Both the position numbers and the translations under genes were made by a program. Source: Methanocaldococcus indicus (GTDB lineage Archaea > AGJL01 > Methanococci > Methanococcales > Methanocaldococcaceae). From it: a stretch of 64,000 nt of DNA. The DNA is taken from positions 416,001-480,000 of the forward strand of contig NZ_CP186926.1 in the NCBI RefSeq assembly GCF_049554935.1. Reading direction: 5' to 3'. The notes under the pieces were generated by a model. That model saw only the letters and a program-made list of their open reading frames with translations, had not been told where the DNA came from and did no database searches. Positions 1 to 64,000 of this stretch are shown in pieces. Position 1 is the stretch's first letter, and the number at the start of each line of letters is the position of its first letter.

Positions 1-143
1 ACTGCCAACAATCTCCTTGTGTTTATCTTACAGATGATACATTAGGTGATGCAAGAACTACATATAAGCAAATGAAAGATAGGCATATATCATTTATTAA
101 GAAGGTGAAACTTAATGACATCTGTAGAAAATGCATATGGTAA
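1..143 (+). CDS. 3' end of a gene entering the window; probable radical SAM SPASM/twitch-type C-terminal domain
   Basis: Frame from nt 3 reads CQQSPCVYLTDDTLGDARTTYKQMKDRHISFIKKVKLNDICRKCIW* (PC...LG...CxxC pattern); stop at 141-143 overlaps the next gene's start. Confidence 0.5.
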   Translation, partial: CQQSPCVYLTDDTLGDARTTYKQMKDRHISFIKKVKLNDICRKCIW

Positions 144-687
144 TAGCAATTTATCAGTAGTTATTCTAAAAATAGGTATAGCTTTCTTATTTGCATGTTG
201 TGGATATTGGATTAGCTATTTAATGGGTGGAGAATCAGTTTTTGCTAAATGGTTATCTGCACCGTTTTTAGGTCCTACAATATTTGGAGGTATTCAATGG
301 ATATTTTGGATAGTATTGAGTAAAGAGATATGTGGAAAATATTATGGAATTGTTACAGCATTGTTTATGACTGGATTTTATCTTATGACTGAACCTTGGT
401 TTAGTGTTGTTGTCCCTGTTTGGTATAGTGTTATTGGTATAATTTCAGGTTTCTTAATTGGTTACTTAACAGAGAGATTTAACGGTGCTGTAGGATTGTC
501 AGCATTTATGGTCTTTAATTGGATATGCTTTTATTTGTTTGCAAAATATCCATCTTGGGGACCACAATATACAATTGACGGCGTTATAATTGCATTTATA
601 ATATCCATAATTTCAGGGTTTATAGGTGATATTGTAGCAAGATATATTGCCAAATTTATAAAACCCTACTTCCAAAGTATAGCATAA
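115..687 (+). CDS. Integral membrane protein, ECF-transporter S-component-like
   Basis: 190 aa, about 6 hydrophobic helices, Gly/aromatic-rich; size and topology resemble ECF S components. Confidence 0.45.
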   Translation: MTSVENAYGNSNLSVVILKIGIAFLFACCGYWISYLMGGESVFAKWLSAPFLGPTIFGGIQWIFWIVLSKEICGKYYGIVTALFMTGFYLMTEPWFSVVVPVWYSVIGIISGFLIGYLTERFNGAVGLSAFMVFNWICFYLFAKYPSWGPQYTIDGVIIAFIISIISGFIGDIVARYIAKFIKPYFQSIA

Positions 688-745
688 TTTTTTTTACAAA
701 AATTTTAAAATAAAATAAATTTTAAAATGAGTAAGGTGATATTGA

Positions 746-2161
746 ATGAATCCAAAGATGTACTATATAATTGGAATTATATGTCTATTAATAGCAGGAG
801 TTTTAGCAGTAGATGCCTATCAGAAATATACAAGAGAAGCATTAGCAATAGAATTAACAAATAAAGCAATACCAATAGTAACTGATGCTATAGCAAATGA
901 TAATATGACTGAATATAAAGAAGCAGAAGCTTTATTAAAAAAGGCTATTAGTTTAGACCCTAATTATCCCTGGGCTTGGTATAACTTAGCAAATGTCTAT
1001 ATAAATCAAGATCATTTCCACCATTATGATAAGTTCCCATTTCATACCTATGCACAGGATGGAGTTCCACAAGATACAAAATATTATAATGAAGGAATAT
1101 ATTGCATACATAAATTTATGGAGCTCTTGCCAGAAGCAAAACCATTAGGATACGAAAGAATTGGAGATGCTAACTACTTCTACTATGATTCATATGTAGA
1201 TAGAAAAGAAAAAGTTTTACCTAACTACTTTAAAGCATTGGATGGTGTAGATGTTATAAGGGAGTATGGAGGTAAAGGTGGAGTTGCAGCATTATATGCA
1301 AACATTGCAAGAACATATTTAGCTATGGGAGAGTTTCCAAAGTCCTTATATTACTACAATATATCAGTAAATATTCATCCAGAAGGACCAGCTTATGAAC
1401 ACTATATATGGGCATACATTATTAATGCAGAATTTGCTAATCCAAAATACTTTGAAGATGGATATAAATATGGACATAAATTCATAGATGACCTTGGAAT
1501 TAAAGGACACTGGTCTATAGACTTAGGTATGATGCCAACTGCTGTTTCAGCATATGAGTTAGGTAAATATGATGAAGTTGTAGATTTATGTAACAAAATA
1601 ATAAATGATTATCCAGACTCTCCATATGTTGGTGAGGCTCATAGATATATTGCAATGGTTGATATGAAAAGAGGAGATAAAGAAGACGCAATTAAACATC
1701 TATTAGAAAATGTTAAATTCTCAACAGCAATGACTCCTGAAGGTGGAGATGACTATCCAGGAGATATTCCAGTTGGATACTATGAAAGAGGATTAGCGTA
1801 CTATTATTTAGGAGAAGTTACAGGGAACAAATCCTATTATGAAAAAGCTTTACATGATTTTAATTACTTAGCAACTTACTGGAATGTTTCAGATAGAAGT
1901 ATAGCACATGAAAACTATTACTTCTTAGGTACAGAGATGGCTGCATTCACAAGTGCAAAATTAGGAAATCAAACATTAGCTATAAAATATGCAAAACAAG
2001 GTGTAGATGAGCTGAAATTAAAACACTGGTATGAAAGAGTTCAATTACCTGGATGGAGTAAATGCTTTGGTAATTGGTCAGAGAAAATCTATGAACTTGC
2101 AAAAGAAGGAAAACTTAATGAGACACCACTACCAACATTCTTATACCAAATAGAACACTAA
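746..2161 (+). CDS. Membrane-anchored/secreted tetratricopeptide-repeat protein
   Basis: N-terminal hydrophobic anchor; TPR motifs (KKAISLDPNYPWAWYNLANVY, YYERGLAYYYLG); GGTGA RBS upstream. Confidence 0.75.
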   Translation: MNPKMYYIIGIICLLIAGVLAVDAYQKYTREALAIELTNKAIPIVTDAIANDNMTEYKEAEALLKKAISLDPNYPWAWYNLANVYINQDHFHHYDKFPFHTYAQDGVPQDTKYYNEGIYCIHKFMELLPEAKPLGYERIGDANYFYYDSYVDRKEKVLPNYFKALDGVDVIREYGGKGGVAALYANIARTYLAMGEFPKSLYYYNISVNIHPEGPAYEHYIWAYIINAEFANPKYFEDGYKYGHKFIDDLGIKGHWSIDLGMMPTAVSAYELGKYDEVVDLCNKIINDYPDSPYVGEAHRYIAMVDMKRGDKEDAIKHLLENVKFSTAMTPEGGDDYPGDIPVGYYERGLAYYYLGEVTGNKSYYEKALHDFNYLATYWNVSDRSIAHENYYFLGTEMAAFTSAKLGNQTLAIKYAKQGVDELKLKHWYERVQLPGWSKCFGNWSEKIYELAKEGKLNETPLPTFLYQIEH

Positions 2162-2269
2162 ATTTCTATTTTTTTTATTTTTTATTTTTAATATATCATA
2201 CATACATTTATAATTATATATCGTTCTTTTAATAAAAATAAACTTTATATATTTCCGTAACTAATATAT

Positions 2270-2289
2270 TGTTCAAAAATTTTTGAACA
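2270..2289. promoter_or_regulatory. Perfect 20-bp palindrome, probable operator of the downstream GbsR/MarR regulator
   Basis: TGTTCAAAAATTTTTGAACA lies between the TATA box (CTTTATATAT ~2243-2252) and the ATG at 2310. Confidence 0.65.
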
Positions 2290-2309
2290 TTTTGAATATT
2301 GTGAGATAT

Positions 2310-2735
2310 ATGCAATATAAAAAGAAAGTTGTGGAGATGTTTGCAGAACTTGCTAAGCTACATGGATTGAACAAATCTGTTGGAGCAGTTTATGGGATCT
2401 TGTTTATTTTTGATAAGCCATTATCAATAAAGGACATCATGGAAGAACTGAAAATTAGCAAAGGAAATGTTAGTATGTCTTTAAGAAAGTTGGAAGAGCT
2501 TGGTTTTATTAAGAAAGTTTGGATTGCTGGGGAAAGGAAAAATTACTATATTGCTAAGGATGGATTTTCCTCAATTAAAGACATTGCAAAGAAAAAATAC
2601 AACATAATCTCTGAGTATTATAATGAGCTTGAGAATACAAATATTCCAAAAGAAAAGTTAGAAAAGATTGAAAGATTAAAAAAGATTTCAAATAAAATAC
2701 TGAAATGCTTGGAAGAATTAGAAAAAGAGTCATAA
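2310..2735 (+). CDS. GbsR/MarR-family HTH transcriptional regulator
   Basis: [13 protein letters not shown]...[19 protein letters not shown]...GERKNYY; ATG 2310 follows a GTGAG RBS. Confidence 0.85.
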
Positions 2736-3902
2736 GTGATTGTTATGAAATTAAGAGATATAATGGAAAAAATTGGAAGTTTTTCAGCAACAAAACCATT
2801 TTTAGTCCTTGCTATTGTTCTTCTTATTACCTTAGCATTAGCCACTCAAATTCCCCACATAAAAAAGCAAACATCTTTTGAAAAAATGTTACCTCAAAAT
2901 CTCCCAGAAGTAAAAGAGATTTATGAGGTTAGAGATGAATTTGGTGGAACTGATGTAGCAATTATAGCAGTAAAAGTAGTTCCATCAGATTGTACAGATA
3001 AAGTTGTAGATATTAGAGACCCAAGGGTTTTAGAAGCTGTTAAAATGTTAGAAGAAAATTTAAGGACAATAGACGGAGTTACAAAAGTTACTTCTCCTGT
3101 TGATATTCTTACACAGATGAATGGAGGTGTAGTTCCAAAAAGTATAGACACAGTCAATAACTTACTCCAAAAACTTCCTCCATCTGAAAGAGAAAAGATG
3201 TTTAATAAAGATTACTCTATGCTAACAATTCAAGTATTCACAGATGTTGGAGCAGATGAAAAGAAAAATAAAGCTTTTGTCCAAGCCATGGAAGAAAGAA
3301 TAAAAGAAACTCCTTTTCCTCCAGGAGTTGAAGCTATTCCTACAGGAACTCCAGTTTTAAGAGCATTAATTGGAAAATTGATGAATGAAAGTCAATTCAT
3401 AACTACAGCTGTTGCAATGATAGCTATTCTCTTTATAATTCTTATACACTTCAAAAGATTAACATCTGTCCTATTATTAACTCCATTAGTTTTAGCTTTA
3501 ATTTGGACTGGGGGCTTTATGGGATTGTTTGGGATTCCATTAGATATGGCTACTGCTGCTGTTGGTTCTTTAGTTTTAGGGTTGGGGATTGATTATGGTA
3601 TTTACTTTGGAAGTAGATACAATGAGGAAAGAGAAAATGGAAAATCTCCAGAAGAATCAGCAATAACAACTGTTAGATTTGCTGGTTCATCAGTTTTAGC
3701 AAGTGCTGCCACAACAATTGCAGGTTTATTGGCTTTAACTATAGCTCCATTACCAATGATGGCAAACTTAGGAAAAGTTTGTGCCTTAGGGATAGCAAGT
3801 TGTTGTTTCTTAACTATATTCTTCCTTCCAGCAGTTTTAGTTATAGATGAGAAATACATTCATCCAGCAATTCAAAAACTCATAAAAATGATAAAAGGGT
3901 GA
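2736..3902 (+). CDS. MMPL/RND-family exporter
   Basis: GLGIDYGIY motif, TM helices with an extracytoplasmic loop, half-size RND architecture. Confidence 0.85.
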   Translation: MIVMKLRDIMEKIGSFSATKPFLVLAIVLLITLALATQIPHIKKQTSFEKMLPQNLPEVKEIYEVRDEFGGTDVAIIAVKVVPSDCTDKVVDIRDPRVLEAVKMLEENLRTIDGVTKVTSPVDILTQMNGGVVPKSIDTVNNLLQKLPPSEREKMFNKDYSMLTIQVFTDVGADEKKNKAFVQAMEERIKETPFPPGVEAIPTGTPVLRALIGKLMNESQFITTAVAMIAILFIILIHFKRLTSVLLLTPLVLALIWTGGFMGLFGIPLDMATAAVGSLVLGLGIDYGIYFGSRYNEERENGKSPEESAITTVRFAGSSVLASAATTIAGLLALTIAPLPMMANLGKVCALGIASCCFLTIFFLPAVLVIDEKYIHPAIQKLIKMIKG

Positions 3903-3907
3903 GATAG

Positions 3908-5557
3908 ATGATAAAAAAATTAATCTATTTCCTTTTAACTTTAATTGTAATTTCTTCAACCTATGCACTACAAATTTTAGAGCCAGAGTATCAGCCAAAA
4001 GTTATACATCCTGGAGATGATGTAGATTTATGGGTTAAAGTTGTTAATGACAACTACAATGACAACCAAAAAGTTGAAAACTTAGTTGTTAAAATTGTTC
4101 CAGAGTATCCATTTGTATTAAAGCAAGTAAATCCAATTAAAGGAGAGGTTATAATCCCTCAACTATATGAAGGTGAGCCATACACTTGCTACTTTAAACT
4201 TCATGTTAATGAAGGTGCAAAATCTGGAAGTTATCCTATATTAATTAAAGTTAGTTATGATGTAGTTGAATATAACAATGGAGAAAAGGTAGCTACTTAT
4301 CATTATGAATACTCTAAAAAATACTATCTAAATGTTTATGGTGTAGCTGATTTTGAAGTTAATGGTTTAGCAAACTTAATCCCTGGAAAAAATCAAAATG
4401 TAACAATTGAAATAAAAAATGTTGGAACAGGAACAGCTAAAAATGTAAATGTTTATATTGGCTATACTTTAAACTCTCAAAAAATTGGAAAAGAAAGTAA
4501 AACTGTCTCAATGTATGGAATAACTGAATCAAAAAATCAAGATATTATTTATCCAACACCAATACCTCAAAATAGTCCTATAACACCATTAGGAATAACT
4601 AAGTTTTATTTAGATTATTTAAAACCAGGGGATAGTAAAAAGATAGATGTTTTATTCCACACATCTCCAAAGTTAGTTGAAGGCTCCTACCCTATCCCTG
4701 TTGTTATAACATGGACAGATGAAGATGGAAATAAAAGAGCAGAATTGGTTAGTTTAGGTTTGTATGTTAAAGGAGATATTTCCTTAGGAATTAGTAATGT
4801 ATTGACTGACCCTAAAGAAATTAAACCAGGAGACACCTATGTAAGAATAGATGTAACAATAACTAACAATGGACATGCAGAAGCTAAAAATGTAAAACTA
4901 AATCTAATAACAAGCTATCCATTTAAGGATAGTTGGAGCAACTGTAATATAAAAGATGTTGGTAATCTACTTCCAGGAGTTTCTAAAGTAGCTTCTTTCT
5001 ATATAGATGTTGATAAATATGCTAAATCTGGAATTTATGAGTTGCCTATAAAAATAACCTATATGGATAGTGAGGATAACAAATATGAAACAACAAAATA
5101 TATAAAAATATATATTAAACCTAAGCCATTATTTGAGATTTTAACAAAAAATGTTACTGTTGTAGCTGGGAAAGACAATAAAGTTTTCATAAAAATAAAG
5201 AATATAGGAAATGAAAAAGCTGTAAGAGTTAGAGTATCTGCTATTAAAAATTCTGCTCAACCATTTGATTATCCAGTTAAATCTGATACAATTGGAACAT
5301 TAATGCCAAATCAAACAGGAACAGCATATATAGTTATACATCCTGATAAAAATGCTCCTTCTAAACCATACGATATAACATTAGAAATAAGATGTGCAGG
5401 AGATAGTGATATAGGAGATAACAATGTCTATACTTATCAAAAACCACTAAAAGTTATAATAAAAGGTTCATCTTCAAATGTAGGAGTTTATTTATTAGTT
5501 GGTGTGGTTATAATAATATTGATTGTAGGATATTTTGCTTATAGAAGAAGAAAATAA
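3908..5557 (+). CDS. COG1361 S-layer-domain protein
   Basis: Signal peptide, repeated Ig-like/CARDB units (IKNVGTGTAKNV, ITNNGHAEAKNV), C-terminal TM anchor with RRRK. Confidence 0.8.
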   Translation: MIKKLIYFLLTLIVISSTYALQILEPEYQPKVIHPGDDVDLWVKVVNDNYNDNQKVENLVVKIVPEYPFVLKQVNPIKGEVIIPQLYEGEPYTCYFKLHVNEGAKSGSYPILIKVSYDVVEYNNGEKVATYHYEYSKKYYLNVYGVADFEVNGLANLIPGKNQNVTIEIKNVGTGTAKNVNVYIGYTLNSQKIGKESKTVSMYGITESKNQDIIYPTPIPQNSPITPLGITKFYLDYLKPGDSKKIDVLFHTSPKLVEGSYPIPVVITWTDEDGNKRAELVSLGLYVKGDISLGISNVLTDPKEIKPGDTYVRIDVTITNNGHAEAKNVKLNLITSYPFKDSWSNCNIKDVGNLLPGVSKVASFYIDVDKYAKSGIYELPIKITYMDSEDNKYETTKYIKIYIKPKPLFEILTKNVTVVAGKDNKVFIKIKNIGNEKAVRVRVSAIKNSAQPFDYPVKSDTIGTLMPNQTGTAYIVIHPDKNAPSKPYDITLEIRCAGDSDIGDNNVYTYQKPLKVIIKGSSSNVGVYLLVGVVIIILIVGYFAYRRRK

Positions 5558-5573
5558 AAGTTTAAAAAAATAA

Positions 5574-5632
5574 TGGCTCAGTTCGGGTAAGTATCATCAT
5601 TAAATCAGTTAACCCTCTTATCATCATTGCCA
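5574..5632 (-). ncRNA. C/D-box methylation guide sRNA
   Basis: Minus strand: TGGCA-ATGATGA(C)-TAAGAGGGTTAA-CTGA(D')-TTTA-ATGATGA(C')-TACTTACCCGAA-CTGA(D)-GCCA; two 12-nt guides and a TGGC/GCCA terminal stem. Confidence 0.9.
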
Positions 5633-8600
5633 AAAATCTAAGGTTAATTGTCTCTTTTCTTTTTTTAATTCACTTTCTTTAATGCCTAAGGATTCCATAA
5701 TTCTTAAAACAGGAGGTAAAATTTGATTTTCAATATAATAGTTAATATCTATTTCCTCTTTTTTTACTTCTTCTGGAAGTTTTACTCTCTCACTTATATT
5801 TTTTCCTCCTTTAACTACAACATAACCAATAACATCTCCAACATTTACCCTTTTTCCTTCTTTTATTAATCTCTTAGCCAATACAACATGTGGAGCAGTT
5901 GTTTTATACTCATTTATTGGTTTTGTTAATTGAGTATATATAACTAAATCATCTATATTTATTTTATGCTCTCTTAAATTTTTTATAGCTTCTTGAATAA
6001 TTTTTTTAGCTTTTTCAATATTTCCCTCTTTTAATAATGCCTCTAAAACAGCTTTTTGTGTAGTTTTTGCAATATTTGCCCAATTTCTTCTCACATACTC
6101 TAATCCTTTAATTATAATATTTCCTTCTTCATCAATTAGAGCATATTTCTTTTTAGTTATAAATAAACCTCTTTTAAAATACCCCTCAAATTCTAATTCC
6201 ATCTCACCAGGAAGCTTATTATTTATATATGTTAAGAACTCTTTAACTTTTTTTATAAGTTCTTCTTTACTAATTTTTTCTTTATATATTGCATAAAAAC
6301 CATCAGTGTCTATATAGATAGCTTTAAATCCAAACTTTTCTGCTTCTTTTATAACCTCTTTTATATACTTTCTGCCTAAATAAGTTACTATTTCAGCACA
6401 TTCTTTTGAGTAAAATCTTGCTCTTGGATATGCTAAATAACCATAATGACTGTTATGAGCAAATATATTATTTACTAAGAAGTTCTCATTCTTATTGACA
6501 CTTAAATCATACACATATCCATTATACTCAAATTCTTCAATTTCTTTAACCTTATCAAGCATTAAATCTTCAACTTCTTTATAGTTTGGATTTATAGTTA
6601 TTTTGTATCCTCTATTTTTTACTGGTGTAAATCTTGCTTTTATTCCAACCAAACTAAACATTAAAAGAAGTTGGTGCAAAAATTTCTCTGTTTTTGCCAT
6701 AAAAACATTTTGTCCTTTTGAATAATGTTTTTTTGCTTTAATAAATCCTTCTATAAAGCTTTTTAAGATACTTTCATTAGCTAAGAATATAATTTCTGGA
6801 ATATGTCTCTCATTATTCTTAAATTTAAATATATATTTGAGTATTAAATAAACTATTTTATTGTTGATACAAATACCATCTTTTATAAAAGCACCTCCAC
6901 CAAATACATCCCTAAATACCTTTTGAAGTTCTTCCACTTCATCTTTATTACTTTTATAAACTATTGTTAAATATCTTGTTTCTTCTTTACCATGAATCTT
7001 TTTTAATCTACCTTTATTTGCAAAATAACCTAAAAATTTGGCAAATTTTTTATCTACTTTAAAAAGAGCTGGAATTTTAGCAGAGAAAGCACCAATAAGA
7101 TAATCCTCAAACTCTTCATCTGGAATATATTTTAAATAGTCCTTCAATCTTTTAAAGTTGATTGTAACATAATCTCCTCTAAAAGTTCCATAAGTTATAA
7201 TTTTGTCAATATATTCTTTGTAAATACTTAACCTTTCCTTATCAAGAACTTTTATTTCAATTTTGTTAATTTTTTTGTATATCTTACCATCAATTAGTTT
7301 TAGTTTATTTAAATGTTCAATACTCTCCTTAAAGATAAGATTTAATTTATTATTTTCAATACTTTCAATTGTTGATTTTAACTTAACTAAAAACTCCTTA
7401 TTTCTAAAAATTGTTAATGATAAGTCATCAACATCATCATCCTCTACATAAGAAAGCTTTTTAGGTATATTTATTATGATATTTTTACCAACAGGTTTTA
7501 ATTTCTTTGGCACAACTATATAATCTCCTACTTTTATATCTTCTCCTTTTACACATACAACTTTATTATTCTCAAATTTAAACAAACTATGCCCTTGAGT
7601 AATTTTTATAGTTCTTCCAGATTTTAATTTTATTTTATAAGCTTTACCTTTATATCTATGTCTAATTACTGCTTTGACTTTGTTTATAGATGATTTTTTA
7701 TTATCAATATTTAAAGTGAAAGATTTTAAATTATCATCAACTTCTAAAATCTCACTATTTTCACTATACTTTATTTTATCTTTATTTTTCTCTATTAAAT
7801 TATCTATATATTTCCCAATTTTTTCTAACTTTACACCGTCCTCTTCAATAATTATTAAGTTTTCCTCTGGAAGGATACTATTAGCTAAAATCTTTAAAGA
7901 AAGTTGCTCATAGTTTAGCAAATCTCTTTCCTTTTCATCTTTTGTTACTTTCATTTGCTCTTTTATTTTTTTTCTTCTATCTACCAAATCTTTTAATGTC
8001 TTTGGAATTAAACCAACTCTTCTCTTACAGAACCAATGATTAAGGATTTTCTCACTAACATCTTTACAACACTTACAGTCTAAGGTATCTGGTGAGATGT
8101 TGTAAGTTATAATTATAGAGGGATACAATGATTTAAAATCCAAATATACTAAATCATTAAATAATCCTTTTTCAGCTTTTACATATCCCCCTTCATAGCT
8201 CTCTAAAACTCTCCTTTTATACTCTTTCTCATCTGGCTTATTAGGAACTATTAAGTTATCTAAATAAGCTCTCTTCATTAATAGATACTCTACCATCTGC
8301 CCAGAGGAGTATCTTGTAATTTCAAATAGTGTTTGATTAACAATCCTTGAAAACATAACTTCCAAAGGTAAAAAATAAGTTCCTATTTTATATGTGTATT
8401 TAGCATCTTCTAAGCTGTATTTAACTAAAATACTATTTTTCTCTTTCCAAAATTTTCCAATATCTTTATGAGAAATTTTTAATTTTTCAATATTGAATAA
8501 ATTTAAAACAACATCTTCCAATGTGTATTTAGTTAATTTTAAAACTCTCTTAGCAATTGGGAATAAATCAACATGTATCCTTCCAGGAATATATGCCTTT

Positions 8601-9373
8601 TGTCCTTTAATTTTTATTTCCTCTCCTTCTCTACCTAATTCTAACTTTATGTTGTAGAGTTTAGCTCTCTCTTTTAAATATGGAAAATCAAAATAATCTC
8701 CATTGTATGTAAAAATTAAATCATATTTTTTTAGTTCTTCAATAACTCTTTTTATAAGTTCTTTCTCATCCTTAACTCTAACAACATTTTCACAATCAAA
8801 ATCTTTATAAGTTATAACTTTTCCTCCATTCTCATCCCAAAAAGAAGCCATTATTATGGCATCATTCTTAGGTTTTGGCTCATAACCTTCATTATAAACT
8901 TCAATATCAAAAGCCACCATTTTTAATTTAGGAATATCTCTACTAACAACTCTGTTATTTCCAAAATCAAAATAGGTCATAGGAACAATATCTTTATCTA
9001 TTAAGTATCTTTTAGCAAAAGGAATATCATGCTCATAAATTTCTTTGACATCTTCATACTCCTTAATCTTTCTTAACTTAGGAACTCTTTGAGGATGTAC
9101 AGAAATAATTTTTAAAATTTCTTTTTCTTCTTTTAATATCCTTTTTTTTACAATTTCTATCTTCTCAACAAATTTTAATAAATCTTCTTTTAATAAAAAT
9201 TCTTTAATTTTCTCTACATCATCTTTCTCTATCTTATCTTTATATAGTTCAACATAAAAATATGGTTTAAACTCCCTATCTTTCAGAATAGAGTTTAATA
9301 AATAAAGATATATAATAGCTCTATCATCAACTGTTTTATAGGTGTTATCTAATAGTACATCTATCATATTCAA
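5624..9373 (-). CDS. polB: Family B DNA polymerase with one intein
   Basis: ExoI FDIE, DFKSLYPSII, KILAN/S-YG, YIDTDG motifs. Confidence 0.97.
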   Translation of the reverse strand: MNMIDVLLDNTYKTVDDRAIIYLYLLNSILKDREFKPYFYVELYKDKIEKDDVEKIKEFLLKEDLLKFVEKIEIVKKRILKEEKEILKIISVHPQRVPKLRKIKEYEDVKEIYEHDIPFAKRYLIDKDIVPMTYFDFGNNRVVSRDIPKLKMVAFDIEVYNEGYEPKPKNDAIIMASFWDENGGKVITYKDFDCENVVRVKDEKELIKRVIEELKKYDLIFTYNGDYFDFPYLKERAKLYNIKLELGREGEEIKIKGQKAYIPGRIHVDLFPIAKRVLKLTKYTLEDVVLNLFNIEKLKISHKDIGKFWKEKNSILVKYSLEDAKYTYKIGTYFLPLEVMFSRIVNQTLFEITRYSSGQMVEYLLMKRAYLDNLIVPNKPDEKEYKRRVLESYEGGYVKAEKGLFNDLVYLDFKSLYPSIIITYNISPDTLDCKCCKDVSEKILNHWFCKRRVGLIPKTLKDLVDRRKKIKEQMKVTKDEKERDLLNYEQLSLKILANSILPEENLIIIEEDGVKLEKIGKYIDNLIEKNKDKIKYSENSEILEVDDNLKSFTLNIDNKKSSINKVKAVIRHRYKGKAYKIKLKSGRTIKITQGHSLFKFENNKVVCVKGEDIKVGDYIVVPKKLKPVGKNIIINIPKKLSYVEDDDVDDLSLTIFRNKEFLVKLKSTIESIENNKLNLIFKESIEHLNKLKLIDGKIYKKINKIEIKVLDKERLSIYKEYIDKIITYGTFRGDYVTINFKRLKDYLKYIPDEEFEDYLIGAFSAKIPALFKVDKKFAKFLGYFANKGRLKKIHGKEETRYLTIVYKSNKDEVEELQKVFRDVFGGGAFIKDGICINNKIVYLILKYIFKFKNNERHIPEIIFLANESILKSFIEGFIKAKKHYSKGQNVFMAKTEKFLHQLLLMFSLVGIKARFTPVKNRGYKITINPNYKEVEDLMLDKVKEIEEFEYNGYVYDLSVNKNENFLVNNIFAHNSHYGYLAYPRARFYSKECAEIVTYLGRKYIKEVIKEAEKFGFKAIYIDTDGFYAIYKEKISKEELIKKVKEFLTYINNKLPGEMELEFEGYFKRGLFITKKKYALIDEEGNIIIKGLEYVRRNWANIAKTTQKAVLEALLKEGNIEKAKKIIQEAIKNLREHKINIDDLVIYTQLTKPINEYKTTAPHVVLAKRLIKEGKRVNVGDVIGYVVVKGGKNISERVKLPEEVKKEEIDINYYIENQILPPVLRIMESLGIKESELKKEKRQLTLDFWQ
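6452..7879 (-). mobile_element. Intein in PolB (Pol-2 site, 476 aa) with degenerate LAGLIDADG domain
   Basis: KILAN|SILPEE...TQGHSLF...VYDLSV...AHN|SHYG. Confidence 0.93.
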
Positions 9374-9393
9374 CCCTTTGTTAATGGGATGTT

Positions 9394-10338
9394 ATGATGT
9401 TGTCAATTATAATAAATAGTCTAATATTAAGTTTAAAATACACTATTAAGTTATCTATTATTGTCTTAATTATTATGTTTATTGTAGATGTTTTTATAAA
9501 CTTAGGTGGATTAAAATTTTTAGAGAAAATATTTTCTCCAATTTTAAAAAGATTGGATATTAATCCTCTTCTAATCTCTTCAATTTTAGCATGTTTTTTA
9601 AGTCCTACTGTTGGTTATAGTATTTTGTCAGAGTTGTATAAAGATAAACAAATATCTGAAAAGGAAGTTATAGCTACATCATTAGCCAACTCTTTTCCTT
9701 CTGTTTTTGCTCATACATTTACATTTTTTGTTCCTATTGTTATTCCACTTTTAGGTTTTGTAGGAATAATCTTCATATTAATTAGGTTAGGAGTTGCATT
9801 TATAAAAACTTGCATAGGTTTATTTTTACTTAACATTTTCTCATCAAAGAAAGAAATAAAAATAATTCAAAATCAAGAAGTAAATAAAAAGAAAACTTTC
9901 AAATCATCATTTAAGAGAATTATAAAATTTGCTAAAAGATTAGTTCCAACTATGTTTTTTATGCTATTTTTAGTTTCTATTTTATCAAAAATAGGATTTT
10001 TTGATTATTTAACAAAAATTTTCTATCCAATAACTTCTCTTTTAAATCTAAATCCAAATGTCATTACTATTGTATTCACTGAGATTATAAATGTGCAATC
10101 AGCTATTATATTGTCCTCAGCTCTACTAAATGAAGGGTTAATATCTGGAAAAGATGTTTTAATTGGACTAATTTTAGGAAATGTCTTAACTTTTTCATCA
10201 AGATATATAAAACATTCTCTACCACTACAAGTTTCTTTATTTGGAAAGTTAGGTTTTAAAATTGTTATGATAAATGCTATAATCACTCTAATCTTAGATA
10301 TAATTATTATTGCAATGCTAATATTTCTAAGGATATAA
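9394..10338 (+). CDS. Nucleoside-recognition (Gate) domain membrane protein
   Basis: Two hydrophobic halves; FSPILKRL...ACFLSPTVG pattern. Confidence 0.65.
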   Translation: MMLSIIINSLILSLKYTIKLSIIVLIIMFIVDVFINLGGLKFLEKIFSPILKRLDINPLLISSILACFLSPTVGYSILSELYKDKQISEKEVIATSLANSFPSVFAHTFTFFVPIVIPLLGFVGIIFILIRLGVAFIKTCIGLFLLNIFSSKKEIKIIQNQEVNKKKTFKSSFKRIIKFAKRLVPTMFFMLFLVSILSKIGFFDYLTKIFYPITSLLNLNPNVITIVFTEIINVQSAIILSSALLNEGLISGKDVLIGLILGNVLTFSSRYIKHSLPLQVSLFGKLGFKIVMINAIITLILDIIIIAMLIFLRI

Positions 10339-10409
10339 ACAAAATAATAAAGCTATTTTTATATAATAATTATTTTTATATATAAACTAAAATTTTATTG
10401 GTGATGTTG

Positions 10410-10952
10410 ATGGAGCCAGAGTTAAAAATTGTTAATGTTGTTGTTTCTACAAAAATTGCTGACAGCTTAGATTTAGAAGAGGTTGCCTTAGTTTTAGAAA
10501 ATGCAGAATATGAACCAGAGCAATTTCCTGGTTTAGTTTGCAGATTATCCATTCCAAAAGTTGCATTATTAATTTTTAGAAGTGGTAAATTAAATTGTAC
10601 AGGAGCAAAAAGTAAAGAAGAGGCTGAAATAGCAATTAAAAAGATTATTAAAGAACTAAAAGATGCTGGATTGGATGTATATGAGAATCCTGAAATTAGA
10701 ATACAAAATATGGTAGCAACAGCTGATTTAGGAATTGAGCCAAATTTAGATGATATTGCTTTAATGGTAGATAATACTGAATATGAGCCAGAGCAATTCC
10801 CTGGTTTAGTTTATAGAATGGATGACCCAAAAGTAGTAGTTTTAATATTTGGTAGTGGTAAAGTTGTTATAACTGGACTAAAAAGTTTGGAGGATGGTAA
10901 AAGAGCACTTAAAAAAATATTAGAAACTATTAAAGAAATTCAGGAGATGTAG
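10410..10952 (+). CDS. tbp: TATA-box binding protein
   Basis: Two YEPEQFPGLV repeats; LIFRSGK and LIFGSGK. Confidence 0.98.
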   Translation: MEPELKIVNVVVSTKIADSLDLEEVALVLENAEYEPEQFPGLVCRLSIPKVALLIFRSGKLNCTGAKSKEEAEIAIKKIIKELKDAGLDVYENPEIRIQNMVATADLGIEPNLDDIALMVDNTEYEPEQFPGLVYRMDDPKVVVLIFGSGKVVITGLKSLEDGKRALKKILETIKEIQEM

Positions 10953-11537
10953 ATGATTGCAATTATTGACTACAATGCAGGTAATTTAAGGAGTATAAAA
11001 AAAGCTGTTGAACTCTTTGATAAGCCAATTATAACCAACAATCCTGAGGATATACTATCTGCTGATAAAATAATCTTACCAGGTGTAGGAAACTTTGGAG
11101 CTGCTATTGAGCATTTAGAACCAATTAAAAAATACATAATAGAGAAGATAAATGAAGGAACTCCTTTCTTAGGAATATGTTTAGGAATGCAAATACTTTT
11201 TGAGGAGAGTGAAGAAACTCCTAATAAAAAAGGATTTTCAATATTTAGAGGAAATGTAATAAAATTCAAAAAAGGAAAAATTCCCCATATGGGATGGAAT
11301 ACTGTTAAGATAGTTAAAGATATCCCACTATTTGAAGGAATAAGAGATGAAAGTTATTTCTACTTTGTCCATTCCTACTATGTAAATCCAAAAGATGACA
11401 TAATAGCCGGAAAAACAGATTACTATGTTGAGTTTCCATCAGTTATTTATAAAGATAATGTTTATGCTACTCAATTCCATCCAGAAAAAAGTGGAAAATT
11501 AGGATTAAAAATTATTGAGAATTTTGTTAATCTATAA
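10953..11537 (+). CDS. hisH: Imidazole glycerol phosphate synthase, glutaminase subunit
   Basis: LPGVGNF, GICLGMQ, PHMGWN, QFHPEKS. Confidence 0.96.
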   Translation: MIAIIDYNAGNLRSIKKAVELFDKPIITNNPEDILSADKIILPGVGNFGAAIEHLEPIKKYIIEKINEGTPFLGICLGMQILFEESEETPNKKGFSIFRGNVIKFKKGKIPHMGWNTVKIVKDIPLFEGIRDESYFYFVHSYYVNPKDDIIAGKTDYYVEFPSVIYKDNVYATQFHPEKSGKLGLKIIENFVNL

Positions 11538-12324
11538 CAATTGAAGGATATACACCAAAGTTAAATATAAAATTAGTGTATTTTTTTATACTTTCTAAAA
11601 CATCAGATTCTTTGTATTCATAATCAATATAAAATATGTATGTCCCCAATCTTTTTTTTGAAGGTCTTGATTCTATTCTTGTTAGATTTATATCTCTCTC
11701 AGCAAACTCTTTCAATATATGATATAGAGCTCCTGGTTTGTCTTCTTTTAGCTCAAAAACAATACTTGATTTTAGTTTTGCATCTTTATTTTTTATTTTT
11801 ATATTATCATAACCTATCAAAATAAATCTTGTAACATTATTCTTATAGTCCTCTATATTTCTATCTAAAATATTTAAATTGAAGATTTTAGCAGATTCTT
11901 CTGATGCAATTGCTCCAAGAGTTTCATCTCTACTTTTTGCAACAATTTCCACTGCTTTGGCTGTTGAATCAACAAACTTAACATTCCAATTGTTCATTTT
12001 TATATATTTTCTACATTGTGCAATTGCTTGAGGATGAGAAATGATTGTTTTAATCTTTTTTTTATCATAACCTATTAAACAATGATGGATAGGCATAACC
12101 AACTCAGCCAAGATTTTAGGTTTAAACTCTAAAAGTAAATCTTGAGTTAAAGTGACAGAGCCTTCAATAGAGTTCTCAATAGGAACAACACCAAAACCTA
12201 AGTTCTCAAAAATATTATAAATTGTTGGGCAGTATTTTATCTTAAAATTATTATTTAAAAAATTTAAAAACTTTTTTGTAGCCATTGATAAATAACTTCC
12301 CTTTTGAAGAGTATATATCTCCAT
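11527..12324 (-). CDS. pheA: Prephenate dehydratase
   Basis: VPIENSIEGSV, SHPQAIAQC, TRF, NLTRIESRP plus ACT domain. Confidence 0.95.
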   Translation of the reverse strand: MEIYTLQKGSYLSMATKKFLNFLNNNFKIKYCPTIYNIFENLGFGVVPIENSIEGSVTLTQDLLLEFKPKILAELVMPIHHCLIGYDKKKIKTIISHPQAIAQCRKYIKMNNWNVKFVDSTAKAVEIVAKSRDETLGAIASEESAKIFNLNILDRNIEDYKNNVTRFILIGYDNIKIKNKDAKLKSSIVFELKEDKPGALYHILKEFAERDINLTRIESRPSKKRLGTYIFYIDYEYKESDVLESIKKYTNFIFNFGVYPSIVID

Positions 12325-12335
12325 ATTTTATTCCT

Positions 12336-13085
12336 CTAAAAATAAATTTTCTTTCCTGAATTAGTTCTTTTAAACTTTCCAAATTCTTTCATTAATTTTA
12401 ATTGTTCTCCACTAAAAACAGGGCCTTCTTTACATACAGTAAATTCATCTATACAACAGTGCCCACAGATTCCTATTCCACACTTCATATATCTCTCTAA
12501 ACTTGCCTGAATTGGAATATTATACTTTAAAGATATTTCAAAAACTTTCTTCATCATAACCTCTGGACCACAAGTTATAACCAAATCAAACTTTTCATTT
12601 TTTAATATATCTTCCATTTTATCTGTTGTAAAACCTTTGTATCCATAAGAGCCATCATCAGTACAAACAACTAAATTTGCATATTTTTCAAATCTATCTA
12701 AAAATAGGAGTTCTTTTTTTGTTCTTGCTCCTAAGATAACTGTTATATCTAAATCTTTATAGAACTCAACAAAGCTCATTATTGGCACAGCTCCAATACC
12801 ACCTGCAACAGCTAAGATCTTATCTCCATAAGGTTTAAAATAACTTCCATAAGGCCCTCTAACTCCAATAATATCTCCTTCTTTCAAAGAGAAAAGTTTT
12901 TCTGTGAATGGGCCAACTTTTGCAATTGTAAAACTATCTTCACTTAAAAAACTAAATGGTTTTTCATCTACTCCTGGAATCCAGAGCATTGCAAACTGTC
13001 CTGGTTTAAAGTTAAATTTTTTGTCAATAACAAATGTTTTAACTCTCTCATTCTCATCTATAATCTTTTTAATTTTGCATATCAA
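12336..13085 (-). CDS. pyrK: Dihydroorotate dehydrogenase electron transfer subunit
   Basis: KPGQF, RGPYG, GGIG, CGP and MKCGIGICGHC 2Fe-2S motif. Confidence 0.9.
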   Translation of the reverse strand: MICKIKKIIDENERVKTFVIDKKFNFKPGQFAMLWIPGVDEKPFSFLSEDSFTIAKVGPFTEKLFSLKEGDIIGVRGPYGSYFKPYGDKILAVAGGIGAVPIMSFVEFYKDLDITVILGARTKKELLFLDRFEKYANLVVCTDDGSYGYKGFTTDKMEDILKNEKFDLVITCGPEVMMKKVFEISLKYNIPIQASLERYMKCGIGICGHCCIDEFTVCKEGPVFSGEQLKLMKEFGKFKRTNSGKKIYF

Positions 13086-13115
13086 AGATTTCCCTCTTGC
13101 TTTTTTATTTTTTCA

Positions 13116-13751
13116 TTACCTGTTTTGAGGATATTCTTCTATTTTCTTAATCATTGAACTGTTTATGTACCAAATAACTTTAACATTTTTTAGGAATTCT
13201 CCAACATTCTTAACATTCTTTGATACATTTTTTGTATCTATAGGAATGTTTATATTTTTACCTTCATAAACCAAATAAAATTCATCTAAATCTTTTGGAA
13301 CTTTAAAAACTAAAACTCCCTCATATTGAGAATGTTGTGGAATATTGTATATAGTTATTGCTGAGCTATCCATATAACTTTCTGGTTCATATTTTTTTCC
13401 ATTTTTATCTATGATATAAAAGTCCATATAGTTTATGAAATATTGTGTATTCAAATTATTAATAATTTTTATTTTAGTTATTATAAATTTTTCATCTAAA
13501 TTCTTTTTTAAGTATCCTGTAGGGGTATTTACACTATCTGTTGAATAGACATCTATTAATTCAAATGTTACATTACCAACTTTAGCAATTTTCCCAGTAG
13601 CATTTATTGTTATAGGGTTATTTTCAATAATATCTTTTAAACTTAAACCATTATCTCCAAAAAATCCTTGCAGATAGCTTATCACTGAAGCCCCAATAAA
13701 TATTAAAATAATCATAGATGCTGCTAAATATAACAAATCCCTCATAGCCAT
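13116..13751 (-). CDS. Membrane-anchored DUF4352-like protein
   Basis: N-terminal TM; DFYIIDKNGKKYEP...EGVLVFKVPK pattern. Confidence 0.6.
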   Translation of the reverse strand: MAMRDLLYLAASMIILIFIGASVISYLQGFFGDNGLSLKDIIENNPITINATGKIAKVGNVTFELIDVYSTDSVNTPTGYLKKNLDEKFIITKIKIINNLNTQYFINYMDFYIIDKNGKKYEPESYMDSSAITIYNIPQHSQYEGVLVFKVPKDLDEFYLVYEGKNINIPIDTKNVSKNVKNVGEFLKNVKVIWYINSSMIKKIEEYPQNR

Positions 13752-13753
13752 AG

Positions 13754-14158
13754 TTATTCCCCAAAAAATAGTTTAATTTCTCTCTCAGCTGATTCTTTTG
13801 AATCTGATGCATGTATTACATTCTCAGGTAATTTTAATCCAAAATCTCCCCTTATAGTACCAGGTTCAGCTTCAGCTGGATTTGTTTTACCTATCATTTT
13901 TCTAACTACTGAAATGGCATTCTCTCCTTCAACAACCATTGCCACTACTCTCCCAGATGTTATAAAGTTAATTAAATTCTCATAGAAATCTTTTCCTTTA
14001 TGTTCCCCATAATATTTCTCAGCTAATTCTCTATCTATTTTTAGCATTTTCATCTCAACTATTTCTAAACCTTTATTTTCAAATCTTTCAATAATCTTAC
14101 CTATTAACTTTCTTCTGACAGCATCTGGTTTTAAAACAACAAAAGTCCTTTCTACCAT
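13754..14158 (-). CDS. ndk: Nucleoside diphosphate kinase
   Basis: [26 protein letters not shown]. Confidence 0.98.
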
Positions 14159-14222
14159 AGTTATCCCAAAGATTTTTATTATGTATTGTAATAAACTATT
14201 ATCCTAACAATTAAAATATTTA

Positions 14223-15548
14223 ATGGTTTGGTGTATATTATTGAAGAATGTAGCTGTTATCTACCCTAACAAATACAAAGCTGGAATAACTTGCTTAGCT
14301 GTTCATATTTTAGCTAATCATTTATCCAAATATTATAACACAAAAGTCTTCTTTTTAGAGAATTATCAACAAATAAAGAATTTTGACACTATCTTTATAA
14401 CTTTACAGTATGAATTAGACTATTTTAATGCAATAAATATAGTAAAGTTTTTAAAAATGCAAAATCCAAATGCTAAATTTATAGCTGGTGGGCCATGTGT
14501 TATGGAAAATCCTTATCCACTAATGGACTTTTTTGATGCATTTATTGTTGGTGAGATTGAAGGAAGTAATGTAATGTATGAAGTTGTTGAAGGTAATTAT
14601 GATGTTGAAGGTGTTTTAACAAAATATAAAGATAAAGTTAAAAGAATATATCCAAAAAAATTGGGAATAGAGGACTATCCAATATATCAACCTATTCCTG
14701 AAAATTCTGCTTATGGAAAAACATTTTTATTGGAATTGGGTAGAGGATGCCCAAGAAGATGTAAATTCTGCTTAGCAAGAGCTATCTACTACCCTCCAAG
14801 AATTAGAAAATTAGATGATTTAATATATTTAGCTGAAGAAGGTATTAAAACAAATAAAGTAAATAAAGTATCTTTAATACATCCATCTGTTGGAGATTAT
14901 AAATATATTTTAGATTTAGTTGAATATTTAGTTAATAAAGGTGTTCAAGTTTCTCTATCATCAATAAGAGTAGATACTCTAACAGAGGAATTTTTAAAGC
15001 TAACTAAACCAAAAACTTTAACAATAGCTCCAGAAGCAGGAAGTGAAAAGTTAAGAGAAATAATAAAAAAAGATATCTCTGAAGAGGATATATTTAGAGG
15101 AGTTGAATTAGCTAAAAAATATAATATTAGTAAGATAAAACTCTACTATATGGTTGGGCTTCCTAATGAGGAGTGGGAAGATATTGAGGCAATTATTAAC
15201 CAAGTAAAGGAGATTAAAAGACATATAAAAATGGTTGAAGTTTCAGTAAATCCCTTTATTCCTAAACCTCATACTGACTTTGAATTAGAGAGTTTTGATT
15301 TAGAAAGTAAGAAGAAAATAAAATATATTGAGAAGGAATTAAAAAAATATGGAGTTAGAGTTGAATATGAAAATTTCAATTCTATGCTATGTCAAGCAAT
15401 TTTAGCAAGAGGAGACACTTCTTTAAGCTATTATTTAGATAGAGCAAACAACTACTCAAAATTTTTAAGTTTAATTAAAAAAGATAATTTATTAGAAAAA
15501 TATTTAAATCCAAAGGAGTTAGTATGGAAGAACATAATATTAAAATGA
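14223..15548 (+). CDS. Radical SAM protein with B12-binding-like N-terminal domain
   Basis: GRGCPRRCKFC, AGGP, TIAPEAGSEKLR, YYMVGLP. Confidence 0.85.
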   Translation: MVWCILLKNVAVIYPNKYKAGITCLAVHILANHLSKYYNTKVFFLENYQQIKNFDTIFITLQYELDYFNAINIVKFLKMQNPNAKFIAGGPCVMENPYPLMDFFDAFIVGEIEGSNVMYEVVEGNYDVEGVLTKYKDKVKRIYPKKLGIEDYPIYQPIPENSAYGKTFLLELGRGCPRRCKFCLARAIYYPPRIRKLDDLIYLAEEGIKTNKVNKVSLIHPSVGDYKYILDLVEYLVNKGVQVSLSSIRVDTLTEEFLKLTKPKTLTIAPEAGSEKLREIIKKDISEEDIFRGVELAKKYNISKIKLYYMVGLPNEEWEDIEAIINQVKEIKRHIKMVEVSVNPFIPKPHTDFELESFDLESKKKIKYIEKELKKYGVRVEYENFNSMLCQAILARGDTSLSYYLDRANNYSKFLSLIKKDNLLEKYLNPKELVWKNIILK

Positions 15549-16177
15549 AACATTTAAAGATGATTATAGACAAAATTCCTAAACATCCAAATCCAAAAGC
15601 TTTTTTAGAGCAATATACAATTGATGGAGAACTTGCTTCAAACATTTTATACTTTGCAAGAAATGATTTTAAAGATAATGTTGTTATTGACTTAGGTTGT
15701 GGAACTGGAAGATTAGGAATTGGAGCAAAAATCTTAGGAGCTAAGAGAGTTTTAGGATTTGATATAGATAAAGAGTGTGTAGATTTAGCTAAAAAAGTTG
15801 TTAGAGAGTTAGATTTAGATAATATTGAATTTTATTGTAAGGACATTAGAGAAATTGATAGAGAATATATAAATAACTTGTTAGGAGAAGATAAAAATTT
15901 AAAAAAAGTAGTTATCCAAAATCCACCATTTGGAGCTCAAAAAAGAAATGCTGATAGAATATTTTTAGATAAAGCTTTGGAGATTGGAGATGTTATCTAC
16001 ACTATCCATAACTATCCTACAAAAGATTTTGTTAAGAGATATATTGAGGAGAAAGGGGGAAATGTAACACATATAGCAGAAGCAAAATTTAGAATTCCTG
16101 CTATTTATGAATTCCACAAAAAGAAGGTTTTAGATATCCCAGTAGTTATTTTCAGAGTTGAGAAAAAATTTTTATAG
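15524..16177 (+). CDS. METTL5-family adenine RNA methyltransferase
   Basis: LEQY, DLGCGTG, NPPFG. Confidence 0.88.
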   Translation: MEEHNIKMKHLKMIIDKIPKHPNPKAFLEQYTIDGELASNILYFARNDFKDNVVIDLGCGTGRLGIGAKILGAKRVLGFDIDKECVDLAKKVVRELDLDNIEFYCKDIREIDREYINNLLGEDKNLKKVVIQNPPFGAQKRNADRIFLDKALEIGDVIYTIHNYPTKDFVKRYIEEKGGNVTHIAEAKFRIPAIYEFHKKKVLDIPVVIFRVEKKFL

Positions 16178-16228
16178 TTTTAATAGAATTATTACCAAAA
16201 ATAAAAAACATAAATTGGTGAGAAAAAG

Positions 16229-16660
16229 ATGTTTATATGCCTACATAACACATATTCAGCTAAGCAAGTTGAAGAATTTGGAAGGATAGCTTTTGGTTTT
16301 GATGTTAATACAGTTATAATAACAAAAGCAACTGCATCAGCTGCTCAGAGTGGTGTTCCAACATTACAAAAGATGGCATACAAATTAGGAAAAAATATGC
16401 TATTTTTTGAGGATTTAGATGATGCTATTGAACTTTTAAGGCCTGAAAAAATTTACTTAATAGGAAATAAAAATATTTGTGATGAAAAATTAAACTTTGA
16501 AGAAGTTGGAAAAAATGATTTAGTTGTATTTTGTGGAGCAAATACTGGATTTACTAAATTAGAATTAGAGAAAGGTTTAGGGAGATATATAGTGGAGAAT
16601 GAAATTGGAGCCTTAGGAAATTTAGCTATATTTTTATATGAAATAAATAAACTAAGATAG
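16229..16660 (+). CDS. DUF2122/COG4080 SPOUT-like protein
   Basis: LHN...AAQSGVP...GFTKLEL...EIGALG. Confidence 0.65.
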   Translation: MFICLHNTYSAKQVEEFGRIAFGFDVNTVIITKATASAAQSGVPTLQKMAYKLGKNMLFFEDLDDAIELLRPEKIYLIGNKNICDEKLNFEEVGKNDLVVFCGANTGFTKLELEKGLGRYIVENEIGALGNLAIFLYEINKLR

Positions 16661-16663
16661 ATT

Positions 16664-18022
16664 ATGAAAGAATTAATTAAAGCTAAAAATTTATTTTTAA
16701 ATGCTGAAAATGTATTGATAGTTACACATATTGATACTGATGGTCTAACATCAAGAGCTATCTTACAAAAGGTAGTTGAAAGAACAAATAAAGAAGCTGA
16801 ATTTTTATTTTTAAAACAAATTAATGAGAAGTCTATAAATTATGTTGAGAAAGATTATGACTTAATAATTTTTGCTGACTTTGGTTCAGGGCAACTATCT
16901 CTCTTGGAAGAATATTTTAAAGATTATAATGGAAAAATTATTATTTTAGACCATCATCAGCCAGAAAAAGAAAACATTAAACTTAAAAATATTGTCCATG
17001 TAAATCCAATAATGTATAATTTAGAGACATGTGGAGCAGGAGTTTGCTACTTATTTGCAAAATCTATTAATAATAATTGGATTGATTTGGCTAAATATGC
17101 TGTTTTAGGAGCTATTGGAGATGTGCAAAATCTCTATGGAAAGTTAGAAGGTTTGAATAGAAAGATACTAAATGATGCTGTATTTTCAGGGGAATTGGCT
17201 GTTAAGAATGACCTACAACTTTATGGTAGATGCAGCAGACCTCTTTTTGTCTCTTTAAGATATTGGAGTGATGTAAGAACAGATTTATTGAACAATGATT
17301 CAAATATTATCTCATTCATAAATAGAATAAACAAAAAATATAACATAGATATTAATCCAGCAGAGAAACTTAACAATATTCCTTATTCTCACAAAAAGAT
17401 TATTGGTAATGAACTTTTAATAAAGAGTTTGGAATATATTCCAACAGAATGGATAAAATATTTGCCTTATGTTATATTTGGAGAAGCTTATGAAGTTGTT
17501 AATGAGGAAGAAGATATATTAAGAGATTTATCTGAATTATCTACTTGTATAAATGCCTGCACAAGATACAAAGATTATAGGACTGCTTTGGATATCTTAA
17601 TTGGTAGTAGAAAAAGGTTAAGTAAGTTAAAATCAAATTTAAGAGAGCATAGAAAAAATTTAAGATATGCATTAGAACATATAGCAACAGAAGTAGATAT
17701 TATAAAAGAGAAAAACTTCCAATATTTCAAAACTGATAAAATAGATGAGAGTATAATTGGAATTGTTGCTGGAATGAGCTATTCAATTGAAGATATTGAC
17801 TGGAAAAAACCAATAATTGGAATAGTTGAAAATGATTATGGTTATAAAGTTTCTGCAAGATGTCCGAGATTGTTATGCTTTGCAGAAGATGTAAATTTAG
17901 CTGAAGCTTTAAGATATTCATCTAAAAAAGCTTATGGTTCTGGAGGAGGACATAAGTTTGCAGCAGGAGCATATGTTAAAGATATATCAGCATTTATAAA
18001 TTCTTTAAAAATTAGCTTATAA
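16664..18022 (+). CDS. RecJ/GAN-like DHH phosphoesterase
   Basis: [24 protein letters not shown]. Confidence 0.88.
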
Positions 18023-18069
18023 ATATTATTTAAGAAAATTTAATTTTAATGTTATTTAAGGTGTTATTA

Positions 18070-19134
18070 ATGGAAGCTGTTTTAGTATTGGAAGATGGAA
18101 CTGTTCTAAAAGGAAAAGGTTTTGGTGTAGAAAAAGAGGTTTATGGTGAGTTAGTTTTTACAACAGTTATGACTGGATATGTAGAAGTTTTAACAGACCC
18201 TTCATATAAGGGACAAATTGTTACAATGACTTATCCTCTTATTGGAAATTATGGAGTATCAGAAGAATGGTTTGAATCTGATGGAATAAAAACAGAAGGA
18301 TATGTAATTAGAGAGCTAACAGGAATTGAATTAGACAATTTTTTAAAGAAATATGACATCCCAGGAATTGAAGGAATTGATACAAGATTTATAACAAAAA
18401 AAATAAGGACTGGTGGAGTAGTTAAGTGTTGCTTAAAAACAGCTGAAAAAATTAATGATGAAGAGATAGAAGAAATAAAAGATAAAGTAAAGAAACATAA
18501 AGATATATCTGAGATTGATTTAGTTCCACAGGTTTCTATAAAAGAGAAATTTATTCATAAAGTACAAAATCCAAAAGCAAGGTGTGTATTAATAGACTGT
18601 GGAGTTAAAAAAGGAATTATTCTAAATTTATTAAAAAGAGGATGTGAAGTTGTTCAAGTTCCATACAATACTGAATATGAAAAAATTTTATCTTATAATC
18701 CTGATTTTGTCTTAATATCTAATGGTCCAGGAGACCCAGAAAGGTTAAAAGATACTATAAAAACAATTAAAAATTTAATTGGAGAGGTTCCTTTAACTGG
18801 AATATGTTTAGGACATCAATTAATATCCTTAGCTTTTGGTGGAAAAACTTACAAAATGAAATTTGGGCATAGAGGAGGTAATCAGCCAGTTAAAAATTTA
18901 GAAACAGAAAAAGTTTATATAACATCCCAAAATCATGGATTTGCTGTTGATGTTAATAGCTTATCTGATGAAATAAAACCATTATACATAAATCTAAATG
19001 ATAACACAGTTGAAGGAATTAAACATGTTGAACTTCCAATATTCTCTGTCCAATTCCACCCAGAAGCAAGACCTGGACCACATGATACACAGTTTTTATT
19101 TGATGAGATGATAGCTCTAAAAAATATAAAATAA
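18070..19134 (+). CDS. carA: Carbamoyl-phosphate synthase small subunit
   Basis: [29 protein letters not shown]. Confidence 0.97.
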
Positions 19135-19229
19135 TAAATAAATATTGACAAATAATTAAATATATAAAATAATATTCCATAAACTATATATAAACCTTTA
19201 TTTTATTATTATTATTGCTCTTTTGATGT

Positions 19230-19318
19230 GCAGGGGTAGCCAAGCCCGGCTAAGGCGCTGGACTTGAGATCCAGTGGGGCTCCGCCCCGCCTGGGTTCAA
19301 ATCCCAGCCCCTGCGCCA
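19230..19318 (+). tRNA. tRNA-Ser(TGA)
   Basis: Acceptor GCAGGGG/CCCCTGC, G discriminator, encoded CCA, anticodon arm CTGGA-CTTGAGA-TCCAG, long variable arm, TTCAAAT T-loop; TATA upstream and T-tract downstream. Confidence 0.95.
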
Positions 19319-19461
19319 TATTTTTTATGGGCTTTTTTTAATTTCTAATTTCTATTAATCATAATAGTATAGTATATTTTTATTTTCTAATCTAAATCTA
19401 ACATATTATTTATGCTATAAAATCTTTTTAATTAAAAATTAAATATTTTGGTGAAAAATTT

Positions 19462-20496
19462 ATGAAAGAAAATCCTTTTAAAAAAATTCCTACAATTTTA
19501 CTTCCTGATGAATTAATGGATAAAGCATTAAGAAGAGGAGAGAAAGTAGCAGAAGAGATGAGAAAGAAAGAATTACCTTGGCTAATGAAGGCTAAGGTTG
19601 TAGAAGAGCATAAAGTAAGGACTATATCCTCTGTATTGGCTGATAATTTACAAAAAATAATTGATAAAACACCTCCTGTAAGAAAGTTACCAAAGTTCTA
19701 TCAGGAGATGGTTGAGGTTTTGGTAGGAATTGATGAATTTAAAAAATGTATGGGTGCTTTTAAGTGGGCATCAGATTTAATAAGAAAGCTTGGAAATGAA
19801 TATGCAAAGAAAATTAGAAGAGCTAAAACACCAGAAGAAGCTGCTAAATTAAGAAAAGAATTTGTAGGTAGAGCTAAATCAATACTAAAAAGAATAGAGC
19901 CAGAAATGGGATTTATAGCAGTTGCAAGAGAAAAATTAAAAGATTTACCTACTTTTAGAGATACATTTACTGTTGTTTTAGCAGGTTATCCAAATGTTGG
20001 TAAATCTACAATTTTAAAAAAATTAACTGGCGCAGATGTAGAAATAAATAGTTATCCCTTCACAACTAAGGGAATAAATGTTGGACATCTTGAAGATATA
20101 CAAATAATTGACACACCAGGATTGTTAGATAGACCTCTATATGAAAGGAATGATATAGAACTTCAAGCAATATTAGCATTGAATTATTTGGCCAATTTGA
20201 TATTATTTGTTATAGATATTTCTGAATACTGTGGATATACATTAGAAGAGCAATTAAACTTATTAAAAGAGATAAAAAACCTCTTTAACATTCCAATTAT
20301 GGTTGTTATTAATAAAGTTGATTTAGTAGATGAGAATAAAATAAATGAGATTAAAGAAAAATTAAGAGAGTTAGGAATAGAGGATATTTTAGAGATATCA
20401 GCAGATAAAGAAATTAATTTAGATGAATTAAAAAAATTATTAAAAGAGAAATTTAAACAAAACCTTAGAAACAAATTAGAAAGTAATAATTTATAA
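19462..20496 (+). CDS. NOG1-family ribosome biogenesis GTPase
   Basis: GYPNVGKS, YPFTT, DTPGLLDRP, NKVD. Confidence 0.92.
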   Translation: MKENPFKKIPTILLPDELMDKALRRGEKVAEEMRKKELPWLMKAKVVEEHKVRTISSVLADNLQKIIDKTPPVRKLPKFYQEMVEVLVGIDEFKKCMGAFKWASDLIRKLGNEYAKKIRRAKTPEEAAKLRKEFVGRAKSILKRIEPEMGFIAVAREKLKDLPTFRDTFTVVLAGYPNVGKSTILKKLTGADVEINSYPFTTKGINVGHLEDIQIIDTPGLLDRPLYERNDIELQAILALNYLANLILFVIDISEYCGYTLEEQLNLLKEIKNLFNIPIMVVINKVDLVDENKINEIKEKLRELGIEDILEISADKEINLDELKKLLKEKFKQNLRNKLESNNL

Positions 20497-20727
20497 TAAA
20501 GCCTTAACCATAGGGTCTGTTACTTCTTCTGGAGAAATCTCTTTTATACTTTTTATTATTATTCTTGTTCTTTTAACTTTATACAATCCTCCAAATTTTG
20601 AGTATATCTCTTCTAAAGCATCTTTTTCATTTAAAGCTCTTAATTCTTTTTTAAATACTAATGGCTGTTTTCCTTTTTTTCTAACTTCTCCCTCAACTCT
20701 AAATATTTTAACTTCCAAGTTTTTCAC
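20491..20727 (-). CDS. rpl18a: 50S ribosomal protein L18Ae (LX)
   Basis: KIFRVEG...KELRAL...EEIYSKFG...KRTRI; conserved gene context. Confidence 0.85.
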   Translation of the reverse strand: MKNLEVKIFRVEGEVRKKGKQPLVFKKELRALNEKDALEEIYSKFGGLYKVKRTRIIIKSIKEISPEEVTDPMVKALL

Positions 20728-20966
20728 CTCTTTACAATTTTATATATGTTTTGAGCAACAGATATCCACCTTAGATAGGAGTATAAAGAAGCTTTTAATA
20801 TTGAAAGTTCTTCTGCTTCAACATAAATTTTAATCTTGTTTTTATATTTTTCCATCTTTGCCCTTGATTTTATTTGACTATCTATATGCTCTATAAATAT
20901 TGATTTATATATTATTTCTGCTTCTTCTTCACTATCAAACTCTAAATTTAAAATAGAAGAGTTCAT
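20724..20966 (-). CDS. pcc1: KEOPS complex subunit Pcc1
   Basis: EFDSEEEAEIIYKSI...LKASLYSYLRW; context next to the Brix gene. Confidence 0.85.
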   Translation of the reverse strand: MNSSILNLEFDSEEEAEIIYKSIFIEHIDSQIKSRAKMEKYKNKIKIYVEAEELSILKASLYSYLRWISVAQNIYKIVKR

Positions 20967-20967
20967 T

Positions 20968-21459
20968 TTAATCCCAAACACTATCAAAGAGCTTAACTGA
21001 CTTAACTCTAATTAATGGCCCTATTTTAACTCTATTTTTATAGAACTGTATAGCAAATAAATATTTACTATCTTTCTCAACAGATAAAGTAAAGTTACTT
21101 TCATTATTTATATTGAAATGATTAAAGAAAAACTCTTCATAAAGATGGAGGTATTCATTATTATAATTAATCTTTATTTTAATTCCATTATTGTTCTCTA
21201 CTTTTCCTCCACATATCTCTCTTTGTAGTTTAACAGTTATGAATGAAGATAATTTTTTATCTTTTTCTAAATTATAAAAAACTAAACTTCCAGGATTTCC
21301 TCTAAACTCTCCAATTAATAAAATATTATTATCTATCTCAAATAATTCTTTTAATGATAATTTTCCTCTTTGGACATAAGGAATATTTAATACTCTTTCT
21401 AAATCTCTTGCAAAGCTTCTTGTTCTCTGGGAGGGTTTCCTTGATGTTGTTATAATCAT
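20968..21459 (-). CDS. Brix-domain (Imp4-like) ribosome biogenesis protein
   Basis: [16 protein letters not shown]...RGK...GNPG. Confidence 0.9.
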
Positions 21460-21461
21460 AA

Positions 21462-21602
21462 TTATCTTGCCTTAACTACTTTAACTACTTTAGGTCTTAA
21501 TTTAACTAATATTTTATTACTACAATAAGGACATCTAACTCTACTTCCTAATTCTTCTAATTTTATGACTCTTTTACACTTTAGACATTTATACTCTACC
21601 AT
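21462..21602 (-). CDS. rpoP: RNA polymerase subunit P (Rpo12); not in the ORF track
   Basis: 46 aa [46 protein letters not shown]; zinc ribbon; canonical position after rpl37ae. Confidence 0.93.
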
Positions 21603-21670
21603 ATTTAAATCCCCAAATATGAATTAAATTATCATAAAAAATATTTATAATAAATATATAAATGAATATT

Positions 21671-21949
21671 TTATTCTTCTTTCTCTAAGACTCTTCTAAT
21701 AGCTTTCATAACTGCTTTTCCTGCACCTGTTTCTGGTGTATATGCTCCACCAGCTATTTTAGCTCCACATTTTCCACAAACCCATATAGAAGTTGAAGCT
21801 CTTTTTAATTTTGGAAATCCACATACTGGACATTTGTATTTTTGTTTTGCTTTAACTTCTACATCTCTAACTCTTGCTCTAATTTTTAACCCATATCTTG
21901 CTCCAAATCTTCCAGCAGGTCCTACTTTTTTAGTGTGACTAAATGCCAT
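21671..21949 (-). CDS. rpl37ae: 50S ribosomal protein L37Ae
   Basis: [12 protein letters not shown]...WVCGKC...AGGAY. Confidence 0.97.
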
Positions 21950-21955
21950 TTACTC

Positions 21956-22663
21956 TCACCCATCATATTTTTTTACTACTTTTGTTATTGCATTACCTTC
22001 TGTAATTTTGTTTAGTTCATTGTAGAACTCTGATTCTATACCACTTGGTATTTCAATAAGAACTATTAAACTACCGTCAGAACACCATTCCTCTTGTTTA
22101 ACTGCTCCAAATTTATATAAAAATCCATAAGCTTTTGAAGCATATTCTGGAGGAACTTTAACAGCAATATCTCTTTTTTCAAATTTAATAGGAAGAAGTC
22201 TTTTTAATTTTTTAACTATATCAGGAACTTGTTCTTCAGCAGATTTGTAAATGTCAATATTAATCCTTAACTCCTCCATAGCCCTCTCAATCCTTTGAGG
22301 AGGATGGGGAGTATCTGTTTGTGGATTAATAGTATTTCTACAAATAATATTTATTATTTGTCTTTTTTTCTGCTCTTTAATTTCTTCTCTTTGTTTAGCA
22401 GTTAATTGAACAGTTCCTTTTTTTATAATAATTTTAGCTATTTCTTTTATATCAGTAGTCCCAAATACTTTTTTAACAAGTTCTTCAGGAGCCTTTTCTC
22501 CTTTATGAGCATCTCTATATACTACATCAATAGCTAAAAGTTCATCCATATCTACATCTATTCCTTCTTTAAGCTTAGCAGCTAAATATGGATCTACTAA
22601 AATTTCAAACTTCTCTCCATGAGATGTATATCTTGCAATAACTGCCTCATCTAACGAGACCAT
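21956..22663 (-). CDS. SBDS/Sdo1 ribosome maturation factor
   Basis: [24 protein letters not shown]. Confidence 0.95.
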
Positions 22664-22791
22664 AATATATCACCATAAATTATATAAAATTTTTGTTTAT
22701 CAAAAATAGTCTTAAAACATAAAAAAACAATACATTTATAATTATTATTAATTTTAAGGAGTTATAAATAAATTATGTTAAGTGTGTAATT

Positions 22792-24780
22792 ATGAAAACA
22801 GAATTAACAAATGTTGATATATCTGCTATTGTTGATGAGCTAAAATTTATAGAGAATGGAAGAGTAGATAAAGCATTTCTAATAAGTAATGAGGAAAATA
22901 AAGAACTAATCTTAAAAATTCATATCCCTGAGAGAGGTAGTAGAGAGTTAGTTATTAGTGTTGGTAAATATAAATATATAACTCTAACAAATTATGAGAG
23001 AGAAAAACCTAAGCTACCTCCTTCTTTTGCTATGCTTCTAAGAAAGTATCTTTCAAATGCAAAAATAGAGAAGATTTATCAGTATAGTTTTGACAGAATT
23101 ATTGTTATTGAATTTAGAAAAGTCAGTAAGTATAAGTTAATAGTTGAGCTGTTTAAAGAAGGAAATATAATATTTACTGATGAGAATAACAATATTATTG
23201 TTCCTTTGAAAGTAGAAAAATGGAGCACAAGGATTATAGCTCCAAAACATGAATATAAATTTCCAGAACAAAGACCATTAACTCCTTACAACTTAGATTA
23301 TTCAATTGCCTATGAAATTTTTAGAGATTACTTTTTAGAGAATAAGGATGTTGAATGTGTTAGATTAGTTTCAAGGTTGTTAGGTTTAGCAGGACTGTAT
23401 GCAGAGGAGATATGTGAAAGAGCTAAGATAGATAAAAAGAAAAAAAATTTAACAGAAGATGAAATAAAAAATCTATTTTTAGCTGTTAAGAATTTCTTTA
23501 ATGATGTTTTTAATAACAGAGAGCCAAAGATTATATTAAAGGATAATCAGTTTATAGATGTTACTCCTATCAATTTATTAAAATATAAAGATTATGATAA
23601 AAAAGATTATGAGAACTTTATAGAGGCAGTTGATGACTACTTTGCAAATTTCTTAGCTTTAAAAAAGATAACAAAAGTTAAAAGTAAAGTTGAAAAAGAG
23701 ATAGAGAAGCAAGAATCAATATTAAAAAGACAGTTAAGAACTTTGGAAGAGTATAAAAAAGAAAGTGAAAAAAATAGAATAAAGGGAGATTTAATTTATG
23801 CTAATTATCAATTAATTGAAGAGCTTTTAAATGCCATAAATTTAGCAAGAGAAAAAAAGAGCTGGGAAGAGATTAAAAAGATTATAAAAGAAAATAAAAA
23901 TCATCCAATTTTAGGAATTATTGAAGATATAAGAGAAAATAAAGGAGAGTTAATAGTTAGATTAAAATATGAAGATGTTGAAGAAAGAGTAGTTTTAGAT
24001 ATAAGAAAAAATGCATTTGAAAATGCTGAATCTTATTATGAAAAAGCCAAGAAATTAAAAAATAAGTTAAAAGGTATTGAGGAGGCAATTGAAAGAACTA
24101 AAAAGAAAATTGAAGAATTGAAGAAAAAGAGAGATGAAGAAATAGAAGAGAAAAAACCTAAGAAGAAAAAGAGAAGAGAAAGAAAATGGTACGAGAAATT
24201 TAAATGGACAGTTATTGACAATTTCTTAATAATAGCTGGAAAAGATGCTATAACAAATGAAATAATAATTAAAAAATATACTAATAAGGATGATATTGTC
24301 TTTCATGCAGACATAACAGGAGCTCCTTTTACTGTTATAAAAACTAATGGTAGAGAAGTTAAAGAAGAGACATTATTAGAGGTTGCTAAATTTGCTGCTT
24401 CACATTCAAAAGCTTGGAAGTTAGGTTATGGAGCTATAGATGTGTATTATGTTAAACCAGAGCAAATATCCAAACAAGCTGAAAGTGGGGAGTATTTAAA
24501 AAGAGGAGCATTTATGATAAGAGGTAAAAGGAACTATATCAGAAATGTGCCCTTAGAGTTGGGAGTAGGAGTGTTAGAATATGATGGAGAAATTAAAATT
24601 ACAACTGCCCCAAAAAGAACATTAGAAGAGAGATTTTTAAAGTATGTTATGCTAAAACCATCTAATAAAGAGAAAGGTAAGGTAGTTAAAGAACTTAAAA
24701 ATATATTTAAGGAGTATGACTTAGATGATGAAGAAATTCTTTCAGTTCTTCCACCAGGAGGTTGTGAAATAGTTAAATAA
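22792..24780 (+). CDS. rqcH: Rqc2/NEMF (NFACT) ribosome rescue protein
   Basis: FAMLLRKYL, FDRI, WYEKFKW, FHAD, GAFMIRGKRNY. Confidence 0.9.
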   Translation: MKTELTNVDISAIVDELKFIENGRVDKAFLISNEENKELILKIHIPERGSRELVISVGKYKYITLTNYEREKPKLPPSFAMLLRKYLSNAKIEKIYQYSFDRIIVIEFRKVSKYKLIVELFKEGNIIFTDENNNIIVPLKVEKWSTRIIAPKHEYKFPEQRPLTPYNLDYSIAYEIFRDYFLENKDVECVRLVSRLLGLAGLYAEEICERAKIDKKKKNLTEDEIKNLFLAVKNFFNDVFNNREPKIILKDNQFIDVTPINLLKYKDYDKKDYENFIEAVDDYFANFLALKKITKVKSKVEKEIEKQESILKRQLRTLEEYKKESEKNRIKGDLIYANYQLIEELLNAINLAREKKSWEEIKKIIKENKNHPILGIIEDIRENKGELIVRLKYEDVEERVVLDIRKNAFENAESYYEKAKKLKNKLKGIEEAIERTKKKIEELKKKRDEEIEEKKPKKKKRRERKWYEKFKWTVIDNFLIIAGKDAITNEIIIKKYTNKDDIVFHADITGAPFTVIKTNGREVKEETLLEVAKFAASHSKAWKLGYGAIDVYYVKPEQISKQAESGEYLKRGAFMIRGKRNYIRNVPLELGVGVLEYDGEIKITTAPKRTLEERFLKYVMLKPSNKEKGKVVKELKNIFKEYDLDDEEILSVLPPGGCEIVK

Positions 24781-24799
24781 TTTTAAATATTCAGATGAC

Positions 24800-25166
24800 A
24801 ATTATCACGCTAAAAATCTTTATTTTTTGATTTTATTTAGTTTTAGTTGGTTATTTTTAATTTAAAGGATTTTTAGGAAAATTCGAAGGGGTCATTATTT
24901 TGAATATTTTGTATATTTTGATTATATAATTTATTGAGATTTTTTAGAGATTTATGTTGTTTCTTCCAATATTTGAAAATCCCTGATAAGTTGGTTTAGT
25001 TTTTGGAAATTGGGACTTTTTAATTGAATAATAGGAAATAGAAAGATTTTTATAAAAGTTCAAAGGTATATAAATGAATAGGGAAACCTACCCTTCGAAA
25101 ATTTTAGTACCAAAAAGCTTATATATGAGAACGTTGCTATATTATTATGTCTAAAATGTGCCTCCT
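24800..25166 (+). promoter_or_regulatory. CRISPR leader with BRE/TATA
   Basis: AT-rich non-coding region before the first repeat; AAAAAGCTTATATAT at ~25112-25126; left boundary approximate. Confidence 0.7.
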
Positions 25167-26264
25167 GTTAAAATAAGACCGTCCCGGTATGGAAATTTTA
25201 TGTTATAATTTGTAATAGTATATAACATAGCTAAATGTTAAAATAAGACCGTCCCGGTATGGAAATTGCATCTCTAATAATTCTTTCAGCTGGAATGTGC
25301 TTGTTAAAATAAGACCGTCCCGGTATGGAAATTTATGTTATGACATTGGAATTGCAGGAGATGTTAAGTTAAAATGCCTTTCTAAATCGTTCTTTTGGTC
25401 TCTGCTTGAATTGGAATTGCAGGAGATGTTAAGTTAAAATAAGACCGTCCCGGTATGGAAATTATGAAGTCATAGAAATGGATGGAGAGCCTTTTTTGTT
25501 AAAATAAGACCGTCCCGGTATGGAAATCAACTTTTAAGAATTCTTTTGTTAGTTGGACTGGCTTAGTTAAAATAAGACCGTCCCGGTATGGAAATAATTT
25601 TGTCCTTGTGAGTGTTACTTTTAAGCCATATCCCTTAAGTTAAAATAAGACCGTCCCGGTATGGAAATTTCATTCCAAGAAAACGAAAATCTCGATAGGC
25701 GTTAAAATAAGACCGTCCCGGTATGGAAATAAAAAAGAGATGTGGTGCTCAATGGTTATTTGTTTAAGTTAAAATAAGACCGTCCCGGTATGGAAATCTT
25801 CATATTGGAATTCTTCTTTATCTTGCAAACCATGTTAAAATAAGACCGTCCCGGTATGGAAATCTTCATATTGGAATTCTTCTTTATCTTGCAAACCATG
25901 TTAAAATAAGACCGTCCCGGTATGGAAATTTTTTTGAATACATAGCTAATCACTTGACACTTGATGTTAAAATAAGACCGTCCCGGTATGGAAATATTGT
26001 AGGGGATATAACTAACACAATTAGGGTTAAGTTAAAATAAGACCGTCCCGGTATGGAAATATGACTAAGCAAATATTTTGAAGTATAAAACAAAATGTTA
26101 AAATAAGACCGTCCCGGTATGGAAATCGTCCCCCCTCGCCCCTCGGCTTTAAAGTCATGACATGTTAAAATAAGACCGTCCCGGTATGGAAATCTTATCT
26201 CAAATTGTATCTCAAATAAAAGATGCTAATATCAGTTAAAATAAGACCGTCCCGGTATGGAAAT
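25167..26264 (+). CRISPR. CRISPR array: 16 identical 30-bp repeats GTTAAAATAAGACCGTCCCGGTATGGAAAT; spacers 32-43 bp plus one aberrant 100-bp interval
   Basis: Repeats start at 25167, 25237, 25303, 25433, 25498, 25566, 25639, 25701, 25768, 25834, 25900, 25966, 26031, 26097, 26164, 26235; no cas genes in the window. Confidence 0.99.
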
Positions 26265-26403
26265 CTTTCTTTTATTCAAAAAATAAAAAATAAAAAGGCA
26301 AATGTTTTTTTTTTATATTTGAGAAATCTAACAAATAAAAAATGTTAATAAAACATATAGTGGTGTTCCAGCAAAATCAACTGTAACTCCACTTAAATAA
26401 TCC

Positions 26404-26602
26404 TATTTTCCAATTAATCCTAACTTAGCCAATAAAGCACTTAACTGAATTCTTTCATTTACCGCCGCATAGAGGCAAGGCCTCTATTGCTATACACCAG
26501 AGAGGGGTTGCTTTTGGGCAACCCCACTTTAAATATTAAGTATTTTATTTTCCAATTAATCCTAACTTGGCTAATAAAGCACTTAACTGAATTCTTTCAT
26601 TT
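26404..26602. repeat. 57-bp direct repeat of the rfcS 3' end flanking an 84-bp double-hairpin insert
   Basis: 26404-26460 vs 26546-26602, 2 mismatches; hairpins ATAGAGGC/GCCTCTAT (26469-26487) and GGGGTTGC/GCAACCCC (26504-26525). Confidence 0.9.
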
Positions 26603-29600
26603 GCTCCTTCAACTATTCTATAATCTGTTTCTCCTATTGCCTCAGCTATTTGAACTTTTTTCTTCTCATCTATATTTAGATTATTAATTTCTCTAAACAT
26701 TTGATTTAGAATATCTTCTCCACTCATACCCCACTCTAACATCAATTTGTATAATAAATCTCTTGCTTCATTGAATTTTCCTTCTAAGGCTAAATCCATC
26801 ATCTTTCTAACTTCTTCTGGTCTTGCCCTTGAAGAAACTTTGTATATAACTTCATCATCTATTACATCACTTATAGCAGAAGCAGTTTGTAGAACATTAA
26901 TTGCTTTTCTTAAATCTCCCTCAGAAACATAAATTATTGCATCTAATCCTTTTTCTGTTAATTTTAATCCTTCTTTCTCAGCAATCTCTTTTAATTTTTT
27001 AGCTATATCTTCTCTTTTCAATGGTGAGAATCTAAATATAGCACATCTTGATTGTATTGGTGGGATAATCTTGCTTGGATAGTTGCAGTTGTGGGATATT
27101 AACCCATTTGCTATAAAGGAGTGGTCTTTAAGGCATGTTATATCATACACATCTCTATAACCAATACACTCTTTTTTAATGATTCTTTCTGAAACATACT
27201 TTCCATCAACAACCTTTTCTTTTAAGAACTCTTCAAAGGTCATAAAGTTTCTTGGTAATCCAATGTCTTTTCCTTTAAGTTGATTTACTATAAAATCAAC
27301 TGGAATGTTATATTTCCTTGCTAATTCTCTTAGAGATTTTTCACCATCTACTTCTTTCAATGCCTTTTCAGCAATGTCTTTTAGGATTATATCTTTATAT
27401 GCTTCTTTGATTCTTAAATACTCTCCAACCAACCTTGCAAAGTTGTCTTTTTCATAGGCATAGGATATTCTTGATAAATATTTGAGATAGTTTTTATTGT
27501 TTGCTTTAACTATCAACTCAATTAAGTTTTTGTTATCAATTTTACTAACTCTAATATCTGCCTCAACTTCAAATTCCTTCAACATTTTTCTAATGTCTTC
27601 AAAGAACTCTAATGTTTTATATTTACTAATATTTTCAACTCTTATACCTAATTTAATTCCATTTATGTTATATTTTTTAATGTATGGTTTAGTTCCATCA
27701 GCTCCAAATAATCCTCTTAAAAACTCTCTCTTAACAAATTTATTTCCATATTTTATCCATTTTGGAATATTGTAGCCATTTATAGTTTTATTTCCAATTT
27801 CTACTCCCCAGAAGTTTAACAATAGATATAATGCTTTATTATCAATGTATATGAATGATGTTTTCCCTTTAATTTCTCTACCATCTAAGTTATGATTAAT
27901 ATCTTTTTCAATTATATTTGATGATTTTATGCCTAATTTCTCTAAATCCTTCTTAATTTCTTCAAGTTCATTTATTGTAGCAGTTATTAATATTCTTCCT
28001 TCTTTTGATTTTGATAAATGCCCATCTCCAATTATAAAGCCTAACAACCTTGCAAATATTCCTGCTTTCTCATCATCATAAGTTATCTTATCCCATCTAA
28101 GTTCTTTGATTTTCTTTATGTATTTTAAAGCAAATCCATTAATTTTTCCATCAATAAGATTTTTTATAGTTGTTAATGATATTTTTATCCCAAATTCTTC
28201 CTCAATCTTTCTTTTAATCTCTGATTTGTTGTATTTTCCTGATAACTCTAAAACTCTATTTAATATTTTTTCTTTATCTTTTGTTATTAATTCTTTATAG
28301 GTTTTTGCTTTATCATAAGGTTTATATCCAATTTTAAGCTCATATTTTGTTAAAAACTCATAGAACTCATTTAAGTTAATTATCTTCCTATTATCAACTT
28401 CAAACTCAACTCCTTCCAATGCTGGATAAACCAATATCCCATCATCTTCCTTTAACTCATAAACCTCCTTCCACCCATATCTTGTTAAAAACTTGTGGTC
28501 TCCTGTTGCCTCTATCTCTCTACCACTTTCTAAAACTAATCTATAAACCTTATGATTTACTATCTTTGAATTAAATTTAACTCCTGCTAAAACTAAATCT
28601 TCTCCACTTCTATTTAAAACATGTTTAATTTTTCTTTTTTCAAACATTTTTATAAAGTCCTCTATCTTTATCTCCCTCTCATCTGGAAGAGTTATTTTTG
28701 CATCTCCTGTTAAACAACTTAAGATAAATCTACATACATCTGAATACTTCTCCATTGTTCTTCTTAAAGCATTTTGAGCATCTGCTGTTAGTGCATCACT
28801 CTCATCTAAGAATATTATCTTAAATGGAACATCTCCAATTGGCTTAGTTCTTGCAAATTCTTTTACTTTTGTCCTAATAACGTCTATACCTCTTTCATCT
28901 GAATTATGTAACAATATTGGCACATTTCCTGCAAAGAACATTTCATTATTTGGAACTGACACATCATAAACAAAGTCATTGTAGTCAATAACTTCAATCT
29001 CTTTAACAATCAAAGCATGAATCTCTGTTTCAGATAATTTTTGTAATAAATTGTAAATCTTTCTTTCTACATCAGTTAATTTCTCAACATCAACCATTTC
29101 TAAAATCTGCTTAATTTTGTCCTTTGAAACTCTCTTTTTATTTTCATAGAGTTGGTGTCTTAATATATATCTCCAATTTCCTTTTATCTTACTATCTAAC
29201 TTTTTAATCATTTTAATTATTGGCTCACTTGGTAATAAATTGCCTTTCTTCCATCCCATTTTTCCTTTCCAAATTAATCTTACCTCATTTTCAAATATTG
29301 AACTTTCAATTCCAGAAATTCTTGCTAACCATGCTGTATCTATTAATAAATTCTCGGATTTTGATGATATTCTAACAACTCCTCCCCAATTTCCACTGCC
29401 ATCTCCATCAGCCAATCCTTTTAAAAATTCAACTCTTAAATTTTCTTTTAACTCATATACAATATCTGGAATTCTTTTATCTCCTGCTTTTCTTCCATTT
29501 CCATTGTAGAAGTTTTTCTCAATAAATTTTGCAAGTTGAGTATTTAATATTCTAATCTGCTTAGCAGATAATCTTTTTCTATCAAATCCAGAACCTGTGA

Positions 29601-32076
29601 AGTTTTCATATTTACTAAATCCTTTTTTATCAATGATGTCATTTAGTCTATCAATTAAATCATGCTCATGACTGCCTAATGTGTAGATTACTTGCCCGGA
29701 AGTTTCTCCTCTAAATCCTATGGCTCCTTCAGCAGCATACAATCCAAGCATCCATGCAGTATCTTCATCAACCTCAAACTCATTAATTACTTTAACTCTT
29801 GAAGTTATATCCTTTGGTTCAAACTCTTTTAAATCTAATTTATCTTTTTCTCCTTCAATATTAGATATAAAGCTTAATAGACAATCTCCAACCTTTATAT
29901 CACTTGCTTTTCTTGCTACTAATCCATTTTCATCAAGCATCATAATAGAGTGGTTTCCTGTTAGTTCTATATATCCACCTTCAAACTTAACTCTTAAGAT
30001 TTTATCTACTTTATGCCTAATTATTGTAGAAACTTTTCTCCATCTAATTTTGAAATCTTTATCAATAGTTAAAACCTCTAAGTTATCAACTTTTTTATAC
30101 ATCTCATTTTCATCATTGGTGTTAAAGTATATCTTATCAAGCTCTTCAAATGTTGTTCTTTTTATCTTTCCATCTATTTTAACCAATATTGGAGTATTTT
30201 TTGAAACGGAGGCATTCAATTCCAAAAAGTTTTCTTTCCAATTTTCTCCAAATAAATCTCTTGCTAAACAAAGGGCTGTAGTTGTATTGTGTAGTATTGT
30301 TGGTAAATTCCCACCAATGAAGTTATGATATTTTGGAACATGCAAATCATATATTGTAAAGTCACCATTTAATTGTTCAATTTCTACAATCTCATCCCAG
30401 TAGATTTCGTTAGATGCTAAGAATAAGATATAACTAATACTATCCATTAATTTTTCATCATTGAGAATATCTCTTACAAGTTTGAGTTCAACCTTTCTAA
30501 TTTCTTCAAGCTTTTCAATTTCTTGTGTATTGCTTTCTAAATAAATCCTTATACTTGAATTCCATGTATTGAGCATCCTTCCTATTTCTGCATAACTTGA
30601 ATATTTCTTAGCAAATACTCTCATTGCATCTATTGTTTTTTCAATATCTTTATTTAAAGCATTAGCAATTTTTATGTAATTCTTTAAACTTGGTTTTCTT
30701 TTACCTTTTATGTATTCTAAAATCCTATCACTTCTTATTTCTGTCTTTTCTGCAATTTCTTTTCTTCTTTTTTCAACATCATTCCAATCAATTAATATAC
30801 TCTTTTCTAATATTTTTTCAATTTCTTTTAGCTCTTCTAATCTGTAATATATTTCATTTAAAAGTTCTTGAGCTATTTTTTTGCATTTATTGTAACTCCA
30901 ATTATCCTTTTCAATATCCCTCGTTAATTTAACTTTTAATCTATCCCTAATGTATTTTATTTTCTCTTTGTCAATAGTTATAACATCTAAGTTTGGATTT
31001 TCATCTTTTATAATATTTAAAAGCTTTTTAAGTTTTCTTTCATGATTAAAGCCAATATTATCTAAAAATGCTTTTAAATTTATAGAGTTTGATATTACAA
31101 TATGGTAATATTTCTTGTTATTGTTTTTATTTACTTTTTCTTTTAATTTTGCAATTATTCCAAACCTTAACAATGCATAAGTTAAATCCTCTGCCATCTT
31201 TTTGCTTGCAGTTGATAAAACTATCGAATGGCTTTCAACACCTCCATCACAATCAAAGTATGCTCTTAAAAATGCTTTTAATGCTCTACTTTTCATTATT
31301 TCTTTTGGAATTCTAACTTTATCTGCCTTACTTCCCCTTAAACCAAGCTTATCAATTAATGCCATTGCCTCTTTTGAATTAACATAAATATCTGGTGTTC
31401 TGTCTTTGTGTATTCTTTCTTTTATTTTTGCATCTTTAAATAATCTTTTAGTAAGTTCTGCAAATCTCTTTCTAAGTTTTTCATCACTGTTTGTGAAGGT
31501 TATCTTATTTGATTCTTTATCTGCATGCCCATCTCCAATGAAATAACCAAGCCACTCTGCTAAATCATCATTAAAATCTTTTTTTTCAAATAAGATGTAT
31601 CTTGGTGTTGCTAACTTATCTCCTACTTTTAAATTCTCTGCTTTTACCCATTTTATTTCTCCATTTTTATTGTTTATTAGTAAAGGATGATAAGTAGTTA
31701 CCTTTAACTCTCTACCCATTTTAGTTTTTATTTTTATTAAGACATTTGTTTTATCTTTATAGACATATTTAACATTAAATTCTTTAATTTTTCCATCTTC
31801 ATCAATTCCTAAAACCTTTAAGTTGTTGGTTAAAGTAGCTCCAAACTTTCCACTACTTATTTCTTCAACAACTTCTCCAATTTCTTTAACTTCTCCATTA
31901 ACAATAACTCTTGTATTTCCAGTTAAGCACTTCCCAACTCCTGGAGGTCCAGAGAAAAGTAGATGGGGCATACTTTTCTTTTCAACATACTTTTTTAATC
32001 TTTTTACTATTTCTTCTTGTCCAACAACTTCATCCAATGTCTTTGGTCTATATTTCTCTACCCATGGCTTTTCCAT
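26545..32076 (-). CDS. rfcS: Replication factor C small subunit with three inteins (316 aa after splicing)
   Basis: PWVEKYRP, GPPGVGK|TT, ELNA|SDERG, DESD, FILS|CNY, SRC. Confidence 0.97.
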   Translation of the reverse strand: MEKPWVEKYRPKTLDEVVGQEEIVKRLKKYVEKKSMPHLLFSGPPGVGKCLTGNTRVIVNGEVKEIGEVVEEISSGKFGATLTNNLKVLGIDEDGKIKEFNVKYVYKDKTNVLIKIKTKMGRELKVTTYHPLLINNKNGEIKWVKAENLKVGDKLATPRYILFEKKDFNDDLAEWLGYFIGDGHADKESNKITFTNSDEKLRKRFAELTKRLFKDAKIKERIHKDRTPDIYVNSKEAMALIDKLGLRGSKADKVRIPKEIMKSRALKAFLRAYFDCDGGVESHSIVLSTASKKMAEDLTYALLRFGIIAKLKEKVNKNNNKKYYHIVISNSINLKAFLDNIGFNHERKLKKLLNIIKDENPNLDVITIDKEKIKYIRDRLKVKLTRDIEKDNWSYNKCKKIAQELLNEIYYRLEELKEIEKILEKSILIDWNDVEKRRKEIAEKTEIRSDRILEYIKGKRKPSLKNYIKIANALNKDIEKTIDAMRVFAKKYSSYAEIGRMLNTWNSSIRIYLESNTQEIEKLEEIRKVELKLVRDILNDEKLMDSISYILFLASNEIYWDEIVEIEQLNGDFTIYDLHVPKYHNFIGGNLPTILHNTTTALCLARDLFGENWKENFLELNASVSKNTPILVKIDGKIKRTTFEELDKIYFNTNDENEMYKKVDNLEVLTIDKDFKIRWRKVSTIIRHKVDKILRVKFEGGYIELTGNHSIMMLDENGLVARKASDIKVGDCLLSFISNIEGEKDKLDLKEFEPKDITSRVKVINEFEVDEDTAWMLGLYAAEGAIGFRGETSGQVIYTLGSHEHDLIDRLNDIIDKKGFSKYENFTGSGFDRKRLSAKQIRILNTQLAKFIEKNFYNGNGRKAGDKRIPDIVYELKENLRVEFLKGLADGDGSGNWGGVVRISSKSENLLIDTAWLARISGIESSIFENEVRLIWKGKMGWKKGNLLPSEPIIKMIKKLDSKIKGNWRYILRHQLYENKKRVSKDKIKQILEMVDVEKLTDVERKIYNLLQKLSETEIHALIVKEIEVIDYNDFVYDVSVPNNEMFFAGNVPILLHNSDERGIDVIRTKVKEFARTKPIGDVPFKIIFLDESDALTADAQNALRRTMEKYSDVCRFILSCLTGDAKITLPDEREIKIEDFIKMFEKRKIKHVLNRSGEDLVLAGVKFNSKIVNHKVYRLVLESGREIEATGDHKFLTRYGWKEVYELKEDDGILVYPALEGVEFEVDNRKIINLNEFYEFLTKYELKIGYKPYDKAKTYKELITKDKEKILNRVLELSGKYNKSEIKRKIEEEFGIKISLTTIKNLIDGKINGFALKYIKKIKELRWDKITYDDEKAGIFARLLGFIIGDGHLSKSKEGRILITATINELEEIKKDLEKLGIKSSNIIEKDINHNLDGREIKGKTSFIYIDNKALYLLLNFWGVEIGNKTINGYNIPKWIKYGNKFVKREFLRGLFGADGTKPYIKKYNINGIKLGIRVENISKYKTLEFFEDIRKMLKEFEVEADIRVSKIDNKNLIELIVKANNKNYLKYLSRISYAYEKDNFARLVGEYLRIKEAYKDIILKDIAEKALKEVDGEKSLRELARKYNIPVDFIVNQLKGKDIGLPRNFMTFEEFLKEKVVDGKYVSERIIKKECIGYRDVYDITCLKDHSFIANGLISHNCNYPSKIIPPIQSRCAIFRFSPLKREDIAKKLKEIAEKEGLKLTEKGLDAIIYVSEGDLRKAINVLQTASAISDVIDDEVIYKVSSRARPEEVRKMMDLALEGKFNEARDLLYKLMLEWGMSGEDILNQMFREINNLNIDEKKKVQIAEAIGETDYRIVEGANERIQLSALLAKLGLIGK
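27088..28716 (-). mobile_element. Intein RFC-3 (543 aa), LAGLIDADG
   Basis: FILS|CLTG...LGFIIGDG...GLFGADG...SHN|CNYP. Confidence 0.93.
28903..30210 (-). mobile_element. Intein RFC-2 (436 aa), LAGLIDADG
   Basis: ELNA|SVSK...LGLYAAEG...GLADGDG...LHN|SDER. Confidence 0.93.
30286..31929 (-). mobile_element. Intein RFC-1 (548 aa), LAGLIDADG
   Basis: GVGK|CLTG...WLGYFIGDG...AYFDCDG...LHN|TTT. Confidence 0.93.
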
Positions 32077-32098
32077 ACTTTCACCTAAAAAGATTTAA

Positions 32099-33394
32099 TT
32101 ATTTAACTTCTATATTTGCTCCTAAACTTCTCATAACTTCTATAAAATTAGGAAATGATATTTTTACAGATTCCTCATTGTCAATTATTGTCTCTCCTTC
32201 TGCTTTTAATCCAGCTATGGTAAATGCCATAACTAACCTGTGGTCATGATAGGTATTTAATTTGGCTCCTTTAAGTTTTTTAACTCCTTCTATTATTAAT
32301 CCATCTTTTCTCTCTTCAATCTTAGCTCCCATCTTTTTTAATTCAGTATAACAAGCTCTTAATCTATCACTCTCTTTATATCTTACATGTTCAGCATTGT
32401 AAATTTTAGTTTTTCCTTCTGCAAAACATCCTAAAACTGCTAAGGTAGGAACTAAATCTGGAATATCCTTAGCATCTATATCTATCCCTTCTAAATTATA
32501 TTCTCCATTTAATATAACTCTATCTTTTTTAACTTTTATATCTGCTCCCATCTCTCTAACAATTTCAACAATTTTTTTATCTCCTTGCTTAGAATTTTCA
32601 AATAAATTAATTATTTCAATATTTGAATTAATTAAGACACCAGCTGCTATTAAATAGGATGATGAGGAATAATCACCTTCAACAGTATAATCTATATTTT
32701 TATATTTTTGATTTCCATAAACTAAAAAACCATCCTCTAAGACTTCAACTTTTATTCCAAATTTATCTAATATGTCAAGAGTTATGTCTATGTATGGTTT
32801 AGATTTCAGTGGAGTTGTTAATTCTATTTTAGTATCCTCTTTATTAAATGGTAAGAGCATTAAAAGAGAAGTTATAAATTGTGAGCTAATATCTCCTCTT
32901 ATTCTTACTAAATTCCCATCTATTTCTCCACTTTCTACAATAATTGGAGCTGTTCCATCCAATTTTGATGAGAATGCATTTATATTTATTTGTTTTAGAG
33001 CATCTAACAATGGTTGCATTGGTCTTTTTCTTATAGAGGAATCTCCTGTTAAAATAGCATATCCCTTAGGAATTAATGAAGATAAAGAAGTTAAAATTCT
33101 CAAAGTTGTTCCACTATTTCCAACATCTATAATATTGTCAGGAGTTTTATACTCCCCACCTTCAACAATCCAAACATCATCTTTTAAATTTAGAGTTATT
33201 TTAGTTCCTAACTTCCTACAAGAATATACAGAAGATAAGCAATCTTTACCCCATAATGGTGAATATATCTTACTAATTCCATTAGCTAAACTTGCTCCAA
33301 TAACTGCTCTATGTGTGTAAGATTTTGATGGAGGTGCTTTAACTTTTCCTTCTAAATAGTCAGTTTTTCTAACAATTAACAAATCTCTCACCAA
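32099..33394 (-). CDS. aroA: EPSP synthase
   Basis: PPSKSYTHRA, GNSGTT, SSQF, KESDR, DHR; likely TTG start at 33382. Confidence 0.97.
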   Translation of the reverse strand: MVRDLLIVRKTDYLEGKVKAPPSKSYTHRAVIGASLANGISKIYSPLWGKDCLSSVYSCRKLGTKITLNLKDDVWIVEGGEYKTPDNIIDVGNSGTTLRILTSLSSLIPKGYAILTGDSSIRKRPMQPLLDALKQININAFSSKLDGTAPIIVESGEIDGNLVRIRGDISSQFITSLLMLLPFNKEDTKIELTTPLKSKPYIDITLDILDKFGIKVEVLEDGFLVYGNQKYKNIDYTVEGDYSSSSYLIAAGVLINSNIEIINLFENSKQGDKKIVEIVREMGADIKVKKDRVILNGEYNLEGIDIDAKDIPDLVPTLAVLGCFAEGKTKIYNAEHVRYKESDRLRACYTELKKMGAKIEERKDGLIIEGVKKLKGAKLNTYHDHRLVMAFTIAGLKAEGETIIDNEESVKISFPNFIEVMRSLGANIEVK

Positions 33395-33480
33395 TTGATG
33401 ACTATAATTTAAAATAGTCCAAAACTTATTTATATTGGTTTAGTCCCAGAAATATATAAACTATAACTAAGTGATTAGTT

Positions 33481-33585
33481 ATGAGCTTAAAATCAAGATT
33501 AATATTTTTATTAATATTCACATTATTAGTTTTATTATTATCTGGATGTATTGATTTTCACCATCACTACCATCATGATTGGTAA
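33481..33585 (+). CDS. 34-aa His-rich micro-lipoprotein; not in the ORF track
   Basis: MSLKSRLIFLLIFTLLVLLLSGC-IDFHHHYHHDW*; lipobox LSGC; upstream TATA (AAATATATAAA ~33450-33460) and GTGA RBS; downstream T-tract. Confidence 0.7.
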   Translation: MSLKSRLIFLLIFTLLVLLLSGCIDFHHHYHHDW

Positions 33586-33646
33586 TTTTTTTCTTTTAAA
33601 TACTATATAATTTAAATTTTTTACTAATAATAAATTAGGAGATAAT

Positions 33647-34153
33647 ATGCCAACAACTTATGAATTAAAAATTTATGAAAAGGTTCAACATGTTGGGTTT
33701 AGGGATAGGATTGAAAATATTGGAAGGGGTTTAGGGATTGATGGGATTGTTTATAATCATAAAGATGGTAGTGTTAGGATTTTAGCAAACTTTGATGATG
33801 AAGAGGATAAGGAATTGTTCAAAAAATATATTAAAAGATTGGAAAAGAAAGATAAATTAATTAAAATTGAGAAGATAGAGGAGAGGGAGTTAAATACCTA
33901 TATTGAGTTTCCAGAAGGGATTAATAGGATTTCAGCAGATGATTTAATAGAGTTAAATAAAAAATTAGATGAAGGAGTTAAATATATCAAGCTGATTTTT
34001 AGTGAGTTAGAGGAGCATAAAAAGATTTTAATAATGGCATTAGATGAACTAAAAGAACATAAAAAGATATTATTAGATATAAAAGAAACTCAATTAAAAA
34101 TATTAGAAAAATTAGACAAAATAAGTGAAATATTAGAAAAAAGATTTATTTAA
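33647..34153 (+). CDS. Acylphosphatase-like protein with C-terminal coiled coil
   Basis: KVQHVGFR...VYNHKDGSV; heptad tail with a duplicated ELxEHKKIL. Confidence 0.8.
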
Positions 34154-34160
34154 ACATAAA

Positions 34161-34237
34161 ATGCCCCCCTGTTGGCCCACGCTCCTGATGTAGCAGAGGC
34201 TAAAAATGAGGGAGCGTCGGATGCAGGGGGGACATTT
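34161..34237 (+). ncRNA. H/ACA-box pseudouridylation guide sRNA
   Basis: GC-rich hairpin: lower stem CCCCCCTG/CAGGGGGG, pocket TTGGCCC/CGGATG, upper stem ACGCTCC/GGAGCGT, K-turn CTGA...ATGAG, ACA (34232-34234) 14 nt from the top of the pocket. Confidence 0.8.
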
Positions 34238-34847
34238 ATTCATCTAAGTGTATTAAAGAAGGAGTAACTGTTTTTTGGTATTTATATTTAGAAGATTTTC
34301 TTTCTGAATAACCTATTTTTGCAGGGCTATTTAAATAGCTAAATATGAGTTGTCCAATTCTTTGATTTTTGTATAAAATAACTGGCTTATCGAAAGCTAT
34401 AATTTCTAAGGTAATTTTTCCTTTAAATCCTGCATCTATCCATCCAGCAGTTTGGTGAGATGTTAAAAATATCCTACCCAAGGAACTTCTCCCTTGATAT
34501 TGAGCACAAATATTGTTAGGTAACTCAATATATTCATTTGTTGTTCCCAATATTCCCCCTTCAACAACACAATCAACATTGTATTTTTCTTTAAAATAGT
34601 TAATTTTCTCATCTGTTAAATTGTAGTTTAAAGGGCAAACTAAAATAGAGTTTTTTATTTTTATTTTTTTATAGTTCATCTCTCTTTTTAGGTCATATAC
34701 TTCATTCTCATAAATAATAAATTCATCTCCTAATGTTACATCATAAGAAGATGGCCCAACAAATTCCTCATTGAATGGAGTTATTTTTAAATCTCCTTTT
34801 TTTATTAGAGTTAGAATATCTACATCACTTAGTATCAACAAAATCAC
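34236..34847 (-). CDS. dcd: dCTP deaminase (bifunctional dUMP-forming type)
   Basis: ILSD, GRSSLGR, AGWIDAGFKGKITLE. Confidence 0.93.
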   Translation of the reverse strand: MILLILSDVDILTLIKKGDLKITPFNEEFVGPSSYDVTLGDEFIIYENEVYDLKREMNYKKIKIKNSILVCPLNYNLTDEKINYFKEKYNVDCVVEGGILGTTNEYIELPNNICAQYQGRSSLGRIFLTSHQTAGWIDAGFKGKITLEIIAFDKPVILYKNQRIGQLIFSYLNSPAKIGYSERKSSKYKYQKTVTPSLIHLDE

Positions 34848-35591
34848 CTAAATTCTATATTTATCTAAATAGCCCCTTGGAGCTACTATTTTATTGTCCA
34901 ATATTTTTGTTTTAGAGTTTCCAATAATTAGGAGTGTGTTCATATCTATATAATCTAAATAATAATTCAGATTGTTTAAAATTTCTTTGGTTGTAGTTAT
35001 TTTTACCTCTTCTTTTTCTCTTCCAGCATTCTTTACTATTCCAACAATTCTATCAATATCCATATCTCTTATAATCTCAAATGCCTTAATAAATGGTTCT
35101 TTTCTTCTCTTACTCAAGGGATTATAGATGTTGATTATATAGTCTCCTTCCAAAGCTAATTTAAATCTCTTTAAAATCAAATCTAATGGAGTTAATAAAT
35201 CACTAAAACTTATAACCACAAAATCATGATTTAGAGGGCTACCTAATAAAGAAGAAGCAATTAAAGCTGATGTAAGTCCTGGAATAACTCTAATTTCTAC
35301 ATTAAAATTTTTTTTATAATTAATTTCATAAGCTAATGAAGCTAATCCATATACAGTAGCATCTCCTGAAGATACTAATGCAACATCCAAAGTTTTAGCT
35401 TTTTCCAATGCAAACATAACTCTGTCTATCTCTTTTGTCATTCCAGTTGTATATATCTCTTTATTGAATCTTTCAACATACTTTTTATAACCTTTATAGC
35501 ACACAATTAAATCAACTTTATTTAGTATTTCCTCAGCTTCAAAAGTAAAATGTTTTTTATTTCCACTACCAATACCAACAACATACAACAT
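34848..35591 (-). CDS. cbiH: Precorrin-3B C17-methyltransferase
   Basis: VVGIG, VSSGDA, SFSDLLTP, YNP, PRGY. Confidence 0.9.
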   Translation of the reverse strand: MLYVVGIGSGNKKHFTFEAEEILNKVDLIVCYKGYKKYVERFNKEIYTTGMTKEIDRVMFALEKAKTLDVALVSSGDATVYGLASLAYEINYKKNFNVEIRVIPGLTSALIASSLLGSPLNHDFVVISFSDLLTPLDLILKRFKLALEGDYIINIYNPLSKRRKEPFIKAFEIIRDMDIDRIVGIVKNAGREKEEVKITTTKEILNNLNYYLDYIDMNTLLIIGNSKTKILDNKIVAPRGYLDKYRI

Positions 35592-36631
35592 TACTTAACC
35601 CTCTTTAATACCCCTTTTATATAGTTCTCTATTTTTATGTTTATTTCATCTTTTAACACATCTAATAGTTTTTTATGCTCTTCTGAAATGTTAATTCCCT
35701 CATCTTTATAAGGTGTTTTCTCTAATTTTTTCTCACATAATAAAACATCTAAATCTGTAAATGTTCCATATAGTTCCCAACCTGTTGTTTTAACTTCTTT
35801 CTCTATCCAATGAGCCAATTTAGTTCCATAAATTGAGAATAGTGGGAACTTTGTTATTACATTTGAGCCAGAGGATAGTAGAGGACTAACCATTGGAACT
35901 TTATCAGTCCATATTCCTGTTATTATTTTAATCTTTGGAAAAGCTAATCTAACTGATGAAACCCAATTCATATACTCCAAAGTTGTTACTGATGGTTTAT
36001 TTTCATAAATAGTTCCTTTTTGTGGATTTAGGGAGTAGAAGGTTATCCTATCCAATTCTAACTCTTCAATAAGATTTAAAAGCTTTTCAATATCTTCCTC
36101 TCTCTCCTCCAATCCTAAAATTATAGTTATTCCTGTTTTTAAACCTAAATCCTTAGCTTTTATTAAAAAATCTTTTATTTTGTCTAATGGCTTTCCAGGA
36201 CAGATTTTTTCTCTATTTCTTAATGTTTCTACTGCCCCTACAACTCCTTCAATAACATCTAAATTTAATCTATCCAAGTCAGTTATTCCTACATTTAAAT
36301 ATTGTTTAGTTTTTTGCACATAAGCTACTAATTCAGCTATTCTATTAATCTCTTCAACACTATATCCATAACCTCCTGAGATAAATTCCAACTTCCAACC
36401 TATTCTTTTCATTAGAATAGCCTCTGCCAATATACTTGCTAAACTTCTTCTTGCTAATTTTGGAGATGAAATTTTATCCTTCTGTGTGCTCATATAACAA
36501 AACTTACAGGGCTTATCCAATGAACAATACCATCCTAAAAATAGAGCTCTCTCAAAAGATACATAATCAAAATGTTTTAAAGTTAGTTTATAAGCTTTTA
36601 TTGCATTCTCTAAAACTTCATCAACCTTCAT
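35591..36631 (-). CDS. BioB-like radical SAM protein with CX5CX2C motif
   Basis: GWYCSLDKPCKFCYM; GITIILGL; LNPQKGT. Confidence 0.75.
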   Translation of the reverse strand: MKVDEVLENAIKAYKLTLKHFDYVSFERALFLGWYCSLDKPCKFCYMSTQKDKISSPKLARRSLASILAEAILMKRIGWKLEFISGGYGYSVEEINRIAELVAYVQKTKQYLNVGITDLDRLNLDVIEGVVGAVETLRNREKICPGKPLDKIKDFLIKAKDLGLKTGITIILGLEEREEDIEKLLNLIEELELDRITFYSLNPQKGTIYENKPSVTTLEYMNWVSSVRLAFPKIKIITGIWTDKVPMVSPLLSSGSNVITKFPLFSIYGTKLAHWIEKEVKTTGWELYGTFTDLDVLLCEKKLEKTPYKDEGINISEEHKKLLDVLKDEINIKIENYIKGVLKRVK

Positions 36632-37052
36632 AGCTCTTCTCCATATACTTCTCTAATAATTTAGATGGAACTCTTGTCTCAAAACCTAACCTCTCCAATA
36701 TCATATTTGTAAGAATTATTTTTAGTATCTCTTTTCCTTCTTTTGATGTAGTTATTTCATTCAACTTTCTACTAATAGCAGGAGATTTTAACTTTTTTAG
36801 TACCTCTGCTATCTCTTCCTCAGAAATTCTACCTTTTTTCTTTTTATAAATTGTATCAGCTATTTCTTCCAACTTTTTCATATCAAAAGGTAAATACTCT
36901 AAAAATTTCTTTGAGACAGTTTCATCAATAGATAACAACAATCTTGCTATTTCTATATCTTCAACATTTTCATCTATTTTTAACTTTTTTACAACAAACC
37001 AATTTTTATGTTTTGCAAAGAACTCAATTCTTTCCTCCAAATATCTCACCAA
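36621..37052 (-). CDS. Conserved archaeal hypothetical protein (DUF2666-like)
   Basis: IEFFAKHKNWFVVKKL...IARLLLSI; translationally coupled to its neighbour. Confidence 0.55.
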   Translation of the reverse strand: MVRYLEERIEFFAKHKNWFVVKKLKIDENVEDIEIARLLLSIDETVSKKFLEYLPFDMKKLEEIADTIYKKKKGRISEEEIAEVLKKLKSPAISRKLNEITTSKEGKEILKIILTNMILERLGFETRVPSKLLEKYMEKSYEG

Positions 37053-37061
37053 AATTTTAAT

Positions 37062-38105
37062 TTATTTTAAATCTTTTAATAAGTTATAAATTAATTTATA
37101 TGTATTCTCTAAATCTCTTTTATCTATAACTTCAACAGGAGTATGGATATATCTTGCAGGAACTGATAAAACTCCTGTTGGAATTCCTTCCCTAACTAAA
37201 TGAATAGCTGTTCCATCAGTTGTTCCTCCTTCTCCAACCTCTAACTGATAAGGAATATTATACTTTTCAGCAGTATCTTTTAACAATTTTAAAACTTCTG
37301 GATGAGCAATTAACCCTCTTCCAGATGCATCAGCAATATCAATAACTACCCCTTTTCCCAAATCAACAGGTGCATCTTCTTTTTTAATTCCTGGATGGTC
37401 TCCTGCAATAGTAACATCAATAGCTAATGCCAAATCAGGATTTATCTTATAAGCTGATACCTTAGCTCCTTTTAAACCAACCTCTTCCTGAACAGTTCCA
37501 ACTAAATAAACTTGACAATTTAAATCTTCTTTTGATAAATTTTTAGCCAACTCTAACAATATAGAGCATCCAACTCTATCATCAAATGCCTTTCCTGTTA
37601 ATCTATTTTTCCCTAACTCATTTAATTCAGCTATAAATGATACTGGAGTTCCAATATTAACTCCCATCTCTATTGCTTCCTCTCTACATTCTGCTCCAAT
37701 ATCTATAAACATATCTTCATATTTTATTATTTTGTTTCTTTCTTCTTCCTTCATTCTGTGAGGTGGTTTAGAACCTAAAACCCCTATTAAATCTCCTTTC
37801 TCTCCATGGACTTTAACTTTTTGATTTAAAATAGTTGGGTCATATATACCTCCTATCTTTGTAAATTTTAAGAATCCATTATCATCAATATATTTAACCA
37901 TTAAACCTATTTCATCAATATGGGCAGCAATCATAACTCTTTTTCCTTTATCTCCAATTTTGGCAATTACATTTCCAAACTTATCAACTTCAACCTCACA
38001 GTATTTTTTTAGCTCCTCTACCATATAACTTCTTACACTATCCTCTCTACCAGATATACCAGACAATTCTGTTAATTTTTTTAAATATTCCAATAACATA
38101 ATCAA
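37062..38105 (-). CDS. M42-family (TET) aminopeptidase
   Basis: [30 protein letters not shown]. Confidence 0.93.
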
Positions 38106-38191
38106 ACCTCCAAAATTTTGTTTAACAATTAACCAATAGGATTAATTAAATATAAACTAATTAAAATAACTTTTTTTATAATAACTTTTAT

Positions 38192-38947
38192 TTATGATAC
38201 TGGAAGCACAACAGAATAACCTTTTACATTTTCAATAATAACATCAACACCATACACTGCTTTAATATTTTCAGGGGTTATTATTTCTTTTCCTCCATAG
38301 GCATAAACATATCCATCTTTCAACATTATAAATTTATCAGAAAATCTTAAAGCTAAATTTAAATCATGCATAACAATAATTGAAGCTATGTTTTTAGATT
38401 TTGACACATCTTTAATAATCTTCATAACTTCCAATTGATTTTTTAAATCTAAGTTGTTAGTTGGTTCATCTAACAATAAAACTTTTGGTTCTTGAACTAA
38501 TGCTCTTGCTATAATAACCTTTTGCAGTTCTCCACCACTTAACTCATTTGTATATCTTAGTGCATAATCTTCTAAATCTAAAAGTTTTAAAACTTTATAG
38601 GTAAGTTCTATATCTCTTTCAGATACCTCCCATTTAATATGTGGCTTTCTACCTAAGAGAACTGTATCAAATACAGTCATATAATTACCTTCTGATTTTT
38701 GAGGAACATAACCAACTAATTTAGCCAACTCAGAGTTATTTAACTTATCTATATCAAAATTATCAATTAATATTGTTCCTTTCTTTGGTTTTAGTATTTT
38801 ATTTATGCATTTTAAGAGTGTTGATTTTCCAGCCCCATTAACTCCTAAGATTGAAACAACTTCTCCTCTTTTAACTTCAAATTTTATGTTGTTTAGTATC
38901 TTTCTACTCTTGTAGGAAAATTCTACTCCATCAACTGAAAGAATCAT
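38192..38947 (-). CDS. Fe-chelate/cobalamin-type ABC transporter ATPase
   Basis: [27 protein letters not shown]. Confidence 0.92.
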
Positions 38948-38958
38948 AATACCACATT

Positions 38959-40002
38959 TTATTTATACATCCTTAACAACAAATAAATAAACATTGGAGC
39001 TCCTAAGAAAGAAGTTAATATTCCAACTGGTAAGACTATTGGAGCAATTATTGTCCTTGCAAATGTATCTGCAACTAATAACAACACAGATCCAAATATT
39101 GCAGAAATTGGAATTAAAAATCTATAATCTCCACCAATAATAATTCTAATTAAATGAGGACATATCAATCCAACAAAACCAATAATTCCCAAAAATGCTA
39201 CATTTACAGAAACTAATAATGAAGCTATAAGCATTCCTACCAATCTTACTTTCTCAGTATCAACTCCTAAAGATTTAGCAGCTTCATCTCCAACTTCTAA
39301 TGCATTGTAGTCCCATCTCTTGTGTATAAAATAAATTAATGAAAATAACAAAACTATAAACATAATGTAAATTTCTGTCCATGAAGCTCTACCTAAATCA
39401 CCAAAAGTCCAATATACAATTGCAGCTAATTGTAAATCATCAGCAAAATATTGAATTAAAGTTGTCCCAGCAGTAAATAATGAACTCATAGCTACTCCTG
39501 CTAAAATCATAGCTTCTGGAGATAATCTCCTTAACTTTGCAATTAGTAATATTACAACAACACTAACTAATGCTCCAAAAAAAGCAAAAATAGTTATTAA
39601 ATATGGATTGTCAATAAGTATTTTTCCTCCACTAATGTTCCCTAATCCAAAAAAGATAATTGCAAGAGAAGCTCCAAACATTGCCCCATGTGATATTCCA
39701 ATAGTAAAAGGGCTTGCTAATGGATTTCTTAAAATACATTGCATAACTGCTCCTGCAACAGCTAATGACATTCCAGCAATTATTGCTGCAAGTATTCTTG
39801 GTAATCTAATATTCCAAATGACTAAGTTTATGTGTTCATCACCATATCCAAAAATACCATTTATTACTTGATTTACTGTTAATTTATAATCTCCTACACA
39901 TAAAGCATAAATTGAGCATAAAAATGTGAATATTAATAAAATAAATCCAAAAATTATTTTCTTTTTTGTATATTTTTTATATTCTTCTTGGAGTGTGTCC
40001 AT
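38959..40002 (-). CDS. FecCD-family ABC permease
   Basis: [24 protein letters not shown]. Confidence 0.92.
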
Positions 40003-40033
40003 AAATATCCCAAAATTTTAAATTCTAAAATTT

Positions 40034-41110
40034 CTATATTTTTTTAGCAATAATCATCTTTGCTGGTGAGTTATTTTCAAATCCTAAAAGTTTTGGAATA
40101 TCAATAACCTCTAAAATCTTAAAACCTAAATCTTCTAAGTATTTCAAATAATCATCAAAGTTTAAATCTCCTTTAAATGTATATCTCATTCTGCTTTTTT
40201 CAAGTCCTTTTGGCTTGGAGAAGTTCCATTCCATATTATCTAAATAATCATTAATACTTTCTTCCTTTTCTGGAAAAAATTGTTTATTTATAAACAAACC
40301 TCCTTTATTTAAAGCATCATAAACCTTTTTAGCAATTTTTGGATTTTTTCCACCTGGATTGTAAGAGCAGAAGATTATATCATAATCCTTCCCAATCTTA
40401 TCCTTATAAAAATCACCAGCAATAGTATAGACATTTTTTGCATTGTATTTTTTGATAAACTTTTTAGTTTCTTCAACAACGTCTGGTAAATCAAAGACAT
40501 AGCACTTTAAATTTTTATTTAACATACTAAATCCAATAGCATACAAACCATGTCCTCCAGCTAAATCAAGAAGTTTTTTAGCATTTTTAAACTCTTCATA
40601 TTTGGCTATATGGCTTAAAACCTTCTGCAACTCCCAGCATTTGCATTCATCACCCATTCTTTTAACAATCTTTGGAAAAAAGGAGCTGATGTCTGTATTT
40701 GTATATTTATCCTTATTTTTTAAAATATCTAATAAATTTACCCAATTTTTGATATTTTCAAAATAACTATAAATTGGATTAAACAAATTATATTCTGAAT
40801 CTCTTTTAAAATAGATATCGGTAATTTCTGTGTTTCTATAATGGATTTTTCCATTTATAACTTTACTTTCAATTAAATTAAGCTCATTAAGAATTTTTAA
40901 TATATAATCTGTTAAAATTATATCTGTCTCTAATAGTGCTGCTAATTCATCTGCACTTTTAAAATCATCTAAATAATCAAATAAATTTAAATCAATAGCA
41001 GTTTTTAACAAATAAAAAATCCTTGTTTTTGAATAGATTTCATCAAAAAGTTTTAATATCTTTTCTGGACTTTTATCTGGACATTTTAGAAGGGACATAT
41101 TCTCCCACAA
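40034..41110 (-). CDS. Class I SAM O-methyltransferase with N-terminal dimerisation domain
   Basis: LLDLAGGHG, VFDLP, AGDF. Confidence 0.82.
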   Translation of the reverse strand: MWENMSLLKCPDKSPEKILKLFDEIYSKTRIFYLLKTAIDLNLFDYLDDFKSADELAALLETDIILTDYILKILNELNLIESKVINGKIHYRNTEITDIYFKRDSEYNLFNPIYSYFENIKNWVNLLDILKNKDKYTNTDISSFFPKIVKRMGDECKCWELQKVLSHIAKYEEFKNAKKLLDLAGGHGLYAIGFSMLNKNLKCYVFDLPDVVEETKKFIKKYNAKNVYTIAGDFYKDKIGKDYDIIFCSYNPGGKNPKIAKKVYDALNKGGLFINKQFFPEKEESINDYLDNMEWNFSKPKGLEKSRMRYTFKGDLNFDDYLKYLEDLGFKILEVIDIPKLLGFENNSPAKMIIAKKI

Positions 41111-41121
41111 AAAAATAAATT

Positions 41122-42252
41122 TTAATTATTAAATTCTAACTTTTTAAATCCACCTAATTTTTCCTTCATAATATTATAGACTGGTTTTCCTACTAAGAAA
41201 GCATAAATTTCATCTGCCTTTTCTTCTGGATTTATATCACTAAACTTTTCTGGATAAATTACTTTTCCAACATAATAAGCATCTGCCAATGCTGTTCCAA
41301 TATTTGTAGTATAGAAATTGTAAGGCAATAGTCCATAAACATTTCCATTTTTAAAAGCTTTTAATGAATTATAGAATTCAGGATTTTTCTTATAATCCTC
41401 AATAACCAATTTTAATCCACCTTCATCAATAAATATAATATCAGGGTTCCATTTTAGTATTTGTTCCTTACTAACAAATACATGTCCTTCTTTATTTAAC
41501 TCATCTGCAACATTTTTAGCATGAACTAATACAAATGGAGGATATTTACATTGAGTACTCTCAATTCCACGCATACCTTTGTATCCTATTCCTCCAACAT
41601 ATACACTTGGTTTTTTCTCATCTGGAATATCTTTTGTTCTATTTTCTAAATCATTTTCACAATATTTTATAAATTTAATAACATCTTCAGCTCTTTTTTC
41701 TTTGTCTAAAATCATTCCTGCAAGTTTTAAAGATTTAAATAAATCTTCATTATCAAAAGTAGCCAACTTTCCATAGCTTAAAACAACTACAGGAATTCCA
41801 GTTTTTTGTTGTAACTCTTCAACATCTTCTTTGGGCATATATGTAACAAAAATTACATCTGGTTTTACTTGCATTATTGCTTCTGGATTTGGTTTTGGAC
41901 TTGGTCCTCCTTGTCCAATTGTAGGTAATTCGGCAAGTTCTGGATGAGCAATTCTATAAGGTCTTCCCCATGGTGTCCATTTTTTCTCAGCATCTTCAAC
42001 TCCTACAACTTTATCTGTTGCATTCAAATATACAATCAATCTTAAACATCCTGGACCAAGACATACTATTCTATTTACTTCTTTTGGAACTTCTACAACT
42101 CTTCCATACAAATCTGTAATTTTAATTACTTCTGGGTTGATATGTTTCTCTATGTTGCTTGATTCTATGTTATTTGATTGACTAACACACCCTGAGAACA
42201 ATAAACCAGCTATTATCAGAATTATCATTTTTTTCATCATTTTATCATCCAT
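41122..42252 (-). CDS. Fe/B12-type ABC substrate-binding lipoprotein
   Basis: Lipobox LFSGC; ITDLYGR, PEAI..KPDVI, WNPDIIF. Confidence 0.88.
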
Positions 42253-42368
42253 TTTTTCTTTTATTTATGAGTAAATAATAACAAAAGATATTTTGTTAAT
42301 AACATATAACCTATATATATTTTTATGTGGTAAAAATTAAGTCAAAAATTTTATTAGGTTAAAGAATT

Positions 42369-45300
42369 ATGAAGAAAGTTTTTAGCATTTTAAAGGATAT
42401 AGGTATTGATGAGCTTAGACCTCCTCAAAAAAAGGCTATTGATTTAGGAATATCAGATAAAAATAAAAATTTTATAATTTCAATTCCTACAGCATCTGGG
42501 AAGACATTAATTGGGGAAATAGCTTTAATAAACCATCTTTTAGATGAAGACAAGAAACCAACAGGTAGGAAAGGGATTTTTATAGTCCCTTTAAAGGCAT
42601 TAGCTTCTGAAAAATATGAAGATTTCAAAAATAAATATGAAAAATTTGGACTAAGAGTTGCTTTATCTATTGGAGATTATGATGAAGATGAAGATTTAAG
42701 CAACTATCATCTAATAATTACAACTGCTGAAAAACTTGATTCTTTATGGAGGCATAAAATTGATTGGTTAGATGATATATCTATTGTAGTTGTAGATGAG
42801 ATTCACTTAATCAATGATGATACAAGAGGAGGAACATTAGAGATTTTATTAACAAAACTAAAAAATTTAGATGTTCAAATTATTGGCCTATCTGCTACAA
42901 TTGGCAATCCTCATGAATTAGCCAATTGGTTAAATGCTGAACTTCTCTTAGATGATTGGAGACCAATAGAGTTAAAGAAAGGAATTTATAAAAATGGAGA
43001 AATTGAATATATAAATGGGGAAATTAAGAAGATTAATGAAAAAGGAGATGATATATATAAGTTAGTTGTTGATTGTGTAAAAGATGGAGGAAGTTGTTTA
43101 GTTTTTTGCAATACTAAAAGAAATGCTGTTAATGAAGCCAAAAAATTAGATTTAAGAAGATATTTAACAGAAGAAGAAAAAGAGAAATTAAAAAAGATTG
43201 CTAATGAAATACTATCTATTTTAGAGCAGCCAACTGAGTTATGTAAAACATTAGCCAACTGTATTTTAAAAGGAGTAGCTTTCCATCATGCAGGACTAAC
43301 ATATCAGCATAGGAAAATTGTTGAAGAAGCTTTCAGAAAGAGGTTAATTAAAGTTATATGTTGTACTCCAACACTATGTCTAAATGCAAACACTGAAATA
43401 CTGCAGGAGAGTGGATTTAGAAAAATCACAGATTTAAACAAAAATGAAAAAGTTTTTGCACTGTGTGGAAATGAAATAAAACCAATAGATGGTTGGAAAG
43501 TTCATAGAACACCACAACATCCATATAACATTGTTGTAAAAACAGTAAATAGTTTGAAAATTACCACAACTCCAAATCATATATTTTTGGTTAAAGAAAG
43601 TGGTCCTTTAAAAGAAAAGGAAGCAAAAGATTTAAAAGTTGGGGATTATGTAGCAACTGTTGATAGAATAAGAGTTAAGGAGAAAAATATAGGACTATCT
43701 TATGGAGACCTTTACTTTATTGGATACTTTATAGGTGATGGTTATACAGGAGTTATAAAAAAAGATGTATTTAATGGTAGCCCTGACCTTGCATTTAATC
43801 CAAAGTATCCACCAAATTTTGATGATTCTGAACTTCACAAAAAATATTTTTTGAAATGTAGAGTATCTAATGGTGTTGCTCATTATAGGTATTCAAAAAA
43901 ACTAAGAAAACTCTTTAATAAATTAAATTTACTTACAAAAGATAACAAAAATATTGATGTATTTTGTAACCTTACATTGGATAAGCTATCATATCTTATT
44001 GCCGGTTTATTTGATAGTGATGGATATGTAAATTCAAATGCAAAATATATTGAATTTTATTCGATATCTGAAAAGTTGGTCAAACAATTACAATTTGTAT
44101 TGTTAAGATTTGGTATTCATGCCAGTATTAGAAAAAAGAAAACTGAAACTATAACATCTCCAACAAATGGAAAAGAATACAAATGTAAAGATATTTATGT
44201 ATTGTCAATTAGAGATTTTATGAGTATAAAAAGATTTTATGAAAATATTCCATTAAGACATGAAGAGAAGAGAAAAAAATTAGAAAAAATTGTAAAAAGT
44301 AAGGAAATTGCTAAAATATGGTGTGATTGTGGATTTAGTGTTGATTTAACTATGTTTAAACCAAGAACTAAAAGGCAGAGAGAATTAAATAAAAAGCGTG
44401 TAAAATTACTTTTTGAGCTGTTAGATGGGAAAAAGTTAATTACAAACTATGAAGAGTATTTCTCAAAAAGAAAAAATCCACATTTTGAATTTATTGTAAG
44501 AGAAAATGTTGGTGGTAATAAAAAAGGAGTATATTATTCTCTAAATAATAAAGGAAAGATTTTAATGAATCTTCTTAATAAAAATATCGAAAATAAAAAT
44601 AATTTAGATGAGATATATAACTTTTTGGTAAATCTTAAAAATTGCCCGATTTGTGGAAAACCAATTCATAAAGTGATAAGACATAGCTGGAAAAAAGAGT
44701 GCTATGATGGAGACATTTATTGGGATAAAATTAAAGAAATTAAAAAGATAAAAGTAAATGACAAATATGCTTATGATATAGAACTGCCTGATGATGGATT
44801 GAATAGTCATTATATTGTAGCAAATGGATTTATAGTGCATAACTCTGCTGGACTTAATGTTCCATGTAGAAGAGCTATAATAAAAGATTTAAAAAGATAT
44901 ACAAATGAAGGAATGAGATATATTCCAATAATGGAAGTCCAGCAATGCATAGGAAGAGCTGGAAGACCAGGATATGATGAGTATGGAGAAGGAATAATTT
45001 TAGCTAAAAACAATAGAGATTATTTAAGAGCTATTCAAATATTGACTCAAAATCCTGAACCAATATATTCAAAACTCTCCAATCAAGCTATTTTAAGAAC
45101 TCAAATTTTAGGTTTAATAACAACAGGAGAAGTTTTAGATGAGTATGATTTAGAAGAGTTTATTAAAAATACATTTTATGCTCATCAGTTTGGAAATTTA
45201 GATTATGTAATTGAAAATATTAAGGAGGTTATAAGATTTTTAGAAGAGAACAATTTTATAAAAAATTTTGTCCCAACAGAATTAGGAAAAAGAGTTTCTG

Positions 45301-45887
45301 AGTTATATATAGACCCATTATCAGCTAAGTTTATAATAGATGGATTAAAAAAAGATATTAAAGATGAACTCTACTATCTCTATTTAATATCTAAAACTAT
45401 AGAAATGAGACCTTATCTAAGAGTTTATAGGAATGAAGAGTTTGAACTAATCAATGAGATGAGAAATTATAACATTGATTTTATTGAGTATGAGGACTTA
45501 GAGGCTTTTAAGACAGCTAAAATGTTATATGATTGGATTAATGAACTTCCAGAAGACAAAATTTTAGAAAAATATAAGATTGAACCAGGAATTTTGAGGT
45601 ATAAGGTTGAGAATGCAATATGGCTTATGCATGCAGTAAAAGAAATATCTAAAATAATTGGAAAAGATACAGAAATTCCTGAAAAGTTGGAGATAAGATT
45701 GGAGTATGGAGCTAAAGAGGATATAATTGAACTTTTAAAAATAAAACATATAGGTAGAGTAAGAGCAAGAAAGCTATACAATGCAGGTATTAAAAGTGTT
45801 GAAGATATTATAAACAATCCTAAAAAAGTTTCTTCTATAATTGGAGAGAAGATAACTAAAAAGATTTTAGATGAAATTGAATTATAA
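42369..45887 (+). CDS. hel308: Hel308/Hjm SF2 DNA helicase with one intein
   Basis: PTASGKT, DEIH, SAT, FHHAGL, PTL|..|SAG, GRAGRP, HhH tail. Confidence 0.95.
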   Translation: MKKVFSILKDIGIDELRPPQKKAIDLGISDKNKNFIISIPTASGKTLIGEIALINHLLDEDKKPTGRKGIFIVPLKALASEKYEDFKNKYEKFGLRVALSIGDYDEDEDLSNYHLIITTAEKLDSLWRHKIDWLDDISIVVVDEIHLINDDTRGGTLEILLTKLKNLDVQIIGLSATIGNPHELANWLNAELLLDDWRPIELKKGIYKNGEIEYINGEIKKINEKGDDIYKLVVDCVKDGGSCLVFCNTKRNAVNEAKKLDLRRYLTEEEKEKLKKIANEILSILEQPTELCKTLANCILKGVAFHHAGLTYQHRKIVEEAFRKRLIKVICCTPTLCLNANTEILQESGFRKITDLNKNEKVFALCGNEIKPIDGWKVHRTPQHPYNIVVKTVNSLKITTTPNHIFLVKESGPLKEKEAKDLKVGDYVATVDRIRVKEKNIGLSYGDLYFIGYFIGDGYTGVIKKDVFNGSPDLAFNPKYPPNFDDSELHKKYFLKCRVSNGVAHYRYSKKLRKLFNKLNLLTKDNKNIDVFCNLTLDKLSYLIAGLFDSDGYVNSNAKYIEFYSISEKLVKQLQFVLLRFGIHASIRKKKTETITSPTNGKEYKCKDIYVLSIRDFMSIKRFYENIPLRHEEKRKKLEKIVKSKEIAKIWCDCGFSVDLTMFKPRTKRQRELNKKRVKLLFELLDGKKLITNYEEYFSKRKNPHFEFIVRENVGGNKKGVYYSLNNKGKILMNLLNKNIENKNNLDEIYNFLVNLKNCPICGKPIHKVIRHSWKKECYDGDIYWDKIKEIKKIKVNDKYAYDIELPDDGLNSHYIVANGFIVHNSAGLNVPCRRAIIKDLKRYTNEGMRYIPIMEVQQCIGRAGRPGYDEYGEGIILAKNNRDYLRAIQILTQNPEPIYSKLSNQAILRTQILGLITTGEVLDEYDLEEFIKNTFYAHQFGNLDYVIENIKEVIRFLEENNFIKNFVPTELGKRVSELYIDPLSAKFIIDGLKKDIKDELYYLYLISKTIEMRPYLRVYRNEEFELINEMRNYNIDFIEYEDLEAFKTAKMLYDWINELPEDKILEKYKIEPGILRYKVENAIWLMHAVKEISKIIGKDTEIPEKLEIRLEYGAKEDIIELLKIKHIGRVRARKLYNAGIKSVEDIINNPKKVSSIIGEKITKKILDEIEL
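43377..44843 (+). mobile_element. Intein in Hel308 (489 aa), LAGLIDADG plus Cys-pair insert
   Basis: PTL|CLNA...IGYFIGDG...AGLFDSDG...CDCG...CPICG...VHN|SAG. Confidence 0.92.
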
Positions 45888-47198
45888 AATTTTGAATTTT
45901 CTTTCCCCATCATTTAAAATTGTCCAAATTGGATGATAGATACATTTATAAATTTCTCTTGCAAAATTTAAAAATCCTTCAAATCCAGTAAATGGATAGA
46001 AATCTTGTGGAAATGATAAAAAAGGAATTCCATATTTAACTGCCATATACTTCTCTTTAGTTCCTCCAATAAATATATCAGGTTTTTTATGTTTAAATAT
46101 TAATTCTAAATCTATTTTTGATGCATCATCTACAAAAAGAGTATTGTCTTCTACATTTCTATAAGCCTCTATATAATCTTCCAAATCACCAAATTGTGAG
46201 CCAATAGATATAACTTCCATTCCTAAATCTTTAAAAGCTGATGATAACATACCAATTTTTGAAGCTCCCATAAAAATACCTACTTTTTTTCCATTTAGTT
46301 TTTCTATATAAAAATCTAATTTATCCTTTATCTTTTTAGTTTCATTGTCAATAATCTCTTTTCCAACTTCTTTAATTTTAAAGAATTTAGCTATCTTCAT
46401 TATAGAATCTATTGTATTACTTAAACCTATGAATGAAACATTTAATTTTGGAATTCCATACTTTCTTTCCATATATTCAGCAATATACTTCCCAGTTCTT
46501 TTACAATGCACAAGATTTAACTTAGCATTTTTAGCATTTTTTATATCTTCAACAGAACAATCTCCTGTAAATGTTGCTATAACTTCAATTCCCATCTTAT
46601 TTAATATATCCTTAATTACTCTTGTTTCATTACTAATATTATATTCACCAATAATATTAACTGTGAGCTTGTCTCTAAATTCATCTTTAAATTCTCCTTT
46701 ATCTATTAATTTAAATATTGAAATTATTGCAATTTCATGACCTTTTGATTGATGATATCCACAAAATCCAGGACAAAATATAGGAATCACTGGAATATTT
46801 AAAGATTTTTCAGCATCTTCACATATCTTTTTGATATTATCTCCAATTAGAGAAGATACACATGTCGCATAAACAAATATAGTATCTCCTTTTAGTTCAT
46901 TATAAGCTTCTATTATTGTATCATAAAGTTTTTTTTCACAACCATATATTACATCAATAGTTTCCATATCAGTAGATACAATATTATATGATTTTTTTCT
47001 TACATTTTGGCCATAAAATGCACATCCAATAGGAGAATGAATTATATGAATAGTATTTTTTATTGGAGCTAATATCCATCTTACTCCATAATATGGACAA
47101 CTCCTTTGTGTAATACTTCCAGGAGAAGACTTTTTATTTGTTGTAGGAAGTCCATATTTTTTTAAAGTAATTTTATAAGGAAGGACTCTTATTTTCAT
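45882..47198 (-). CDS. nifE: NifE-like nitrogenase cofactor scaffold
   Basis: RSCPYYG, HSPIGC, TCVSSLIGD, VHCKR; lacks the FeMo-co His ligand region of NifD. Confidence 0.75.
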   Translation of the reverse strand: MKIRVLPYKITLKKYGLPTTNKKSSPGSITQRSCPYYGVRWILAPIKNTIHIIHSPIGCAFYGQNVRKKSYNIVSTDMETIDVIYGCEKKLYDTIIEAYNELKGDTIFVYATCVSSLIGDNIKKICEDAEKSLNIPVIPIFCPGFCGYHQSKGHEIAIISIFKLIDKGEFKDEFRDKLTVNIIGEYNISNETRVIKDILNKMGIEVIATFTGDCSVEDIKNAKNAKLNLVHCKRTGKYIAEYMERKYGIPKLNVSFIGLSNTIDSIMKIAKFFKIKEVGKEIIDNETKKIKDKLDFYIEKLNGKKVGIFMGASKIGMLSSAFKDLGMEVISIGSQFGDLEDYIEAYRNVEDNTLFVDDASKIDLELIFKHKKPDIFIGGTKEKYMAVKYGIPFLSFPQDFYPFTGFEGFLNFAREIYKCIYHPIWTILNDGERKFKIL

Positions 47199-47833
47199 AC
47201 TATCTCCTTTTTTAATATGTTTATTAACAAACTGTAATCTTTAAAATTCTCATCAGGAGGATGTAAAATATACAAAGAACCATTTTTGAATATTTTAATA
47301 CCTAAAATATCTCCTTCATTATTGAGAAGTATTGGCCTGTAATCAAGATATTCATAATCACAAATTAATGATAATGTATCTACCAATCCTAACTTACCAT
47401 TTTCATCATTAACTTCATATATATGGGAATATTCCTTAATCAGCTCAGAATATGTTGGTAATTCATTGGATATAATATCAGTTCCCTCCTTATCTTTAAC
47501 AACAAATGTGTCTCTAACTAAATGTTTCATTAAGTAGTGTTCCATAATTCTGCCTTTTGAGATATTTTTGAAATATGGGTCAATAACTACAACATTTGAG
47601 CCATTTTCTAATATTTCCTTTATTTTTATGTCTTTTAGTATTGTAATAACACTTGATTGATTTGCTGAATAAGAACTTAAATTTTTAAAAAATAGGGGCA
47701 TATACACAATAGTTAAATCATATTTTGCAATATCTATTTGGTTAAATGGTATGAATAAACAATCTTCAGCATCATAAGAATCCACATTATTAATTTCTTT
47801 TCCTAAGAATAGAACTTTCATATTATTCACCAT
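47195..47833 (-). CDS. Hypothetical protein coupled to nifE
   Basis: 212-aa ORF overlapping the nifE start by 4 bp. Confidence 0.65.
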   Translation of the reverse strand: MVNNMKVLFLGKEINNVDSYDAEDCLFIPFNQIDIAKYDLTIVYMPLFFKNLSSYSANQSSVITILKDIKIKEILENGSNVVVIDPYFKNISKGRIMEHYLMKHLVRDTFVVKDKEGTDIISNELPTYSELIKEYSHIYEVNDENGKLGLVDTLSLICDYEYLDYRPILLNNEGDILGIKIFKNGSLYILHPPDENFKDYSLLINILKKEIV

Positions 47834-47836
47834 TTA

Positions 47837-47850
47837 GGAATTAGGTTACC
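47837..47850. promoter_or_regulatory. NrpR-like operator (1 mismatch)
   Basis: GGAA-TTAGGT-TACC vs consensus GGAA-N6-TTCC. Confidence 0.6.
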
Positions 47851-47877
47851 TATTTCCAAATTATAAAATAAAAAAAA

Positions 47878-48072
47878 TTACTCTTCTAAGATAATTGCAT
47901 TAGTAGGACAAACATCTTTACAAACTCCACAAAGAGTACATTCTTCTTCTCTTGCTACAACTACTTTATCTCCTTGAATTTCAAAAACTTCCATAGGACA
48001 GTTATTTACACATTCTGCACAATCTGGACCTCTGCATAAGTCATAGTTTATTTGTATAACCAACAATACCAC
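47878..48072 (-). CDS. 2[4Fe-4S] ferredoxin
   Basis: CRGPDCAECVNNCP and CTLCGVCKDVCP. Confidence 0.9.
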   Translation of the reverse strand: MVLLVIQINYDLCRGPDCAECVNNCPMEVFEIQGDKVVVAREEECTLCGVCKDVCPTNAIILEE

Positions 48073-48331
48073 CTAATGAGAATCTAATTTTCAAAGCAAT
48101 CATTTTTAGAATGTTAATGAATCTGTCCAAATTTAAATTAATATGTATATAGTTAAAGTCATAAGGAATGTCATAGGAATTATAAACCATTATTCTGTCT
48201 CCTTTCTTTATATTATTAGGAACTGGAACATTTATTTCTCTAACTACACCATCTATTTCAATTAGGGGAACTTTTAAATTATTATTTACAATTTTAAATC
48301 CTCTAAATGTCCCAATTTTACCATAACACAT
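48041..48331 (-). CDS. Small nif-operon protein, HypC/HupF-like
   Basis: MC N-terminus; IDGVVREIN...IKKGDRIMVY resembles HypC GVxREV...VKVGDYVLVH. Confidence 0.5.
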   Translation of the reverse strand: MCYGKIGTFRGFKIVNNNLKVPLIEIDGVVREINVPVPNNIKKGDRIMVYNSYDIPYDFNYIHINLNLDRFINILKMIALKIRFSLGGIVGYTNKL

Positions 48332-48333
48332 AA

Positions 48334-48663
48334 TTACTCACTCTCCCTAACTTTAAATAACCAATCTATATTATATTTTTTTAATTCATCTTTTATAAAT
48401 TCTATTATATCATCTGGAACTCCATATTTTTTCAGGTCTTCTACATTTTCAAGTTCTTCAGGTTTTCCATATCCACTTTCTATCTCATCTATTAAATATT
48501 TAGCAACTATCCCAGGAATATTTTTAACTTTCACTGCTTCAAAAAGTATAGAATTCTCATGAGGAATTTTATCTTCCTTTATGTAGAATACTATACAATG
48601 GAAATCATCACCTTCAACAATATTCCCATATTCATCATATTTCTTAAATTCAACTATCATCAT
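48334..48663 (-). CDS. Hypothetical acidic protein in the nif operon
   Basis: 109-aa ORF abutting the nifK stop. Confidence 0.65.
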   Translation of the reverse strand: MMIVEFKKYDEYGNIVEGDDFHCIVFYIKEDKIPHENSILFEAVKVKNIPGIVAKYLIDEIESGYGKPEELENVEDLKKYGVPDDIIEFIKDELKKYNIDWLFKVRESE

Positions 48664-48664
48664 A

Positions 48665-50059
48665 TCACTGTTGTTTTTGGTCCCATGGTATTTGTGTATC
48701 TAATATAGTATTAACTATATCATCAAATAATCTTAAACTACCCATATATCCAACTATTGGCCATCTAAAATGCCCTACTCTATCATAAATTGGAAATCCT
48801 ACTCTTACTAAACCAATATTTAAGTCATCTGCTAACCTTTTTCCACCTCTTGGATGACCAATTAATAAATCAACTCCTATCTTTTTAACAGATTTTTCAA
48901 AGTCCCATAAATCAGAATATTGCACTTCTATGTCTATATTATATTTTTCTGCTATCTTTTCCATATCTTTTTTGTAAGTTGTAGATGGAGTTTGAGTATT
49001 TACAACTACTGGTTTTAGTCCCATCTCACATGCAAATCTTGATAATGCAACTACAAAATCTGGGTCTCCAAATATTCCAACCTTCTTGTCCATTGTATAA
49101 TGTACTGTATCAACAATTGCATCTATTAATTTACCTCTTTCATCTAACAATTTATCAGGAATGTCTAATCCAGTTATCTTTGCAATATTGATAATAAACT
49201 CATCAGTATTCTCTATCCCTATTGGTAATCCATAATATACAGGAATTTTGTATCTTCTTTGTAAGAATAAAGCTCCTCCACCTCCAGCATGTCTGCATAA
49301 TACAAATATTGCCTTAGCATTTATTAACTCTTCAAATTCTTCAACTTTTGTTCCACCTTTTGGATAATATGGAACCTCTTTTATTGGCTCTCTTAAAGGT
49401 TGATATAAGGTCTCTGAAATATCAAATAAAACTGAATAATCTTTTCCTTCTTTTAATTCAAACATTTCAAATATTCTTTTTATTTCTAAAATGTCTCCAG
49501 GATTTACTCCAAATCCAGGAACTATAAATATTTTCCCATCTTTATCTTCATCTCTTTTTTTTCCAGCTGTAAAGTATTGGAAGAATGCTTTAACAGCATT
49601 ATCATATCCTTTTACATGACTTGATTGATATGATGGACAATGAACTGGAATTATTGGCAGTTTTGCTTTTTCTTCTCCAAATTCTTTAGCTATCTTCTTC
49701 CTAGCAGCTCTAATAAATGCTTCTATGTCATCTCCAATTGTTTCAGAGGAACATGTTGTAACAACTGAAATTAAATCTGGATCATATCTTGCTACTAAAT
49801 TTCTAATTCCCTCAACTAAATTCCTCATTCCTCCATATACTGCTGCATCTTCATGAAATGATGCAACTGCAATAGTTGCTGGTTCTCTAAAATGTCTATT
49901 AAATGTATATCTTACATAAGTACAACAACCTTGAGAACCTTGAACAAAAGGAATTCCCCTATGAACTCCTAAGGTTGCCCACATTGCACCAATTGGTTGG
50001 CATGTTTTGTTTGGGTTTATAGTCCCTGCTCTCTGTTTTTCAACATAAGTAATTCCCAT
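48665..50059 (-). CDS. nifK: Nitrogenase component I beta subunit
   Basis: INPNKTCQPIGA, GSQGCC, TTCSSETIGDD, GFPIYDR; ATG 50059 follows GGTGA. Confidence 0.95.
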   Translation of the reverse strand: MGITYVEKQRAGTINPNKTCQPIGAMWATLGVHRGIPFVQGSQGCCTYVRYTFNRHFREPATIAVASFHEDAAVYGGMRNLVEGIRNLVARYDPDLISVVTTCSSETIGDDIEAFIRAARKKIAKEFGEEKAKLPIIPVHCPSYQSSHVKGYDNAVKAFFQYFTAGKKRDEDKDGKIFIVPGFGVNPGDILEIKRIFEMFELKEGKDYSVLFDISETLYQPLREPIKEVPYYPKGGTKVEEFEELINAKAIFVLCRHAGGGGALFLQRRYKIPVYYGLPIGIENTDEFIINIAKITGLDIPDKLLDERGKLIDAIVDTVHYTMDKKVGIFGDPDFVVALSRFACEMGLKPVVVNTQTPSTTYKKDMEKIAEKYNIDIEVQYSDLWDFEKSVKKIGVDLLIGHPRGGKRLADDLNIGLVRVGFPIYDRVGHFRWPIVGYMGSLRLFDDIVNTILDTQIPWDQKQQ

Positions 50060-50081
50060 AAATATCACCAAAAAATTAAAT

Positions 50082-51512
50082 TTAAGAATTTTTCTTAAAT
50101 TCTTTGAATTTTTCTTCACCTTCTTTTAAAATATTCCAAATTGGATGATAAACTGCTTTATAAATATCTCTTGCAAAATTAACAAATCCTTTGAAGCATG
50201 CATAGGGTCCTTGTTCATAACTGTGAGAGTTAATTGTTGGAACTCCATACTTTCTAAATAAATATCTCTCTTTCAATCCTGTAAGCATGAAATCTGGTTT
50301 GTATTTAGCCACTGCTTCCTCTAATTCTAATTCATTTGGAGCATCAATAACCAAAGTTCCTTTTAGTCCAGCCTTTTTTAAGTTTTTATTCAACTTTTCA
50401 TAATCATCTTCATGTGCAAATGTACAACATGCTACTACAACATCTATTCCCAACTCTTTCATAACTCTAATCCAATGCCATGTTCTTGGACCTCCAACAT
50501 AAATTAGACATCTTTTTCCTTCTAATTTAGATTTATAAAACTCTAATTGTGGCTTAATAGCTTCTAATTCTTCTTCTATAACTTTCTCTACCCTATCCAT
50601 TGGAATTCCTAATACTTCGGCAGTTTTTCTTAAAGCCTCAGCTGTTTGTTCTATTCCAAAGAGTGAAACCCAAATTTTTGGAATATTGAAGCCATCTTCT
50701 ATCAATTCAGCAATATAGTTGGCAGACCTTTGACAATGGACAATATTTAATTTAACATCTGGTAATTTGAATAAATCATCTAATGATGCATTTCCAGTAA
50801 ATACAGCTACAATTCTACATCCAATTTTTTCAAATAACTCTTTTATAACTGCAACATCCCAATCCATATTGTAATCTCCAATTATTGCAACGTCATAAGG
50901 AGTTTTTTCTTCCTCTTTTAAACATTTTTCTGGATATCTTTCTCTTGCTTTTTTTAGCCATCTATAAAATGATATATTAAAGACGTGATGTCCTTTTGAT
51001 TGTGAAACTCCTGCATATCCTGGACAATTACATACAAATACTGGTTTTCCTATTTTTTCTTCTACTTTTCTTGCTACTGCATCTAAATTATCTCCAATTA
51101 GTCCAGAAGTGCATGTAGCATAAATAAAAATACCTTTTGCTTCTGGAAATTCTTTTATAGCTTCTAAACATGCCTTTTCTAATTTCTTTTCACCGCCATA
51201 AACAACATCAGCCTCTTGCATATCTGTTGTAAAGCAGTATCTTCTATGTAGTTCATTGTCTGACAGATTTCTTCTTGTTCCCCATGTGTAATATGCACAT
51301 CCAACTGGTGAATGAACCATATGAATAACATCTTTTACAGGCCCACCTACGACTCCTCTACTTCCTGCAAAGGAACAACCTCTCTCAGTTAAATCTCCTG
51401 GAACTGTTTTAATATTACATGCAGGAATTATTTCCTCCTCTGGGTCATAAATGTAGGTGTGTTTCATTCTTTCAGGGATTGGTTTGTCACAATCTAACAA
51501 AACAAATGGCAT
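50082..51512 (-). CDS. nifD: Nitrogenase component I alpha subunit
   Basis: RGCSFAG, HSPVGC, TC, GVSQSKGHH, VHCQRS, NSHSY (cofactor Cys and His ligands present). Confidence 0.95.
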   Translation of the reverse strand: MPFVLLDCDKPIPERMKHTYIYDPEEEIIPACNIKTVPGDLTERGCSFAGSRGVVGGPVKDVIHMVHSPVGCAYYTWGTRRNLSDNELHRRYCFTTDMQEADVVYGGEKKLEKACLEAIKEFPEAKGIFIYATCTSGLIGDNLDAVARKVEEKIGKPVFVCNCPGYAGVSQSKGHHVFNISFYRWLKKARERYPEKCLKEEEKTPYDVAIIGDYNMDWDVAVIKELFEKIGCRIVAVFTGNASLDDLFKLPDVKLNIVHCQRSANYIAELIEDGFNIPKIWVSLFGIEQTAEALRKTAEVLGIPMDRVEKVIEEELEAIKPQLEFYKSKLEGKRCLIYVGGPRTWHWIRVMKELGIDVVVACCTFAHEDDYEKLNKNLKKAGLKGTLVIDAPNELELEEAVAKYKPDFMLTGLKERYLFRKYGVPTINSHSYEQGPYACFKGFVNFARDIYKAVYHPIWNILKEGEEKFKEFKKNS

Positions 51513-51540
51513 TTTTTCACCTTTAATTTTAACTTTAATT

Positions 51541-51927
51541 TTAATTTCCTATAGCTTCTTCTCCAAATTCTCCAGTTCTAATTCTAATAGCTTCTTCTGT
51601 AGGTATAACAAATATTTTTCCATCACCTGGCTTTCCTGTCCTGTTTATTTTTGTTATAATGCCTATAACCAATGGAACATCTTCATCATTTACTACAATT
51701 GATAACATTCTTTTTGGAATATATTTTATTTTTAGCCCTAATTTTTCACCTTCTTCTATTATTTTTTCTTTATCAATTCCTTCTGGAAGATATGCATCAA
51801 TATAACCTTTTTCTTTTCCTCTACCAAAACATTTAATAATCGTTAAAGCAGGAAATCCAACAGCTTCAAGTGCTTTAACTGTCTGAGATACTTTATTAGG
51901 TCTAATAATTGCTAAAATTTCTTTCAT
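51541..51927 (-). CDS. nifI2: PII-family nitrogenase regulator NifI2
   Basis: AIIRPNK, GRGKEKG, GDGKIFV; position after nifI1. Confidence 0.93.
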   Translation of the reverse strand: MKEILAIIRPNKVSQTVKALEAVGFPALTIIKCFGRGKEKGYIDAYLPEGIDKEKIIEEGEKLGLKIKYIPKRMLSIVVNDEDVPLVIGIITKINRTGKPGDGKIFVIPTEEAIRIRTGEFGEEAIGN

Positions 51928-51931
51928 TTTC

Positions 51932-52249
51932 TCACAACTCTTTACTTCCAGTTCTTATAGTATAGACCTCATCAATTGGCTGTATGAAAATTTTTCCATC
52001 TCCATAATTTCCAGTGTGTGCATTAGTTTTTATAATATTAACAACTTCATCAACTTCATCATCATTAACACCAATCAGCAACAAAGTTTTTGGAAGTTCA
52101 TCATAAAATATCTCTCCAATTTTTATTCCCCCTTGTTTTCCTCTACCAACAACATCAATCTTTGTAAATGATGGATATCCTGCTTTTTCTAAGGCATCTA
52201 TTACATCATCAGTTTTTTCAGGCCTGATAATAGCTTTTATTAGTTTCAA
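51932..52249 (-). CDS. nifI1: PII-family nitrogenase regulator NifI1
   Basis: AIIRPEK, GRGKQGG, YDELPK, GDGKIF; TTG start after AGGTGA. Confidence 0.93.
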   Translation of the reverse strand: MKLIKAIIRPEKTDDVIDALEKAGYPSFTKIDVVGRGKQGGIKIGEIFYDELPKTLLLIGVNDDEVDEVVNIIKTNAHTGNYGDGKIFIQPIDEVYTIRTGSKEL

Positions 52250-52259
52250 ATTTTCACCT

Positions 52260-53120
<861 letters not shown>

Positions 53121-53146
53121 TCACCTTATTTTTTTGTTAGGTAGTA

Positions 53147-53226
53147 GGAAGCTTATTTCCTATTGACAATAATATTATTGTCAATAATTAATATATAAAG
53201 TTTTCGGTAATAAGAAACTTTATTCC
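53147..53226 (-). promoter_or_regulatory. nifH promoter: NrpR operators, 26-bp palindrome, TATA/BRE
   Basis: GGAA-GCTTAT-TTCC (53147-53160); TATTGACAATAATATTATTGTCAATA (53161-53186); minus-strand CCGAAAACTTTATATAT (~53191-53207); AGAA-ACTTTA-TTCC (53213-53226). Confidence 0.8.
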
Positions 53227-53243
53227 TAAACATGTAAAAAAAA

Positions 53244-53729
53244 TTAAGATTTGTATTTCATCTTAAAATAGTAAATTAGCCCACCAGCATTAAGAATCTC
53301 TCTTTCAATGCCCTTAGGAGATGAACATTTAATAGTTTTATTTTTATTTAAAATCTTTATTTCCTCTTTATCTAAATCTATCTCAATAATATCTCCTTCC
53401 CCTATCTCATCAGTATTTGCCAATATTGGAATTAATCCGTTATTTATTGCGTTTCTATAAAAGATTCTTGCAAAACTTTTAGCTACAACCGCTTGAATTC
53501 CTAAGTATTTTATAGACAGAACAGCTTGCTCTCTTGAAGAACCACATCCAAAATTTTCTCCTGCAACTATTATATCTCCTTCTTTAACTTTCTTTGAAAA
53601 ATCTTTGTCTATTCCATACATACAATACTTAGCCAACTCATAAGGATTTGTTGTTTTTAAATAAGCTCCTGGAATTATTATGTCTGTGTCTATATCATCC
53701 CCAAATTTCCAGACTCTTCCTTTTATCAT
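53244..53729 (-). CDS. hacB: Homoaconitase small subunit (HacB/AksE; LeuD family)
   Basis: FGDDIDTDIIIPGAYLKT, NFGCGSSREQA, SFARIFYRNAIN; the YL(K/R)T loop is of the homoaconitase type. Confidence 0.75.
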   Translation of the reverse strand: MIKGRVWKFGDDIDTDIIIPGAYLKTTNPYELAKYCMYGIDKDFSKKVKEGDIIVAGENFGCGSSREQAVLSIKYLGIQAVVAKSFARIFYRNAINNGLIPILANTDEIGEGDIIEIDLDKEEIKILNKNKTIKCSSPKGIEREILNAGGLIYYFKMKYKS

Positions 53730-53745
53730 TCTTCCACCAAAAATT

Positions 53746-54789
53746 TTAGTTTTGTATAACAACAGAAGAAGATATTGATATTTTAACTCTCATTCCTTTC
53801 CTTAGATTCATCCTATTAGCTTTTGACCTTATAACTTCACAAATTAGTTCTACACCATCAACATCTAAAATAGCTCTAACAGTTGATAAACTTAGATGAT
53901 ATACATCAACTATCTTTGCATCAAATAGATTGTATTTATTATAATGATATCTACATCCTTTTTCTCCTACTAACATAATATCCTCAGGTCTTATGGCTAA
54001 AATTGCATCTCCTTCATTATAAGGCTCATTGAGATAGATATCTAAACCCCCTCTAAAAATATATTGGTTATCTTCTTTCTTAATTTTTCCTTTTAAGAAG
54101 TTCTTATATCCAACAAATCTTGCAACAAATTCGTTTTTTGGATTAGTTATGATATCATCTATTTCCCCAAATTGTTCAATCTTTCCATTTCTTATTATTG
54201 AGAGTTTATTGGCTAATGCTATAGCTTCAATGAAGTCATGAGTGACATGAATAAATGTAATATCAGTATTACTATGAAGTTTTTTTAGTTCCAATATTAA
54301 ATTTTCATGAGTTAATCTATCCAATGCATTTAATGGTTCATCTAATAAAATAACCTCTGGCTCTACTACTAATGCTCTGGCCAAAGCTACTCTTTGCTGT
54401 TCTCCATTACTTAGTGTATTAGGCTTTCTATCTAAGAGATGAGTTATATTTAGTTGCTCAGCTATTTCATAAACTTTTTCTTCTCTTAATTTTTTGTCTT
54501 TTATTCCAATTCCTATATTTTCCCTAACATTTAAATGGGGAAATAGATATTTTCCATGACACATTACTATTTTTCTTTTGTTTAATGGTGTATCTGTTAT
54601 ATCTTCTCCATTTAAGTAAATTCTTCCATCATCAGGTTTTCTGAATCCTGCTATAATTTCTAATAAAGTAGTTTTTCCACTCCCACTCGGTCCTAAAACA
54701 ACAAAATAATCATTTTTATTTATTGTGAGTTCATCAATTTCAAGTGTAAAATATGCTAACTTTTTTTTTAGGTTATCTATTGTTAGCAT
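53746..54789 (-). CDS. modC: Molybdate/tungstate ABC ATPase with TOBE domain
   Basis: GPSGSGKTT, LSNGEQQR, LLDEP, HVTHD; C-terminal TOBE. Confidence 0.82.
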   Translation of the reverse strand: MLTIDNLKKKLAYFTLEIDELTINKNDYFVVLGPSGSGKTTLLEIIAGFRKPDDGRIYLNGEDITDTPLNKRKIVMCHGKYLFPHLNVRENIGIGIKDKKLREEKVYEIAEQLNITHLLDRKPNTLSNGEQQRVALARALVVEPEVILLDEPLNALDRLTHENLILELKKLHSNTDITFIHVTHDFIEAIALANKLSIIRNGKIEQFGEIDDIITNPKNEFVARFVGYKNFLKGKIKKEDNQYIFRGGLDIYLNEPYNEGDAILAIRPEDIMLVGEKGCRYHYNKYNLFDAKIVDVYHLSLSTVRAILDVDGVELICEVIRSKANRMNLRKGMRVKISISSSVVIQN

Positions 54790-54791
54790 AA

Positions 54792-55508
54792 TTATCTACC
54801 ATATATACAAAATCTTTCTAAGTTCAATAATTTAGCCAATCCTGCTATAGAAGTGCCATAGAAAATAATTTTTTTATTGTATTTTTTGGCTAAATTGAAA
54901 ATATCTTCAAAAGTTCCATTAACAATTGTTGAACCAGTAGCTAAAATAACATCTGAATTTTTTATTAAATCTTCATTATACTTTCCATGAATAATTTTAG
55001 CTCCATATTTTATTTTTCCAATATTTTCAGGATTCAAATCACTAACTATAACATTTTCAGTTCCAAAGTTATTAACAATCTCTTTAACAAATGCAGGTTG
55101 GAAGCCTATAATCCCTATTTTTTTTGGTTTTAGTTCTTTTAAATATTTAACCAATTCTTTTGCACATTTTTCTGGTTCATCTCCAGTGCAATGAACTGTC
55201 TTATCCACAAAATTTAAATATCTCATAACTGCATTTATAGCAGCTATTAGCTCTGCTCTATTTCCATTTTTTATTAGCTCTTCAATAGTTCCCACAAACT
55301 CTTTTGGTTTATCTGTGAATGCATCCCCATAACAGCCCTTAAAATTAGCTCTCAATAAAACTTCTTTTCCACTCATTAGTGGATAATCTCTTATTTTGGA
55401 TATATCTAACTTGGTATCTGCTATCTTAATCTCAATTTCCTCATTTAGTAGATTGTTCTTTTCTGCAAGTTCTTTTAGTATCTCCCTAAAATCCATAATT
55501 AACACCAT
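54792..55508 (-). CDS. DUF364-like Rossmann-fold protein
   Basis: AAINA, KIGIIG, DVILATGSTIVNGT, YGTS. Confidence 0.7.
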   Translation of the reverse strand: MVLIMDFREILKELAEKNNLLNEEIEIKIADTKLDISKIRDYPLMSGKEVLLRANFKGCYGDAFTDKPKEFVGTIEELIKNGNRAELIAAINAVMRYLNFVDKTVHCTGDEPEKCAKELVKYLKELKPKKIGIIGFQPAFVKEIVNNFGTENVIVSDLNPENIGKIKYGAKIIHGKYNEDLIKNSDVILATGSTIVNGTFEDIFNLAKKYNKKIIFYGTSIAGLAKLLNLERFCIYGR

Positions 55509-56287
55509 TTATATGATAATATAAGTTTTATTAGTAAGATAACAAAAATAGCAATAATAATATGAATTATAGCAATACACAAAGCTAAATTTATATTACA
55601 AATTGAGAAATTAAGAAATATGGCAATTGGTAAAGTTTCTGTTTTCATTTTTATAGCTCCAGCAATCATTAGAGTAGCTCCAAACTCCCCAATAGCTCTT
55701 GCCCAACCTAAAACAATTCCTGCAAGTATTCCACTTTTTGCCATTGGTAAAGTCACTTTTAAGAAAGTTTCCCATCTACTTAATCCTAAACTTTGGGCAA
55801 TATATTCATACTTAATGTCAATGTTTTCAAATATTGCTCTTGTTGTTTTTATTATAAATGGAGTGGCAATAATAAACTGTGCTAAAACTATTCCTGTAGG
55901 ATTAAATAAAAAATTGATTAAATTGTTAGATATCCACTTACCAAAAATGGTATTTCCTAAAAATAATAGAAGACCAAAACCTAAAACTAATGGAGGTAAT
56001 AATATAGGTATATGTATCAAACTATCTAAAAGTTCTTTTCCTCTAAACTTGAATCTTGCTAAACTGTATCCAGAAGGCACTCCAACTAATAAAGAGAATA
56101 ATATTGCAATAATAGATGTTTTTAAACTTAAAGTAGCTGAAAATAATACTTCATTAGAAAATAGAGCATCTATAAAGTTATTTAATGATGTATTCAATAG
56201 TATTGCGAATAAGATAGCAAATAATATAATTGAAAAAAAAATTAATGGCATATTTATAATATATACAAATTCTTTGTCTTTGAACAT
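55499..56287 (-). CDS. modB: Molybdate ABC permease
   Basis: PILLPPLVLG, AQSLG, WARAIGEFGAT. Confidence 0.87.
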   Translation of the reverse strand: MFKDKEFVYIINMPLIFFSIILFAILFAILLNTSLNNFIDALFSNEVLFSATLSLKTSIIAILFSLLVGVPSGYSLARFKFRGKELLDSLIHIPILLPPLVLGFGLLLFLGNTIFGKWISNNLINFLFNPTGIVLAQFIIATPFIIKTTRAIFENIDIKYEYIAQSLGLSRWETFLKVTLPMAKSGILAGIVLGWARAIGEFGATLMIAGAIKMKTETLPIAIFLNFSICNINLALCIAIIHIIIAIFVILLIKLILSYKWC

Positions 56288-56295
56288 AACTATCC

Positions 56296-57063
56296 CTAAA
56301 TGACTTCAAATCCATATTTTTTAAATATCTTCTTTCCATCTGTTATTACAAAATTGTAAAATTTCTCAGCAGCTTCTTTATTTTTAGTTGTGGATAGTAT
56401 TGCTATTGGAATAGTTTTTATAACATTGTATTTTGGAGATATATCAATTATATCCACTTTATCCTTGTTCTCAATTGCATCTGCCCTCCAAACAATTGCA
56501 GCATCTACTTGTTTCTCCATAACATAAAATAAAACTTGCTTTACAGTAGCTCCTTTTACAACTACATTTTTATTGATTTTTTCTGAAATTCCTGGATAAT
56601 CTTTGTCTAACTTTTCAAATATCTTATTAGTTGCTCTACCAATTGCAATATTACTATCTCCTAATGCTATTTTCACACCTGGTTTTGCTAAATCAAGTAT
56701 TGAAGTTATATGTTTTGGATTCCCTTTTTGTACAACAATAACAGGAATATGCTTTGTTATGTTTGTATAGTTCAGAATCATACCTTTCTTTTTTAACTCA
56801 TTTACATAGTATAAAGCCCCTGGCATAAAGATATCTCCACTTTTTGAGCTTAAAATTTGAGAATATAAATATCCACTTCCTGCATAGGTATATTCAACCT
56901 TTATTCCATACTTTTTCTCAAAAAGCTTCCCAATTTCATCCATTGGCTCTTGCATTCCAGCTCCAACATATGCATGTATTACCTCTTTTGAATTTTCTTT
57001 ATTTGTGCATCCACAAATGCTAACTAATAAAAGTATGGGAATAATGATTAGAATTTTTTTCAT
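56296..57063 (-). CDS. modA: Molybdate-binding lipoprotein
   Basis: Lipobox ICGC; YAGSG..QI, GDIF, KGNPK, AIGR, VDAAIVW. Confidence 0.87.
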   Translation of the reverse strand: MKKILIIIPILLLVSICGCTNKENSKEVIHAYVGAGMQEPMDEIGKLFEKKYGIKVEYTYAGSGYLYSQILSSKSGDIFMPGALYYVNELKKKGMILNYTNITKHIPVIVVQKGNPKHITSILDLAKPGVKIALGDSNIAIGRATNKIFEKLDKDYPGISEKINKNVVVKGATVKQVLFYVMEKQVDAAIVWRADAIENKDKVDIIDISPKYNVIKTIPIAILSTTKNKEAAEKFYNFVITDGKKIFKKYGFEVI

Positions 57064-57096
57064 AATCTCACAAAGAAAATTTTTATAACATTTATA

Positions 57097-57173
57097 GGAA
57101 TTAGGTTTCCTACTTCCTAAATATATTATAGAAAACTATATATAAAACTTACGGTATAAGGTAAGATAGTTCC
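57097..57173. promoter_or_regulatory. modA promoter with paired NrpR operators around the TATA box
   Basis: GGAA-TTAGGT-TTCC (57097-57110); minus-strand TTTTATATAT (~57138-57147); GGTA-AGATAG-TTCC (57160-57173). Confidence 0.75.
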
Positions 57174-57193
57174 TAACATATTGGTGATAGAAT

Positions 57194-57763
57194 ATGTTAC
57201 ATCTTATATATGAAGGTGATAGAAAATCTTCATCAGTAACTTTAATAATAACAGAAGAACACAATATTATTGTAGATACATCAACCAAAGATAAAAAGGA
57301 TTTAATTATCTCTAAACTCAAAGAGCTAAATTTTGAACCAAAAGATATAGATATAATAATAAATACCCATATTCACAAAGGACATACTGAAAATAATGAT
57401 TTGTTTGAAGATGCTAATATATATGCTTCTGCACATGAATGTATAAAAAAATGTGATGGATGTATGTTATATTCAGAAATTGATGAAATTTATGGATTTG
57501 AACCAATAGAAAAATTTCCTAATGAAGAAATAACAATAATAAAAACTCCTGGACATACTTATGGTTCTATATCAGTATTATATGAAGATTATATAATTGT
57601 TGGAGATGCTGCTCCTTTGAAAGAAAATATATTAAATAATAAAGTTCCAGAAAATATTGTTGATTTCAGAGCTGCAAAAGGAAGTATAAGAAGAATAAAA
57701 ATGCTAAAAAAGAATATTATAACTGGTCATGAAGGAATTGTTTATGTAAATGAATACTTATAA
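57194..57763 (+). CDS. Metallo-beta-lactamase-fold hydrolase
   Basis: THIHKGH (variant HxHxDH), TPGHT, GD, GH. Confidence 0.75.
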   Translation: MLHLIYEGDRKSSSVTLIITEEHNIIVDTSTKDKKDLIISKLKELNFEPKDIDIIINTHIHKGHTENNDLFEDANIYASAHECIKKCDGCMLYSEIDEIYGFEPIEKFPNEEITIIKTPGHTYGSISVLYEDYIIVGDAAPLKENILNNKVPENIVDFRAAKGSIRRIKMLKKNIITGHEGIVYVNEYL

Positions 57764-57921
57764 TAATATAATGTACTTAATGACAATATAATTCTAATAT
57801 TTAATTTATTTTATTTTTTAATCTTAATTTTATTTTATTATAACTAAGTTATACTCCAATTGTTACCAAATATATTATAATTTGTTTTTAGTTATATTTT
57901 TAATCTACTTAATGGAGAGTG

Positions 57922-58623
57922 GAGAGTGTCAAGTTAAGCTTTTATTAATAATTGATAAAAAATAATAAAATATGAAGCTCACGATAGAAGTCTTAAAGGA
58001 GAGAATCGAAGAGGAGAAGATTTTTAAAAGGAATAAGAAGTCGATAGAAGTTAAAATCTTAGCTGGGATTTTGTATTATCTTGGACTATCGTTGAGGAAG
58101 GTAAGTTTGTTTCGTTCCCAATTCGAAAGTATAAGCCATGAGTCGGTTAGGACTTATTATCACAAGATTAAAGATGTTTTAAACGAACCTGAAAGAAAGG
58201 AAAGATACGCAATTGCAATCGATGAGACCAAACTAAAGATTGGAAATGAAAATATTTACGTATGGTCTGCTATTGATGTTGAATCGAAAGAGTGCTTGGG
58301 AGTTTATGTTTCTGAAACAAGAAACTGCCTCGATACTATATTATTCGTTAAGAGTATATTAAAATTTTGCTCTAATAAGCCGAAGATTTTGGTCGATGGT
58401 GGAAGATGGTATCCGTGGGCATTGCAAAGATTGGGTTTAGAATTTGAAAGAGTCAGATTCGGACTGAGAAATTGTGTAGAAAGCTTTTTCTCACTACTCA
58501 AACGAAGAACTAAAGCATTTTATAATAGGTTTCCTAATAACAGCAAATTCGATACAGTTGTTAGCTGGATTAAAAGTTTCATGATGTTCTACAATTGGTT
58601 GAAGTCGTTAACTTGACAGTGTC
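57922..58623 (+). mobile_element. IS6-family insertion sequence (~700 bp)
   Basis: Terminal inverted repeats GAGAGTGTCAAGTTAA / TTAACTTGACAGTGTC (14/16) around the transposase; no target-site duplication seen. Confidence 0.88.
57972..58616 (+). CDS. IS6-family DDE transposase
   Basis: [26 protein letters not shown]; codon usage differs from the host (many CG-containing codons). Confidence 0.92.
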
Positions 58624-58637
58624 TGGGGTTATTATCT

Positions 58638-59054
58638 ATGAAAGTTAAATATAAGGTATGGATTGAGAAAGATGATAAATTTATTATTGGAGAGGGTGGA
58701 ATAAAAATATTGAAAAGTATAGATAAACATAAGAAACTAACTAAGGTAGCTAAGGAACTAAATATGTCTTATAAGTTTGTCTGGAACTATATAAAAAAAA
58801 TTGAGAATAATTTAAAGGATTGTATTGTTGTTACACATAGAGGAGGAGCAAACAAGGGATATACTGAATTAACAGAAAGAGGTAAAGAGCTTATAAAAAT
58901 ATTTGACTATTATAAAAATTTGTTTGATAAGCTATTAAATAACAACTACTACTCTGGAAGGATAATAAAAATAAATGAAAATAAAATTATTGTAGAAGTA
59001 GATAATCCAAAAAATTTAAAAGAAAATGATAAAATTATAATCATAAAAGAATGA
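58638..59054 (+). CDS. ModE-family winged-helix regulator
   Basis: KVWI...IGEGGIKILKSI...AKELNMSYKFVW...RGG...LT.RG. Confidence 0.85.
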   Translation: MKVKYKVWIEKDDKFIIGEGGIKILKSIDKHKKLTKVAKELNMSYKFVWNYIKKIENNLKDCIVVTHRGGANKGYTELTERGKELIKIFDYYKNLFDKLLNNNYYSGRIIKINENKIIVEVDNPKNLKENDKIIIIKE

Positions 59055-59064
59055 GGTTGATTAA

Positions 59065-60057
59065 ATGAAAATAACTAAGCTTCATGGTGCTGGAGGAACT
59101 GTAATGCAACAACTAATTAAAGATTTAATTTTAAACAATATTGAGCTAAAATCAGCTGGTTCTTTGTCTTTGGATGATTTAGATGATTCATCAACTATAA
59201 AAATTTTTGATAATGAAATAGCTCTAACAACTGACAGCTATACTGTAAATCCTATATTTTTCAAAGGAGGAGATATTGGTAGATTAGCTGTCTCTGGGAC
59301 TGTTAATGACTTAGCTGTTGTTGGTGCTAAACCATTAGCTTTAACACTCTCATTCATACTTCCTGAAGGTTTTGAATATGAAAAGTTAGAGAGAATAGTT
59401 AAATCAATAAATGAAACATCTAAAGAAGCAGAAGTCCCTATAATAACTGGGGATACAAAAGTATCAGATAGTGTTAATGATATTGTAATAAATACATCTG
59501 GAGTAGGGATAGTTAAAAAGCTTTTAAAGGATAGTAATGTTAAAGAAGGAGATGCTATAATAATATCTGGAAATATAGCTGAGCATGGATTAGCTATTCT
59601 ATTGGAAAGAGAGGGCTTTGAATTTGAGACAAATATAAAATCTGATGTCTCTCCACTAAATAAGATGATTGAGGAAATTTTAGATTTAGATATTCATGCA
59701 ATGAAAGACCCTACAAGGGGAGGAGTAGCTAATGCACTAAATGAATTAGCAGAGAAGAGTAATATAGGAATTGTTATAGAGGAAGATAAATTACCAATCA
59801 GTGAAGAAGTTAAAGGTTTGTGTGAAATATTGGGATTAGACCCATTAACAATAGCAAATGAGGGAAAGGTTATTATAGCAGTTAATAGAGATGATGCAGA
59901 AGAGTGTTTAAGAAGATTAAGAAAAACAAAATATGGAAAAAATGCTGAAATAGTGGGATATGCAACAAAGGAACATAAAGGAGTATTGCTTGATACTGGT
60001 ATTGGTAAGAGAATTATTGACTCTCCAATTGGAGACCCAATACCAAGAGTGTGCTGA
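59065..60057 (+). CDS. hypE: Hydrogenase maturation factor HypE
   Basis: HGAGG, TTDSY, GTVND, DPTRGG, ANEG, C-terminal PRVC. Confidence 0.97.
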   Translation: MKITKLHGAGGTVMQQLIKDLILNNIELKSAGSLSLDDLDDSSTIKIFDNEIALTTDSYTVNPIFFKGGDIGRLAVSGTVNDLAVVGAKPLALTLSFILPEGFEYEKLERIVKSINETSKEAEVPIITGDTKVSDSVNDIVINTSGVGIVKKLLKDSNVKEGDAIIISGNIAEHGLAILLEREGFEFETNIKSDVSPLNKMIEEILDLDIHAMKDPTRGGVANALNELAEKSNIGIVIEEDKLPISEEVKGLCEILGLDPLTIANEGKVIIAVNRDDAEECLRRLRKTKYGKNAEIVGYATKEHKGVLLDTGIGKRIIDSPIGDPIPRVC

Positions 60058-60067
60058 GGGATAGTAA

Positions 60068-61360
60068 ATGATAGTTGAAAGAGTTGAAGAATATTTAGAA
60101 AGAATAGAAAAAAACAAAGATTTAAATGCATTCTTAGAGATAAATGAGAATATAGTAGAAGAAGCAAAAAAATTAGAGAAAGATGAAAAAGCTAAGAAAA
60201 AGCCACTTTATGGAAAAGTTGTTGCTATAAAAGCAAATATTAATGTTGAAGGTTATACAATTTCTTGTGCTTCTAAAACTTTGGAGAACTATATAGCTCC
60301 TTATGATGCAACAGTTGTAAAAAAATTAAAAGATGCAGGAGCTTTAATAATAGGAATAACAAACATGGATGAGTTTGCCTGTGGAAGTTCAGGAGAAACT
60401 TCTTATTTTGGACCAACAAAAAACCCTAAGGCAAAGGATAGAATTCCAGGAGGTTCTTCAAGTGGAAGTGCAGCAGCAGTTGCTGCTGATTTATGTGATT
60501 TTGCATTAGGAAGTGATACAGGAGGTAGTATTAGAAATCCATCATCCCATTGTGGTGTTGTTGGCTTTAAACCAAGTTATGGAGTTGTTAGTAGATATGG
60601 ATTAGCTGATTTGGCTATGAGTTTAGACCAAATAGGACCAATAACAAAAACAGCAGAAGATGCTTTATTATTAACAAATATAATAAAAGGTTTAGATGAT
60701 AAAGATAATACAACAGTTGAAACCCCAGAATATAAAAAGAAAGATATTAAGGGCTTTAAAGTTGGAGTTGTTAAGGAGTTTATGAAAGTTACTGATGAGA
60801 AAATAATGAATAAGATAGAAAAGGCCATTGATGTCTTTAAAGATTTAGGTTGTGAGATAGTTGAGCTAAGCTATAAATATATTGATTTAGCTCTTCCAAC
60901 ATACTATTTAATAAATTATGTTGAGTTCTTCTCTGCAACAAGAAAATATGATGGAAGAAGATATGGATATAGAATAGAAGAAGTTTGTGGAGATGAAGTT
61001 CTAAGAAGAATAACAATAGGTTCAATAATTAGCCAAAAAGAGTACAGTGGAAAATACTACAAAAAAGCTCTAAAAGCAAGAAATATAATGAGAAATGAAA
61101 TATTTAGAATATTAAAAGATATTGACATTATTGTTTCTCCAACTGTTCCAAAACTACCTCACAAATTAGGAGAAAAGTTATCTCCAATGGATATGTATAG
61201 TTATGATGTCCTAACAGTTATAGCAAACTTAGCAGGACTACCAGCAGGAACAATTCCAGCTGGAGATATAAATGGAATTCCAGTAGGATTACAAATTATG
61301 GCTAAGCCATTTGAAGATGAAAAAGTTTTAAGTGCAATGATTGCATTTGAAAAAAGTTAA
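60068..61360 (+). CDS. gatA: Amidotransferase subunit A
   Basis: NMDEFA, PGGSSSGSAA, GSDTGGSIR, SRYG. Confidence 0.95.
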   Translation: MIVERVEEYLERIEKNKDLNAFLEINENIVEEAKKLEKDEKAKKKPLYGKVVAIKANINVEGYTISCASKTLENYIAPYDATVVKKLKDAGALIIGITNMDEFACGSSGETSYFGPTKNPKAKDRIPGGSSSGSAAAVAADLCDFALGSDTGGSIRNPSSHCGVVGFKPSYGVVSRYGLADLAMSLDQIGPITKTAEDALLLTNIIKGLDDKDNTTVETPEYKKKDIKGFKVGVVKEFMKVTDEKIMNKIEKAIDVFKDLGCEIVELSYKYIDLALPTYYLINYVEFFSATRKYDGRRYGYRIEEVCGDEVLRRITIGSIISQKEYSGKYYKKALKARNIMRNEIFRILKDIDIIVSPTVPKLPHKLGEKLSPMDMYSYDVLTVIANLAGLPAGTIPAGDINGIPVGLQIMAKPFEDEKVLSAMIAFEKS

Positions 61361-61370
61361 AAAATTAAAA

Positions 61371-61868
61371 TTATTCTTTATTTTCATATTTTTTAAATAA
61401 TTCATCATATTTCCCTTCATTAATCTCTTTTGTTACTTCTTTTGGGTCTTTTCCTTCAACAGTAACTCCCATTGAACCACAAGTTCCAATAACTTCTTTT
61501 GCTGCATTTTTTAATGTGTAAGATAGCATAGAATCAAATTTCATTTTAGCTATTTTAATTACTTGTTCCATTGTTAAATTTCCAACAACTTCATGTCTTG
61601 GTTCATGAGCAGCTGTTTCAATTCCAAGCTCTTTCTTTATTAATGCAGATGTTGGAGGAATTCCAACCTCTATCTCAAATGTTCTTTTTTCAGTATCAAC
61701 AATAACCTTAACTGGAACTTGCATTCCTTCATATTCTTTTGTTCTCTTGTTTATCTCATTAACTACTTGCATTACATTAACTCCTAATGGACCTATTGCT
61801 GGACCAAGTGGTGGCCCTGCAGTTGCTTTCCCTCCAGTAACTAATACTTCAACAACCTCCTTAGCCAT
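61371..61868 (-). CDS. rpl11: 50S ribosomal protein L11
   Basis: [25 protein letters not shown]. Confidence 0.97.
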
Positions 61869-61955
61869 AAATCTCACCTAATTTATCTAATATTATAATT
61901 AATTATAAAAAAATAAGATTTAGTGTTATGAAATATAAATAACAAATATATAAAG

Positions 61956-62396
61956 TTATTCCTTCTTTTTAATAATTTTTACATTTTCAACTGGAACAGT
62001 TATAGGGATAGGGACAGCAGCATTCTCTAATTCTAATGTAACTTCTTCTTTATTTTTATCAACTCTAATAACTTTAGCCCTTTCTCCCTTAAATGGACCA
62101 GCAATAATCTCTACTAAATCTCCTTTCTCTAAGCTTTCAATAATTCTTTTTGGAGTTAGTAACGGCTCAACCTCTTCAATTGTTATAACTCCTTTAACCA
62201 TTCCTCTAACTCTTGGCATTCCTTTAATGAGTTCTTTAACTTCATCCTCATTCTCAGCTTCAACTAACAAATATCCTTTTAAATTTTCTGTTGCTAATAT
62301 GGCATATACATTTAGTTGTTCTTTTTCTGCCTTTTTGGCTAATAAATTTGCTATATTCTTTTCTTGTCCTGATATTGTCCTAATAGCAAAAATCAT
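61956..62396 (-). CDS. spt5: Transcription elongation factor Spt5
   Basis: NGN domain (GQEKN, LKGYLLVE) plus KOW (GDLVEIIAGPFKG). Confidence 0.96.
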   Translation of the reverse strand: MIFAIRTISGQEKNIANLLAKKAEKEQLNVYAILATENLKGYLLVEAENEDEVKELIKGMPRVRGMVKGVITIEEVEPLLTPKRIIESLEKGDLVEIIAGPFKGERAKVIRVDKNKEEVTLELENAAVPIPITVPVENVKIIKKKE

Positions 62397-62509
62397 ATTA
62401 ATATCACCAAAAAATGAATTATTTTCTATTTAAAAGTTTTTAAATTTATTGTTATAAAAATAGTATAAGGTAATTAGTGGTTTAAAGTATATAAACATTA
62501 TTTTTAAAG

Positions 62510-63424
62510 TTATAAGTTCTTTAAGTTCTTTATTATATTTGCCATTGCTATGCAACCATCCCCTACAGCTTTAGCTACTTGCATAACTCCTCCTCTTACA
62601 TCCCCAACTGCATAAACACCATCAATATTAGTTTTACAGTTTTCATCTGTTTTAATATATCCTCTTTTATCTAACTCAATTCCAGAATCTTTCAAAAATT
62701 CTGTATTTGGAATATGCCCCAAGCTTATAAATATTCCATCTGCTTTAACCTCTTTTATTTCTCCATTTACCTCAATCTTTAAACCTTCTGCTTTTTCTTT
62801 TCCTAAAATTTCAATTGGTTTGGCATTATAAATAACTTCTAAATTTTTTATTTCATTTAATTTATCTAACATTATTGGTTCAGCTACTTTAAACTCTGAC
62901 TTATCAGTTATTAATATTATCTTTCTTGCAATATCTTTTAGGTTAATAGCACTCATTACTGCTGATGTATCTCTTCCATAAACTATAACATCCTTATTCA
63001 AATAAAAGAAGGCATCACACATTGTGCAATAACTTACACCTTTCCCAATAAATTTATCTTCACCAATATTTAATGTCTTTGGTCTTGTTCCAGTAGCTAT
63101 AACTATTGTTTTTGTTTCATAAGTATTTTTATTAGTTATTACTTTGTAAGGTTTTTCTTTGACATCAATTTTTATAACCTCCTCATAAATGATAGGTAGT
63201 TTAAAATGTTCAGCATGCTCTTTAAATTTCTGAGCTAATTCATAACCCCTTATACTAACAAATCCAGGATAATTTTCAACTAAACCAGCCTCAGCAATTC
63301 TGCCTCCAGCATTTTCTTTTTCAATACATAAAGCTTTTAGTTTTCCTCTCATTGCATATATTCCAGCAGTTAAACCTCCTGGGCCAGCACCTATAATAAT
63401 AGTGTCATACACAACAATCACCAA
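62510..63424 (-). CDS. trxB: Thioredoxin reductase (probable F420-dependent DFTR type)
   Basis: [18 protein letters not shown]; NADPH GGGxxA motif replaced by GRDTSA. Confidence 0.85.
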
Positions 63425-64000
63425 AAACTTCTTTTATTAAAGATTCTATATACTCTCTATTATATAGGTTGGTTATCCATCTTTTTGGAATATCTTCATA
63501 ATAAGCTCCTGCAATTGCTCCATACATTGATGCTAAACTATCTGTATCTCCTCCAGCATTTATACATTTAAGCATTCCTTCCTTAAAATTGTCAGTTAAT
63601 AGATATGTTGCAATTGCAGAGGGAACAACTTCCTTAGCTAAAACCCCAGTGCCAAAGTAGTTATATGCATCATCAACATCTTCAAAATTTTTAATTTCTA
63701 AGATTCTTTTAGCTATCTCTTTATCAATATCTTTTATATATGTATAGCATTCATCTAAAAGTTTCAAATTCTTCTCATCATTTAAAGCTTTATATACAAA
63801 AAACCCAATAGCCAAAGCTCCTGCAATTGCCTTAGGATTGTTGTGTGTTATTTTTGATGATTTTATAATTTCTCTCTTAATTATTTTCAAATCTTTATAG
63901 TAAAGAGGGATAGGATAGATTCTCATAGCAGCTCCACAACTTTCACCATCAACACCTGAAAAGTCATTATTTTTTAGCTTTTCAATTGCTTTTAATGTTG
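63405..64000 (-). CDS. ADP-ribosylglycohydrolase family protein, 5' end outside the window
   Basis: [30 protein letters not shown]; frame stays open to the window edge. Confidence 0.88.

Follow-up and report, generated by a model that had tools for sequence, protein, structure and literature searches.

A probable off-register spacer integration in a CRISPR array of Methanocaldococcus indicus, with scars of similar geometry elsewhere in the genome

Background

In canonical spacer integration, the integrase attacks both borders of a repeat. How Cas1-Cas2 measures this repeat is debated, a fixed ruler being set against a motif-anchored one, and the question has been tested with mutants and in vitro assays.

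Integration at other places has been described before. In the type I-E system of Escherichia coli, off-target integration gives rise to 'neo-CRISPR' loci, according to the excerpts available of Nivala, Shipman and Church 2018 (Nat Microbiol; bioRxiv 10.1101/148544; PMC7054753; PMC6698737). Cas1-Cas2 was overproduced in that work and the sites lay mostly elsewhere in the chromosome; natural evidence, in the available part of the preprint, is circumstantial and concerns two species (bioRxiv 10.1101/148544). For Pyrococcus furiosus Cas1-Cas2 in vitro, the excerpted report describes paired off-target attacks on opposite strands, spaced 30-31 bp apart, at non-CRISPR sites (Grainy 2019, PMC6698737). 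The type I-B system of Haloarcula hispanica uses motif-anchored rulers, and displaced mid-repeat motifs lead to duplications of 29 and 31-33 bp (Wang 2016, PMC4872114, in excerpt). In the same excerpt, the first mid-repeat motif is essential and the leader-proximal cut always falls at the junction (PMC4872114). Ectopic spacer acquisition inside arrays is described for type II-A of Streptococcus thermophilus in the accessible text of PMC7999890.

We analysed a stretch of 64,000 nucleotides of the Methanocaldococcus indicus genome (contig NZ_CP186926.1, positions 416,001 to 480,000), here called the window. An earlier note, based on its letters, had proposed that one CRISPR array in it carries the fossil of a shifted spacer integration.

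Results

Array, leader and orientation

Features of the array are collected in Table 1, together with those of related structures found elsewhere in the genome. Repeat spacings in the array are 62-73 nt, with the exception of unit 3, which measures 130 nt. The region 25040-25196 shows 82-98% identity to other leaders of the same genome, and the closest leaders elsewhere in the genus reach at most 76% identity to the window leader. Since the 100 nt that precede repeat 1 are conserved across all family-1 arrays, the leader lies upstream and the numbering of spacer 3 is correct. Orientation is further fixed by three sister arrays, because their terminal repeats are degenerate at the far end (3-6 mismatches). 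Family-1 spacers of the genome (n=57) are mostly 32-43 nt long.

Table 1. Features of the window array (window positions) and of further scars in the genome (positions on contig C1)
Feature	Position	Strand	Remarks
CRISPR leader, conserved proximal part	25040-25166	+	100 nt before repeat 1 near-identical across five family-1 arrays
CRISPR array, 16 identical 30-nt repeats and 15 inter-repeat segments	25167-26264	+	runs from leader to distal end
Repeat 3, intact	25303-25332	+
Spacer 3, 35 nt, pre-existing; last 23 nt duplicated	25333-25367	+	85-nt contig of run X2 has spacer 3 flanked on both sides by canonical repeat sequence
Putative target-site duplication, copy 1 (23 nt of spacer 3 and repeat positions 1-8)	25345-25375	+	exact 31-nt direct repeat, period 65
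Putative inserted spacer, 34 nt, unique	25376-25409	+	protospacer match spans 25375-25410
Putative target-site duplication, copy 2, exact 31-mer, runs into repeat 4	25410-25440	+
Repeat 4, intact	25433-25462	+
Scar A	C1:967177		31 nt duplicated (14 nt of leader and repeat positions 1-17), insert 37 nt
Scar B	nested in scar A		31-32 nt duplicated, insert 35-36 nt, left cut at true leader-repeat junction
Scar iv	C1:400903		31 nt duplicated, entirely leader, insert 38 nt
Scar v	C1:401153		31 nt duplicated (15 nt of repeat and 16 nt of spacer), insert 37 nt

Structure of the scar

In unit 3, the repeat begins after spacer 3 with its head GTTAAAAT (25368-25375) and is then interrupted by the insert, which is framed by the two 31-mers. 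The period of the scar (65 nt) equals the normal unit length and the length of the spacer 3 unit, and 31 of its 65 positions are duplicated. Only 8 of the 31 nt of the duplicated target are repeat; the duplication measures 31 nt versus 30 nt for the canonical repeat. Such a 31-mer duplication around a 34-nt insert is far beyond chance. The positions that the earlier note had given for the 31-mer copies, the 34-nt segment and the completion of the repeat are all exact.

Both the 34-mer and the 31-mer occur at a single locus of the 1.44-Mb genome at up to 8 substitutions, except for one chance match of the 31-mer with 8 mismatches. With no other genome copy of the insert at this threshold, the objection that it might already exist as a normal spacer or chromosomal sequence falls away. 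The size of the insert, 34-36 nt, fits the range of spacers in the genome. Ectopic events in S. thermophilus are said to involve a whole internal repeat, in register; the target duplicated here contains repeat positions 1-8 and not the whole internal repeat.

The 65-nt period is also what a tandem duplication of spacer 3 with its repeat would give, by slippage or unequal recombination, if the inner 34 nt had been replaced or had decayed afterwards. Duplications of whole units do occur: spacers 9 and 10 of the array are identical (25768-25833 and 25834-25899; period 66, identity over 96 nt), array C1:1004150 has a duplicated 68-nt unit, and several cases were seen in relatives. However, 34 of the 65 positions are unrelated between the copies, and on inspection the segment bears no relation to what a unit duplication would put there. 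Because the 31-mers on either side have not diverged at all, there was no time for these 34 nt to diverge fully. A duplicated unit whose inner 34 nt had been inverted was ruled out by inspection as well.

Origin of the insert

A protospacer, looked for on the reading given in the earlier note, was found. Window positions 25375-25410 (36 nt, 0 mismatches) lie within non-CRISPR metagenome contigs (664 nt in run X3, 1853 nt in run X4), the contigs coming from a single study with 30 nt visible per flank. Loose ends in runs X1, X3 and X4, all of this study, share identical unrelated flanks on both sides of the 36-nt match, and these three runs also contain protospacers for spacers 1, 5 and 6. The insert is thus of foreign origin and, because the match extends over 25375-25410, the integrated fragment may be 34-36 nt long. 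The match in non-CRISPR contigs already contradicts a unit duplication, and the four other scars in arrays and leaders described below are not buildable from whole units; we regard tandem duplication as extremely improbable.

Flanks of five protospacers were compared for a shared PAM. CCA lies directly upstream of the protospacers of spacer 1 and of the scar v insert, and for the window insert it is found 3 nt further upstream (CCACTT before G at 25376). The protospacer of spacer 5 is preceded by ATCT, and that of spacer 6 by T, the only base visible.

Other searches gave little. The 34-mer had no match in IMG/VR viral contigs and JGI metagenome contigs beyond the window itself, and none of 39 other genomes of the order contained it at up to 3 mismatches. 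When the whole array was compared by BLAST with phage records and plasmid records, no match was returned. Family-2 spacers had no self or plasmid matches, and the sole match of family-1 spacers was to another array.

A contig from run X2 (second study, close relative with common array flanks) reads uninterruptedly from repeat through spacer 3 to repeat, the array being non-collinear and the contig the product of a k-mer assembly, in which a path through the repeated 31-mer could in principle have bypassed the loop. The X2 array has spacer 3 and is without spacers 1, 2, 4, 5 and 6; cover in this run is nil in the bins of the 34-mer and of spacers 1, 2, 5 and 6, gaps in contig data being no proof of absence. 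When a collinear sister array was looked for via the flanking RqcH gene, the metagenome loci showed at most 71% protein identity and no same-species array appeared. None of the sequencing runs searched contains the window stretch (best word shares 0.12, 0.07 and 0.05), and no RNA run was listed.

Further scars in the genome

Four further scars are located in arrays and leaders of the same genome, and one candidate (vi) lies between cas4 and cas1. In all of them, a duplication of 31-33 nt surrounds an insert of 34-39 nt. In silico removal of scar B and then of scar A yields a canonical leader with one intact repeat. For the scar v insert, the chromosome has an exact copy at C1:1171348-1171384 and the plasmid one with 2 mismatches at C2:9761-9797, with CCA before both. 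Inserts of scars vi, v and iv had no match in viral contigs, and comparison of inserts X and Y of the cas-adjacent locus with 40 genomes gave repeat-head matches only.

The whole genome was scanned for exact direct repeats of at least 25 nt with periods of 36-400 outside nine canonical arrays, which gave 30 rows. A period of 65-72 together with an unrelated insert was found in only four of these (C1:400903, 401153, 965777 and 967231). One further locus, C1:1271871 (29-nt repeat, period 60), was rejected as a scar, since it is a tandem duplication that has diverged (identity 0.80 across the whole period). In five complete related genomes, no non-canonical duplication was found among 330 repeat pairs at 40 array loci. 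Non-canonical versus canonical pairs amount to 5 versus 67 here and 0 versus 324 in relatives (Fisher p = 1.8e-4).

Recurrence also bears on the quality of the assembly. Arrays are hard to assemble and no sequencing run searched covers the junctions, so that a mis-join or a chimeric read within the repetitive array might be suspected. Such an artefact would not, however, place a foreign 34-mer between two exact copies of spacer-plus-repeat sequence. Moreover, the genome is finished (2 contigs, 99.25% complete) and has five further structures of the same geometry, one of them nested in another. An assembly artefact is hardly credible.

Another conceivable origin is insertion with a long duplication but without Cas1-Cas2, either by repair of a staggered break with filler DNA or as the footprint of a small mobile element. 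At the cas4/cas1 junction, other insertions of about 124-415 nt are present in 4 of the 13 genus relatives that have both flanks, and the cas4 3' end is duplicated in the two of these that were aligned. Another duplication-generating process therefore acts in the genus, and candidate vi may be its product. On the other hand, a 31-nt duplication with a 34-39-nt insert matches the sizes of repeats and spacers in five separate events, all in leaders or arrays. The scar inserts are of single-copy type and mutually unrelated (for the window insert, at up to 8 substitutions), which speaks against a transposon or MITE. Transposons and casposons leave far shorter target duplications, of at most 15 bp, as summarised in the excerpt of PMC4872114. 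An origin without Cas1-Cas2 is very unlikely on this evidence.

Cas machinery

One cas1 gene only is present in the genome, inside a type I-B operon with the order cas6-(IS6)-cas8?-cas7-cas5-cas3-cas4-cas1b-cas2. The cas1b score is 448.9 bits versus a cut-off of 304; cas7 is of the Cst2/DevR type and cas5 is cas5b. The operon lies about 525 kb from the window array and does not adjoin it. Regular identical repeats, a leader, cas1, cas2 and cas4 and effector genes, as proper to type I-B adaptation, are all found for the array. A type III-A csm1 gene is also present in the genome.

Likeness of the targets to the repeat

According to the earlier note, the ends of the shifted target mimic those of the true repeat. 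This holds for the window target, whose ends agree with the repeat at 5/8 and 5/8 positions, a post hoc score equalled or exceeded by 39 of 7068 off-register windows. Over its whole length, the same target matches the repeat at 15 of 30 positions in reverse orientation (P=0.017). As a general rule, the idea had to be rejected: for scars A, iv, v and vi, the end scores (2, 5, 4 and 5-7 of 16, respectively) and the whole-length likeness (P=0.6-0.95) are both ordinary. Because it is absent from these scars, end mimicry is not a general requirement.

Discussion

It is very probable that the scar represents one off-register spacer integration by the sole Cas1-Cas2 of the genome, belonging to a type I-B module with Cas4. 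Judged from the sequence, Cas1-Cas2 would have catalysed the event by two attacks staggered by about 31 bp (29-31 with the 1-nt ambiguity at each end taken into account). The attacked segment would reach from 23 nt before repeat 4 to after repeat position 8, and gap repair would then leave one copy of it on each side of a 34-36-nt fragment taken from a foreign element. About 31 bp is the best reading of the stagger. The proposal that a spacer-sized foreign fragment entered a shifted target of roughly repeat length, which became duplicated, is thus borne out by the protospacer, uniqueness and length of the insert and by four scars plus one candidate. The ruler mechanism that had been deduced from the window alone is strengthened by the other scars of the same geometry.

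The pseudo-repeat would be without a Cas6 site, and units 3 and 3' may therefore be carried by one long crRNA, possibly a double-spacer species of about 100 nt. Only spacer 3 would adjoin a proper 5' handle, and the new spacer is probably non-functional and neutral.

Several independent integrations into targets without an in-register repeat, all with a duplication of about 31 bp, are natural end products that bear on the debate about repeat measurement. All five or six scars have duplications of at least 31 nt, while in the same cell canonical repeats are faithfully copied whether they have 30 nt or 31 nt. In scar B, the cut at the leader junction is correct and measurement ran across foreign sequence. 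These scars of about 31 bp, scar B included, indicate that the distal half of the repeat need not be read for the spacing to be set, the main role of sequence reading being to set the register. The distance between the attacks appears to be dictated by the shape of the complex and not by recognition of the repeat sequence.

We tentatively suggest, as a possibility somewhat short of an even chance, that register control is relaxed in the lineage's single type I-B integrase, which completes full-site integration with an intrinsic 31-bp stagger even when the repeat is not read, that repeats arise and turn over stepwise by integrase error, and that off-register spacers are silent. If so, the cas-adjacent locus would record how a new repeat, composed of repeat positions 1-17 and spacer sequence, came into being next to the leader and was then re-used as the target of the next integration. 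Immunological silence of off-register spacers could account for the tolerance of scar v, whose insert has a perfect self-match flanked by CCA.

The scars show first steps of new repeats and mini-arrays in a wild archaeon, previously proposed from overexpression in E. coli. Formation of new repeats in this way, put forward in the earlier note too, is an idea already contained in Nivala 2018, as excerpted, and is illustrated directly at the cas-adjacent locus. The strain looks a good candidate for studies of adaptation fidelity. For array-annotation software there is a practical consequence, since such units will be misread as over-long spacers.

Comparison with known systems

As in S. thermophilus, going by the accessible text on that system, the new spacer is internal to the array and not next to the leader; unlike there, the duplicated target holds 8 nt of repeat.

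The mid-repeat motifs essential in H. hispanica, the one type I-B system studied according to the excerpt of PMC4872114, are lacking in the window target. Scar B resembles the H. hispanica mutants described there, in that the leader junction is intact, as are the first 17 bases of the repeat, while the distal half is replaced and 31-32 nt are duplicated (PMC4872114). In contrast to that system as excerpted, four events here concern targets without an in-register repeat motif (PMC4872114).

The spacing of about 31 bp is shared with P. furiosus, likewise a hyperthermophilic euryarchaeon, whose repeat has 30 nt (PMC6698737, in excerpt). Positionally conserved bases in common with the repeat are described for the P. 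furiosus sites, whereas here only the window event has repeat likeness; the P. furiosus data were obtained in vitro, while here the scars are fixed in a genome (PMC6698737, same excerpt).

The neo-CRISPR loci of E. coli, as far as described in the available excerpts, share with the present scars a spacer-sized insert out of register, a duplicated stretch of non-repeat DNA roughly as long as a repeat and a new repeat pair that can seed growth. In contrast to them, the events reported here are natural, belong to an archaeal type I-B system, lie within arrays or leaders and number five or six in this one genome, scar B having re-used a neo-repeat. The phenomenon is already known experimentally from the excerpted work (Nivala 2018; Grainy 2019), and the present genome provides a natural, recurrent example of it.

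An off-register unit in the CRISPR array

In unit 3 of the window array, a 31-mer occurs in two identical copies on both sides of a unique 34-nt segment, after which the repeat is completed. Sequence and coordinates of this arrangement, which has a period of 65 nt, agree exactly with their description in the earlier note. The 100 nt upstream of repeat 1 are near-identical ahead of four further arrays sharing the window repeat (family 1), and three of these four end in a degenerate terminal repeat. This indicates that the plus strand runs from the leader to the distal end and, consequently, that the odd unit is the third from the leader. The 34-mer, a chromosomal copy of which would have spoken against the earlier note, is single-copy in the 1.44-Mb genome when up to 8 substitutions are tolerated; the same search finds the 31-mer at its two window sites and at one chance match with 8 mismatches.

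Positions of the array features and scars (bare numbers, window; L002, cas operon locus; L065, second-repeat-family array locus; G000, source genome; C1, its chromosome)
Feature	Position	Strand	Context
CRISPR array	25167-26264	+	16 identical 30-nt repeats
Repeat 3	25303-25332	+	array sequence
Spacer 3, 35 nt	25333-25367	+	directly after repeat 3
Repeat head, first 8 nt	25368-25375	+	after spacer 3
Insert, 34 nt	25376-25409	+	between 31-mer copies
31-mer copies 1 and 2	25345-25375; 25410-25440	+	copy 2 runs into repeat 4
Repeat 4, intact	25433-25462	+	
Scar A	L002 14178-14208; 14313-14343 (G000:C1:967177-967343)	-	leader-plus-single-repeat locus adjoining cas2
Scar B	L002 14232-14263; 14299-14330	-	nested in scar A
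Scar iv	L065 304-334; 373-403 (G000:C1:400903-401002)		second-repeat-family array
Scar v	L065 554-584; 622-652 (G000:C1:401153-401251)		second-repeat-family array
Candidate vi	L002 12778-12810; 12850-12882 (G000:C1:965777-965881)		between cas4 and cas1

Other repetition is present in and near the array. An exact 66-nt tandem unit duplication accounts for spacers 9 and 10 and the adjoining repeats (25768-25899); a comparable 68-nt one lies in the array at C1:1004150-1004252 and several are found in arrays of relatives (loci L016, L039, L040, L078, L089 and L090). Spacers 1 and 3 have TTATGTTAT in common at or near their leader-proximal ends (25198-25206, 25333-25341). Just downstream of the array, a 57-nt direct repeat (26404-26460 and 26546-26602, 96% identical, 142 nt apart) lies where a 1843-aa ORF ends (26545-32076, minus strand).

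Origin of the insert

Contigs of four sequencing runs were searched (X1, X3 and X4 from one study, X2 from a second); the window array itself was found in no sequencing run. The protospacer search proposed in the earlier note yielded an exact match: window 25375-25410 (36 nt, 0 mismatches) lies within non-CRISPR contigs of X3 (664 nt) and X4 (1853 nt). The same non-repeat flanks are found on both sides of the match at loose ends in X1, X3 and X4; all of this comes from contigs of a single study, in which 30 nt of each flank could be read. Non-array matches in the same runs were also obtained for spacer 1 (25198-25236), spacer 5 (25527-25565) and spacer 6 (25595-25638); the 34-mer thus shares its foreign DNA source with the regular spacers. 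On this evidence, the insert is a spacer. Both the external protospacer and the flanking copies, which are perfectly identical, contradict a tandem duplication of the unit with later replacement of its inner sequence.

Since the match takes in T at 25375 and A at 25410, the integrated fragment may be 34, 35 or 36 nt long, leaving a duplication of 31, 30 or 29 nt, respectively; family-1 spacers mostly measure 32-43 nt (n=57). The T...A ends of the match are compatible with either orientation of the insert. Among five protospacers in total, CCA immediately precedes those of spacer 1 and of the scar v insert and is located 3 nt further upstream for the window insert; spacer 5 has ATCT, and only T is visible for spacer 6.

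Run X2 comprises about 1.4 Mb of contigs and has leader variants and array flanks in common with the source genome. One of its contigs, 85 nt long, has spacer 3 between two 25-nt pieces of repeat; spacer 3 is an ordinary spacer there, with an intact repeat behind it. The contig is not a clean empty allele, since the run lacks the neighbouring spacers and a k-mer contig could in principle traverse the repeated 31-mer. No collinear sister-strain array was found.

CRISPR-Cas systems of the genome

The window belongs to the 1.41-Mb chromosome of an AT-rich archaeal methanogen (28% G+C) that also harbours a 22-kb plasmid (C2). The only cas1 of the whole genome resides in a type I-B operon containing cas6, an IS6-family transposase gene, a 517-aa ORF, cas7 (Cst2/DevR), cas5b, cas3, cas4, cas1b and cas2; the ORF, which has no family match, is probably cas8. 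Type III-A csm1 is found elsewhere. The transposase gene (L002 5843-6487, minus strand), situated between cas6 and the putative cas8, overlaps the end of the cas6 ORF by 38 nt and might alter expression of downstream cas genes including cas4-cas1.

Repeats of a second family measure 30 nt in some arrays and 31 nt in others, and their leader is closely related to the family-1 leader. Two hybrid arrays suggest repeat turnover inside arrays: at C1:299409-300316, a 3-mismatch variant makes up the 11 leader-proximal repeats, ahead of 3 canonical distal ones, and at C1:281862-282431, second-family repeats are followed by degenerate first-family repeats. Two arrays of different repeat families each took a spacer from the same protospacer (C1:1004489-1004528, spacer 6 of its array, and the C1:935499 region), the two spacers having the same 5' end, 3' ends 2 nt apart and 2 mismatches. 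The plasmid carries its own small array (C2:10763-11264), with a leader 86% identical to that of the window.

Further scars

The whole genome was scanned for exact direct repeats around an unrelated insert, and matches were inspected in detail. Outside the nine canonical arrays, repeats of at least 25 nt with periods of 36-400 gave 30 matches, some of which constitute a further array at C1:401004. A period of 65-72 together with an unrelated insert characterizes scars iv, v and B and candidate vi, while scar A was seen at period 135. Period classes 43-59, 77-93 and 94-110 (up to 3 mismatches in 31 nt) contained tandem or gene-internal repeats only. An assembly artefact is possible but implausible in view of the structure of the window unit and of five related structures in a finished genome.

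In scar A, 31 nt (the last 14 nt of the leader and repeat positions 1-17) are duplicated around a 37-nt insert. Scar B duplicates 31-32 nt (repeat positions 1-17 followed by 14 nt from the start of A's insert), enclosing 35-36 nt; on the left it is bounded by the true leader-repeat junction. In-silico removal of B and then of A leaves a canonical leader with one intact repeat; scar B re-used the hybrid repeat made by scar A. This cas-adjacent leader also contains a 13-nt tandem duplication (GTTGCTATATTAT twice; L002 ~14345-14375, minus strand) absent from other leaders.

The 31 nt duplicated in scar iv are entirely leader, ending 1 nt ahead of the first repeat, and enclose 38 nt. The leader-repeat junction of this array is altered relative to other arrays. 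Scar v duplicates 31 nt (the last 15 nt of the repeat and 16 nt of the next spacer) around a 37-nt insert, which has an exact copy at C1:1171348-1171384, in a stretch 79% identical to the plasmid, and a 2-mismatch copy at C2:9761-9797, both preceded by CCA. The scar v insert is accordingly a spacer captured from a plasmid-like element, and would be self-targeting if functional.

Candidate vi is a 33-nt duplication across the cas4 stop and cas1 start, with both reading frames whole and a 39-nt insert (51% G+C) that has no match in any genus relative, the surrounding region being matched in 14 of 16. In nine relatives a single copy of the segment is shared by the cas4 and cas1 pieces, representing the empty allele; in four these pieces are 124-415 nt apart, and two of these, aligned (L010 and L012), have a different insertion with the cas4 3' end duplicated. 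Another process thus acts at this site as well. A non-Cas process leaving a long duplication is possible, mainly here, and of all six cases candidate vi is the least secure.

No non-canonical duplication was found in relatives, either among 211 repeat pairs (23 leader-anchored loci, 9 genomes) or among 330 pairs of an overlapping set (40 longer array loci, five complete genomes). In the source genome, 67 pairs are canonical and 5 are odd, with composite A in addition. The difference (5/67 versus 0/324; Fisher p = 1.8e-4) involves kin that are not independent and that were screened only at leader-found arrays.

Mechanism and target choice

The core reading of the earlier note, duplication of a shifted, roughly repeat-length target around a spacer-sized fragment, fits the geometry, the external protospacer and the further scars. 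Two attacks on opposite strands would be followed by gap repair duplicating the DNA in between, as in transposase-like full-site integration. We assign the scars to the type I-B Cas1-Cas2 complex, which probably made them, because the duplications have repeat length, the inserts have spacer length and, to our knowledge, duplicating 30 bp is not seen with any other integrase. Transposons and casposons duplicate at most 15 bp, as PMC4872114 summarizes.

All six duplications are at least 31 nt long. Among 324 canonical pairs of relatives, 152 are by chance identical over more than 30 nt, giving p ~0.011 for six of six and, by arithmetic from the same fraction, ~0.023 for five of five. Canonical repeats of 30 and of 31 nt are both copied faithfully in the same cell.

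The claim that target ends mimic repeat ends holds for the window and not as a general feature. The first and last 8 nt of the window 31-mer each match the repeat ends at 5/8, a score equalled or exceeded by 39 of 7068 off-register windows in own family-1 arrays (148 of 7068 for 30-nt readings; both post hoc). Its whole-length likeness to the repeat is highest in reverse orientation (15/30, P=0.017, post hoc). Scars A, iv, v and vi have end scores of 2, 5, 4 and 5-7 of 16, and whole-length likeness with P = 0.6-0.95. End mimicry may have favoured the window site; for off-register events generally it is dispensable.

Expected consequences for crRNA

Cas6 cleaves 8 nt from the repeat end, within the distal part. 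Since the pseudo-repeat is devoid of the distal 22 nt, and hence of the Cas6 site, unit 3 should be processed into a single crRNA of about 100 nt, in which only spacer 3 has a proper 5' handle in front of it. The new window spacer thus probably confers no immunity. Silence of off-register spacers would also account for the tolerance of the self-matching scar v insert. Type I-B priming is described as tolerant of guide size variation in PMC6582329.

Comparison with known systems

In type I-B of H. hispanica, cut positions are read from mid-repeat motifs, displacement of which gives aberrant sizes of 29 or 31-33 bp (PMC4872114); scar duplications of at least 31 nt fit this picture. The mutants described there have a near natural counterpart in scar B, which retains the leader junction and repeat bases 1-17 with other sequence in place of the distal half; its left cut is correct, and its right cut lies 31-32 nt away. 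Scar spacing also agrees with off-target paired attacks 30-31 bp apart in P. furiosus (PMC6698737). Searches of the open-access literature turned up no account of natural scars of this off-register kind within arrays, and a summary of Nivala et al. 2018 calls natural evidence for such integration circumstantial, from two species. Off-target integration as such is known, and we regard the present genome as a natural, unusually rich instance of it. According to the same summary, off-target integration in E. coli copies a stretch roughly as long as one repeat and gives rise to 'neo-CRISPR' loci; the scars reported here resemble these in the length duplicated, and are natural.

Follow-up and report, generated by a model that had tools for sequence, protein, structure and literature searches.

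Two allele-like copies of the rfcS gene end enclose an array of palindromic hairpin repeats in Methanocaldococcus indicus

In the window, by which we mean the whole 64,000-nucleotide stretch of Methanocaldococcus indicus DNA analysed here, open reading frames and Pfam matches place a short insert among three neighbours, namely rfcS, a CRISPR array and an NFACT gene (Table 1). The rfcS frame lies on the minus strand and ends ...NERIQLSALLAKLGLIGK-TAA. In Pfam it carries Rep_fac_C at residues 1752-1837 together with an AAA lid, three Intein_splicing and three LAGLIDADG_3 matches, and its C-terminus can be aligned with those of 15 orthologues from the same genus. Behind its stop codon stand an 84-nt insert with two hairpins and then a second copy of the gene tail. 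The two tails form a direct repeat of 57 nt (26404-26460 and 26546-26602) with a start-to-start distance of 142 nt and two mismatches, TTG GCT as against TTA GCC, a match far beyond chance. When the stop codons are included (TAA at 26545-26547 in copy 1, TAG at 26403-26405 in copy 2) there are three differences, and in the 19 codons all three are synonymous and none is non-synonymous. A BLAST search with the tail against its own locus returns these two copies only. An earlier note on this DNA had described the order of tail, two-hairpin insert and second tail, with differences that are exclusively silent, and this is confirmed by ORF analysis, repeat search and folding. The note had also held that the insert replaces the 3' end of rfcS. 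In function this is not so, because the same 18 residues are encoded in both copies. Copy 2 lies out of reach of in-frame read-through past the TAA, a possibility that was ruled out because the spacing of 142 nt is not a multiple of three. The distance from the last CRISPR repeat to copy 2 is 139 nt.

Table 1. Features at the rfcS locus, with positions counted from the first letter of the window.
Feature	Position	Strand	Basis
rfcS (replication factor C small subunit), 1843 aa, three inteins, intact	26545..32076	-	ORF and Pfam
Tail copy 1 (working), last 19 codons (A)AAT GAA ... GGA AAA TAA; TTA GCC	26545..26602	-	in frame with the ORF
84-nt insert: AT-rich lead (AATACTTAATATTTAAAG), hairpin module 1, module 2, then GCGGCGGT	26461..26544	-	
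Hairpin 1: GGGGTTGC-CCAAAA-GCAACCCC, 8-bp stem	26504..26525	-	DNA folding
Hairpin 2: TATAGCAATAGAGGC-CTT-GCCTCTATG	26468..26494	-	DNA folding
Tail copy 2 (spare, untranslated), same 18 codons; TTG GCT and TAG stop	26403..26460	-	repeat search
AT-richer hairpin GTGGAGTTACAG..CTGGAACACCAC, directly behind copy 2	26360..26392	-	
142-bp unit (insert and one tail copy), absent in a ~99% identical strain	26431..26572		metagenome contigs
CRISPR array, 16 repeats (GTTAAAATAAGACCGTCCCGGTATGGAAAT), context, outside the element	25167..26264	+	RF01326, 36.9 bits vs gathering score 37

The insert is a non-coding and non-autonomous array of two modules, which belong to the GC-rich palindromic hairpin repeats that are common in the genus. 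Folded as DNA it has a dG of -17.4 kcal/mol (z -4.17), none of 200 shuffles being equally stable, and hairpin 2 appears in this fold as (A)TAGAGGC-3-GCCTCTA(T). Elsewhere in the genus hairpin 1 takes the form AAAGTGGGGTTGCC..GGCAACCCCGCTCTGG. An Rfam scan of positions 25000-27500 with E-values up to 1 left the insert unmatched and returned, outside of it, the CRISPR repeats and one chance snoRNA. Reading the two ends of the insert, AATACTTAAT... and ...GCGGCGGT, shows that they are not inverted copies of each other. A MITE was ruled out on this ground and by the length of the duplication, which is 57 nt here and 20-70 nt elsewhere. Between and beside the rfcS repeats, which are separated by only 84 nt, ORF and Pfam searches found no integrase, no transposase, no insertion sequence and no other gene. 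The statement that integrase, transposase and terminal inverted repeats are missing is thus borne out, for the enzymes by ORFs and Pfam and for the inverted repeats by reading the ends. The array ends here with ...GCGGCGGTA followed by AATG, and this end would resemble the usual ...GCGGTGGTATACCAATAGGG..CCCTATGG from which the last module has been deleted. The AT-richer hairpin directly behind copy 2 agrees at 16 of 17 positions with a decayed module 1 in the rpoK array of another genome of the genus, G011 (a score reached by 0 of 500 shuffles), and resembles the insert of the window itself less well (20 of 500 shuffles reach the score). On this weak evidence it is possibly an older module 1 in decay.

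In its own genome (1.41 Mb and a 22-kb contig, 28% G+C) the insert finds by BLAST only itself and AT-rich matches of at most 21 nt. Other genomes of the genus give many matches to query positions 170-241, with 76-91% identity and up to 93% over 46 nt, and 24 genomes outside the genus gave no match to the insert part. The pattern of hairpin 2, TATAGCAATAGRGG..CCYCTATG, was found 27 times in 11 of 17 genus genomes, its reversed control not once. A more general hairpin pattern, ATAGRGS..SCYCTAT, has 0-5 matches in G000 (this genome), G002, G003, G004, G013 and G014, and 15-48 per genome in the remaining 11, with controls at 0-2. Arrays throughout the genus are composites of about nine recurring modules in a fairly constant order, and their right junction always lies exactly at the end of the terminal module (...CTATGC or ...CCCTATGG). 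In G015 a composite array of 228 nt is present twice, with 100% identity and 867 nt apart. This genome has only two real arrays, at rfcS and at hsdS, the second of which was found with the ATAG..CTAT pattern. The third match to that pattern, C1:1366193, was set aside since it lies inside coding sequence and looks like chance, and an overly strict scan of the genome for perfect 7-bp GC-rich stems produced no further array outside rRNA and similar regions. The dispersed hairpin family that had been postulated thus exists at the level of the genus, whereas within its own genome the hairpin pair is unique to the rfcS locus. Among metagenomes, hairpin 1 was met at nine loci, eight of which are chance terminator-like hairpins of unrelated, GC-richer organisms. 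The ninth, on an AT-rich contig (L130), has the same layout with a duplicated gene tail of about 68 nt. The metagenome scan with this genome's own tail sequence gave no match.

Palindromic repetitive elements in Methanocaldococcus jannaschii were reportedly described by Suyama, Lathe & Bork in 2005, in FEBS Lett 579:5281. We think it probable that the hairpin modules of the insert belong to these elements, the MJRE repeats, an assignment that sets the two together by description and not by consensus sequences. The likeness lies in short, GC-rich, multi-copy modules that are intergenic or fused to gene ends and are restricted to this archaeal group. Passages of PMC2229807 and PMC2996958 speak of palindromic repeats of M. 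jannaschii with open reading frames that are fused into protein genes, and cite the repeats of the genus as published in 2005, so that the family is not an undescribed one as had been claimed.

A local origin of the layout at rfcS has to be weighed against this distribution. Replication slippage might have duplicated the tail together with a downstream hairpin in tandem, with no mobility involved, and the module-1-like hairpin behind copy 2 does allow the locus to be read as two units of tail and hairpin. However, these units differ grossly outside the tail, the insert resembles the copies of other species (93% over 46 nt), and both the family-wide pattern and the allele-like divergence described below would go unexplained. 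This already disfavoured reading has, in our estimate, hardly any chance of being correct.

Tail duplication recurs at other arrays. The second array of this genome (G000:C1:1054124) stands behind hsdS, the specificity gene of a type I restriction system (Pfam Methylase_S), and here too the gene tail is duplicated. The layout is ...KVMDLLLTGKIRIRR-TAA, two modules, and AAGGTT...KIRVKT-TAA, the two tails reading KVMDLLLTGKIRIRR and ..IRVKT before their stops, and the module pair is the one found at rfcS in G014. Flank duplications are thus present at both arrays of this hairpin-poor genome. The systematic sample consisted of 49 arrays, drawn from all general-hairpin matches of G006 and from those of G015 up to 776 kb and each having no less than 300 nt of sequence to its left and right. 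The left and right flanks were aligned, with repeat masks built per genome, and an array passed when its alignment lay above the 99th percentile of 2344 mismatched pairs. This was the case for 13 of the 49 arrays, where about 0.5 were expected. Eight of these have matches of at least 20 nt that abut the array, while the other five have matches of 14-16 nt, some of them distant, that may be due to chance. Arrays with hairpin 2 passed in 8 of 23 cases, one of them due to adjacent paralogous genes, and by eye about 14 of 27 are flanked by duplications. The flank score of L053/L060 was rejected, as it stems from two adjacent potassium-channel paralogues and not from a target duplication.

Across the arrays the copies are imperfect and the duplication measures 20-70 nt. 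What is duplicated may be the 3' tail of a gene (that of rpoK, of a 2-oxoacid oxidoreductase subunit and of others), a gene start together with 30-45 nt of upstream sequence, a tRNA 3' end (for example at L051) or, in G012, a degenerate CRISPR repeat. The expectation that copies of the hairpins adjoin duplicated gene ends elsewhere has thus proved right, for 3' tails, 5' starts and tRNA 3' ends alike. A duplication can be detected at only about a quarter to a third of the arrays, so most copies arrived or persist in another way. No cargo genes above the size of small ORFs were seen in the arrays of the 49-array sample, and the longest array has about 560 nt. The idea that such cassettes could carry cargo finds no example in a sample in which nothing exceeds that length. 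One may also think of relic att sites, in which case an integrase-bearing plasmid or virus would have entered the 3' end of rfcS and an internal deletion would have left 84 nt between attL and attR. Imperfect direct repeats together with an element-borne replacement tail are indeed the layout of integrative elements, and some targets, such as L051, are tRNA 3' ends. But neither an integrase nor any other gene stands between the repeats or next to them, dozens of targets would need as many site specificities, it is always the same dispersed modules that stand between the repeats, and hairpin 2 has no match in the viral contig collection, so that we regard this origin as very improbable.

The copies have diverged in the manner of alleles. 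In 18 coding pairs 58 of the differing codons are synonymous and 24 non-synonymous (71% synonymous), whereas random substitution of the same number of bases yields 18% synonymous codons, or 23% with a threefold transition bias, and reached the observed value in 0 of 2000 simulations. With one pair per locus the synonymous and non-synonymous counts are 38 vs 19 and 48 vs 24, again with 0 of 2000 simulations. The coding pairs were picked by eye and their frames set by peptide motifs, and the 18 include two mis-framed ones, L042 and L054, that contribute one synonymous and two non-synonymous codons. The gene at L049 has several copies, one of them on an extrachromosomal contig of G009; its "alleles" may be paralogues, and no empty site was assigned to it. 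At rfcS of G014 the tails show 10 nucleotide differences, all of them silent. The oxidoreductase tails in G015 are 80% identical, with nine nucleotide differences that are again all silent, beside the 228-nt array that is 100% identical to its second copy. Such a pattern of silent differences is incompatible with a dead copy that drifts freely. The earlier proposal that the two tails are alleles, and not a simple fresh target duplication, is supported by this silent-site bias.

Among the 15 same-genus orthologues of rfcS, 13 have a single tail and no hairpin within the 260 nt shown, and in G014 the tail is duplicated. In G004 hairpin modules stand directly behind the stop codon and the contig ends inside the hairpins. 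The rfcS tail of G003, the nearest relative with 83% NFACT protein identity to this genome, is absent from its 85%-complete assembly. By the same measure G014 is among the most distant species (71%), and its rfcS tail is duplicated from the same first base as here (AATGAAAG onwards) around a different array, with modules 1 and 2 in this genome and two other modules in G014. Over 40 nt the two species have the same spare copy, while their working copies disagree at about 7 of the first 36 nt. TAG is the stop codon of both spare copies; of 15 working tails, 14 stop with TAA and one with TGA. In each spare copy the final four variable codons match the protein of its own species, LGLI here and MALM in G014. 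This mosaic requires recombination within the rfcS tail and argues for one old event whose product was moved between lineages or partly converted. The LGLI residues are present in both tails here and absent from the 15 other species, therefore a foreign donor would have to be a close relative, unless the copies were homogenised.

A second gene allows the same comparison, with the reservation that the genomes of the genus are kin and not independent. At rpoK three states are seen. G010, G011 and G006 have an array with a spare tail, G009 and G001 have an array whose spare tail has shrunk or gone, and the site in G015 is cleanly empty. In the three species that have it, the spare copy still reads PLKPIRP(V/A)KA followed by a stop. 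Its codon 9 is AAA in all three and AAG in the working copies, therefore the pair is older than those species. In a comparison of G010 with G011 the differences amount to 4.3% in the coding sequence upstream, 2/33 in the working tail, 4/33 in the spare tail, 14/77 in the array, where all of them fall in hairpin 1, and 1/106 in the sequence downstream. The hairpins at rpoK thus decay quickly and the spare tail moderately, and a spare tail that changes faster than the working one is what partly relaxed constraint would give.

These comparisons bear on the view that the layout arose in a single accident. Repair of a double-strand break near the gene end, perhaps linked to intein homing at rfcS, might have copied a diverged homologous template whose stop codon was followed by hairpins, stalled at these and joined the new end out of register to the resected end of the resident gene. 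The three LAGLIDADG inteins of rfcS agree with this, the region downstream of rfcS varies among the species so that homology ends at the stop codon, and the junctions lie at hairpin ends. In contrast, the same layout is found at intein-free genes (rpoK, hsdS, the 2-oxoacid oxidoreductase subunit and tRNA genes), and a boundary common to G000 and G014 argues for one inherited or transferred event and not for repeated accidents. A clean empty allele is also not explained by break repair itself, although later recombination between the repeats could account for it. We therefore consider a one-off repair event to be quite unlikely.

Such an empty allele exists in natural populations. A ~99% identical strain is represented in Logan contigs of X2 and X3, two metagenome runs that belong to one study and are distinct from the probable source run. 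These contigs join 26430 directly to 26573 and skip 142 nt. The contig from X2 has 720 nt at a depth of 123.5, the one from X3 353 nt at a depth of 421.6, and positions 26464-26557 have zero depth in both runs. The flanks contain 0-2 other letters, the piece 26378-26430 having two mismatches. Thirty letters at the joint fit either side, so it may sit up to 30 nt further on within the identical part of the repeat, and the placement chosen by the alignment tool would imply that the empty allele has the letters of copy 2 at 26427 and 26430. An allele without a scar is exactly the product of recombination between the tails, or else the site before integration. The tails differ from each other by 5% and the strains by about 1%, which suggests that the duplication is older than the split of the strains or that one tail came from further away. 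Direct repeats of more than 30 bp thus surround the insert, and both match the single copy at the empty site of a related strain.

The question remains which enzyme, if any, could have moved these arrays. The earlier note had thought of hairpins mobilised in trans as single strands, either by a Y1 transposase of the HUH type, as in REP/RAYT or IS200/IS605, or in the manner of an integron attC site. The hairpins are indeed stable, GC-rich and modular like REP/BIME arrays, and terminal inverted repeats are missing. The Y1 transposase domain (PF01797), however, occurs in 3 of 17 genus genomes, in one of them broken, and was found neither in this genome nor in the hairpin-rich G015, G009, G016 and G006. 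Within 1.5 kb either side of eight TnpB and three TnpA loci the hairpin pattern was met in 0 of 11 cases, so that the modules do not form the ends of these loci, and one TnpA/TnpB locus, L134, has a single 33-nt match to another module. At these 11 loci the hairpins thus do not correspond to IS200/IS605 ends, and HUH/REP-like mobilisation finds no support. Insertion by HUH enzymes leaves no target duplication, and we know of no integron integrases in archaea. The probability of this route appears to us close to negligible.

Transposition proper is more difficult to dismiss. A trans-acting enzyme would make staggered cuts 20-70 nt apart and so create copies that are identical at first, and later gene flow from array-free relatives would overwrite one of them. 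Many unrelated targets with duplications of variable length fit this, as does the right junction that always coincides with the end of the terminal module, and the two identical 228-nt arrays of G015 would mean that whole arrays are copied. TnpB (PF07282) was found in 9 of 11 hairpin-rich genomes, the other two being incomplete assemblies, and gave no match over the cut-off in four hairpin-poor ones (G000, G002, G003 and G013, with 0-3 hairpins). Yet this correlation is weak and confounded by kinship, G003 and G002 being the nearest kin by one protein, it includes the two hairpin-rich incomplete genomes that lack TnpB, and the hairpin pattern is missing from all 11 loci inspected. The identical arrays of G015 lie beside tails that are only 80% identical, a poor fit with a duplication that is made at insertion. 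To our knowledge there is no transposase with target duplications so long and so variable, which also counts against transposition. We rate this explanation as rather unlikely, but as the most serious of the alternatives.

The reading that we prefer, and to which we give an even chance, is that host homologous recombination carries and removes the unit and that the layout is an insertion with long target duplication. If the two 57-nt tails recombined, the 142-bp unit would be cleanly deleted or released. The released or transferred piece, made up of tail and hairpins, could then integrate into that gene again, be it on another copy of the chromosome or in another strain or species, through a single crossover in the tail, in the way of a Campbell-type integration, and this re-entry would again produce a duplication, its two tails now differing in ancestry. 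The unit itself would need no enzyme, as host homologous recombination would do the work. The rfcS gene stays intact because the duplicated stretch reaches the gene end. In such a cycle either tail may become the working end, therefore both would be kept competent for coding, and this would explain that the differences are mainly silent. A released intermediate, its passage from cell to cell and whether rfcS has seen a recent gain or a recent loss are the parts of this cycle that we infer. A circle, a released piece or an integration event was not seen in the contig data, in which rare forms are invisible, and a double-stranded circle of 142 bp, which speaks against the proposal, would be very small.

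More generally, the arrays might be seen as mobile DNA that does without an enzyme of its own. The captured end of a gene would serve as an address by homology, a single crossover made by the host would bring the array in and the reverse would take it out. Working and spare ends would swap in the process, both under selection at the protein level, and in a hyperthermophile the hairpins may define the ends of the cassette by breakage, stalling or protection. This wider picture is offered tentatively, and we would call it possible more than probable.

Insertion with long target duplication is said to have been introduced by Nobusato et al. in 2000. For bacteria, the relevant passages of Furuta, Abe & Kobayashi 2010 (PMC2853133) describe inserts of restriction-modification genes with variable target repeats of more than 30 bp and no other mobile element. 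The repeats often span a start or stop codon and the gene survives, empty sites are present in sister genomes, naturally competent species are favoured, and a cycle in which the insert enters, makes use of the repeats and is released was put forward as a hypothesis. Archaeal cases that passed the screen are none in these passages. As far as those passages allow a comparison, the locus described here shares the long, variable and near-identical repeats (57 nt in our case), the intact gene and the empty allele. It differs in that 84 nt of non-coding hairpins are enclosed, in that the repeats are more diverged and allele-like, and in that no nuclease is present.

Other systems are similar in single aspects. 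The bacterial REP/BIME sequences with their RAYT are likewise GC-rich extragenic palindromes in mosaic arrays just behind genes, but most genomes of this genus have no Y1 enzyme. REPs also lack long target duplications at their sides. Integrative elements that insert into the 3' ends of genes bring a replacement tail and displace the old one downstream as an imperfect direct repeat between attL and attR, whereas here there is no integrase, there are no genes, the targets are many and the insert has 84 nt. In the displacement of C-termini at rhs/cdiA and in hybrid genes made by endonuclease ORFs in fungal mitochondria, too, an incoming piece provides a new end and the old end is orphaned downstream. 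In those cases the new tails differ in function or carry an ORF, while at rfcS the peptide encoded is the same in the two tails and there is no cargo. Our literature search, which Suyama et al. 2005 itself lay outside of, found no report of long allele-like flank duplications or of empty-site polymorphism at these repeats. As far as this search reaches, the long allele-like duplication and its reversibility are new for archaea and for non-coding inserts. New are also the hairpin-poor genome with two arrays that are both duplicated, the natural empty allele, the boundary common to distant species and the controlled counts.

If these arrays do move by recombination between gene ends, insertion with long target duplication, which had been known from restriction-modification genes of bacteria alone, would be extended to archaea and to DNA without cargo. 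Selfish non-coding repeats could then colonise the ends of essential genes in a compact genome without cost, as the duplication rebuilds the gene end, and they could enter and leave with the gene unbroken. The filled and empty alleles found in nature make the mechanism testable. Spare tails may be regarded as small archives of other alleles, whose silent divergence and identity across species would trace recombination between lineages of hyperthermophilic methanogens that is otherwise hard to see. For genome annotation, spare tails and hairpins would account for contig breaks and for odd small ORFs behind genes.

The only other hairpin array of the M. indicus genome lies outside the window (Table), and it is flanked on both sides by copies of the last 16 codons of the hsdS gene. 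The two tail copies differ by three silent and three conservative codon changes. The array is built from the same pair of modules as the array behind rfcS in another genome of the genus (G014).

Table. Hairpin arrays and CRISPR array
Feature	Location	Strand	Description
Hairpin array of M. indicus (G000)	G000:C1:1054124-1054190 (locus L142, 2125-2191)		directly 3' of hsdS (type I restriction specificity gene); the one hairpin array of this genome besides that at rfcS
Composite hairpin array, two copies (G015)	L040, 1422-1649 and 2289-2516		228 nt
CRISPR array	window, 25167-26264	+	16 identical 30-nt repeats

At a single locus of G015, two composite arrays that are 100% identical stand 867 nt apart with a 4Fe-4S ferredoxin gene between them, and each has a flank duplication of its own, one of 45 nt at 80% identity and one of about 17 nt. 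Composite arrays are evidently copied whole, as units. In G004 the contig ends inside the modules behind rfcS (L009, contig C26), and the 16 nt between the rfcS stop and the first of these modules (TTGTTAGGATTAATAA) contain a 12-nt match to the tail of the M. indicus gene, which is of the LGLI type, unlike the working tail of G004, which is of the MALM type. The 16 nt may be the remnant of another displaced tail.

Decay within one array is very uneven: behind rpoK, hairpin 1 of G011 (L113) has 14 changes in about 48 nt compared to G010 (L046), mostly from G/C to A/T, while the adjoining hairpin 2 has none in 29 nt.

TnpB gave no match over the cut-off in the four genomes with zero to three hairpins (G000, G002, G003 and G013) and 1-10 matches in 9 of the 11 hairpin-rich genomes of the genus, an association for which relatedness of the genomes and assembly quality are confounders.

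In G012, a hairpin array occupies the spacer position between two degenerate CRISPR-like repeats (L055, G012:C7:18748-20374) that contain ..TAAAATCA(A/C)GCCCCAAAGGGGA... Spacers are duplicated within the CRISPR array of the window, since the repeat-plus-spacer unit at 25768-25833 is followed by an exact copy of itself at 25834-25899, and the 31 nt at 25345-25375 are found again at 25410-25440. Metagenome contigs of the related strain (runs X2 and X3) carry different sequence beside the final CRISPR repeats, with a joint from 25996 to 26335 and additional loose ends. Over about 700 nt of rfcS this strain differs from the M. indicus genome of the window at nine positions, five of them inside 34 nt (window 26986-27019), a cluster that looks like a short recombination tract within the gene.

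Follow-up and report, generated by a model that had tools for sequence, protein, structure and literature searches.

HypC and HybG (PF01455, TIGR00074) are proteins of 80–100 aa that carry the Fe(CN)2CO group in [NiFe]-hydrogenase maturation, and they combine a Met-Cys start with a small OB barrel lacking a capping helix and with a C-terminal helix. In passages of published work, Cys2 of HypC and Cys41 of HypD are described as binding Fe, possibly with the help of His51 (PMC12134894, PMC11565642), and Cys2 as being needed for binding of the apo-large subunit (PMC12134894). HoxL of Cupriavidus necator and HupF of Rhizobium leguminosarum are HypC paralogues that occur beside a normal HypC and bind apo-large subunits. 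HoxL is described as handing the Fe group to apo-HoxG, and every client of the HypC family named in the same passages is a hydrogenase or its scaffold (PMC12134894); published passages also present HoxL as essential for its hydrogenase.

On the nitrogenase side, Lie et al. (2022) reported that in Methanocaldococcus FS406-22 nifK is followed by hp1, hp2, hp3 and fd, and nifE is preceded by hp4, and the passages of that paper dealing with Hp2 state that no motif or homology was seen (PMC8809328). According to the same source passages, replacement of hp1-hp2-hp3-fd by a marker left diazotrophic growth unimpaired and shortened the lag, which the authors ascribed to saved expression cost; the four genes were deleted jointly, hp2 was never removed singly, and the deletion phenotype belonged to hp4. 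Passages of PMC13554218 report that only NifI1,2 co-purified with native NifDK of M. infernus and still list the nif accessory genes of hyperthermophilic methanogens as unknown in 2026. The gene hp2 and its null phenotype are already known, and what is added here is its likeness to HypC. We found no description of this likeness in the open-access literature searched: HypC is unmentioned in PMC8809328, PMC13554218 and PMC9765008, and the likeness was likewise absent from passages of PMC3534401 and bioRxiv 10.64898/2025.12.07.692841. The initial annotation knew of no described case, which agrees with this search as far as the likeness is concerned, but the gene itself is in print and its four-gene deletion was harmless on N2 in the passages cited above.

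The window (the whole stretch of 64,000 nucleotides that was analysed) contains an operon of the order nifH-I1-I2-D-K-hp1-hp2-fd-hp4-nifE (Table 1). The site before nifH matches what we take to be the NrpR operator consensus, and at the position equivalent to the one-mismatch site ahead of hp4-nifE, locus L048 has a perfect operator-like site. A scan for sigma-70 promoters gave a chance-level result, the sigma-70 model being unsuited to archaea. Immediately upstream of nifH, modABC-like transporter genes with DUF364 occupy 53746-57110, with an operator-like site at 57097-57110. Elsewhere in the window were an IS240-type transposase (57972-58616), hypE (59065-60057, assigned by AIRS domains and its N-terminus) and intein-bearing genes (26545-32076, 5624-9373, 42369-45887), of which the RFC small subunit contains three inteins, DNA polymerase B one and the Hel308-like helicase one. 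Neither nifN nor a PF02579 (NifX/NafY) gene was found in this genome, which is 99% complete.

Table 1. Genes and operator-like sites of the nif operon, with positions in the window.
Feature	Position	Strand	Remarks
nifH	52260..53114	minus	
nifI1	51932-52267	minus	PII regulator
nifI2	51541-51927	minus	PII regulator
nifD	50082..51512	minus	
nifK	48665..50119	minus	likely start ATG 50056
hp1	48334..48663	minus	109 aa
hp2	48041..48331	minus	96 codons, Met-Cys start, TGA stop, 96-aa protein
fd, 2[4Fe-4S] ferredoxin	47878..48063	minus	likely start TTG 48063; longest ORF from 48072
hp4	47195..47833	minus	likely start ATG 47821; 212-aa ORF
nifE-like gene	45882..47198	minus	
GGAA-N6-TTCC site	53147..53160		before nifH
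Operator-like site, one mismatch	47837..47850		ahead of hp4-nifE, with TATA-like element

The third ORF before the nifE-like gene corresponds to hp2 in nif operons of the Methanocaldococcus type, as judged from the gene order in relatives, the start of hp1 in Fig. S5 of Lie et al. (2022), which agrees with the 109-aa family, and an identity of 45% over 93% to P0011, named in its source as a protein of Methanocaldococcus sp. FS406-22. It is the second hypothetical gene past nifK and is limited to the nif clusters of thermophilic methanogens, the feature that defines hp2. In FS406-22 the same gene has the same place in the nifHI1I2DK operon, after hp1 and before hp3 and fd, whereas hp3, a stand-alone ATP-cone protein (Pfam E 1e-12) located behind hp2 in four of the 10 carrier genomes, has been lost in the present genome at 48041-48072. 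Because of this loss, hp2 overlaps fd. The overlap is 32 nt when counted from the first ferredoxin GTG and would likely be 23 nt, since the TTG start agrees with the starts of homologous ferredoxins and is preceded by a GGTGG ribosome site. The neighbouring hp1, whose stop lies 2 nt before the start of hp2, is named nifX in Methanothermococcus papers and has no homology to M. maripaludis NifX; it was present in 15 of the 19 nif-positive Methanococcales genomes, was never found in a nif-negative one, and was missing from the four genomes with a true NifX-family gene in the operon.

The minus-strand reading of the ORF reproduced the residues quoted in the initial annotation, and the Met-Cys ORF overlapping the ferredoxin gene is as it had been described there. 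A chance ORF was ruled out because orthologues were found in nine other genomes by the Methanococcales genome search, dN/dS in codons 1–58 was 0.07–0.38 (for the 16 pairs out of 45 whose pS was < 0.6, the rest being near saturation), a GGTG-type ribosome site was present at 8 of 10 hp2 genes and Cys2 was encoded by both codons (TGT in four, TGC in six). Codon comparison thus indicated that hp2 is under purifying selection. The encoded protein consists of a small OB barrel (residues 1–55), an aromatic motif YNSY-x-F-x-Y-x-F and a basic amphipathic C-terminal helix.

Among 40 Methanococcales genomes (a phylum-wide search gave the identical 40), 19 carried nifK and were counted as nif-positive. 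Hp2 was present in 10 of these and absent from all 21 others, and the location inside the nitrogenase operon claimed by the initial annotation held in 10 of 10 genomes; nine nif-positive genomes were without hp2. One of the nif-negative genomes (G007) is only 86% complete and carries hp4, and may therefore possess a nif operon that was not assembled. The gene followed hp1 directly in seven genomes and nifN directly in three. All seven metagenome loci were also nif-linked, one of them via a probable chimeric ORF with a NifN-like end. A triosephosphate-isomerase-like ORF with a NifN-like end (L117:1011-1712) and a nifEN-type operon joined to an hp2-hp3-fd-hp4 tail (L119:27-5407) are both possibly chimeric assemblies. 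When 5.8 billion proteins were searched with a profile, 26 Hp2 proteins with lengths of 45–179 were retrieved and no match between E 7.5e-17 and 10. A single-protein search of 1.84 billion proteins returned four family members and, at E 0.001, no fused forms; a word-based search returned Hp2 itself as the sole match, and plasmids gave no match.

This distribution bears on the proposal of the initial annotation that Hp2 compensates for missing NifN, NifX or NafY, that is, replaces one of them in FeMo-cofactor assembly or delivery. All seven nif-positive genomes without nifN carried hp2, as against 3 of the 12 with nifN, although kin are not independent in these counts, and the present genome, which has neither nifN nor a PF02579 gene, would suit such a role. 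However, hp2 coexists with nifE and nifN in three genomes, standing right behind nifN, eight of its 10 carriers also possess a PF02579 gene, and four nif-positive genomes (two of them incomplete) had neither hp2 nor a PF02579 gene. Moreover, passages of PMC8809328 show hp2 to be dispensable in a strain without nifN. The loss of nifN was tracked more closely by hp4, which was present in 7 of 7 nif-positive genomes that lack nifN, was absent from all 12 that have it and is a better candidate for a NifN-replacing factor; it had no match in Pfam or NCBIfam. Given the distributions of nifN, hp4 and PF02579, Hp2 is not a dedicated stand-in for NifN or NifX; an essential replacement is largely refuted, and a replacing role of any kind appears highly improbable. 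As to the arrangement of hp4 and nifE in other genomes, the pair lies distant from nifHDK-hp1-hp2 in G016 (G016:C1:844321-846254) and on a separate contig in G038 (G038:C119:227-2324), and in G032 a frameshift or an assembly error has divided nifE into two ORFs (L058:7423-8774).

The fold was predicted with two AlphaFold models built from 13- and 25-row alignments (pTM 0.49 and 0.54). Both contained four confident strands in residues 4–50 (pLDDT 80–94), a weakly modelled stretch at residues 51–70 (pLDDT ca. 63, no fifth strand modelled) and a helix. As modelled, Hp2 is a small OB barrel followed by a helix, as in HypC. In Foldseek searches, HypC structures took ranks 1, 3 and 15 with the first model and 2, 5, 6, 7 and 12 with the second, interspersed with ribosomal L2-type OB domains; ranks 1–2 had E values of 0.098–0.12, and no match reached E 0.001 for either model. 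VIA-align placed residue 1 of Hp2 onto residue 1 of HypC 3d3r with Z 4.5 (rmsd 2.8, 49 aligned) and Z 5.0 (rmsd 6.7, 66 aligned), and proteasome ATPase OB domains reached Z 5.5–5.7, a tie within 1. The HypC-like fold asserted by the initial annotation was thus borne out as a fold class, but the modelled structure by itself does not pick out HypC among short OB barrels. Sequence searches of the PDB returned weak rows only, with HypC at E 0.56–1 beneath biotinyl/lipoyl domains and chance matches; since the two models both resemble OB barrels, we discarded a lipoyl-type fold.

By family-defining tests, Hp2 fails membership of the HypC family. It scored 12 bits against the HypC Pfam model (cut-off 28.5), PF01455 gave weak matches to 7 of 13 members (best E 0.0067) and TIGR00074 matched 2 of 26 (best E 0.15). 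Nevertheless, several comparisons suggested that Hp2 probably descends from HypC as a diverged offshoot. Hp2 aligned without gaps from Met1 to Tyr52 with Methanococcales HypC, in the register of HypC/HybG with Gly-Asp at 43–44, and the commonest residues were common to both at Met1, Cys2, Lys19, Glu24, Gly27, Val40, Gly43, Asp44 and Tyr52; the invariant Gly4 and Gly7 of Hp2 match E. coli HypC and HybG. When a Hp2 profile without Met-Cys was scanned over 381,829 subsequences (2,532 ORFs of this genome), HypC at offset 0 was the best non-self match (30.7 vs. 23.3). In the same genome, hp2 was the second-best match to PF01455 (E 0.3) and hypC the second-best match to the Hp2 model (E 0.014). In an ESM feature search HypC was the family common to the top ten named matches (score 0.80), which is a lead only. 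Against the descent, hhalign reached only 40–69% with three HypC sets, and in the tree of Hp2 and HypC the branch between them was saturated and no donor was visible. The HypC-type OB pattern read by the initial annotation was upheld as far as the register is concerned; its exact GVVRE is peculiar to this copy, relatives having NGEIRE, NGNISE or GGNILE.

The HypC origin had been put forward in the initial annotation as the recruitment of a hydrogenase-maturation fold, and register and fold speak for it, but it has a real rival. Hp2 might instead be a freed OB domain akin to a 178-aa membrane OB protein encoded in the fdhC-carbonic anhydrase-fdhA operon of Methanococcales. In that case the basic helix of Hp2 would keep it at the membrane, it would act as a ligand-binding protein or a protein adaptor, and its Met-Cys start would be coincidental. 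Among profiles, the Hp2 barrel scored highest with that protein (91.7% in hhalign over 38 columns; the profile had only five rows, all chosen as top weak matches), which also had a higher end-to-end z than HypC (6.2 vs. 4.5) and HMM bits of 16–18, equal to those of HypC; Gly7, Lys19, Pro21, Pro35, Gly43-Asp44, Tyr49 and Tyr56 are in common, and the amphipathic basic tail of Hp2 would suit a membrane-held domain. It was not found in the present genome and therefore was no competitor in the scan of 381,829 subsequences. In contrast to Hp2, its OB domain is internal, behind two N-terminal hydrophobic segments, has no N-terminal Cys, carries an extra last strand and stands in a formate context; the N-terminal membrane segments and the final KPKI-x-GIG strand were found in 0 of 26 Hp2 sequences. 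Derivation from it would require gaps of one and four residues, the loss of both the last strand and ca. 95 residues from the N-terminus, and a Met-Cys that had arisen by chance precisely at the HypC position, a start found in 11 of 1,145 long ORFs of this genome (ca. 1 in 100 genes). With ESM and Foldseek also favouring HypC, we consider this origin quite unlikely. Genes for this membrane protein (L074:1123-1659 and relatives) occurred in 15 of 40 genomes. They are flanked by a formate/nitrite-type transporter gene on one side and a carbonic-anhydrase-like gene on the other, ahead of fdhA, with the neighbours assigned from sequence.

A further clue, which favours the hypC locus over the formate operon, came from the ferredoxin gene that hp2 overlaps. 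The product of fd was 83% identical to the ferredoxin encoded beside hypC in this genome (the hypC-side ferredoxin), followed by the next match at 45%. This ferredoxin gene adjoins hypC in 22 of 30 loci and is convergent with it in 19 of the 22, and all seven nif ferredoxins fell within the hypC-side ferredoxin clade (support 100/97). As far as these comparisons go, the data fit a copying of the hypC-ferredoxin neighbourhood, and recruitment of the ferredoxin alone would also be possible. At the DNA level, fd was 92% identical over 181 nt to the hypC-side gene (G000:C1:1043187-1043367; L045:1782-1979). The nif copy resembled its hypC-side counterpart more than it resembled the nif ferredoxins of relatives, which suggests a recent gene conversion or replacement between the two loci.

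The residues kept and changed were examined against this background. Cys2, whose retention the initial annotation had pointed out, is the sole conserved Cys of Hp2 and was present in 25 of 26 sequences (Phe in P0022). Equally, the reported replacement of His by Tyr was general: the HypC His column (His49; His51 in E. coli) was Tyr in 25 of 26 Hp2 and His in 120 of 120 HypC sequences. HypC Ala4, Pro6, Gly51 and Ala53 were substituted in Hp2, with Ile, Val or Met at position 6, where 14 of 14 diverse HypC/HoxL/HupF rows have Pro. The C-terminal helix of Hp2 is variable, basic and amphipathic (median charge +3), whereas that of HypC is acidic (median −8). Phe12, Pro21, Glu31, Pro35, Asn50, Tyr56 and Phe58 were newly invariant and point to a new binding surface. 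One branch of the family (P0010, P0013-P0015, P0021, P0023, P0024, P0026) has additional Cys residues in the first hairpin, at position 16, position 18 or both.

A parallel to this pattern is found among the HoxL/HupF proteins. Like Hp2, they begin with Met-Cys-x-Gly and stand beside a normal HypC, and the present genome likewise has a separate, normal hypC elsewhere. The C. necator paralogue, which we take to be HoxL from gene order, its record being of the HypC/HybG/HupF family, has Phe at the HypC His column, where Hp2 has Tyr. A late chaperone that retains Cys2 but not the His is thus known as a precedent, since the protein at the HoxL position has Phe and HoxL is described as passing on the Fe group. 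Unlike Hp2, HoxL and HupF are encoded in hydrogenase operons, have kept Pro6 and are annotated family members, and Hp2 differs from HypC/HybG by its nif context and sub-cut-off scores.

Hp2 could also be a HypC paralogue that still serves hydrogenase, binding one [NiFe] large-subunit precursor under nitrogen starvation (e.g., that of Eha or Ehb, the suppliers of reduced ferredoxin) and speeding or throttling its maturation. The known HypC paralogues are hydrogenase-specific in the passages available, the genome has four large-subunit loci for one hypC and one hypD, the protein at the HoxL position shows that loss of the His is compatible with large-subunit binding, and the nif operon includes a ferredoxin that belongs to the hypC-side clade. 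However, Pro6, which is common to all the HypC, HoxL and HupF rows, is lost, the tail is basic instead of acidic, and no conserved linkage of hp2 to hyp or hydrogenase genes was seen: no conserved neighbourhood with hypE or hypD was found, and hypD lay 2.6 kb from hp2 in one genome only (G032). It should be added that the true hypC of Methanococcales is likewise not part of a hyp operon. The deletion without phenotype (in passages of PMC8809328) also speaks against a hydrogenase role, which we regard as unlikely.

Our preferred, though tentative, reading is that Hp2 is a non-essential, HoxL-like Cys2 chaperone for immature nitrogenase proteins. The gene, its conservation, its nif linkage, its fold class and its residue changes are observed, and from there we infer ancestry, client and metal handling. 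According to this proposal, a copy of hypC would have moved into the nif operon in an ancestor of thermophilic Methanococcales, and its product would have given up the HypD scaffold job to act as a late chaperone of an immature metalloprotein in the manner of HoxL/HupF. Under nitrogen starvation hp2 would be induced together with nifHDK, Met1 would be removed, and the OB barrel would dock via its new aromatic surface onto apo-NifDK or NifE(N), where the free N-terminal Cys2 would enter the empty cluster site and either shield its cysteines or deliver Fe; the basic amphipathic tail would possibly tether the protein. Under some form of stress, such as iron limitation, top temperature or oxidants, Hp2 would allow more mature nitrogenase to be formed, and it would be dispensable in rich laboratory medium. 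The late-chaperone reading is weakened by the harmless four-gene deletion, by the nine nif-positive genomes without hp2 and by the co-purification of only NifI1,2 with NifDK.

The shortened lag of the four-gene deletion would also fit a regulatory brake of whatever origin, with Hp2 acting together with Hp1 and the ATP-cone protein Hp3 to bind nif mRNA or a nif protein and damp nitrogenase synthesis at low energy. OB barrels with aromatic and basic surfaces commonly bind nucleic acid, and among the 10 carriers hp1 stands directly before hp2 in seven and hp3 after it in four. Nevertheless, 6 of 10 operons are without hp3, a brake has no need of a conserved N-terminal Cys, and the authors' own explanation of the lag, in passages of PMC8809328, is the saved cost of expression. 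We therefore hold such a brake to be improbable.

The weight of the finding is limited, since hp2 occurs in a single order and laboratory growth does not depend on it. In its boldest and more doubtful form, the chaperone reading would make Hp2 the first HypC-family protein recruited from hydrogenase to nitrogenase maturation, an N-terminal-Cys metallochaperone that shields or loads cluster sites in apo-NifDK or NifE. It would do so in those minimal nif systems that are the most heat-stable and that do without NifW, NifZ, NafY and other such bacterial chaperones. The nif operon of hyperthermophilic methanogens serves as a model of the minimal nitrogenase gene set and as a source of parts for the engineering of N2 fixation. 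HypC ancestry would single out Cys2 for mutation, Fe as the ligand to seek and two short lists of partners, and with them provide a first testable idea of the function of Hp2. If nitrogenase is the client, Hp2 would represent a crossover of two metallocofactor assembly lines, of which we found no description in the literature.
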